A stretch of DNA of 64,000 nucleotides, from the NCBI GenBank assembly GCA_020137815.1, contig CM035361.1, forward strand, positions 6,510,001 through 6,574,000. The letters run 5' to 3'. This document shows, piece after piece, positions 1-64,000 of the stretch (the stretch's first letter is position 1; each line of letters opens with the position of its first letter). Source of the DNA: Hormiphora californensis (lineage: Eukaryota; Animalia; Ctenophora). Under the pieces are notes generated by a model. The model was not told the origin of the DNA, did not search any database, and saw only the letters and a program-made list of their open reading frames with translations. Made by a program: the position numbers and the translations under genes.

Positions 1-3000
1 TATGGGTGACTTCAATTTTCAAGTTCAGGATGAGGAAAATTTCTATGCACGGAAGCTGCTAGAAATGTTGGATTCTTTCGATTTCATGCAGAATGTTCCA
101 GCAGAACCTACTCATGTTAGAGGAGGAACCCTGGATCTGGTCATTTGTCAACGGGATTTGGCTGGTAAGATGAGGAGGCTTAACATCTTTCCTGAAGGAA
201 CTTTGTCGGATCATTTCTTGGTAACAGTGGATGTGGGAACTTAATACCCCTGGAAAGGATTTCATTACTCGGAAAAGGATTAACATGTATCGTGACTTCA
301 AGTCTGTGGATGTGGAGGCTTTCAGGAGGGAGTTGCAAGGAGAGTGTCTTGAGGTTCCAGATGGTGCATCAGTGGAGGATACGCTTGGAATTTATGACAA
401 AGCACTGAATAGTGTCGTGGAACGCCTGGTCCAGATGAAGCGGCGAAAACCAATGAAGAACCGGAGACCTTGGAGGGATAGACAAGATGTGAGAGAAGCT
501 CTCAGAAAGAGGAGGCAAGCGGAGAGAGCTTGGGAGAAAAAACAAGACCGGTTTAAAACAAAGCACAGTACAAAGACCTCCAGAGGGAAATTTAACAAGA
601 GTGACAAAGAGGCAAGGATGGAGTTTTGTGAAGAAGAATCTAGAGGAGGTTAAGGATGACCCAGCGGCTCTCCAGAAGAGACTTGGGCATGTACTGGGGA
701 GGACGGAGACATCGTTACCAAGTGGACCTTCAGATAAGAAATTGGCGGATGAATTGCATCATTCTTTAGTGGAAAGATTGAAAAGATCAGGTCGGTTATC
801 CTTGAGGAACAGGAGAGGAATCCGGATGAGGAACCCGTGTCATCGGCGGTACATGGAGGATGTACGCTTAATCAGTTTGAGGAAATCTCGGTTGGTGGGC
901 TGATCCAGATGGTGAAGGAACTTTCCAGTAAGACGTGTGATTTAGACCCTATCCCTACTTGGCTGGTGAAGGACTGTCTCGAGGAGTTAGCGCCAATCCT
1001 AACGGAAATTGTAAACAAATCACTGAAGCGGGCATGTGTTCCTGATGCTCTACAGGGAGCACTGGTTATGCCTACTATCAAGAACCCGAACGGTGATAAG
1101 GACCTGCTGTCGAATTACAGACCGGTATCGAACATAGCGTTCGTTTCAAAGCTACTGGAAAAGGTTGTCCTCACTCAGTTGAATGGATACCTATGGAAAA
1201 ATGATCTACTTAACCCCAACCAATCGGGATATAGAGTTGGGCACAGCTGTGAGACTCTTCTTGCGGGTATGTTTGATGACCTTCTAAAGGATTTGGACTC
1301 TGGAAAAGTTGCTGCACTCATGCTTCTTGACATGAGCGCGGCATTCGACACGGTGGACCATCAGGCGCTAATTGGAGTATTAGAGAGGAGATTTGGTGTG
1401 ACTGGATTGGCGTTGGACTGGTTTAGGAGTTACCTAGGATCGAGGAATTTTCAAGTGAACATACGAGGAGAACTTTCAGCGCTATTGCCCTTATCTGTGG
1501 GGTTCCACAAGGATCTCTGTTGGGACCGGTTCTTTTCTACTTTACATTGAGGAATTACAGGATATTGCCCGGCCATACGGTTTGAGCATCAAGCTCTATG
1601 CTGATGACTCTCAACTGTATGTTAGCCTGATACCGACTGATGCGGATGGATGGAATGTAACGAAGCAGGCAGTGGGAGGAGTGCCTTGGTAACATGAAGA
1701 AGTGGATGGTCTCTAACTGGCTAAAGTGTAATGAAGACAAGACAGAGTTTGTCCTCCTTGGGAAATCTAGCTCTTTGGAAAAGCTCAATTTTGATCCGGT
1801 AATAAACTTTGGGGGTACGTCATTAGTACCAATGAAATGCCAAGGACAGACTGGAAAAACACTAGGAGTACTACTTGATGATCACCTTACGTTGGAGCGT
1901 CAGGTAAATAATGTGAAACGACAATGTGGACTGATGCTGAAGAACCTCTGGCAAGTTAACAAGTGCCTAGACAAGAGTACTAAGATCCTTCTTGTAAAGC
2001 AGTTGGTGATATCAAAGATTGACTATTGTAATATCTTGTACTATGGACTGCCACAACGAATCCTTCAGAATCTACAGAAGACTCTGAACTCCTGTATACG
2101 GTTTGTCTTTAATCTGAATGGTCATCAAGATGATTACATGGAGTATTTCAGAGAGGCTCACATTCTTCCGATACAGCAGAGATTAACTTTTAAGGCATGC
2201 CTGCTGGCTTACAAGATTGTTCGAGGAACTGCCCCTAGGTACTTGTTGGATCTGGTACCTAGGGATGAGGAATATGGATCACTGAGGATGACGAGGGCTA
2301 CAACTGTTCCAGACTTTTTCCGGCTAAAATATCCCAAACTGTCAAGTATCAATGCAAACTCGAAGTTGCGTCGAAGAAGACTTTCGGTGTTTCTTCCTGA
2401 CGTATGGAATGATCTCCCCCTTGAGCTCAGATCAGTTCATCCTGTTGATCTGTTTAAGACAAGACTAAAGACAAGGTTATTTCAGGAGGCATTCGGATCT
2501 GCTTCAGAGTTGTAATTGGAGGTGTCCTCTCCTTCCCCTTTCCCGTGTCGAGCAGACAATTCTAGCATAGCAATTCCTTACTTTCTCCCTTCCTAGGGCT
2601 ATTATAGCAGGGGGGCTGCTGATGCAGTTGAGCTGACTTTTGTTTGTAGCATGAGGGCTGCTGGCTCTGTTTCTTTATCCCGATTTATAGTCTGTTATTT
2701 AATTGCAGCTAACAAGTTGTTTTCCAGAAGTTTATGTGTCCCGTTTTTCCTTAGGCTTTTTTCCATTTTTGGAGTATATAATCCAGGAAGCGACCGAATA
2801 TTCGGTTCGGTTCGGTTCGGTTCGGAAATTCGGTGTTTTTGGGGCGGTTCGGTTCGGTTCGGTTCGGTAGGAAATTTTGGCCGAACCACCGAATTTTTTG
2901 GTCAAAAAATGCCCAGAAATCGGGGTTTTTCATGCAAAATTTTTCAATTATTTCACGAAAATTGTATGATTTCAATGTCAATTTCGCCGTATTAACCCTA

Positions 3001-4297
3001 TTTCGAATCGGTGGTGCTATGTGGAAATGATTTCACTAGTTAGCGGGTTCGATATGGATTGATTTGATACCTGACTTCCCGTCGAATCGTGTCCTCATGA
3101 GAGGGTCAACAAATTCAGAAAATTTTTTTTCAAAAAAGTCATGGAGAGCACCGATCAAGGTATTGAGAATCATTCTCTGAAAATTTGTTAAAAAATGTTT
3201 GAAAAAATTTCAAAGTCAATTTTGTGAAAAAATTTTCAAAGTCAATTTTATGGAAAATTTTCTATGTCAATTTTTGCGTACGAATCGTGTTTCGAATCGG
3301 TATTGCTAAGCGGGAGTGATGTTGCTAATTAGTGGGTCCGAGATGGATTATGCTGATACGTGATCCCCCATCAAATCTAATTAGGAAGTTTAGGGGAAAC
3401 GATTCATGTTTCAATAAATCCTGCTAATTAGCGAGAGCACTGCCGCATAGCATCACCGATTCGCAACACGATTCGTACGGCAAAATTGACATAGAATTTT
3501 TTTTCCGAACTTGACTTTGAAATATTTTACAAAGTTTTTTCACAAAATTAATGTTTCTCTAAAAATTCATGGAGAGCATCGATCAAGGTATTGAGAATCA
3601 ATACCTGAAATTTTGTGAAATTTTTTTTGTGAAAAATATTTTAAGTAAATTATGATATACGAATCGTGTTTCTAATCGACAATGCTAAACGGGAGTGATG
3701 TTGGTAATTAGTGGGTCCGAGATGGATTGTGCTGATACGTGATCCCCCATCAAATCTAATTAGGAAATTTAGAGAGACACGATTCATGGTTCGTTTAATC
3801 CTGCTAATTAGCAATACCATTCCCGTATAGCATTGCCGATTCGAAACACGATTCGTACGCAAAAATTGACATAGAAAATTTACGATAAAATTGACTTTGA
3901 AAATTTTTTCACAAAATTGACTTTGAAATTTTTTCAAACATTTTTTAACAAATTTTCAGAGAATGATTCTCAATACCTTGATCGGTGCTCTCCATGACTT
4001 TTTAGAGAAACATTTATACAGAAAAAGTTTTGTATGGTTCGGTTCGGTTCATTTACCGAAATTCGGTTCGGTTCGGTTCGGTTCGGTTCGGTAAAAAGTT
4101 TTTCAAATTCGGTTCGGTTCGGTTCGGTGAAAAAAAACCCGGTTCGGTCGTTTCCTGATATAATCAGTAGATGTGTCTTTTTTGTTCTAAGTGAGTCAGG
4201 ATATTAACAATCTTGGTGTACCGCTCTGAATCTGGGCAGTGTTGGACTCATGTCAATGATCCAGCCCTGTCTGGACTGAGCGGTATACTAAAAACCC

Positions 4298-4328
<31 letters not shown>
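1..4328 (+). mobile_element. Non-LTR retrotransposon (L2-type LINE), 5' end outside window; frameshifted ORF2 (end of APE endonuclease + reverse transcriptase), 3' UTR interrupted by a DNA element, (ATT)n tail
   Basis: ORF pieces 2-244 (GDFN..PTHVRGGTLDLV..SDH, endonuclease end), 837-1550 (NYRPVSN..SKLLEK..NQSGYR..LLDMSAAFDTVDH), TATGCTGATGAC = YADD at ~1597-1608, and 1694-2515 (KTEF..DYCNILYYGLP..HILPIQQR..WNDLP..FKTRLKT, an L2-clade-like C-terminus). UTR resumes after 4165 and ends in (ATT)n at ~4300-4328. Frameshifts may be real or assembly errors. Confidence 0.92.
2784..4157. mobile_element. Non-autonomous hAT-type DNA transposon (1374 bp) inserted in the LINE 3' UTR
   Basis: Termini CAGGAAGCGACCGAA / TTCGGTCGTTTCCTG (15-bp TIR, 1 mismatch). 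Exact 8-bp TSD ATATAATC at 2776-2783 and 4158-4165. Subterminal (TTCGG)n arrays at both ends, long internal inverted repeats (~3137-3400 vs ~3690-4000), no transposase. Confidence 0.9.
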
Positions 4329-4329
<1 letters not shown>

Positions 4330-4408
4330 ATATACGTATCTATAAATTAATTATTAAATGTATTTAATTCGTTAAATTATTATCTAATTATTGTCTCTCC
4401 CTCACAGC

Positions 4409-7400
4409 CTACTGCTCTAAGCGTGATAAAAGTTATTACAGCAAGTACCCTGTCAGTCATACCTCCCCCGAATCGTAAGTACTGTACTTACTGTAACAGT
4501 CGGACCCCGATTTATCGGGCCCCGAATCGTAAGTTACAACATTATTTAGTTCTAAGATTGTTCCTTACTTAGTTGGGGCCCATGAAGGGAATATATAATC
4601 AGTTGTCAGAACAAAATAGCTTTTCATATTATGTTCTCTTAATTTAATTTAATATGTTCTCACTTCTCTAATACCTTAACTTGAAATTAATCCACGTTTA
4701 GGTTTGGGATATCGTTGTCTGCAGGGGATTTGATCTACGTTTTCGGTTCAGTTAACTTCCTCCATAACTTCTAGTTCCTCGGAGTTTTCTATTCTGTGTC
4801 AGTATCACACAGCCCTCTTCTAAGGGTACGTGTACATAATGGATGAATGAATTAAATTAATTAACGAAACAATGTAATGAGGGTATGGTTTAACAGCTCA
4901 TCCACGGCACAATTGTTATAATACCAATCATCAGGTGTCTGTCTCGGCGAGCGAGTTCACAATTCAAAAGTACCAATCATCCCTCCTCAGGTGTCTGTCT
5001 CGGCGAGCGAGTTCACAATTCAGAAGTACCATGAGAGCTGCAACGGGACAACAGACGGGGACCCTCTCAAGTTTGAATTTGATGCGGCAGGAGTTGCGGA
5101 GCTGCTCATTGTTCCAACGGAGCGAAGTTTCATTATTTGGACCAAGAAAAGCTCAAAAAGGAACAACCAAGCTTATCCGTATACCGTGAAGACGGAGAAT
5201 GCTGAGACGGGTGCTGTTGTAAGTATACTAGGAACCGACCGAAACAGGAAATACTGGTCCTTGATTGGCTGATAACCAGTCACGTGACCTAAATAACGAG
5301 TTCTGATTGGTTGTTTACTTGTTTCGGTCGGTTCCTGGTAAGTATAGATGGATACTAGAAGTTTCGTGAATAGTGTGTGTGTAGTACAACCTATAATAGT
5401 CTCTTCTATAACTGTGAACTATCTTACCAGAAAGCAGATTCTTGTAATTGGGAGTCTAACTGCATTCCTAATTCCCTACTAATTAATTACTAACTAATTA
5501 CTAATTAATTATTAACTAATTACTAATTGATTAACTCTACTCAGACGTACCACAAGGACAGTAAAAAGATTTATGGGTTACAAGGATACGCAATATCTGG
5601 AAAAGACCAACAGTTTGCTGTGGTAGGAACAGTTATTTGTCCCACAGAACGGGGCCAGAAGTTCATGGAGGCGTCAACTGGGGCAGTTTATACTAAAACT
5701 GATCAAGCAATAATAGGTGAGAGAAAGTGCACCAAAACCTATAGTGCTCCAAATTGGATTTGGGTAAAACTTTACTAGAATCAGTGAATAGCGACCTGTG
5801 TATAATTGATTACTGCCTACTTAGTAACACGTTTAATTAACAACTACCTACTATATAACTACTAATTATCTAATTAACTACTAATTATCTATTTAACAAC
5901 TACCTACTAATTAACTACTATATAATTATCCAGGAGTGCCAATGATCCAGTGGATTAATGATTGGGGTGTGATTTGCAACCAGGGTTGGGACAGCACCGA
6001 TGCAACGATTTACTGTAAAACGTACCCTGACTATGGATATGGTGGCGTGGATATCGCATCGCTTAGTGTGGTAGGTGTTTTGACAGCTGTCTAACCTCCC
6101 ATGACCCCTTCCTAGCATGGGTTAGGGATAATCTTCCCTTTTAATGTGAATTGCTAACTTTTCTCGCTTTTTGAACCTGAACGTTTGTGAGGTCGCACAA
6201 TCATGTCACTGGAGCTGAGTTTTAACAGATATGTGGTTGGCAAGGACCGAATCAGGAAATACTGGTCCCTGATTGGCTGATAACCAGTCACGTGACCTAA
6301 ATAACGAGTTCTGATTGGTTGTTGTAACAATATGTCTCTCAGGATGTGATCGACAAGGAATCAGTGTGGTTATCTGAGGTGGCCTGCAGTGCCCTGGACA
6401 AGAGCATTTACAATTGTCCCAATAGCGGCTGGGATACAGTGGATGGGACGTGCAGTAAACGGAGCTATGCGGGTAGTGCAGTGTTTCGGATCAGGTATGT
6501 ACCATTACGTTACCATGGTTACCGTAGTTGGTTACCATGGTTACCATAGTTGTTACCATGGTTGTTACCATGCATGAGGTTTGACTGTGCTTAATTATCC
6601 ATGATAACTAACTTAACTGTTTCCTATGTCGTAAAAACCACCGTTTTTTAAATTCTAACTTGTTGCGTAGGTTACCAAGATTGTCACCATGATAACCCCC
6701 CCCCCCATAGGTTACCAAGATTTGCAGTTAGAATTCTAACGTGTTACCTAGGTTACCAAGATGTCGCCCCCCCCCCCCCCCATAGGTTACCAAGATCTCC
6801 AGTTAGAATTCTAACTTGTTGCCTAGGTTACCAAGATTGTCACCATGATACCCCCCCCCCCCATAGGTTACCAAGATCTCCAGTTAGAATTCTAACTTGT
6901 TGCCTAGGTTACCAAGATTGTCACCATGATAACCCCCCCCCCTTAGGTTACCAGGATCTCCAGTTAGAAATACTGGTCCCTGATTGGCTGATAACCAGTC
7001 ACGTGACCTAAATAATGAGTTCTGATTGGTTGTTTACTTGTAATACCGTTTTTGCCTACTAGGTTACCAAGATTTGCAGTTAGAAGGTGATTTCAACTAC
7101 GATTACAATGTCGTACCGGAGGGAATTTTGAAGATCAAGTTCAACGATCAGTGGGGTACCGTGTGTTCTACTTCTGCATGGGACAGGTAAATTAGCGCAT
7201 GGTTACTACTATGTACTGTTACCATGGTTACCAAGGTTACTGTTACCATGGTTACCAAGGTTACCATGGTACCGTGTGTTCTACCTCTACATGGGACAGG
7301 TAAATTAGCACATGGTTACTACTGGTTACCATGCATGGTTAACCTCAAAATTTGTGATATCTCCTACTTTTTGACACGTACACTACACGTTAACATGGGA

Positions 7401-10077
7401 TATGTGTGCACGAGATGACAACTTCAAACAATCAGACTTTAATCTCCAACCACTCTACAGAAATACAGCTTCATCTGTGTGTTACCATGGTTACCAAGGT
7501 TACCATATAATCTCCACCCTCCCTACAGAAATACAGCTTCATCAGTGTGTTTCCAACTTGGCATGGGATACGGTGAAAGTAAGCTGATAAATGGCACTGG
7601 CAACCTGAACTACACATACACCCATCCTACTGATGCCACCCTTAACAGAGCCATGGTCTGGTTGGACCATGGCCATGTGGACGACTTTGATAAACACACA
7701 GGTAGGATTTAGATTTTGTAAACTGAACACATACAGGTGAAAGTTGTGTTACGAATTGTATGTTCTTCGCTTTCCAGACATGTGATGTTTGCACTTATTA
7801 TGTTCTAAAGGGGGGGGGGGGGGGGGGGGCGTGGTGAAATAGGGTCGAGCACATATATATTGCAAACATTCATCTATCTTTAATGTTTCTTAAAAATCTA
7901 ACATGTTTTCAGAGTGGGCCCCCTACAAAACAATGGTGTTTGATACACACCATCTCATTGTTTTTGAGAACTCCAAATTCAAACTGAATACGAAACAAAA
8001 GTTCAACGATACGGCAGGGGCAAACGTAACCATATCCTTCGTGGATCAACTCAATCGAACTACGGCTGATGTTTCATTCACTGAGAAGGTACATACAATT
8101 AGATAGTTAATTAATTAGATAGTTAATTAATTAAACTAGTTAATTAGATAGTTAATTAATTAAACTAGTTAATTAGATAGTTAATTAATTAAACTAGCAA
8201 TTATATAATTAATTAATTAAACTAGCAATTAGATAGTTAATTAATTAATAATTAAACTAGCAATTAGATAGTTAATTAATTAAACTAGCAATTAGAAAGT
8301 TAACAATTTAAATGGGATATCCAATTTTACAAACAAACCACTTCAATCAATCAACGAAGTTGCATATCTTAATTAGTAAGTTACTAATTATTATTCACTG
8401 CAGGGTATGACAGTGTTTGATATAATTAGTAAGTTACTAATTATTATTCACTGCAGGGTATGACAGTGTTTGATAAGAGGACATCACAACTGTGTGGCAG
8501 CATACTATGGTCTGATGATTTTGAGAATGATGCTACTACTACTCAACTGACCATTGAGAAGGGTGGACAATGGCTCAACGTTTCACAGGTATTATGACAA
8601 CGACATGGTGTTGCAAACACTGTATTACAAGATTTATCAAGTTTTTAGTTTTCAAACCTTTTATGCCAACAACAATATGATTATTAATTATGTAGTAATT
8701 AATCACATGCAAGTTTAATAATTTTGGTATCCAACTCAGTTAATTAATGAGTTGATTAATGAGTTAATTAACCAGTTAATTAATGAGTTAATTAATGAGT
8801 TAATTAATGAGTTAATTAACCAGTTAATTAATGAGTAAATTAATCAGTTAATTAACCCCAACTCCACAGAACACGGTGACGAAGATTGCTGAGTTCAAGA
8901 TGGATAAAACATGCAGTCTGTACGGTTTGCAGTTTGGGATGTTGTTTAATAAGAGTCTGAATGTTATAACAAAGGAATATGCAACGCTAAGTAAGCAGCC
9001 AGTTTTATTTCAGTTATTCAATCACAAATAATAGTTACTGAGACTCAACACTAAGTGGCCAGTTTCAATTGATCAATATGAGTACAATTATAACTGAGAC
9101 GGTTACGGGTATAACAGACTATAACAGTTCGATCCCTATTTACCGGGCACTCCTTTCTTCCGGGCATGATCGAGGCATGCCCGGAGGAACCCGGGTCCCA
9201 CTGTAATCTCTAACTAAACCTCAATATATTGTTAATATACTTATCTAACCTCAATATATTTTACAGATAAGGTGACCCATATCATGGATTCTCGTTTCTC
9301 CAAGGGCCAATGGGGTCGCGGTCTGACTGCTAGTACACAATGTTACACCAACCAAACCGTCTATCTCAAATGTAAGACTTCATTTCCATAAATGGTGACC
9401 ATTATGACCTAATATGGTAACAAAGTGATTCCCCCTATTAGGTACACCACTGATACAATGCCTATATATGGTGCTAATCAATAATAAGCCCTTATGCCCA
9501 AATATGGTAATAATAAAATGATTCCCCGTATTAGGTACACCACTGATGCAATGCTGGAAATGTGAGGCTAATGATGAGAAGACGTGTTTTGAGAATGCCA
9601 ACATGAATGTAGAAACATGTAGTGAAAATACCTTGCAGTGCACTTACTTTAAGTACCAAGATGCCAATGGGGACATTAAAGTAACCCGGTAAGATCAAAT
9701 GAGAGTTGGAATTCCCAGATCTGTTTAGCACGATCAGGGTTTAGAAATTTCGGATTTAAATCACGATTTTATCGCCCAAAATCATTATATTCCTATTCAG
9801 TGGGTGTGGTAACAGTGAAAACAAAAAGAACCTGGACTCCTGCACCTACGCTAAAGAGGCCAACAACTGCGGATATGGAGGTCGTCTCTGTTTCTGTCGA
9901 GCTTGTTTCGGGTACCGGTGTAATGACTCACCCCTTTATAAAGCAGTGAGATATTCGATGGATGGGATAAGTGGGGTAACGACTGGGATGGCAGAACTAG
10001 TGGACGGACTGGGGAAGATTCTAAGGGCGGGGATGTTTGATTTCAACGTTATTGTTAATGCAACAAGTAGCAATTAA
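4409..10077 (+). CDS. Multi-exon gene (5' part upstream of window) for an extracellular protein with at least two SRCR domains and a C-terminal Ly6/uPAR(three-finger)-like Cys-rich domain; exon boundaries approximate
   Basis: GT-AG exons translate to SRCR motifs: ~5933-6064 WGVICNQGWDSTDATIYC; 6343-6494 VWLSEVACSALDKSIYNCPNSGWD; ~7063-7186 EGILKIKFNDQWGTVC..AWD; ~7530-7701 ASSVCFQLGMGYG. Last exons ~9534-9681 CWKCEANDEKTC..TCSENTLQC and 9801-10077 GCG..C..C..LCFCRACFGYRCN, ending in TAA at 10075-10077. Confidence 0.75.
5228..5338. mobile_element. ~110-bp MITE (CCAGGAACCGACCGAAAC termini), full copy at a splice donor
   Basis: C(T)AGGAACCGACCGAAACA ... TGTTTCGGTCGGTTCCTGG inverted ends; TAAGTATA duplicated at 5220-5227 and 5339-5346. 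Same core recurs at ~6243-6322, ~6968-7040, 11716-11812 (reverse) and 38414-38601. Termini resemble those of the 2784-4157 hAT element. Confidence 0.85.
6668..7085 (+). repeat. Intronic minisatellite made of ~9 copies of the downstream acceptor/exon start TAG|GTTACCAAGAT
   Basis: TAGGTTACCA(A/G)GAT recurs about every 35-40 bp from 6668 to 6960. The copy at ~7060 continues into the SRCR exon (YQDLQLEGDFNYD..). Confidence 0.85.
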
Positions 10078-10209
10078 ATTGGCGATGTTTGGAGGGACGT
10101 TGAACTATTGTGACAAGTGAAACAAGGTTGAACAAGTTTTAACATGACACTAAATATTTACCGAACAAAAACAGAGTTAAATATATATTTATTGTACTAA
10201 ACTCCTTAA

Positions 10210-12488
10210 TTAATTTATTATATAAACACCTGTGTGTTGATAGTTCGTTGACACTTTGTGTCTAGATGCAAGATGATCTGAAGACTTGCAGCAGACACAC
10301 AGGCACGCCCTTTTACTCTGCGCGCGCAAGTTTGACCGCGCTCCCACTAATGCTGACAGTCTGTTAAAACGGTGAGGCGCGTTACAAACATATGAGTTTT
10401 TGAACTCTGCTTCGCTCTGGACCACTTCTTCATGGCAGGTTCCATAAATCCATAGAGTGCAGGGAAGTGAGCGAGAAACATGAATAGTGTAGAAATATAT
10501 ACCGACTATTGGGTTCGGTGGAAATCAGGCAAACTAACTGAACAGCACCTCCGCAAACAAACAACATTTCACAATTGTAAAACTATTGTGACAAGTGAAA
10601 CAACATTTCACAATTGTGAAACAAAAGTTTTCCCACGGGCCACAGCTATTGAAATTTAGTAGTTCAATTATATATGCGATGTTCAATTGATTAATTCACC
10701 AAAATTTCACGTAAATATCTATACAGCAAACAAAGCAACATTGAACACTGAATAAACTAACACTGAATAAACTAACACACTTACAAACCAACAAACAGAC
10801 TTACAAACCAACAAACAGACTTACAAACCAACAAACAGACTTACAAACCAACAAACAGACTTACAAACCAACAAACAGACTTACAAACCTACAAACAAAC
10901 TTAAAAACCAACAAACAGACTTACAAACCAACAAACAGACTTACAAACCAACAGACTTACGTTAGGGCGGGAGCAGGATAACTTGAGGGTGCGCCACATT
11001 TATATTTCTGAACTTTTGTCCCACTCGTTATCGTGTCTTTTTCCACTACATCGTGTGTCACATTACCCAAATCTGTAATTGAGTTGTTTTGGGCTTGTTT
11101 TGGTGCTTCATATTTGCCATGTTTTATTTCTCTCTCAACTTGTAAAATAGGTAAAAGGAAACAAGTATAACGGAGGGGGCAGTTGTGAGACAGTGAGGGA
11201 AGACAGCTGTACCATCTTGAATCTTTAGCTAATAGAAATATCATAAAAAGAAAGAAAGAGATGGGTATAGAATGAAAGTAGAACACATGAAGAGATGAAG
11301 ATAGAGGAAGTGATAAAGAGAGGGTAAAGAGAGGAATAATACCACAAAAAGGGGGGGGCTGCAGAAAGTACAACAACACGGAGTGCTACTACTCAGTGTA
11401 ATATTTGTGTACCAGCAGTAAAATTTCGTGGGAAATAACTTGGCTCACTTTTTGGATGTAAAATCATAAAATGTTCCGATAACATTGTAAATACAGTCGG
11501 GCCCCGATTTACCGGTTCCCCGATTTACCGGGAGGGTAAACTTCCCCCGATATAGGAAATTTACGGTATTTCACCCCGATATACCGGGCACCCAGATTTA
11601 CCGGGAAAATCCTTTCCCCCGAGCATCCCGGTAAATCGGGGTCCGACTGTATACGTGCCCATACGGGCTCCGAAAAGTGAGCTAGATCAATCGTAGTGGT
11701 TTGTTATGATAAATACCAGGAACCGACCGACACAAGTAAACAACCAATCAGGACTCGTTATTTAGGTCACGTGCCTGGTTATCAGCCAATCAGGGACCAG
11801 TATTTCTTGATTCAGAACTCCATTATTAACTTACATAGCACTTCAAGTTTGGCAGGATCACTCCAGTAGGTGTCGCCAGTAAGCTTCTCGCTGGCCTGAC
11901 ACACGTATAGACCAGTATCGGTCACAACTGCCTGCTTTATCACCAACTTACTCCTCACTTCACCTGATAAAAACGGGGGTTAAAACAAGGAAAATCGGCA
12001 GAAATCCGTCATTTTGACATTTCCGGCAGAATTGAAAGCTTGTGCCACTGGGGAGGGGGGAACCAAGGGGGGGGGGGGAATAAACTATATTTTGGATAGA
12101 AAAGATAGACTTGGTGTGAAGGGGAGATCTGATATATATATTATGATGAAGTCACGGTTTATAACTTCCTTCTAAGTGCATGATGAGTAAAGAAGTAAAA
12201 TGGGAGAATTTGGTGGCATTAGGACAGACATAATTATTCTGCCACCAATTCGGCAATTAACAATTTTCCTGGAACGCCTCTGTCTCTCTTCCTCCCCATC
12301 TCTCTCTCGCTGAGGAAAAGAGAGAGAACGAGAGGGAGGAGGGAAGAGAGAGAGCGGAGAGGGGAGAAAGAAAGAGAAGGGAGAGAGGAGGGAGACGAGA
12401 GGGAGAAGAGAGAGAGAGAGAGGAGAGAGAGAGAAAGAGAGAGAAGGAGAGAGAGAGAGCGAGAAGAGAGAGAGAGAGCATAGAAGAG

Positions 12489-12520
<32 letters not shown>

Positions 12521-13133
12521 GATTAGAGGAGAGCGAGAGAGAAGACGCTGAGAGCGAGATCGAAGAGGAGAGCGAGAGAGAAAGAAGAGAGAGATAGAGA
12601 GAGAGTAGAGAGAGAGAGAGAGGAGAGAGAGAGGAAGAGAGAGAAGAGAGAGAGCAGAGAGACGAGCAGAGAGAAGCAGAGCGAAGAGAAAGAGAGAAGA
12701 AAACACCAGAGGAGAAAAAGCCAGAAAGAAAGATTAAGTAGATCCAACAGCATAAAGACCATAATAACAGAGAGAAAGGGAGAAAGAGAACGCGAGAAGA
12801 AGAGAGAGGTCGAGAGAGAGAGATAGAAGAGCAGATAGAGAGAGCAGAGATACTGCTCTCTCTATCTCTCTCTCTTCTCTTTCTATCGCTCTCTCGCTCG
12901 AGCATCTCTCTGCGCTCTATCTATGCGATGCTAATCTCTCTCTCTCTCTCACCTGCTATTCGTGTTGGTATCTGGGGTGGCTCTTCGAAGCTCTCAACTT
13001 TGGTTCGCAACCACGTGTACGATATTGAACTGTTCCCTTCTGCGTCGCATGCCAAGGTTACACTGTCACCCTGTTTCGCCTGAGTGAGAGTGGATTTTGA
13101 AGACCTGTTTTGCCTTAAGTACAATGTTTTATC
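10210..13133 (-). CDS. Multi-exon immunoglobulin-superfamily protein (I-set-like domain plus a second Ig-like segment); 5' exon not located, 3' end tentative
   Basis: Exon ~13133-12953 QAKQGDSVTLACDAEGNSSISYTWLR (B-strand Cys, C-strand Trp); exon ~11963-11835 SKLVIKQAVVTDTGLYVCQAS..SDPAKLEVL (DxGxYxC); exon ~11142-10961 YKCGAPSSYPAPALT followed by GTAAGT; possible last exon ending at TAA 10210. Confidence 0.7.
10780..10960 (-). repeat. 20-bp minisatellite (TTACAAACCAACAAACAGAC) reiterating a GTAAGT donor
   Basis: About 8-9 units. On the minus strand each unit begins GTAAGTCTG, and the array starts exactly at the donor of the Ig-gene exon ending at ~10961. Confidence 0.85.
11494..11649. mobile_element. 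Tc1/mariner(pogo)-type MITE, 156 bp
   Basis: TA-CAGTCGGGCCCCGATTTACCGG ... CCGGTAAATCGGGGTCCGACTG-TA: ~22-bp TIRs with TA target duplication. Degenerate or partial relatives at ~4497-4525, ~9124-9205, ~36490-36558, ~59198-59250. Confidence 0.88.
11716..11812 (-). mobile_element. Reverse-orientation truncated copy of the 110-bp CCAGGAACC MITE
   Basis: CCAGGAACCGACCGACACAAGTAAACAACCAATCAG..GGTCACGTG..CCAATCAGGGACCAGTATTTC is the reverse complement of the 5228-5338 element. Confidence 0.8.
12290..12950. repeat. Degenerate (GA)n then (CT)n microsatellite in an Ig-gene intron
   Basis: Purine-rich GA tract ~12310-12850 switches to a CT tract ending at an exon donor. A similar tract lies at ~51700-52000 and a (CT)n at ~56100-56220. 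Confidence 0.85.
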
Positions 13134-13444
13134 TAGAAGCTTTTAAAAGGTAGAAGGTACGGTTGATTAAAACCAGAGGGCGAGATAGGGAGGGAGGGAT
13201 TAAGAGAGGGAGAGAGAGAGATAGAGAGAGAGAGGTTAAAGGGAGGAGGCCTGCATCCCCTCGGCCATTTCTCTCTCTACACTCTATAGAGGGACATTAA
13301 ATACAAGTGATATACAGGGTGTCCCACTGTCTTTGCGATATAATGCATTCTTTCCTGTATCATGCAGCCCCCCCTGCATGCCAACATATTGACCATCATA
13401 ACCATTACATGTCAGGAGGAACTTGTATTATTAGTGTTGCCGAT

Positions 13445-14608
13445 TAGTTAGGGGTAATAACACCGAATATCGCCTTGACTGGGAAAAAATTTGTGTCAAG
13501 CTGATTTCTTCACTAACGTGTCCCAATGGGTCCCCTCTAGCCCTCCTGAGTTTTTTCAAACTCGGGATGGAGTGCAACATGTTCATTTCCGGGTTTACTT
13601 TTTACCTGCATTTCTAGCCTGAGGCCAAAAACGTAACTACCCTTAGGAAAGGAGTAGAGAAAAAATCGAGGACACTAGAGTGATCAGCGTCCTCGCATTA
13701 GTGGGGGTAGGTGCCGGAATGAAGTCTCTATCTCATCTGGTTAATTAGATAATTGGATAATTAGGTTTGCGCATAACCGTTTTTTGGTTATATGGCTATA
13801 GCCACTTAGGAAGGGTTTAGAGACTTTTCATTGGTGCCATTTTGTAGGCAATAGCCAAGTTGTGGGGGGTCGACGTCGGACTTTTAAGCTCTATCTTCAA
13901 CCGTTTAGCCGTTATTTGGCTTTTAAGATGCTCAAAATCGGGCTTTTTACCGTATTTTGCTCATTTTGAGCATCTTAAAAGCCAAATAACGGCTAAACGG
14001 TTGAAGATAGGGCTTAAAAGTCCGACGTCGACCCCCACAACTTGGCTATTGCCTACAAAATGGCACCAATGAAAAGGCTCTAAACCATTTCTAAGTGGCT
14101 ATAGCCATATAACCAAAAAACGGTTATGCACAAACCTAATTATCCAATTATCTAATTAACCAGATGAAATAGAGACTTAATTTCAGCACCTACCCCCACT
14201 AATTCGAGGACGCTGATCATTTTAGTGCCCTCGGTTTTGTCTCTACTCCTTTCCTAAGTGGCTATAGCCATATAGCCAACAAACGGTTGTGCGCAAACCT
14301 AATTATCCAATTATCTAATTAACCAGATGGGATAGAGACTTAATTCCGGCACCTACCCCCACTAATGCGAGGACGCTGATCACTCTAGTGTCCTCGATTT
14401 TTTCTCTACTCCTTTCCTAAGGGTAGTTACGTTTTTGGCCTCAGGCTAGAAATGCAGGTAAAAAGTAAACCCGGAAATGAACATGTTGCACTCCATCCCG
14501 AGTTTGAAAAAACTCAGGAGGGCTAGAGGGGACCCATTGGGACACGTTAGTGAAGAAATCAGCTTGACACAAATTTTTTCCCAGTCACCCGACTACTGCC
14601 CCTAACTA
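13445..14608. mobile_element. Foldback/palindromic non-autonomous element (~1.16 kb)
   Basis: 13477-~13940 (TGACTGGGAAAAAATTTGTGTCAAGCTG...) is mirrored near-perfectly by ~13963-14587 (...CAGCTTGACACAAATTTTTTCCCAGTCA). The right arm has an extra internal duplication. Outer ends TAGTTAGGGG / CCCCTAACTA. No TSD identified. Confidence 0.8.
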
Positions 14609-15056
14609 GATGTAAAAAGAAGGAAATATATCGCAAGGTTGAAAGAGAAGGAGATGGAAATGGTGTTTGTGTTGTTAAGAGAATTATTATAGAGATAGTG
14701 AGTGAGAAAGAAAGGAAGAGAGTTACATGAAATAGAGAAAGTAGCAACAAGAAAAAATCCCAGATGGAACTCTCTATGTTATTGGTAACCCTATACGACA
14801 CACACACTAAAGTGTTGTAAATACACGAAATGTGTAATTGTATAGCTCCAAACCATACGCCCCCAACTAAATTGTGTGATACAATTAGAGAAGAGATAGT
14901 GGGATTCTGGGATCTGTTTCCATTACTAACTCACTAATCATGGTAAAACGGGTTTTACATGAATAGGAGGGTTTGAGGGGTGGCCTGTCATGAACTGTTA
15001 AACCTCGATTTGATACCGAAATCTTCGGTGGAAGGGTTTTTGGCAGGTGCACAGTT

Positions 15057-16385
15057 GCTCGACAGTCTATTTCTGGCTGCTATTTCTGGCTGCTATTTCT
15101 GGCTGCTATTTCTGGCTGCTATTTCTGGCTGCTAAAATCTATTTCTGGCTGCTAGACCTATTTCTGGCTGCAAGCACCCAGAAATAGGTCTAGCAGCCAG
15201 AAATAGATTTTAGCAGCCAGAAATAGCAAGCACCCAGAAATAGGTCTAGCAGCCAGAAATAGATTTTAGCAGCCAGAAATAGGGTCTAGCAGCCAGAAAT
15301 AGGGTTTCTCTCACGTGATCTCTCTATCTCTGTATGGGATACGAGAGACGAATCGGTGAAGTGATTCGGTATCTGCAACTAATTGGGTATGGGATACGGG
15401 AAACGAATCGGTGAAATGATTCGGTATCTGCAACTAATTTGGTATGGGATACGGGAAACGAATCGGTGAAATGATTCGGTATCTGCAACTAATTGGGTAT
15501 GGGATACGAGAGGAACCTCTTTTGTTTTACCGGTCCTCTAGGTCCAAACTTGAAATTCAAGACATCGAATATGTGTTATCACACCCATTGCGTCAAATCA
15601 CCGATAAACTGATCTCATATCACGCTGTGTAACATTTCGGGATAGGATAACCGATAAACAGATCTCTTATCGTGTAACTTTTCATGCCTCGTGTCACAAA
15701 CAAGGTGGATGGGATCCATTATGACAATCCATTATAAAAGGCCAAATTTTTGACGTCAAGGCATCGCAATCAATTATGTCTCTGTTACGAAGCCGCCACC
15801 GGACAGCTCCTATACCTTCTCTCCCACGAAACGACAAAACCACGAACACTCCTTGGTCGGGGACAACATCGAGGAGGAGGCTCGACACTTGCTCCCTCTG
15901 TAATCTGTATGGAGGGAAGACACCAGCTTCAGGCCTGCCCTCTGAACAGGCCCACATCTCCGCTCCGGATCCTGCGGCGTTTCAACCTGTGTGCCTGCTG
16001 GGAGGTATCGAGGAACGTAAACCTGGACCCGAATACGCACATCGAGAGGACCATAGTGGACCAGTTCCAATGCAACCACCATCTTCCTCGCCAACACGTC
16101 CAGCAGCAGCGCCCGACTGAGGACTACACCATACTCGATCTGCAACTAATTTGGCAGGTTCCGTATCCCATACCCAATTAGTTGCAGATACCGAATCATT
16201 TCACCGATTCACCCATACAGAGATAAAAAGATCACGTGAGAGAAACCCTATTTCTGGCTGCTAGACCTATTTCTGGGTGCTTGCAGCCAGAAATAGATTT
16301 TAGCAGCCAGAAATAGATTTTAGCAGCCAGAAATAGCAGCCAGAAATAGCAGCCAGAAATAGCAGCCAGAAATAGACTGTCGAGC
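15057..16385. mobile_element. Foldback-type element with modular inverted arms and a unique GC-rich core
   Basis: Ends GCTCGACAGTCTATTTCTGGCTG / CAGCCAGAAATAGACTGTCGAGC. Arms are built of 13-bp CTATTTCTGGCTG units. Three ~55-bp direct repeats at 15332-15510 are mirrored at ~16140-16245. No TSD seen. Confidence 0.78.
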
Positions 16386-18382
16386 CCAAATGTTTACCTT
16401 TTGCATTGGGGGCTATCTAGTATATGATTTGATATAATGGTCGACTTTGTAGGGGGGGGGGGAAAACCCGTCTGGCGTCTAGACGCCACCCCTGGACAAA
16501 CAGCGGAGAGTGGAGTCAGATCTGTCAGAGCATTGGCCTGACCCTATTCATAAGAGCGCACGAGAACCGTGGTAAGAGAATTGGCCTGACAGAGTCAGAC
16601 AGACAAACAAACATTAGCATTGTACAAACATGAAAATACTGGCCTATCCGCAGATTAGTGTGTCACGTGCCTCGACCCACCGACACATTGATAAGATAAG
16701 GTTTTCAGTTCTTTACCAGTGCAAGAAACCCGTTTGAATTTCAGGCCACCTTTTTGTTGCAACAAAATCTTAAACTCAGAGATCTCCAATTACAACAAAA
16801 TATATTTATATCCTATAACAATAAAAACTTCGAGTGAAACAAGCGCCAGAATATCCCCAGTCACTTTTCTCCCCCTCTCTCAGTCTCACCTCTCTCTTTC
16901 CCTCACACCCCTCCCTCCCTACCCAAATCAGTCTGCAAATTAACTGTCCCTTTTCTAAGAATTCCCCATCTCATTCGATCAACTTCTTGGCCTTGAAGAT
17001 CGTTTGAGGTAGAACCCTGCCATAGAGCTAGACACGTAAAACTGCCATAGAGAATACACTGAACCAGAGGACTCGCTGTTGGTAGATTCTGAAATGGTAA
17101 ATGGGGTGTTAGAAGTTGTAAAATTGTTGGGGGATTGTGAGTCTGCTTGTGAGTGCTGCGTCTGGTGGATAACTTGCCCGAAGTTGTTGAAGTGGGATGC
17201 GGAGAGGAGTGGAATGGGAGCAGTGGAGTTTTCAATCCTGGGCACACACAGACGTGGCAGGTTGTGCGCGTCATCGAGTTAGCGCGGGAATTTGTAAGTG
17301 GGTGACACCGCGCGCTACGCAAAGTATGAGATTGGTCCCTAACGTGGCAAATCTGATGTCTCACAACGATAAACTCTTGTTACCAGAACAACCAAGATTG
17401 AATATTTTATAGGGGGTTTATGAGATGTTCCAGGAGTGGTGGATTGGTTACCAGGACTTAACATTTTGTCCACAATTACGGACAACTGTAATTCTATGTG
17501 GACTCTATAATGTGGAGTCCACATTGTGGATCGTAATAGCATTTTCAAATTCATACCATTAGTATCCCTCTCAGCTTCTCTCGAGTTCCATGTACTGGAA
17601 ATCGTTACAATGGCTTCAGATAGATCTTCTAGTTTCTTCAATTCTAGTTCCATGGGCTTCAACTTTTCAGCCTGGTAATGGGTTAGTGATTTTATTGGCT
17701 GATTTTGCCACATTCGTTCTCCTTTCACCATCTCTTTCTTTTTTTTGAATGCTAGGATGATGAGTTTGCCAAAACGGAAGCCAGGGGATTGACAACGAGA
17801 CACATATTGTTTCATTACCTTTGAGATTTCATTGTAAGCCTTCGCTTCAACTCCCCTCTGATAGATAAATTCACATCGAGATCCGGGGCAGGGGGACTCC
17901 TCCCTGTCACCTAAAGTATTAGTGTGTGTCAGGAAATTATAAAATATCTCCTCCAGAATTGGCTAAAAATACTTTTTAGGGTATAATCCCCCCCCACTAT
18001 CTAAAACTGTCTAAACCTGAAGACGTGTGAAACAAAGTGTTCTCGAAACTCATGTCAATTATCTAAACTTGTCTTACTCGGATTTCCGTTGACCTTTAAA
18101 ACATACACTGAACATATCATAATCGTCCAGCGTGAAGGAAAACTTTCCACTTTCAGCCTGGATGAGAACAGCTTAGATTGGAAGATTAAAGGATATTTTA
18201 ATTCAGATTTCACAACTCCCTTCATTTCCCCATGTCTCCTATTCCCCCTTCTCGATGTGTCTTTCTTGCTCGACCCTCTCTCTCACCAGAGGGATAAACA
18301 TTACAAGGTACTGTATTATACGCTCATATGTACCACACTCATACCACATACCACATACCGGGGAGAGGAGCGGGTTGCCATG

Positions 18383-18610
18383 GTGACAAATAGTGACAAA
18401 TAGTGACAAATAGTGACAAATAGTGACAAATAGTGACAAATAGTGGTAATTGGTGACAAATGTGAATTGGTGACAATGATGACAATAGTGACAAATGTGA
18501 CAAATAGCGACAAATAGTGACAAATAGTGACAATAGTGACAAATAGTGGCAATTGGTAAAAAGTAGTGACAAATAGTGACAAATAGTGGCAATTGGTGAC
18601 AAATAGTGAC
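18383..18610. repeat. 12-bp minisatellite (GTGACAAATAGT-like) in TMED10 intron 2
   Basis: Direct tandem repeats adjacent to the exon 2 donor. Confidence 0.9.
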
Positions 18611-18906
18611 GCGGTAACATACCTTCTCCTTGGCAAACAGTTTCCCGTCTTTACTATCAGTCACGGTAATATCAACATCATGAGATCCCTGTAGACCTTC
18701 AATCTTGAACTCCCCAACCACTAGAACACCTTTATGTACCTCCTCCTTGATGCATCTTGTACCTGAGAAGGGCGGGGGAGAAACATTCTTCGTCAGGGAA
18801 TCAAGATATTTGCTTAATTTTGTTATGTTTATAAGAATTATGAGAGTCACAAAAGTAAATATTAAGAGGAGCGGGGTTGCCATTGCGGGTTCTCAAGTTC
18901 ATATTA

Positions 18907-19110
18907 AGTTAACATCAAGTATTAACAATCCCTCACTTCTTACCTTCAGGGTTCTAAAGTTAACATCAAGTATTAACAATCCCTCACGTCTTACCTTCAG
19001 GGTTCCAAAGTTAACATCAAGTATTAACAATCCCTCACGTCTTACCTTCAGGGTTCTAATGTTCATATCAAGTTAACATTAATAATCCCTTACTTCTTAC
19101 CTTCAGGGTT
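18907..19110 (-). repeat. ~48-bp repeat x4 containing the TMED10 exon 1 donor (AACCCTGAAG|GTAAG)
   Basis: CTTACCTTCAGGGTT occurs at ~18939, ~18990, ~19041 and ~19096. Only the last copy is contiguous with the exon. Confidence 0.85.
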
Positions 19111-19136
19111 AAGTTTGAAGGAAAGTGCGGAGATGA

Positions 19137-36450
<17,314 letters not shown>

Positions 36451-37015
36451 ACTGTAATAATTGTTAGCATTGTGAGGTCGGGTTAGGATACAGTCGATCA
36501 ATTTATCGGGATGCCATAGGGATAAACAGTTTTTCCCGGTAAAGCGGGGTCCGACTGCAGTCCATTCAGGAGACATGGAATGTACTGGACAAGGGGAAAT
36601 GGCGGAGATAGCAAAGCCAAGTAAAACGCAACGTGTGAACGCTTGTACCAAAAAAGTTGTAATAAATAGAGTGGTAGCACGCAAAAACACACAAAAACAT
36701 GTTAAAATGGAAACCCAAGCTCAGCCCGAGCTATTTTGGGGAGGAAAAGTGTAAAAATTAGGCAAACAAACCAAACAAATTCTAACTGTTCAACTTTTTT
36801 CTGAACGAAAAAGGGGATAAGAGCCGAATTATATACTCAACTAAACGCTGATTCAACACACAAAAAGCATAGTTATAGATTGGTAACGGAATTACCCCTA
36901 CCTATCGTGATACCTACGAGGGCCAGGGGTAATTTCGTTACCATAGTTATAGAACTGTTATAGAAGTGTTTATAGCTCTTTGTTCTTGTTTTTGTTGCAT
37001 ACTTTCTCGAAGTAC

Positions 37016-40000
37016 TTATAGCTCGGCTTTGTTCTTGTTCTTGTTGCATACTTTCTCAAAGTACTCCAATTTACCGCTGGGATCAGGTTTCAGGGTGTCC
37101 GCACCGGGGGTCCAGTTGGCGGGGCAAACCTCGCCATGCTTATCGGTATACTGAGAGAGAGAGGAGGGGTGGTTAGAGTAGGTTAGAGGTATACTGGGGG
37201 AGGAGGTTAAGGGTGGTTAGGGGTTTACTGGAGGAGTTTAGGGGAGTTTAGGGGTGGTTAGGGGTGGTTATCGGTATACTGGGTGAAGAGGGGTGGTTAG
37301 GGGTGGTTAGGGGTGGTTGGGGGAGGTAGGGGAGGTTAAGAGTGGTTATCGGTTTACTGGGGGAGGATAGGGGTGGTTAGAGGTATACTGGGGGAGGTGG
37401 TTAGGGGTGGTTAGGGGTGGTAGGGGTGGTAAGGGGAGGTAGGGGAGGATAGGGGCGGCTATCGGTATACTGGGGGAGGTTAGGGGTGGTTAAGGGGCGG
37501 CTATCGGTATACTGGGGGAGGTTAGGGGTGGTTAGGAGAGGTAGGGGTGGTTAGGGGAGTTTAGGAGTGGTTAGAGGTATACTGGGGGAGGAGGGCCAGG
37601 GGTGGTTAGGGGTGGTTAATAGTGGTTATCGGTATACTGGGGGAGTTTAGGGGTGGTTAGGGGTGGTTAACGGTTTACTGGGGGAGGTTAGGGGTGGTTA
37701 GGGGTGGTTAACGGTTTACTGGGGGAGGTTAGGGGTGGTTAAGGGTGGTTAAGAGTGGGCGGTTAAACGGTATACTGGGAAGGGTGGCCGGTGGTTAGAG
37801 TAGGGGTTGGGAGGGGAGGTTAGGGGTGGCTAGAGGTATACTGGGGGAAGGAGGATACAAGTTTAGAGGAGGTAGGGGTGGATCCGGTATTGTAGTGGGA
37901 GAGGGGCGGTTGGGGGAGAGATAAGAGGGGAGGGCCAAGGGAGGTTATGTCAACTTAGGGCCCTATTATCGGTTTACTCAGTACAAAGGTAATAGGGATA
38001 CGCTAAGACGATACAAGTTGGTTTGTTCGTTTTTTTTGTCACTAAACCATGGAATACGCTTCTAAGCAGTCAGCAAACCTCCATACCATCCCGGGTATGT
38101 GGTAACTATGGCGCTTTTTTGCCTTTGTGATGGTCTTGAGTTGATAGGTGTGTAAAAGGTGGAATCATTACCTGGAAAGCCTGAACAAGTCGGAGTGTTT
38201 CATCGACTGAACGTCCGACAGGTAGGTCATTCATTGTGATCTGTCGCAGAATACCTGCGGGGATTTGGAGGATTTATAATGTGTTTTTATTTTAGGGACA
38301 TATATAAACTACATCTTTAAAAACTATTAAATGGTAAAAAGTACGGTTATTTTATAAAACAAAATATACTGATATTCAATATTTGTCTCAGTACCATTGC
38401 ATCTGAGTACACTCCAGGAACCAACCGAATCAGGGAATACTGGTCCCTGATTGGCTGATAACCAGCCCTTGATTGAGTGTTTGAAATATTTGAACTTTCA
38501 TTGTTTTCCGTACTCATTCTAAATGTTGACCACGATAAAAAGTCACGTGACCTAAATAACGAGTTCTGATTGGTTGTTTACTTGTTTCGGTCGGTTCCTG
38601 GTACACTTCACATCTACCTTCAAAATTTCATTAAAACTCCACAAACACTAAAACAATATCAGTAAAATTGGTCCCTGTCTTACCCTCCTTCAACAAACAA
38701 CCAACGCTATCTAGCGCTGTGTAAGAATCATTATTATCTAACAACCCCTCCAATACCTCCAAATCTTCATTTGATATCGGCGTATCAGATGAAACTAAAG
38801 CTCCAGAGGCATCCGTTGGCCCGTCCTGTCCATCAGTTGATGTCGCCAAAATAGTAACTTTTATCTCCCTCCCTCCTTCTCTTGACTTTTGTTTCTGAAT
38901 CTCAAGCAGGGCTGATAGAGCAAGTTCCTGCAACCGTCCACCTTTACCACTTCCTCGTATTGTAACAGTAGTCTCACCTCCAAACACAAAACAACAACTC
39001 CTCTTTGTCGATATTATTTTCCTGAACCCCTCATCAGAGAACTGGGTGTCCTGATCCCCAAACACAGATCTAATAATATCCCTGCCCACGTCCCGTGCTT
39101 CTCCACACATCCCGCTAGTTACAAGATAGTTGGGAATATGAGCATCATTGAGCGTGTCAATAGCAGCGGTTACGGCACATGATTGAGATGCTATTATGAT
39201 GTTGGAGAGATGAGGACACTTTGGAAGATCTTTAGTCTGAGAGGTATTGAGAAGTGTTAGGGCTGACTCAGGGACGGTGACACCTAAACTTTTGATAACA
39301 TCCAATCCACATTTTGTTGTCATGACAACCTCATTAGCAACGAGAGTTGGGCCACTGGCTATCACTTCAATTGGATCACCAATTACATCAGATATGATCA
39401 GACTCACAACAGTGCCAGCATTTTGTAGTTCCCGTGCCAGGCCGCCCTGTTTAACTCTATCTAACTGCCCCCGGACCGCATTCAACTCCCCAATACTTGC
39501 ACCTGATTTCACCAGCGCATCAATTGTATTCAACATATCAGGGAGAGGGATGAGAGGATCGGAAAACAATGCCGAACCACCACCCGATATCAAAACGATA
39601 CAAACATCACTTTCTGTTAGTTTACCAGCTTGTGCCATGATGGAACGAGATGTTCCGATACTGTCCTTATCTGGCATGTTGTTCAAGGCACCGGGGTTGA
39701 TTTGGAGAGATCGTCTGGAGGAAGAAGGAGGATAGCTTGTGTCATCGTGAGGTATTGACAAGATAGCTGTAGTGATGTGACTACTGAGCACTGAATCCAA
39801 TCCTTGGTACATGGACAGAACTGCCTTACCAAAACCAAAAACAGACACATTTCGATTGAGAACCATTGTTTTATTCTTAATTGTTAGTGTGTCCCCTTTT
39901 AATACTAAACTTTGTCGCACTAATGTTTCAGGATTTAGTTTGGAAAGGATTGAAGAGAGGATGGCTCGGTAAGGATGGGACATTAGGGACATGTCGCTGG

Positions 40001-41032
40001 ATTTGGGAATTATTTAGTCAGCTACTATGGAACAAAATCATAACTAAACAACAAACAAAAACATATTACATCTGTTTTCCATGCAAGGGAGAGAAATTAC
40101 TGATCAGTTTCCTTTAAAAAAACTCACAACCCACCTTTATCATCAATAATGAAAAGTCCCCGCCCATGACCCACCTTTATCATCGATAATGAAAAGACCC
40201 CTAAGAGTGTGTCCCTCGTCCTCCAACAAAACTCCATAATCCCGTGAAATACTTCTGGTTAGATCACTCAAGATAGGAATATCCATGTCTCCTAGACCAC
40301 CCTTGTTTCGGGGTGTGTTGATCCACGCGAGATGGGTGAATTTACTGTCAACTGAGGCTGCAATAACCTGGTGAGAGAAGTGTGGGGTGATTGTACCAGC
40401 CAGGGGGGGGGGCTTTTGAGTGGGATGATTGTACTCTCTACTCTCCAGCCAGAGCGGGGGTTTTGAGATATATCTAGGGAGAGCTGACGTTCACTAAATA
40501 ATATACGACATAGTGTTCAGCATTAAATTACTATGTAGTTGTGACAACTCTGTCTTACCGCGGTGTTAATGTCCTCAAACTCTTTGTTACGATCATTGAA
40601 GGCAATAATCTCCGTTGGACAGACAAAGGTGAAATCCAGAGGATAGAAAAACAGAACGACATACTTTCCTAAAAATTTTCAGTGTTAGATACCCATAGCA
40701 TAAGATGAATCCGATAAAATGAATGGGTAAAGTTACCTTTAAAGCTGGAGAGAGTTATGTCCTCAAATTTTCCTTTCACTACGGCAGCTGCAGTGAAATC
40801 AGGAGCTGGTTTACTGATACGGGCTTTGACCACACCCAACGCATGATCGTAGACCTGAAAAACGGTCAAATTTAACATTCAATTGCAGGGAGCAGGCAGG
40901 TGACCAGCCGCAATTTAGCAAATGTGTTCCAATTTTTACCTTGGGGCCATATCCGAAGATTCCGTTCATGGGGCATGCTTCGTCTGAAGCAGCAGCTAAG
41001 GCTACCAGTACAAAAAGGAGAAGGAATTTCAT
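37016..41032 (-). CDS. PRDX4: Typical 2-Cys peroxiredoxin, secretory/ER type (peroxiredoxin-4-like), 6 exons
   Basis: Exon 1 [20 protein letters not shown] (signal peptide); exon 2 [17 protein letters not shown]; exon 3 [23 protein letters not shown] (peroxidatic Cys); exon 4 (~40367-40175) [28 protein letters not shown]; exon 5 (38254-38172) [27 protein letters not shown]; exon 6 (37150-37016) [20 protein letters not shown]. Confidence 0.95.
37165..37980. repeat. G-rich minisatellite (AGGGGTGGTT units interspersed with TATCGGTATACTG) in PRDX4 intron 5
   Basis: Repeated GGGGTGGTTA. The embedded ATCGGTATACTG is the reverse complement of CAG|TATACCGAT, the PRDX4 exon 6 acceptor and first codons. 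Confidence 0.85.
38414..38601. mobile_element. CCAGGAACC MITE copy with ~75-bp internal insertion, just 3' of the glycerate kinase stop
   Basis: Both termini present. Flanks GTACACTC / GTACACTT give a near-8-bp duplication. Confidence 0.8.
38631..39992 (-). CDS. GLYCTK: Glycerate kinase (GLYCTK/TtuD, MOFRL family), single exon, nested in PRDX4 intron 4
   Basis: 453-aa ORF with [107 protein letters not shown]. Confidence 0.93.
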   Translation of the reverse strand: MSLMSHPYRAILSSILSKLNPETLVRQSLVLKGDTLTIKNKTMVLNRNVSVFGFGKAVLSMYQGLDSVLSSHITTAILSIPHDDTSYPPSSSRRSLQINPGALNNMPDKDSIGTSRSIMAQAGKLTESDVCIVLISGGGSALFSDPLIPLPDMLNTIDALVKSGASIGELNAVRGQLDRVKQGGLARELQNAGTVVSLIISDVIGDPIEVIASGPTLVANEVVMTTKCGLDVIKSLGVTVPESALTLLNTSQTKDLPKCPHLSNIIIASQSCAVTAAIDTLNDAHIPNYLVTSGMCGEARDVGRDIIRSVFGDQDTQFSDEGFRKIISTKRSCCFVFGGETTVTIRGSGKGGRLQELALSALLEIQKQKSREGGREIKVTILATSTDGQDGPTDASGALVSSDTPISNEDLEVLEGLLDNNDSYTALDSVGCLLKEGKTGTNFTDIVLVFVEF

Positions 41033-41536
41033 TTGAGAGAGAGGGTAACAGAACGAAAGTTGTAAAAAAAGTTCTGTTGATTTAAAAAAAGTTCAAAATT
41101 TGGCGAAATTATTTGAAGAAACTATAAAACGCGCGCGTTTAAATGCAGCGCAGTTAAAGAAACTGTTGCGGACTACATTAAATTACATAAAATGCAGCGT
41201 ACTTATTCATTTTTAACGAAATTTCGTTTGTTTTCAACTTTCGTGTTTTAAAAATTTCTCTCCAGTTTTTAAATTTCGAATTCAAGGACGTTTTCGCCTT
41301 CCAGGCTGCGAAGAGGGGTTTCTGAGAGGAATTTGTTCCCTTAAATGCTGATTACATACTGTATAAATTGTATACGGATTTCATGGCCAAAAGTTATTTC
41401 ACTGGGCAGAGGGCACTGATGCCCGTCGCCCGACTGCCGGCCGGCGGCTGCTGGGTGCGGAAGGTGACGGTTTTCGAGTTCATACTATTCTAATAGACGG
41501 TATCTTTTAAGGCTGTGCTATGGTGACGTGACCAAG
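41033..41536. promoter_or_regulatory. Probable bidirectional promoter region between divergent PRDX4 and calpain genes
   Basis: About 500 bp separate the two head-to-head start codons (41032 minus, 41537 plus). No specific motif is assigned. Confidence 0.45.
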
Positions 41537-44500
41537 ATGTTCTCCGAATTCAAGAACTTTCGTTACCAAAGCTTCAGGCAGCTTAAAAATGACTGTGTGA
41601 AGGCAGATAATTTGTTCAACGATGGCATTTTTGGAGCCGATCACCTGTGTCTTGATATCAATGGATCTATGCAAGACCGAGTGTTACAGTGGCTACGACC
41701 AAAGGTAAATTGACATGTTTGTGTTTACACACATCCAGGGACAGCCTGGAGTAAATAACAAAACCTCTTTAAATCTGGGACCAAACCTGCTCAGATATTT
41801 GTGGAAGTTTTACTCGCTTTCTCTCCAGGACATCTACCCGGATCCCAAGCTAGGAACTGGAGGAGTTGATAAAGGGCAATACAGTAGTCCCGCCATTGCG
41901 GCAGCCCTAACTGCGGTTGGGTGCAAACTCTCACTGAAGGAACAAGTAATCGCTAAGGTATAGGAACAATTTCATAAATAATATATTTGTAGTGGGGCAT
42001 TTTCACCAAGAAATATCATGTTATTTAGATTTTCTAGTTAGTCACGACTTTTGAACTGCTAATATAATTCCACCGAATCTAACTCTCCTTTCAGGACCAG
42101 GAGTGGAATTCAGAGAAACCCCAACTCTACAGGGGGATATTCCACTTCAGATTTCACTACTTCGGGGAGTGGACTGATGTCGTCGTGGATGACCGGCTTC
42201 CAACACAAAAACATAAACTGGTAACTAGTTAATTAATTAATTAAATCAGAGATTAAACTGGTAATAATTGTGTGACATGTGCGGGTAATATTTAGCCCTC
42301 CTTTCATTGTTTGCTGTAGCCCCTCCCCAACAGTAAATGCCGCCCGACATGTGATTGAAATCACCTAATTCCCTATAAGGTCTACATGGGTGGTGAATAT
42401 GCTAACGAATTCTGGCCCGCTCTGGTGGAGAAAGCCTACGCTAAGCTACACGGTGGTTACAACGTCATTAACCTGATCCCCGTAACTGACGTACTAGCAG
42501 ATTTTACAGGTGGGTCCTGGTGGGTCGAGCAGGTGGGTGATGTGTCCTGGTGGGTCGAGCAGGTGGGTCCTGGTGGGTCGAGCAGGTGGGACGAGCAGGT
42601 GGGTCCTGGTGGGCAGGTGGGTGATGGTGGGTCCTGGTGGGTCCTGGTGGGTCCTGGTGGGTCCTGGTGGGACCTGGTGGGTCGAGCAGGTGGGTCCTGG
42701 TGGGTCGAGCAGGTGGGTCATGGTGGGTCCTGGTGGGTCCTGGTGGGTCGAGCAGGTGGGTGATGGGTCCTGGTGGGTCCTGGTAGGTCGAGCAGGTGGG
42801 TCCTGGTGGGTCCTGGTGAGCAGGTGGGTCCTGGTGGGTCGAGCAGGTGGGTCCTGGTGGGTCCTGGTGGGTCCTGGTGGGTCCTGGTGGGTCCTGGTGG
42901 GTCGAGCAGGTGGGTCCTGGTGGTCTCTCCCTTTTAGTGGGTAGTAATTAATTTTCCCTCTCTCCTTTTAGGGGTTTAAATTTTAAAACCCTTCTTCTCC
43001 AGGGGGGTAGGAGAAATTTTTCCCCCTTTCCCCTTTTGGTTTAGGGTTTAAACCCAACCCCTTTCCCCCTCCTTTTGTGGTAAAGGTTAAACCCTTTCCC
43101 CTCCCCCAGGTGGTTTTTAGGAAGTTAACCCCCTTTTCCCCCCTCTCTCCAGGGGGTGTTATGAGGTAGTAAGTTAACCTCATTCCCTCTCCCCCGGGGG
43201 GGTTAGGAGGAAATTAAAATTCCCCCTCCCTTTTTAAAGGGGTAAAAAATTTTCCCTCTTTTCCTTTTGGGGGGGGTAGGAAGTTAAACCCCCCCCCCTC
43301 TTCCCCCTTTTTTGGGGGGGTTTAAATTTTTTCTCCTCTTTCCCTTTTACCGGGGGTTTTAGGTAATCTACTCCTCTCCCCTCTCAGGTGTGTTAAATAG
43401 TATAATCTACCTCTTCTCCCTCTCTACCGGTGGGTAGTTAGCTAACCTCATTCCTCTCTCCTCAGGGGGGTTAGGTAAAACCTCATTTTCCTCTCTCTCC
43501 GGTGGGGTTAGTAGGGAGTTAAAACCTCTTTCCTCTCTCTACCGGGGTTGGGGTAGTAATCTAATCCCCTTCTCCTCTCTCTACAGGTGGTGTTTATTTT
43601 ATAAGTTTTAATATCTCCTCTTCTCCGTTTTAGGTGGTTGTAGTTAACCAAATTTTCCTCTCTCTCCCAGGTTAGTGAGGGAGTAGGTCTAAACCCCATT
43701 TCTCCCCCACCAGGTGTTGTGAGGTAGTAAGTCTAACCTCATTCTCCTCTCTCTACCAGGTGGTGTTAGTGAGGTAGTAAGTCTAACCTCATTCTCCTCT
43801 CTCTACCAGGTGGTGTTAGTGAGGTAGTAAGTCTAACCTCATTCTCCTCTCTCTACCAGGTGGTGTTAGTGAGGTAGTAAGTCTAACCTCATTCTCCTCT
43901 CTCTACCAGGTGGTGTTAGTGAGGTAGTAAGTCTAACCTCATTCTCCTCTCTCTACCAGGTGGTGTTAGTGAGGTAGTAAGTCTAACCTCATTCTCCTCT
44001 CTCTACCAGGTGGTGTTAGTGAGGTAGTAAGTCTAACCTCATTCTCCTCTCTCTACCAGGTGGTGTTAGTGAGGTAGTAAGTCTAACCTCATTCTCCTCT
44101 CTCTACCAGGTGGTGTTAGTGAGGTAGTAAGTCTAACCTCATTCTCCTCTCTCTACCAGGTGGTGTTAGTGAGGTAGTAAGTCTAACCTCATTCTCCTCT
44201 CTCTACCAGGTGGTGTTAGTGAGGTAGTAAGTCTAACCTCATTCTCCTCTCTCTACCAGGTGGTGTTAGTGAGGTAGTAAGTCTAACCTCATTCTCCTCT
44301 CTCTACCAGGTGGTGTTAGTGAGGTAGTAAGTCTAACCTCATTCTCCTCTCTCTACCAGGTGGTGTTAGTGAGGTAGTAAGTCTAACCTCATTCTCCTCT
44401 CTCTACCAGGTGGTGTTAGTGAGGTAGTAAGTCTAACCTCATTCTCCTCTCTCTACCAGGTGGTGTTAGTGAGGTAGTAAGTCTAACCTCATTCTCCTCT

Positions 44501-47500
44501 CTCTACCAGGTGGTGTTAGTGAGGTAGTAAGTCTAACCTCATTCTCCTCTCTCTACCAGGTGGTGTTAGTGAGGTAGTAAGTCTAACCTCATTCTCCTCT
44601 CTCTACCAGGTGGTGTTAGTGAGGTAGTAAGTCTAACCTCATTCTCCTCTCTCTACCAGGTGGTGTTAGTGAGGTAGTAAGTCTAACCTCATTCTCCTCT
44701 CTCTACCAGGTGGTGTTAGTGAGGTAGTAAGTCTAACCTCATTCTCCTCTCTCTACCAGGTGGTGTTAGTGAGGTAGTAAGTCTAACCTCATTCTCCTCT
44801 CTCTACCAGGTGGTGTTAGTGAGGTAGTAAGTCTAACCTCATTCTCCTCTCTCTACCAGGTGGTGTTAGTGAGGTAGTAAGTCTAACCTCATTCTCCTCT
44901 CTCTACCAGGTGGTGTTAGTGAGGTAGTAAGTCTAACCTCATTCTCCTCTCTCTACCAGGTGGTGTTAGTGAGGTAGTAAGTCTAACCTCATTCTCCTCT
45001 CTCTACCAGGTGGTGTTAGTGAGGTAGTAAGTCTAACCTCATTCTCCTCTCTCTACCAGGTGGTGTTAGTGAGGTAGTAAGTCTAACCTCATTCTCCTCT
45101 CTCTACCAGGTGGTGTTAGTGAGGTAGTAAGTCTAACCTCATTCTCCTCTCTCTACCAGGTGGTGTTAGTGAGGTAGTAAGTCTAACCTCATTCTCCTCT
45201 CTCTACCAGGTGGTGTTAGTGAGGTAGTAAGTCTAACCTCATTCTCCTCTCTCTACCAGGTGGTGTTAGTGAGGTAGTAAGTCTAACCTCATTCTCCTCT
45301 CTCTACCAGGTGGTGTTAGTGAGGTAGTAAGTCTAACCTCATTCTCCTCTCTCTACCAGGTGGTGTTAGTGAGGTAGTAAGTCTAACCTCATTCTCCTCT
45401 CTCTACCAGGTGGTGTTAGTGAGGTAGTAAGTCTAACCTCATTCTCCTCTCTCTACCAGGTGGTGTTAGTGAGGTAGTAAGTCTAACCTCATTCTCCTCT
45501 CTCTACCAGGTGGTGTTAGTGAGGTAGTAAGTCTAACCTCATTCTCCTCTCTCTACCAGGTGGTGTTAGTGAGGTAGTAAGTCTAACCTCATTCTCCTCT
45601 CTCTACCAGGTGGTGTTAGTGAGGTAGTAAGTCTAACCTCATTCTCCTCTCTCTACCAGGTGGTGTTAGTGAGGTAGTAAGTCTAACCTCATTCTCCTCT
45701 CTCTACCAGGTGGTGTTAGTGAGGTAGTAAGTCTAACCTCATTCTCCTCTCTCTACCAGGTGGTGTTAGTGAGGTAGTAAGTCTAACCTCATTCTCCTCT
45801 CTCTACCAGGTGGTGTTAGTGAGGTAGTAAGTCTAACCTCATTCTCCTCTCTCTACCAGGTGGTGTTAGTGAGGTAGTAAGTCTAACCTCATTCTCCTCT
45901 CTCTACCAGGTGGTGTTAGTGAGGTAGTAAGTCTAACCTCATTCTCCTCTCTCTACCAGGTGGTGTTAGTGAGGTAGTAAGTCTAACCTCATTCTCCTCT
46001 CTCTACCAGGTGGTGTTAGTGAGGTAGTAAGTCTAACCTCATTCTCCTCTCTCTACCAGGTGGTGTTAGTGAGGTAGTAAGTCTAACCTCATTCTCCTCT
46101 CTCTACCAGGTGGTGTTAGTGAGGTAGTAAGTCTAACCTCATTCTCCTCTCTCTACCAGGTGGTGTTAGTGAGGTAGTAAGTCTAACCTCATTCTCCTCT
46201 CTCTACCAGGTGGTGTTAGTGAGGTAGTAAGTCTAACCTCATTCTCCTCTCTCTACCAGGTGGTGTTAGTGAGGTAGTAAGTCTAACCTCATTCTCCTCT
46301 CTCTACCAGGTGGTGTTAGTGAGGTAGTAAGTCTAACCTCATTCTCCTCTCTCTACCAGGTGGTGTTAGTGAGGTAGTAAGTCTAACCTCATTCTCCTCT
46401 CTCTACCAGGTGGTGTTAGTGAGGTAGTAAGTCTAACCTCATTCTCCTCTCTCTACCAGGTGGTGTTAGTGAGGTAGTAAGTCTAACCTCATTCTCCTCT
46501 CTCTACCAGGTGGTGTTAGTGAGGTAGTAAGTCTAACCTCATTCTCCTCTCTCTACCAGGTGGTGTTAGTGAGGTAGTAAGTCTAACCTCATTCTCCTCT
46601 CTCTACCAGGTGGTGTTAGTGAGGTAGTAAGTCTAACCTCATTCTCCTCTCTCTACCAGGTGGTGTTAGTGAGGTAGTAAGTCTAACCTCATTCTCCTCT
46701 CTCTACCAGGTGGTGTTAGTGAGGTAGTAAGTCTAACCTCATTCTCCTCTCTCTACCAGGTGGTGTTAGTGAGGTAGTAAGTCTAACCTCATTCTCCTCT
46801 CTCTACCAGGTGGTGTTAGTGAGGTAGTAAGTCTAACCTCATTCTCCTCTCTCTACCAGGTGGTGTTAGTGAGGTAGTAAGTCTAACCTCATTCTCCTCT
46901 CTCTACCAGGTGGTGTTAGTGAGGTAGTAAGTCTAACCTCATTCTCCTCTCTCTACCAGGTGGTGTTAGTGAGGTAGTAAGTCTAACCTCATTCTCCTCT
47001 CTCTACCAGGTGGTGTTAGTGAGGTAGTAAGTCTAACCTCATTCTCCTCTCTCTACCAGGTGGTGTTAGTGAGGTAGTAAGTCTAACCTCATTCTCCTCT
47101 CTCTACCAGGTGGTGTTAGTGAGGTAGTAAGTCTAACCTCATTCTCCTCTCTCTACCAGGTGGTGTTAGTGAGGTAGTAAGTCTAACCTCATTCTCCTCT
47201 CTCTACCAGGTGGTGTTAGTGAGGTAGTAAGTCTAACCTCATTCTCCTCTCTCTACCAGGTGGTGTTAGTGAGGTAGTAAGTCTAACCTCATTCTCCTCT
47301 CTCTACCAGGTGGTGTTAGTGAGGTAGTAAGTCTAACCTCATTCTCCTCTCTCTACCAGGTGGTGTTAGTGAGGTAGTAAGTCTAACCTCATTCTCCTCT
47401 CTCTACCAGGTGGTGTTAGTGAGGTAGTAAGTCTAACCTCATTCTCCTCTCTCTACCAGGTGGTGTTAGTGAGGTAGTAAGTCTAACCTCATTCTCCTCT

Positions 47501-50500
47501 CTCTACCAGGTGGTGTTAGTGAGGTAGTAAGTCTAACCTCATTCTCCTCTCTCTACCAGGTGGTGTTAGTGAGGTAGTAAGTCTAACCTCATTCTCCTCT
47601 CTCTACCAGGTGGTGTTAGTGAGGTAGTAAGTCTAACCTCATTCTCCTCTCTCTACCAGGTGGTGTTAGTGAGGTAGTAAGTCTAACCTCATTCTCCTCT
47701 CTCTACCAGGTGGTGTTAGTGAGGTAGTAAGTCTAACCTCATTCTCCTCTCTCTACCAGGTGGTGTTAGTGAGGTAGTAAGTCTAACCTCATTCTCCTCT
47801 CTCTACCAGGTGGTGTTAGTGAGGTAGTAAGTCTAACCTCATTCTCCTCTCTCTACCAGGTGGTGTTAGTGAGGTAGTAAGTCTAACCTCATTCTCCTCT
47901 CTCTACCAGGTGGTGTTAGTGAGGTAGTAAGTCTAACCTCATTCTCCTCTCTCTACCAGGTGGTGTTAGTGAGGTAGTAAGTCTAACCTCATTCTCCTCT
48001 CTCTACCAGGTGGTGTTAGTGAGGTAGTAAGTCTAACCTCATTCTCCTCTCTCTACCAGGTGGTGTTAGTGAGGTAGTAAGTCTAACCTCATTCTCCTCT
48101 CTCTACCAGGTGGTGTTAGTGAGGTAGTAAGTCTAACCTCATTCTCCTCTCTCTACCAGGTGGTGTTAGTGAGGTAGTAAGTCTAACCTCATTCTCCTCT
48201 CTCTACCAGGTGGTGTTAGTGAGGTAGTAAGTCTAACCTCATTCTCCTCTCTCTACCAGGTGGTGTTAGTGAGGTAGTAAGTCTAACCTCATTCTCCTCT
48301 CTCTACCAGGTGGTGTTAGTGAGGTAGTAAGTCTAACCTCATTCTCCTCTCTCTACCAGGTGGTGTTAGTGAGGTAGTAAGTCTAACCTCATTCTCCTCT
48401 CTCTACCAGGTGGTGTTAGTGAGGTAGTAAGTCTAACCTCATTCTCCTCTCTCTACCAGGTGGTGTTAGTGAGGTAGTAAGTCTAACCTCATTCTCCTCT
48501 CTCTACCAGGTGGTGTTAGTGAGGTAGTAAGTCTAACCTCATTCTCCTCTCTCTACCAGGTGGTGTTAGTGAGGTAGTAAGTCTAACCTCATTCTCCTCT
48601 CTCTACCAGGTGGTGTTAGTGAGGTAGTAAGTCTAACCTCATTCTCCTCTCTCTACCAGGTGGTGTTAGTGAGGTAGTAAGTCTAACCTCATTCTCCTCT
48701 CTCTACCAGGTGGTGTTAGTGAGGTAGTAAGTCTAACCTCATTCTCCTCTCTCTACCAGGTGGTGTTAGTGAGGTAGTAAGTCTAACCTCATTCTCCTCT
48801 CTCTACCAGGTGGTGTTAGTGAGGTAGTAAGTCTAACCTCATTCTCCTCTCTCTACCAGGTGGTGTTAGTGAGGTAGTAAGTCTAACCTCATTCTCCTCT
48901 CTCTACCAGGTGGTGTTAGTGAGGTAGTAAGTCTAACCTCATTCTCCTCTCTCTACCAGGTGGTGTTAGTGAGGTAGTAAGTCTAACCTCATTCTCCTCT
49001 CTCTACCAGGTGGTGTTAGTGAGGTAGTAAGTCTAACCTCATTCTCCTCTCTCTACCAGGTGGTGTTAGTGAGGTAGTAAGTCTAACCTCATTCTCCTCT
49101 CTCTACCAGGTGGTGTTAGTGAGGTAGTAAGTCTAACCTCATTCTCCTCTCTCTACCAGGTGGTGTTAGTGAGGTAGTAAGTCTAACCTCATTCTCCTCT
49201 CTCTACCAGGTGGTGTTAGTGAGGTAGTAAGTCTAACCTCATTCTCCTCTCTCTACCAGGTGGTGTTAGTGAGGTAGTAAGTCTAACCTCATTCTCCTCT
49301 CTCTACCAGGTGGTGTTAGTGAGGTAGTAAGTCTAACCTCATTCTCCTCTCTCTACCAGGTGGTGTTAGTGAGGTAGTAAGTCTAACCTCATTCTCCTCT
49401 CTCTACCAGGTGGTGTTAGTGAGGTAGTAAGTCTAACCTCATTCTCCTCTCTCTACCAGGTGGTGTTAGTGAGGTAGTAAGTCTAACCTCATTCTCCTCT
49501 CTCTACCAGGTGGTGTTAGTGAGGTAGTAAGTCTAACCTCATTCTCCTCTCTCTACCAGGTGGTGTTAGTGAGGTAGTAAGTCTAACCTCATTCTCCTCT
49601 CTCTACCAGGTGGTGTTAGTGAGGTAGTAAGTCTAACCTCATTCTCCTCTCTCTACCAGGTGGTGTTAGTGAGGTAGTAAGTCTAACCTCATTCTCCTCT
49701 CTCTACCAGGTGGTGTTAGTGAGGTAGTAAGTCTAACCTCATTCTCCTCTCTCTACCAGGTGGTGTTAGTGAGGTAGTAAGTCTAACCTCATTCTCCTCT
49801 CTCTACCAGGTGGTGTTAGTGAGGTAGTAAGTCTAACCTCATTCTCCTCTCTCTACCAGGTGGTGTTAGTGAGGTAGTAAGTCTAACCTCATTCTCCTCT
49901 CTCTACCAGGTGGTGTTAGTGAGGTAGTAAGTCTAACCTCATTCTCCTCTCTCTACCAGGTGGTGTTAGTGAGGTAGTAAGTCTAACCTCATTCTCCTCT
50001 CTCTACCAGGTGGTGTTAGTGAGGTAGTAAGTCTAACCTCATTCTCCTCTCTCTACCAGGTGGTGTTAGTGAGGTAGTAAGTCTAACCTCATTCTCCTCT
50101 CTCTACCAGGTGGTGTTAGTGAGGTAGTAAGTCTAACCTCATTCTCCTCTCTCTACCAGGTGGTGTTAGTGAGGTAGTAAGTCTAACCTCATTCTCCTCT
50201 CTCTACCAGGTGGTGTTAGTGAGGTAGTAAGTCTAACCCTCATTCTCTCTTGAGGTAGTAGCTAACTCATTCTCCCTCTCACAGTGGTGTTTGAGTAGTA
50301 ATCTACCCATTCTCCTCTCTCTACCGGTGGTGTTTTGAGGTAGTAAGAGTCCCTCATTCTCCTCTCTCTACCGGTGGTTTGTGGGTATACTAACCTCATC
50401 CCTCTCTCTACCAGTGTGTTAGGAGGTATAGTCTAACCTCATCTCCCCTCTACGGGGGTTGTGAGGTGTAGCTACCCATCCCTCCTCTACCGGTGTTGTG

Positions 50501-51760
50501 AGGTAGTGTCTAACCTCATTCTCCTCTCTCTACCGTGTGTTATGAGGTAGTATCTACCTCATTCTCCTCTCTACCATGGGTGTTTTTATGAGGTATAAGT
50601 CTAACCTTTATTCTCCTCCTCTCCAGGTGGTGTTAGTGAGTAGTAGTCTAACTCATTCCCCTCTCTCTACAGTGGTGTTAGTGGAGGTTTTNNNNNNNNN
50701 NNNNNNNNNNNNNNNNNNNNNNNNNNNNNNNNNNNNNNNNNNNNNNNNNNNNNNNNNNNNNNNNNNNNNNNNNNNNNNNNNNNNNNNNNNNAAGTTAACC
50801 TCATTCTCCTCCTTCCAGGTGTTGTTAGTGAGGGTAGTAAGTCTAACCCTCATTCTCCTCCTCTACCGGGTGGGTTAGTGAGGTAGTAAGTCTAACCTCA
50901 TTTTCCTCTGAAAACCTCTCTGCTGCTGAGGAGTGGGTTCAGTTCTATGAAATGTTGGAGGAATCCCATGCCAACAATACTGTCTTTATTGCTACTAACT
51001 CAAAGGTAAAGTAGTGGCATGACGTCACACTGTGATGTCATAGCTTTGTAAAGGTGAACTGTGACGATATGTGACGAATATGTCTGTGTATAGCAATGAC
51101 ATTGGCTGTGTATGTGATGTAAGTGGAAGGTCGAATAGTGCCAACATGTGTGTTAGGATGAGTTTTGTCATGTGTTGTACTGACTGGGTAGGTAGTTCTG
51201 AAGGGGAGGCCCGGAGGAAGCTAGTTATAATAGGTGCCCAAGGTACAGTGTGTGTATATGGTAGTGTGTAGTTTTCTGTCCATTGTGTTTACTGAACTGG
51301 GCGTTATGTTTAGTATCTAGAAGTGCAACCCCAAGTTTCATAATTGGTAGAAATACAGCTTCCGTTAATCCTATCTTATGTTTTGATGGTAGAAATACAA
51401 TTCTTAGTTATAATCTTATAAACCAAGTCTCCCTAACTCTGGTGTAGTGTGTATACATTTTTGATGTTGTAATGTTGCAATGTAAAGTAACATGTGAACA
51501 ACATGTTAGTAGGACGTGGGGGTAGGTATAGCGTTGTATCACACGCGTCGAATCAATGTAACATGTTCCAAAACAGTGGTGGACATTCAAAGGTATTACA
51601 CAGGGTGGACGAGGAGAGTACTCTGAGAAGGGATCAAGTAACGGTATAAGTGGGTGGCAGAGGTGAAAAAGGGTCTTTATCTCTCTATATATGTATATTC
51701 AGAGATGAGAGACAAGACAGAGAGGAGAGAGAGGAGAGAGCACAGAGCAGAAGAAGAGAG

Positions 51761-51803
<43 letters not shown>

Positions 51804-51941
51804 CGCGAGGCAGAGAGAGAGCATAGAAGCATCTGAGAATAGAGAGAGCACGATATCTCTCTCTCTCTCTGATCTCTCCTATCTCTCTATCTGCCATTAC
51901 TCTCTCGCTCTAGCTCTCTCTCTATCTCTCTCTCTCTCTCT

Positions 51942-52001
<60 letters not shown>

Positions 52002-55000
52002 GGTAAACGTGGGAAGCATGTTCAGTAGAGATTACATCTACTTATTGAAAATGGTATCCCCGACTAGCGAGGGATGGACTGGCCCCTATTCTAATGGTAC
52101 GTCAGATTTTGGAGAGATTTGGTGTAGAGATTGTACACATTACTGATACGGTTAAAAGTAACATTTGAGTTTTTTGTGGGTTATCATAGCGCTGGCAAGC
52201 GCCCGGGGCCCAATCCTCCCTCCCCCCAACCATCCTTCCCTTAAAAATGTCCACTTTCCAAGCATTCTTGCTTCCAGTGAACGGAAAATCGAAATTGCGA
52301 AAAAAAAATTTTTTGAATTTTTTGAAAATTTTTGAAAATTTTGACAGCGCTACTATACTTATTGTCTGAAATCGGCAATTTCAACTTTATTTTAGACAAC
52401 CTTCCCGTTGTCCTACGAACTTGCCGCTTGGTAGTTCGTGTTGCCTTGACACCTAGAGCACACGTTCAAAATTTCATGCAAATCGGAGTTACGGTTTTTA
52501 CGTTACAGAGGGTCGTATTTTAGACAAAATGTCCGTTTTTAGGGTCCCGAACCACCTTGATTGTACCACCTTTTTGCGTACAAAATAGAGGCCACAGTTT
52601 TAAAGCTATCACCATGAAACTTTGGGAGTCGGTAGGTCTAGTGGTGAACCTTGTATTAAAGCTTGGACAGAGAAAACGGACAGTCATAACAAAAGTTATG
52701 ACTGTCTTAAGTTTTCTTTGGCGTTTAAGACGGCCTTCCCGTCGTTCTACAAATACGCCGCTTGGTACGCGGTGTTGCCTTGACATCTTGAACACACGTT
52801 CAAAATTTCAAGCAAATCCGAGTTACGGTTCGTCAGTTATGGGCATCTGACTGTATTAAGATTTAAGACGATTTTCAAAAAAACTTAGAAAAGAGCAAAT
52901 TAAACTATAAATCATGATTTTATCATACATGTTTTTCCAACGTGGGTTAACTGCTGTATTTTCAGATATAATTGGTAGTCATATCTATATTTGTGACTGT
53001 CTTAAATTTAAGACGATTTTAAAAACACCTACAAAGAAGCGATTCAGAGTCTAAATTAACATTGAATCAGATTTAATTTATAAAGCTAGCCTTACTGCCG
53101 CATTTTCAGTTGTAATTGGTAGTCATATCTAGAGTTATGACTGTCTTAAATATAAGACGATTTTAAAAACCACCGAGAAAAGAGCGAATTAGCATCTAGA
53201 ACCTGATTTTATCAGATATACTGATTATTACTGCTTATCCGTGATCATTATTCCGTGACTAATAATCAAAATCATAGTTTAGTCGCGGAGAACTGCAATC
53301 GCTATAAATAACTAACCACGATAACTTGTCGCGAAATAAGTAATATAATAGTAACCAATCGCGGCCGATAGCTAATCGCAGATGGCTAATCGCGATAGCT
53401 AATCGTGATAGCTAATCGCGATAACTAAGATCGCGATAACTTATAACGGATTGATAACTGATAAGTTATCCGCAATTGGTTGTCTGCGATTACTATGATT
53501 ATATTAGTTATTCGTGATTGATATACGAGATTGGATATCTGCGATTATTATGAGGCTACCTAGTACCTACGATTTAAAAAGTCTGCGAATCCTCAATCCG
53601 CGTTTATTAAATTAAGCTAGTATTACAAGATGCATGCAGCATGTCATAGTATAACAAAATGCCTGATACTAGATCCAAAAACCAAACAAGTTTGGTGGAT
53701 AGCCGGGGCCGCAGAAATTAAAAAACATGCGAAAGTTTTGATACATGAACTTTCGGGGCCTGGGGTGCTGTTAAATTCGCGTTTCCATGATAGTCAGCCG
53801 TTCTTTCAAAATACAATATTATTATCATAATAATATTATTCTGTAAAACAGACTCTGAAACGACCCACTGTGCACAGTAAATATATGTGACATGTGTGGA
53901 TGTGACATGTGATAATGTGGAATAAATTAATGGTTTGATCATTGCACTATTTTTCCTGGCGTATAGTTTGAAAATGTTATTGGTTATAATCATGGAAACG
54001 CGAATTTAACAGCACCCCAGGCCCCGAAAGTTCATGTATCAAAACTTTCGCATGTTTTTTAATTTCTGCGGCCCCGGCTATCCACCAAACTTGTTTGGTT
54101 TTTGGATCTAGTCAGTTATTCAGTTATATCACTGATAACAAGGAAAGTGGGAGGTAGTTGGTGTCACAAATACCGCCTCTTATCTCTTTATGCAGTTCTA
54201 GTATATTAGGGCATGCAGGGAGGGGATAATGTCATTTTCCCGCCCTACCCTACTGATATTTTAATTAGTATTCCCACTAACTTTCACTTCCTTACCGAGC
54301 TATATTTGTATCTCAATAATAGATCTGATATTTACCAAGTATGAAGTACATAAATCTAACATCAACTACCAGTAACCACAGGTTTTCTACCCTGTTGGCG
54401 GTGCCTTTTGAGTTTTAACTTTTTCACGATAAAAATAATGATAGTATGTACCACAAAAACAATAATTAGTCAATTAAAATCTAATTAACATATTTCTTTA
54501 GAATCTGTCGAACTGGCACAGCTATCTGACTCCGCCAAGAAAGATATGAAGACAACTAGCACCCGACATTTCTGGATGACTGTTGGAGATTTTATGTCAG
54601 GTATTAATAAGATGATTGGTAATGAAGTTACCTCTCACTATATATGCAACAATAGGGACCTGACTTCGTAACCAAATAAGATGATATGTTGGTGATTGTG
54701 GTAAAATTATTAGCTCCCCCATCCCTATGCATCACTTGTTATGTTCAAACCCTTTGATGCACAGGGATCAGGGAGGGTCGAACAAGGCAAATCATCACCC
54801 CCTCTATAATATCACCCGTAAAATACCCCATTAATTAATTAATTAATTAACTAATTAATTAGCTCTCCCCTACAGAGTTCTCCCACATTATTATAACACA
54901 TGTGATCAACACGTCCATGCTGTCACTCTCCAAAACGTGGCGGTTGGAACAGTTCAGGAGTTGGTGGGGAGATGGAAAGGCGGGAGGATTTAATAATGAT

Positions 55001-55653
55001 CCGGTTGGTTTTACATTGCATTTTTTTGTCCTGGTTTACTTTGTATTCCTTCCTTCTATCATTATTATTAATATTTCCTACATCTATTGTTGATGGTCCT
55101 TGTCCCGGAGAGTGCTCTACTCACGCGTTGCGAGGAGCTATTAACAAGTAAAACAAGGAAGTTTTAGTTCAACTGTTGAACTAAAACTTCCTTGTTTTAC
55201 TTGTTAGTATTTTCTACATCTACTAATTCACTACTAGTGATCTGCCAATAACTAAGTTATCCCATCTCTCTCTCTCTTGCAGGCGATATTTATACGATGT
55301 AACCACCAGTTCTTTATGGACGTCACTGATGATGAGGTAAAGCGATATTTTCTCTGTCAGAGCATTGGCCTGACAGTATTTTCTATACGTCCAGAGTCAT
55401 GGGGGTCCGGGGTCCAAAAATTCACCCCTAAAGAAAATGTAGGACCCCTCTCTGTTCTCCGATCTAAATTACTTCATTACCCCTTTCCATCAGGTGGTTA
55501 ACATTGTCTCACACTTCTCTTCCATTCCATCAGGCGGTTATCCTAATCGAACTGACACAGAAACCACAGTACACGGGGGCAGTCAGCAGTTGTAACCCAT
55601 TTGATGATGGCTCTGCTCCAGCCTTCAAGAAAATAGGGTTCGCTGTTCTGGAG
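41537..55653 (+). CDS. Calpain-5/6 (TRA-3)-like protein, apparently catalytically inactive; multi-exon, 3' exons not found in window
   Basis: Exons: 41537-41704 [21 protein letters not shown]; 41829-41957; ~42095-42220 [37 protein letters not shown]; ~42380-42509 [23 protein letters not shown]; ~50870-51005 GVSEVVSLT..; ~52003-52096 ..GWTGPYSN; ~54502-54600 ..HFWMT; ~54876-55003 [16 protein letters not shown]; ~55283-55336; ~55534-55653 ..IGFAVLE. QEW..EKP and VINTS.LS..KTW are CAPN5-type signatures. Confidence 0.88.
42510..42925 (+). repeat. GGTGGGTCCT / GAGCAGGTGGGT minisatellite reiterating a calpain donor (CAG|GTGGGT)
   Basis: Begins at the first base of the intron after ..GATTTTACAG. 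CAGGTGGGT recurs more than 10 times. Confidence 0.85.
42940..50900 (+). repeat. 50-bp satellite (~130 perfect copies, ~43710-50230, with garbled flanks); unit = calpain 3' splice site + start of the next exon
   Basis: Unit GTGGTGTTAGTGAGGTAGTAAGTCTAACCTCATTCTCCTCTCTCTACCAG. The last copy runs into unique coding sequence (..CTAACCTCATTTTCCTCTGAAAACCTC..). Confidence 0.95.
50692..50791. other. Assembly gap (100 N) inside the 50-bp satellite
   Basis: Run of exactly 100 n, so the true array length is unknown. Confidence 0.99.
52190..53240. mobile_element. Probable non-autonomous element in a calpain intron (ends not defined)
   Basis: Internal direct repeats (GTTATGACTGTCTTAA..AAGACGATTTT x3-4; GTTGCCTTGACA..CACGTTCAAAATTTCA x2) and no coding capacity. 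Confidence 0.45.
53668..54112. mobile_element. MITE-like element with ~124-bp perfect terminal inverted repeats
   Basis: 53668-53791 (ACTAGATCCAAAAACC...GCGTTTCCATGAT) is the reverse complement of 53989-54112, around an AT-rich ~200-bp spacer. No TSD recognised. Confidence 0.82.
55142..55206. repeat. Perfect 65-bp palindrome (32-bp arms, 1-nt centre) in a calpain intron
   Basis: TAACAAGTAAAACAAGGAAGTTTTAGTTCAAC-T-GTTGAACTAAAACTTCCTTGTTTTACTTGTTA. Confidence 0.9.
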
Positions 55654-56095
55654 GTAACTTATTATTGATGTTGTTGTAAATAAAGTAGATTTCACACCCC
55701 GATATATATTTATTGATGCCACCAAATATAATGACATACCTAGGTTCAGCAGTATTTTAGGACTAATTGAGATTTTTTGAGGCTGCAATGGGACTACTAC
55801 AATGTATCATCTTAACTTTATCCGGGGCGAGGGAGGGTGGGGTTGTGCCTCAGTCTCTGCCGGGGGGAGTTACACCAGGGGTCTATATTAAATGAGGCGG
55901 TAAGAAGGTTACTTGAATACACCCGTTATTCTCATCATGAGTAGGTCGATCAAACAATGGAAGCGCGACTCAAGGTCTGAGCACTGAGCAGGGAGGTTCA
56001 AGACAAAGGTGTAGTGTAAATGTGTACATGGCCATTATGCCACAACATATCATCCCTTCATATATTTCTACATGAGGTTGAATACATCAATCCTA

Positions 56096-56165
<70 letters not shown>

Positions 56166-56664
56166 TCTCTTTTTCTATCTCTCTCTCCCTTCCTCCGTCT
56201 CCGTCTCTCCCTCTCTCTTCATTACTCCTATATATTTCCATTGTTGGGAGACAATGCAGCACGTGTATACACAGTCAAACACATCCGAACATCCGAACAG
56301 ACAAACACAACCAAACAGACAAACTACTAAACAGACAAATAACAAAACAGACAAACAATGGGAATCGGAAACAGACAAACATGAACCAAGTACCAAATAC
56401 GAATTTGGGCTCAGAAATACAAACTGATATAGTTTCCGGTAGTTAGGCTGTGCCCTGTAATGAGAGAGTGTCATTATTATGAGATAACATATATGCTACA
56501 TTGTCTGTCCTTAATTCCCTCAGTTTTCCTCTGTATCTATGATTTCTCTATATACCAGCTGCAGCTGTAAGCCTATTCCAACTATAAACACAGGTCACAT
56601 CTGGGTGTGTGTGTGTGTGTATCTGGGTATATCTTACACTCTCAGTTGATAATAACACAGACAA

Positions 56665-57140
56665 ACTGACGCACGAACTAACTGACACACCAAGTAACTG
56701 ACACACGAACTAACTGACACACGAACTAACTGACACACGAACTAACTAACACACGAACAAACTGACACACGAACTAAATGACACACGAACTAACTGACAC
56801 ACGAACTAACTGACACACCAACTAACTGACACACGAACTAACTGACACACGAACTAACTGACACACCAACTAACTGACACACGAACTAACTGACACACGA
56901 ACTAACTGACACACGAACAAACTGACATACAAACTAACTGACACACCAACTAACTGACACACGAACTAACTGACACACGAACTAACTGACACACGAACTA
57001 ACTGACACACGAACTAACTGACACACGAACTAACTGACACACGAACTAACTGACACACGAACTAACTGACACACAAACTAACTGACACACGAACTAACTG
57101 AAACACGAACTAACTGACACACGATCGAACAAACTGACAC
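56665..57140. repeat. 16-bp minisatellite (AACTAACTGACACACG), ~29 copies
   Basis: Direct tandem repeats with occasional substitutions. Confidence 0.92.
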
Positions 57141-58912
57141 GAAATATAACAAACCGACACACAGACATTTGACGGATGAAGACAAAGATGTGACAGACAC
57201 TAATCGAACTGAATATATTATTTTGTGCATGGATAAATATTGAATATCCTAAAGAGAGGGAAGGGGAGAAGGGAAGACAACTTTCCTAGCTAGGCCACCA
57301 TCTGTTGTCATTTTGTTAACTATCTCTCTCTTCTATGTGTACATTACTGTGTGTTACACACGGATGATTTACTGCACACCATACAGCTACAAAACATGTT
57401 ACAGTTAACCCTTTACCTGCACAAAATGTTGCCAACTGTCAAACAGGACAATAAAATTCATCCTCATGGCTCATTCTTCAATCTTTAGGAAATTGAAGTA
57501 TCATCTAGAACACGATATAGAATGTGAATGGAATGCACACCTGTGACCTGGCTTTGATCCCATTTGAGATCAGTTTCAATTCGTTTTGCCGGTTCCACTG
57601 GTGCAGGAACTCCTAATTTCACCCATATCATTGCAGTGTTTGTAAGGCGCGGGTACTGGGGAGGTGGGTTGTCGGCGCGAGCCGGGTAGAGAGGGGATCG
57701 CGCGCGCGAGGTTTAGACTGGCAAGCAATCTCCAAGTTCAAGACAAGCATGATGACAACAATTAAATCGGTATCACTAGGACCTGGATGGGTTAATGGAT
57801 AAACACATGGGAGACGTTGGAGCTACGGACTGCGGTGAATCTTGTGTATTCCGTAGTTTGATAAGACATTCAGAACAAGGAGTTTCAGAATAATGCTAAA
57901 ATTTCGGACTTCGGCTAAAAGCCCTCTTCAATGACAATTATACTGTTGACAAGAATTATTTGCATTATGTATCCATAATGCTACGTTTCCCTGCCCTCTT
58001 CGATCTTCCATTCAACTCGCCCAACGAGTAAGCTGTCCGCAAAATGGGGCTATTTTGCATGTTTGTAGCGCGTGCAGCTGCAGGGGCGTGTTGCCAGCAC
58101 AACGTGGTTGAATCGCGGGCGCGCGCGTCAGGCTCTAATGCCAAAGTCGCAGCCTGTGTTGTGTGCTCGCACCATAAGCAGGTTCTCGCGCCCTACAGCC
58201 AATACTATTTTAACTTGGGCCAGTGGCAATTTTTTCAGGATCCAGGAGCAAAACGGTATATTTGAATATGATTGCAATGAATTCAAATGAAAAATCGTTT
58301 TTTCAAGTAATCAAGAATTGTTGAGAGAACAGAATTGTGTTAAAAACTTGTCACCAGGTTTACATAACAAATTAAAAAAAATCGTCTTTCTGTCTCTCAA
58401 ATCCGATAACAATTGGGGGGGGGGGGGGGGTCAACCCAACTGTATCAGACATCCTTGGTGGTTAGGATGGTTAGGTTGGGTGGATCCCGAAGGGAAGCGA
58501 ACAAATAGGATTTTCCTGTAAATATCAAATTTTTGGAAATTTGGGTCAAAATTTGGGAATTGTGGGTCCTGAAGGCACCACAGTGCCCAATTTTGTGCGC
58601 TATTATTTTGGTTAGGCATCACACCTACAATTTTGGGTTTCTCACAAACTATTTTTGGGGGTTGGTCCAAAAATTTGGGTAAGGAGACAGTTGGAGGAGC
58701 ACCCCCAACTGTCAAAAATTTACAATTTTTTGAAAAAATAGGTGTGGTTCTCAACTTTTGGGTGTCTGTGACAGATAGATGTTCCCCAAAAAGTCAAAAA
58801 CATGGGATTTTTCGGAAAATAGGTGGGGAGGGTGTGGGTTCCAAAAATTGGGTTGTGAGACAATGAGAGGAGGACCCTAACTATCATAATCAAATAATAA
58901 TCACCCCCTCAC

Positions 58913-59460
58913 CTCCTCATGAGTTCATTGTTAATGGTGTACCCTGGGCGTGGGAAAGGAGGAGGAGGTGGAGGAGGTGGCATCACTCCTGGTGGAGGAG
59001 GCTCGTTTCGGGTGGGTGGTGTGGGTTGCCGGGGTGGCGGAGTCACCAGGCGGCGGGATGGTGGAGTGGTGGGGTGGCGGGGTGGTGGGGTGCTGGGGTG
59101 GCGGGCGTATGGAGCAGGCCGTCTCCTGTTCTGTGGCCTCCCGTGGAGGTGCCAGCTGAAACGTGTTATATCGGGTGAAATACTGTTAATTTCCTAGTTC
59201 GGGGGAAGGTTATCCTCCCGGTAAATCGGTGTTCCGGTAAATCGGGGTCGAACTTATTAACAAAAACTGTATTTCCATGTCACTTACCACACTTTCCGGA
59301 TGTGGCCGGCTGTGCCACAGTAATGGCACACAGGTTTCTCGGCGGGTGGTGGAGTGGGAGGAGGAGGAGGAGGAGGAGGTGGGGCAACGGGAGCTGCCTT
59401 TGCCGCGTCCATTTTTGCCGCGACGGCCAGGCCCTTGATGACAGCCTCAACAAATTCCAT
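58913..59460 (-). CDS. Small spliced proline-rich CCHC zinc-knuckle protein (at least 2 exons; final exon uncertain)
   Basis: Exon 59460-59288 MEFVEAVIKGLAVAAKMDAAKAAPVAPPPPPPPPPTPPPAEKPVCHYCGTAGHIRKV + TG|GTAAGT. Exon 59155-58913 (TTTCAG|C) completes TGC and continues WHLHGRPQNRRRPAPYARHP..., ending AG|GTGAGG. Splicing gives an exact C-X2-C-X4-H-X4-C. Confidence 0.72.
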
Positions 59461-60034
59461 GCTAAAGATAGAGATACATAGTTAGTAATAAGATAAGGGG
59501 GGGGGGGGGCAAGGGCAAATATAATGTCTTATTCTGTCATGAAATTGGGGATCGATCTGATTTGACAGTGAGGAAGCAAGTTAGGGCGCCTTCGTGACCA
59601 AAGAAGGAATGGTCGGACCGCCCTAAAACCGGTTTGGTAACAACCAGTATTATTTCTGGAGTTGCTGTGAGAACATTAAATTTGGCACAACCAGCTAGTC
59701 AATAGTTATGATGAAAAACTGGGTAATGAAGATCACTTTACAGTTTACACATATAACATCCTAACTCAACACATATAATAACATCCTAACTCAATAAACA
59801 TAATATCTTAACTCAACACACTTTTTTTCTATAATACCCGTCTAGCTATTTAAATTCATGACAAGTGTACCACCGGCGCAACTTAATTAAATATATCAAA
59901 TGAATATGTGGAATCGGTCACAGTAATGAGTATGCTCAGGCATTGGGACCCTGAGACGTAGTTTACGACCACTAGTAATCCTAGTGGACGCCCTCACTCA
60001 TCATACTCATTAATGAGATCATAGGTATTATATG

Positions 60035-60530
60035 AGTACCACGTACATGCATTATGGTTATCACGAAGAGGCATATCAGTGGCACCTGACCATCTGGAAG
60101 TCAGGGTTTTTTGATGAATACCACGTATATACATAAGGAATCATTATTGAAGCGGTATATCAGTGGCACCTGACCATCTAGAAATCAGGTTTTTTTTAAT
60201 GAATACCACTTATACACAAAAGGAATCATTATTGAAGCGGTATATCAGTGGCACCTGACCATCTAGAAATCAGGTTTTTTTAATGAATACCACTTATACA
60301 CAAAAGGAATCATTATTGAAGCGGTATATCAGTGGCACCTGACCATCTAGAAATCAGGGTTTTTTATGAATACCACTTATACACAGAAGGAATCATTAAT
60401 GAAGCGGTATGTCAGTGGCACCTGACCATCTAGAAATCAGGTTTTTTTTTATGAATACCACGTGTATGCAGTAGGAATAGTTATGGAAACGGCATACCCG
60501 TGGCACCTGACCGTCTGGAAACCAGGATTT
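60035..60530. repeat. ~84-bp tandem repeat (~6 copies) immediately 3' of the Helitron ORF
   Basis: ATGAATACCACTTATACACAAAAGGAATCATTATTGAAGCGGTATATCAGTGGCACCTGACCATCTAGAAATCAGG(T)n recurs at ~60114, 60199, 60283, 60366, 60450. Confidence 0.9.
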
Positions 60531-60568
60531 TATTTAAAGCACAATGGGAACATTCGACTTTATTCCAT

Positions 60569-63500
60569 TCAATTATTTGATAATCCAAGTGCTACTGCAA
60601 ACCAGTGTGAACCCACACCATCCGAGTTATTTACAATATAAAACCGCTTATTGATACGCTGGATTACATGGTCATCAACTCTTTTTTTAAATGTATACAG
60701 GCTGATAGCGTCGTCCACATTATACTTCGTGTATAGTTCATTAGCATTAACATCAATATTATAATATTCACTCAGATAAACAGCAATTAATTCTAAGCAC
60801 TGGCCACCAAATAGAAAGGCAGGAGTATTAATAGGCTGTATGTTTAGTTTCGTGTTAGCAATAAAAATCATGTTATTTGTAACTTCACCTCCAAATACAC
60901 AATCGTCATAACACACATTCATGTCAAAGCAGTCTGGCATAGATATCATTTTGGAAATTACTCTAGCTGCTATGTATCCACAACTGAATCCTTTCTGTGA
61001 CTGGTGCCTGATTGTCCTGACCTTATATCCAAGTAGATTTAGATGGCAGCTAATATCTACGGACTCTACACACGGTAGGAAATCAACAACAACAGCGCAT
61101 AAGTTACTTGTCGAAGTGATGGTCTGAACGATATCTGGCAAGGGAACACTGTCGGACGGCAGTACAGAATTGAAGGAAAACTCGGGCAAAGATCGCAGTC
61201 GTTCATATTCAGCCGTTATCACTGGGTCAACTTTAATGTTCGACGCCTGAAATCCTAGCAGATGCAATCCTGATAGGTTAGTCAATCGAGATATAGCTGT
61301 ATAGGCCATACCCGCCTTCCAAAACCTCCCTGTAAGATCGACATATGCCCTTTCCAAAGTCATCCCCTGGCACTTGTGAGCCGTTGTTGCCCAACACAAA
61401 ACAAAGGGAAGTTGATATCGTGACACATAAGCATTCCTACCACCATGAACAGAACTCTGAAACTGTTTCTCTACCGGTTTAATGGGAACAGTTGACCGCA
61501 ATGGACAATTGGGTGTACATTTAGGACCACAGGCGTGCTTAGAGAGCACTCCAACTTTTACATTATCAAACTCGATGTGGACCTCCTTCACAACTTTGGC
61601 AGTAACTTTGTCCGCAGTGTGACTTGTATTTGTACCCGTGAATGAAATCAATCTGACAGTACCACAAACTCCGTTACACAACTTTTCAGACACATCAAGA
61701 TTAACCCTGATCATAACTCTTGCACCCACTCCTATAGTAATTGATTGAGGTAACCCCGCAGTCTTGTTTACGTTTGCAGCAGCATGAGATGATGCATTTC
61801 TCTTAGTATCCCCTCCAAAAGGATTTCCATTGAATGCCTCATTTGTAAATCTGTCACAAGCTGTCACAGTAATGCATCGGGTTTTAGTTCTGAGAAAGTC
61901 AATACATTTCGTGTTATGCTCCCGACACTGTAAGTTTGTCGTATACAGTACAAGATCATTTAACATGTCTGCAACTGGAGGGAGCACATCGATGACACGA
62001 GATCTGAGGACATCCATGTCACTGTTTGTTTGAATCCCAGTACGGAGCCTATGACAGATTTCGGTAAATTGTGAATCACCTTTGCTTCTTACAATTTCTG
62101 TCAACTCAGAAAACGTGACCAAGTCCTTCCATAAGTTAACTGAGAGCTTCGCGGGCCCTCTGGGATCAAATATCTTTGTCTGTTGTACAGGAGGTATCTG
62201 GTAAAAGTCACCAAAAAATAAGATATTAACACCGCCAAAATAGTCATGTTGTCCATTCATACCCTTTAACTGGTTCAAGCGACCATGAATATGATTTAGC
62301 ACAGTATTCCCTAGCATTGATACCTCATCAATTATGAGATACTGAAGATTACCAAACAGTCCATCGATCATATTCTGGCACTTGCTCGAGCTGAGAGGCT
62401 TTTGATTTGAGATATATCCGCCTCTTTGTGTATCTAGCTGAAGCATTTGGTGCACGGTAATGCCTTCCACCAACGCTGCAGCTGTTCCAGTGGTTGCCGT
62501 GACAGCCACATAAGGCTTCAAGGCTGAGCCACCCAATGTCTTGTTAATGCAAGCACGAAGTACACTGATGAGGAAGGTTTTCCCTACACCGCCTGCACCA
62601 GATATAAAATGGATTAGCTGGCGAACGCCTTTACCCGAAGCAACCTTAATAACATGGTCTTGCACCAACTTGAATACTCCCTGTTGCTTGATGTTCAGTG
62701 AGTTAACACGGGTATCATACTCCTCTTTGCTGATGTCTGGCTCAACGTACGTAACTTTAAAGTTAACCTTGTCATCTGGGTCCTTCAATCCAGGCCGAGG
62801 ATGAAGCAAAGCAAACCGATTATCCAACTTATCACCATGTTTTTTACAGGCATCTTCTACATCAAGTCGATCTTTGATAGACTGTTTAACTTCATCCACT
62901 ATATCCTCCATTGTATCAGAGTCAATTGTCTCAAACCTGGACATATTACTGTTAATGACTGCAGCTTTATACATAAACGAATCCTCAAGGTTGTCGTAGT
63001 GACCCTCAATCTCGCCCTCTGACCTCCAAGGGAAGTACATACAGATCTTAGAGTAATAATAACCCTCGGGATCTGTTTTCCTTGACGGGCAATGTGTACG
63101 TACAACCACAGGAGACAAACGCTTAATCATACGACCCAGCTCCTCTTTCTTCAATACAATGATTCGTGACCTGTTATTGTTATTTTCTTTTTCATAACAC
63201 GTCTTGTAATGAACGGCAAACTCCATAAAGCTCATATCATTTAAACAGTCCGGTCTATGGGGATAGCGGTCAATCAGGCCCTTGTTGAACACATCCTTAG
63301 AATCACTATGAAGAGCTTGCAGCTGATGTTTAGACTTGAGCATACCGTGACGAAATTTAGGTTGATTAGAAGGGACAAATATTACCTCAGGCTTAGACAC
63401 AGACATGGAGTAAGGCATGGTCCTATAGATCGATTCCTGCTGACTAACAGATCGTGTATTAATGAAAACGTTGCCAAGCTGTTTCAACTTAGTCCGCGTA

Positions 63501-64000
63501 TCAATGTTAACAGGGTCGTCAATTTCCTTCAAAACATCCTTCATCTTGTCACAAACAGCCTTCTCGGTTTTAGTAGCATAAGCCAATACATAGTTGACCA
63601 TGTCCCACATGGACGTAACGAATTGAATATCCATGTTTGATCGGGTAGCCCTCAATAGGGCCTCGTTATAAGGATTGACATACTCATTTCCGACAGAACG
63701 CTTGTACTCTACCTTCTGCTTACGACCACTATTCCTGAGACCTGATTTGACTTGCCCATCTGCCATTCCTTCTTGAGACTCGGTCCCAATGATGAATGTT
63801 TTCGCCGTGACTTTTCTAGGGAAATGGAAACGACATGAACCTCCACTATTTTCCGAATACTTAGTACAGGTTTTCGTGTGTCGGTGAGTTTGCAACTTCA
63901 CAAGTTCGTGGAGGCAGGCATCTTCTTCCAAGGAAGGATTTTCAGTAGAAACGTGTTGATCAATGTAAGAGATTACCTTCTCAAGAGAATCAACCCCGAG
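60569..64000 (-). mobile_element. Helitron (Helentron/Helitron2-like) Rep-Pif1 helicase ORF, intact and intronless, truncated by the window edge
   Basis: Rep C-terminal motifs QTHRHTKTCTK..CRFHFP, NPYN..NMDIQFV..YVLAYATK (YxxxY), RSVSQQESIYR. SF1B/Pif1 motifs SGAGGVGKT, ATTGTAA, LIIDEVSM, FGGVNILFFGDFYQIPPV, ELTEIVR, GARVMIRVNLD..LCNG, RYQLPFVLCWATTAHKCQGMTL, GMAYTAISR. The frame stays open upstream of 63931. Confidence 0.93.

Follow-up and report, generated by a model that had tools for sequence, protein, structure and literature searches.

Minisatellites lying across an exon-intron border, termed mirages, have been described in amphioxus Adh3, the globin genes BflGb6 and BflGb9, troponin C and PGBD5; they are reported to be unstable in length and to leave splicing undisturbed, as RT-PCR found it normal (PMC3087553, PMC3902484). 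According to a study on human F7, identical donor copies in a VNTR stay silent, and the copy used is whichever is transcribed first (PMC1557585). Drosophila ratchet points are reported to be strong, conserved and few per intron, and to separate segments of which nearly all exceed 1 kb (PMC6110457, PMC8605326). Finally, each of the tandem repeats of human UBC carries an AGGT that is a potential donor or acceptor (PMC10809524).

We analyzed a window of 64,000 nucleotides of Hormiphora californensis, in which intron 4 of one gene holds a large array of that intron's own acceptor. From comparison with ctenophore orthologs, the host gene is predicted to be calpain-5-like and non-catalytic. The features are as follows.

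19136-36451, minus strand: 81-bp acceptor array with junction TGTAG|AATG, ahead of the TMED10/p24 start exon
41537-41704, plus strand: calpain exon 1 (tblastn, ctenophore orthologs)
41829-41957, plus strand: calpain exon 2 (tblastn, ctenophore orthologs)
42095-42220, plus strand: calpain exon 3 (tblastn, ctenophore orthologs; Pfam Peptidase_C2 match)
42380-42509, plus strand: calpain exon 4, ending in DFT-G at phase 1, donor CAG|GTGGGT
42510-42930, plus strand: donor-side repeat (~420 bp), 10/13-bp unit, GGTGGGTCCT / GGTGGGTCGAGCA
42934-43759, plus strand: left flank of the array, ~21 degraded units with 69% identity (228 deletions, 92 substitutions, 10 insertions)
43760-50209, plus strand: perfect core, 129 exact 50-bp copies spaced by exactly 50
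50210-50869, plus strand: degraded stretch on the right, with ~11 units, a 100-N gap and about 1.5-2.4 units after the gap
50870-51005, plus strand: calpain exon 5, ending in TNSK with donor AAG|GTAAAG, 137 nt when counted from the start that reads support
51593-55653, plus strand: remaining calpain exons, exon 6 at ~51593-51673

The Cys-His-Asn triad is absent: the orthologs P0001/P0003/P0004 carry P/P/S, S/G/G and S/S/S at the triad columns, and in the window the Cys site lies in KGQYSSPAI and the Asn site in KMVSP. Ortholog residues beyond ~428 found no counterpart within the window. The assembled exon 6 is broken in frame and has zero read cover; no reads were found over 51575-51660 in any of the four runs, which says nothing about exon 6 itself. 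One further run, X7, which we took for RNA by guess and which represents a diverged ortholog, holds a contig that is 83% alike and leads from exon 1 into exon-2-like letters; against exon 5 the run matched over 32 nt only, short of the junction. When metagenomes were scanned with exon 1, there were 152 pattern matches, with no relative among them.

As in the amphioxus mirages, the tandem units lie across the border of intron and exon and include the splice signal. The array is of the acceptor type, like that of BflGb6, its 50-bp unit with AG/GT signals is of minisatellite size, within the quoted range of 10-160 bp, and copy number varies among haplotypes or samples in both systems. The Adh3 mirage is reportedly unstable in somatic tissue as well. 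In contrast to the globin and PGBD5 mirages, reported as 2-7 units of 81-100% identity, the array comprises 129 or more identical units, >8 kb in all, that the assembly does not span; it also differs in that the host is a ctenophore. The mirage kind is already known, and what makes this case valuable is its scale and the ctenophore lineage; a search by title or abstract start, with most subscription papers beyond its reach, returned no report of a ctenophore mirage. The array also resembles the 37-bp VNTR in intron 7 of F7 in that the end unit spans the exon border and the pseudo-sites are identical (in F7 functional yet silent). On the other hand, the F7 repeat is on the donor side and its real site is transcribed first, whereas an acceptor mirage places the real site last in transcription order, here behind >160 identical decoys. 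The array-bearing and array-free samples described below make a natural pair for telling apart exon definition, first-come co-transcriptional choice and re-splicing, with the neighbouring AG|AA array as a built-in control incapable of re-splicing.

The initial annotation described an intron filled with ~130 perfect copies of its own acceptor. Much of that description was reproduced: exon 4 ends in GATTTTACAG at 42509 with GT next, 129 exact copies were counted, and TRF gave 130.7 copies with 99% matches at 43713-50247. The anatomy of the unit was as described, combining the start of exon 5 (41 nt, one mismatch) with CTCTACCAG; all 129 exact copies hold CTAAC, a pyrimidine tract and CAG|GTGGTG, and GTAAGT follows at +18 (17 + 33). 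Only the last copy leads into unique coding sequence, where the orthologs are colinear. The 50-bp unit does not fill the whole intron, however, as the first ~420 bp are a separate repeat derived from the donor, with 12 copies of CAG|GTGGGT; a ~37-bp donor duplicate present in X2 and X5 contigs is missing from the assembly. Perfection holds for the core but not for the degraded flanking units, which total ~34, nor across the 100-N gap (50692-50791), which implies that the assembly did not span the array. The ~11 units on the right show 82% identity (91 deletions, 9 substitutions, 4 insertions), and such deletion-rich edges next to an exact core likely reflect unpolished long-read error. Similarly, AG|GT is found at every acceptor of the core, but the last acceptor in the assembly lacks the AG and is one base short (CTACCGG GTGGGTTAG). 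Eight X2 contigs read CTCTCTACCAG GTGGT there with the AG intact, and thus the missing AG is an assembly error. A direct repeat 18 nt long, differing at one position (CTAACCTCATT C/T TCCTCT), pairs the intron end with exon 5 exactly 50 nt downstream.

Across the intron 4/exon 5 junction, D(L)TGGV(S/C)EV runs on without a gap in three ctenophore orthologs, and the last acceptor is the sole one that gives an open, ortholog-colinear frame. Retaining 1, 2, 3 or 4 extra units leads to a stop at codon 207 every time, and, because this stop sits in the first repeated stretch, any internal acceptor yields it. The earlier statement that most internal copies break the frame is right as to the breakage but too weak, since all fail, including the frame-neutral three units. 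A chain of 17-nt microexons was rejected, as one to four copies each hit a stop at codon 196.

X2 consists of Illumina contigs from a matching sample, possibly the assembly's own source, while X5 and X6 belong to a single sample (S2), possibly from a sister species, whose exon 5 diverges by ~5%. The X2 contigs at the unit sum to a depth of 226,581 against 137.9 on the adjoining unique exon, are tandem in structure and carry unit-matching loose ends at either side, so that the absence of the array from reads, foreseen in the initial annotation as a point against it, does not apply. Unique-sequence depth in X2 is uneven, ~fourfold across exons (27-64 versus 138); relative to exon 5 the depth ratio lies at ~470 to 1,600, relative to exons 1-4 it reaches ~8,500, and, as summed contig depth does not equal copy number, we keep the estimate at hundreds of units or more. 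X2 units with variants (depth 22-52) were rejected as real variants, since a read error of 0.1% predicts 21-75. In contrast, depth is flat over the acceptor in X5 (664.5) and X6 (224.2), with no 'goes back' joint listed at the acceptor in either. The array is thus absent from S2, the one comparison sample and possibly a sister species, and the difference from X2 amounts to length instability as seen against this single ~5% divergent sample. At the intron end, X6 has no 18-nt match, X5 has a partial match and no array, and X2 has very many units.

Altogether, we consider it probable that the array is an acceptor-side mirage minisatellite of at least 129 units on the intron 4/exon 5 border, and that the mRNA arises by a one-step splice to the last acceptor. 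The array likely grew by slippage or unequal crossing-over: a first duplication would create the 18-nt direct repeat, misalignment would then add or remove whole units, and the intron ends of X6, X5 and X2 may represent three states of one expansion process. Splicing likely joins the exon 4 donor directly with the last acceptor. As the latter alone precedes a full 137-nt exon with a good donor, exon definition over exon 5 would choose it, while the internal acceptors, 50 nt apart and followed by weak donors, would be passed over. A slip to an internal acceptor would bring the codon 207 stop and nonsense-mediated decay, lowering output with the protein unchanged. A predicted hairpin at the branch region of each unit could slow the use of internal acceptors while the array is transcribed. 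The one-unit hairpin is not clearly beyond shuffled sequences (RNA z -1.66, 10/200; DNA z about -0.9), and the RNA z of -2.85 for three units was discounted because shuffles destroy periodicity. The predicted hairpin spans the last branch site too. Hairpins driving expansion were rejected, as the DNA folding of both units lies within shuffles.

The mirage reading also faces counterpoints. A look for RNA joining exons 4 and 5 in an array-bearing animal found none, so that the harmlessness of the array would be borrowed from amphioxus, where BflGb6 has just 3 and 6 units; >8 kb of identical acceptors are transcribed ahead of the real one; and the first-copy-wins rule of F7, if carried over to acceptors, would favor the wrong copy.

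An alternative that we regard as unlikely is a crippled allele, in which an early internal acceptor is mostly used, the codon 207 stop triggers decay, and the animal relies on a shorter second allele or tolerates the loss. All internal acceptors tested yield the stop, and transcription passes every one of them on its way to the real acceptor; the absence of the array from the second sample implies that it may be young and still unpurged; the protein has no catalytic triad either. However, exons 1-5 are undecayed: 21 of the 22 differences from X5 that were listed are synonymous (37 more fall outside the list), and in the sole listed replacement the window has Val, closer to the Ile of the orthologs than the X5 residue. 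This synonymous excess testifies to past selection on the gene and is not proof that a young array-bearing allele works. The unverified frame breaks of exon 6 in the assembly would suit a crippled allele, but an SRCR gene and TMED10 are frame-broken as well, so that such breaks look like assembly indels, and an array of similar size stands at the conserved TMED10.

The initial annotation put forward a recursive-splicing ratchet, in which exon 4 joins an internal acceptor, regenerates CAG|GTGGTG and reaches the last acceptor through one or more rounds of re-splicing, removing the array stepwise. We find this reading weak, unsupported and improbable, and judge the other option named there, choice of the last acceptor, to be probably right. 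Each unit does combine a branch-like CTAAC with a pyrimidine tract and AG|GT; the intron extends over several kilobases and a motif resembling a donor lies a short way downstream of the AG|GT, as at Drosophila ratchet points, and a join to exon 4 regenerates CAG|GT. At fly ratchet points an acceptor is likewise reported to be paired with a donor, accompanied by a short cryptic exon and a rival donor downstream (PMC8605326), and the sites of the human UBC tandem AGGT array are reportedly used as donor or acceptor (PMC10809524). The UBC monomers given there are 228-nt, frame-preserving and coding, with splicing shown, whereas the unit here is 50 nt, stop-bearing and intronic. On a crude matrix built on only 31 local donors, the regenerated CAG|GTGGTG scores 1.7 bits, within the local range but near its bottom (above just 3/31, with GTGGTG itself in 0/31), compared with 4.3 bits for the exon 4 donor, which beats 19/31. 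The GAG|GTAGTA at +15 outscores it (3.1), while the GTAAGT at +18 scores -0.2. Thus no strong regenerated donor beating a downstream cryptic one is seen, and once the ratchet donor is weakened in flies, the donor of the cryptic exon reportedly prevails over it (PMC8605326). An identical regenerated site at the correct junction would also have to stay silent. Furthermore, AG|GT occurs at 12 of 33 local acceptors and is fixed here by the coding sequence, since the intron is in phase 1 and the T-G-G-V codons with their Gly-Gly pair are conserved, so that the sites, missing from S2, are neither conserved intronic sites nor in need of a ratchet as explanation. They are coding-derived, donor-weak and lie one per 50 nt, in contrast to fly recursive segments, almost all >1 kb (PMC6110457). 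Among 30 modelled local intron intervals the minimum is 68 nt, which hops of 33 or 50 nt would undercut, longer hops being possible, and the junction of the neighboring array is AG|AA, which cannot ratchet. It is equally doubtful that ctenophore genes carry satellite-scale arrays of their own acceptors (hundreds of copies, possibly tens of kb) as standing variation, with a wrong first splice repaired by re-splicing, which would make an accidental proofreading in a non-bilaterian with unselected, repeat-born sites.

An artefact, in which a short repeat was mostly inflated by long-read error, amplification or polishing, is very improbable: a perfect core amid error-rich flanks, the unspanned gap, a 1649-nt poly-A run within the 81-bp TMED10 array (a sign of assembly trouble), the ~fourfold variable unique depth of X2 and its possible identity with the source sample would fit, but the unit depth in X2 and the unit-matching loose ends on both sides point to more copies than assembled, not fewer.

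The TMED10 array comprises ~190 units by span, 79 of them exact. Elsewhere in the window, 9 of 65 junctions (14%) are duplicated, all on the intron side; this count omits the acceptor of the array itself and calpain exon 6, and the junctions were modelled by hand. Among interior positions, which overlap and are not independent, duplication was found at 496/2553 (19%) in introns (407/2419 without low-complexity sites) and 8/724 in exons, with introns >3 kb and calpain intron 5 omitted. Targeting of duplication to splice sites is unsupported, as junctions are not duplicated more commonly than intron interiors, which suggests that the junction copies arise incidentally where the local rate of duplication is high.

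The 50-bp unit that duplicates the acceptor of intron 4 in the calpain-5-like gene was found in 129 exact copies at a constant spacing of 50 bases (43760-50209; counted by script), and TRF reported 130.7 copies, bearing out the array of approximately 130 copies described in the initial annotation. That this unit fills the intron holds for the array but not for the sole content of the intron, since a distinct, donor-derived repeat, in which CAG|GTGGGT occurs 12 times, occupies the first ~420 bases after the 3' end of exon 4 (position 42509, phase 1). Behind the donor-derived repeat lie ~21 degraded units and then the perfect core. Another ~11 degraded units follow the core, and 100 N separate them from the final 2.4 units. 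Deletions prevail in the degraded units, with 91 versus 9 substitutions on the right, a profile apparently resembling that of unpolished long reads. Because of this resemblance, the assembled total of ~163 units does not fix the real length. The last acceptor, as assembled, lacks the AG, and one exon base is missing.

Four sequencing runs were compared with the window at both flanks of the array. The contigs of X2, a run that may stem from the source sample of the window, match the window nearly exactly. Their loose ends on either side of the array run on into the unit, the summed contig depth was 226,581 at 50879-50907 versus 137.9 over the unique part of exon 5, and eight contigs read ..CTCTCTACCAG GTGGT ahead of 50874. 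Thus, the array, of which the absence from the reads had been regarded as decisive against it, is present in the short reads with the last acceptor intact. Altogether, the 129 exact units and the support from X2 confirm the observation as a whole. Summed depth is not equal to copy number, and the unit-to-unique ratios (~470 to several thousand) only suggest that the assembly understates the latter. In X5 and X6, two runs of one other sample, the depth was flat over the array position (664.5 and 224.2, respectively), and single contigs extend beyond the start of exon 5 by 61 and 45 letters of intron sequence, respectively; neither contig depth nor the contigs crossing this border gave any sign of the array. 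As this sample diverges from the window by ~5% in exon 5, the array either varies within one species or distinguishes closely related ones. The depth over the donor-derived repeat was high in X5 and X6 as well. At window 42503-42524, the X2 and X5 contigs carry one more copy of the exon 4 donor, a ~37-bp duplicate with ~15 filler letters, which is absent from the assembly.

The unit comprises the 41 initial bases of exon 5 (with one mismatch) and nine bases of the intron. CTAACCTCATT C/T TCCTCT is shared by the intron end and an exon site 50 bases downstream. The X5 intron end (AACCTCATTCTCCTCTCTCTACCAG) possesses this match and no array, and that of X6 (CATGACTCTTTTCTCTCTCTACCAG) does not match the exon site. 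We infer that the array was founded by a duplication at a pyrimidine-rich similarity and then grew and was homogenised through slippage or unequal exchange. A nearby copy was detected at 9 of the 65 other hand-modelled junctions in the window, constantly on the intron side (9/9). Background duplication amounted to 496 of 2553 intron-interior versus 8 of 724 exon-interior positions, copies being rare at the latter; copies at junctions are thus about as frequent as those inside introns. Duplications such as the founder of the array are ordinary within the window. Those at exon borders, with 2-4 copies, belong to the SRCR-domain gene, TMED10, peroxiredoxin, and the calpain gene itself. By eye, the acceptor at 7063 also has further, less exact copies at 6651-7080.

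Large acceptor array and exon-border duplications in the window
19136-36451, minus strand: 81-bp acceptor array, ~190 units by span, 79 exact, preceding the TMED10/p24 start exon
4922-5031: exon-border duplication, 2-4 copies
7160-7310: exon-border duplication, 2-4 copies
7441-7540: exon-border duplication, 2-4 copies
8370-8475: exon-border duplication, 2-4 copies
9421-9560: exon-border duplication, 2-4 copies
18906-19110: exon-border duplication, 2-4 copies
40120-40190: exon-border duplication, 2-4 copies
55460-55540: exon-border duplication, 2-4 copies

The 81-bp array is the largest junction copy, and its unit is an acceptor copy with CTAAC, a pyrimidine tract, and the junction AG|AA. The unit includes the ATG and forms 27 open codons; splicing to an upstream acceptor would add repeated, signal-peptide-like extensions in frame and not introduce a stop. 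The TMED10 acceptor lies one base ahead of the ATG and possibly serves in trans-splicing. GTAAG lies directly upstream of CTAAC in both the 50-bp (43777-43782) and 81-bp units, forming intron look-alikes of 33 and 32 nt up to the acceptor, respectively, and these unit-internal donors scored poorly (-0.2 and 0.7 bits, respectively). A pure poly-A stretch of 1649 nt within the 81-bp array (22987-24635) is likely assembly filler.

For P0001, the first hit of the calpain-5-like gene, the closest named ortholog was from Mnemiopsis leidyi, another ortholog clusters with a 'calpain-5-like' protein of Bolinopsis, and a Pleurobrachia bachei gene model is 96% identical to an exon neighbouring the calpain gene, which identifies the host as a Pleurobrachia-like ctenophore. 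The Cys-His-Asn triad is missing from the ctenophore orthologs. The window gene (41537-55653) and three orthologs, all without the catalytic triad and with ~60% mutual identity, constitute a conserved ctenophore pseudo-protease. At the exon 4/exon 5 junction, the orthologs read D(L)TGGV(S/C)EV without a gap. Exon 4 joined to the last acceptor yields an open frame of 230 residues through exon 5, while retaining 1, 2, 3 or 4 extra units leads to a stop at codon 207 in each case; the initial statement that most internal copies break the frame was thus too mild for those tested. Between the window and X5, 21 of the 22 listed exonic differences were synonymous. Therefore, the gene has experienced purifying selection; from this it does not follow that the array allele is functional. 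Single-base frame breaks at ~6480 (SRCR gene), 17000-18100 (TMED10), and 51593-51673 (calpain exon 6) look like indels of unpolished long reads.

Splicing likely joins the exon 4 donor directly to the last acceptor, so that the intron leaves in a single step; exon definition across exon 5 (137 nt, donor AAG|GTAAAG) would pick this acceptor. Mis-splices to internal acceptors would be removed by nonsense-mediated decay. Each unit is predicted to fold into a hairpin across its branch region, and internal acceptors could thereby be used more slowly; the hairpin is not clearly beyond shuffled sequences and also covers the last site. The main rival, that the array cripples the allele, is unlikely but finds support in the transcription of all decoy acceptors before the real one and in F7, where, among several identical donors, the first prevails according to the part of the report available (PMC1557585).

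Single-step removal is also favored over re-splicing through the internal units, the ratchet envisaged in the initial annotation, which we regard as very improbable; of that interpretation, the array stands and the ratchet is weak. Every unit carries AG|GT, and tandem AGGT sites of human UBC serve both ways (PMC10809524, in part). However, AG|GT at the exon 5 acceptor is accounted for by Gly-Gly codons combined with phase 1 of the intron. It is also common locally (12 of 33 acceptors), and the adjacent AG|AA array shows that giant acceptor arrays form locally without a ratchet. A crude matrix built on 31 local donors gave CAG|GTGGTG, the regenerated donor, 1.7 bits, within the local range with three of the 31 lower, versus 3.1 bits for the +15 site (-0.2 for GTAAGT at +18). 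The correct junction forms the identical regenerated donor, which there must be silent. The proposed hops of 33 and 50 nt are shorter than any of 30 local intron intervals (minimum 68 nt). Fly ratchet points are described in the sections available as strong and conserved with intron segments nearly all >1 kb (PMC6110457); a weakened fly ratchet donor leads to inclusion of a cryptic exon (PMC8605326, in part). Microexons of 17 nt are ruled out by a stop at codon 196.

Intron birth via AGGT duplication (PMC3265369, in part) does not apply, because the sample lacking the array has this intron as well. In amphioxus, intron-exon borders duplicated in tandem are known as 'mirages', of which the units of 10-160 bp are unstable in length and leave splicing undisturbed, as far as the available parts of the reports describe (PMC3087553, PMC3902484). 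The array is an unusually large and homogeneous mirage, with 129 exact copies in contrast to 3 and 6 in two amphioxus globin haplotypes (same sources). For another ctenophore, 13% tandem repeats and common trans-splicing were reported, and junction repeats are not mentioned in the sections available (PMC8527503). Our literature searches found no ctenophore mirage by title or abstract start. Thus, the kind of repeat is known, and what is new is its size, its homogeneity, and a lineage without a report at that level of search.

By eye and from characteristic motifs, we take 1-2500 (plus strand) to be a reverse-transcriptase-like, LINE-type element and 60700-64000 (minus strand) to be a helicase-like, Helitron-type element. 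A long coding stretch at 38760-39990 (minus strand), presumably glycerate kinase-like judging from a motif, is nested, in the same orientation, in the 1.9-kb peroxiredoxin intron. Nested genes are common in a ctenophore, according to the part of the report available (PMC8527503).
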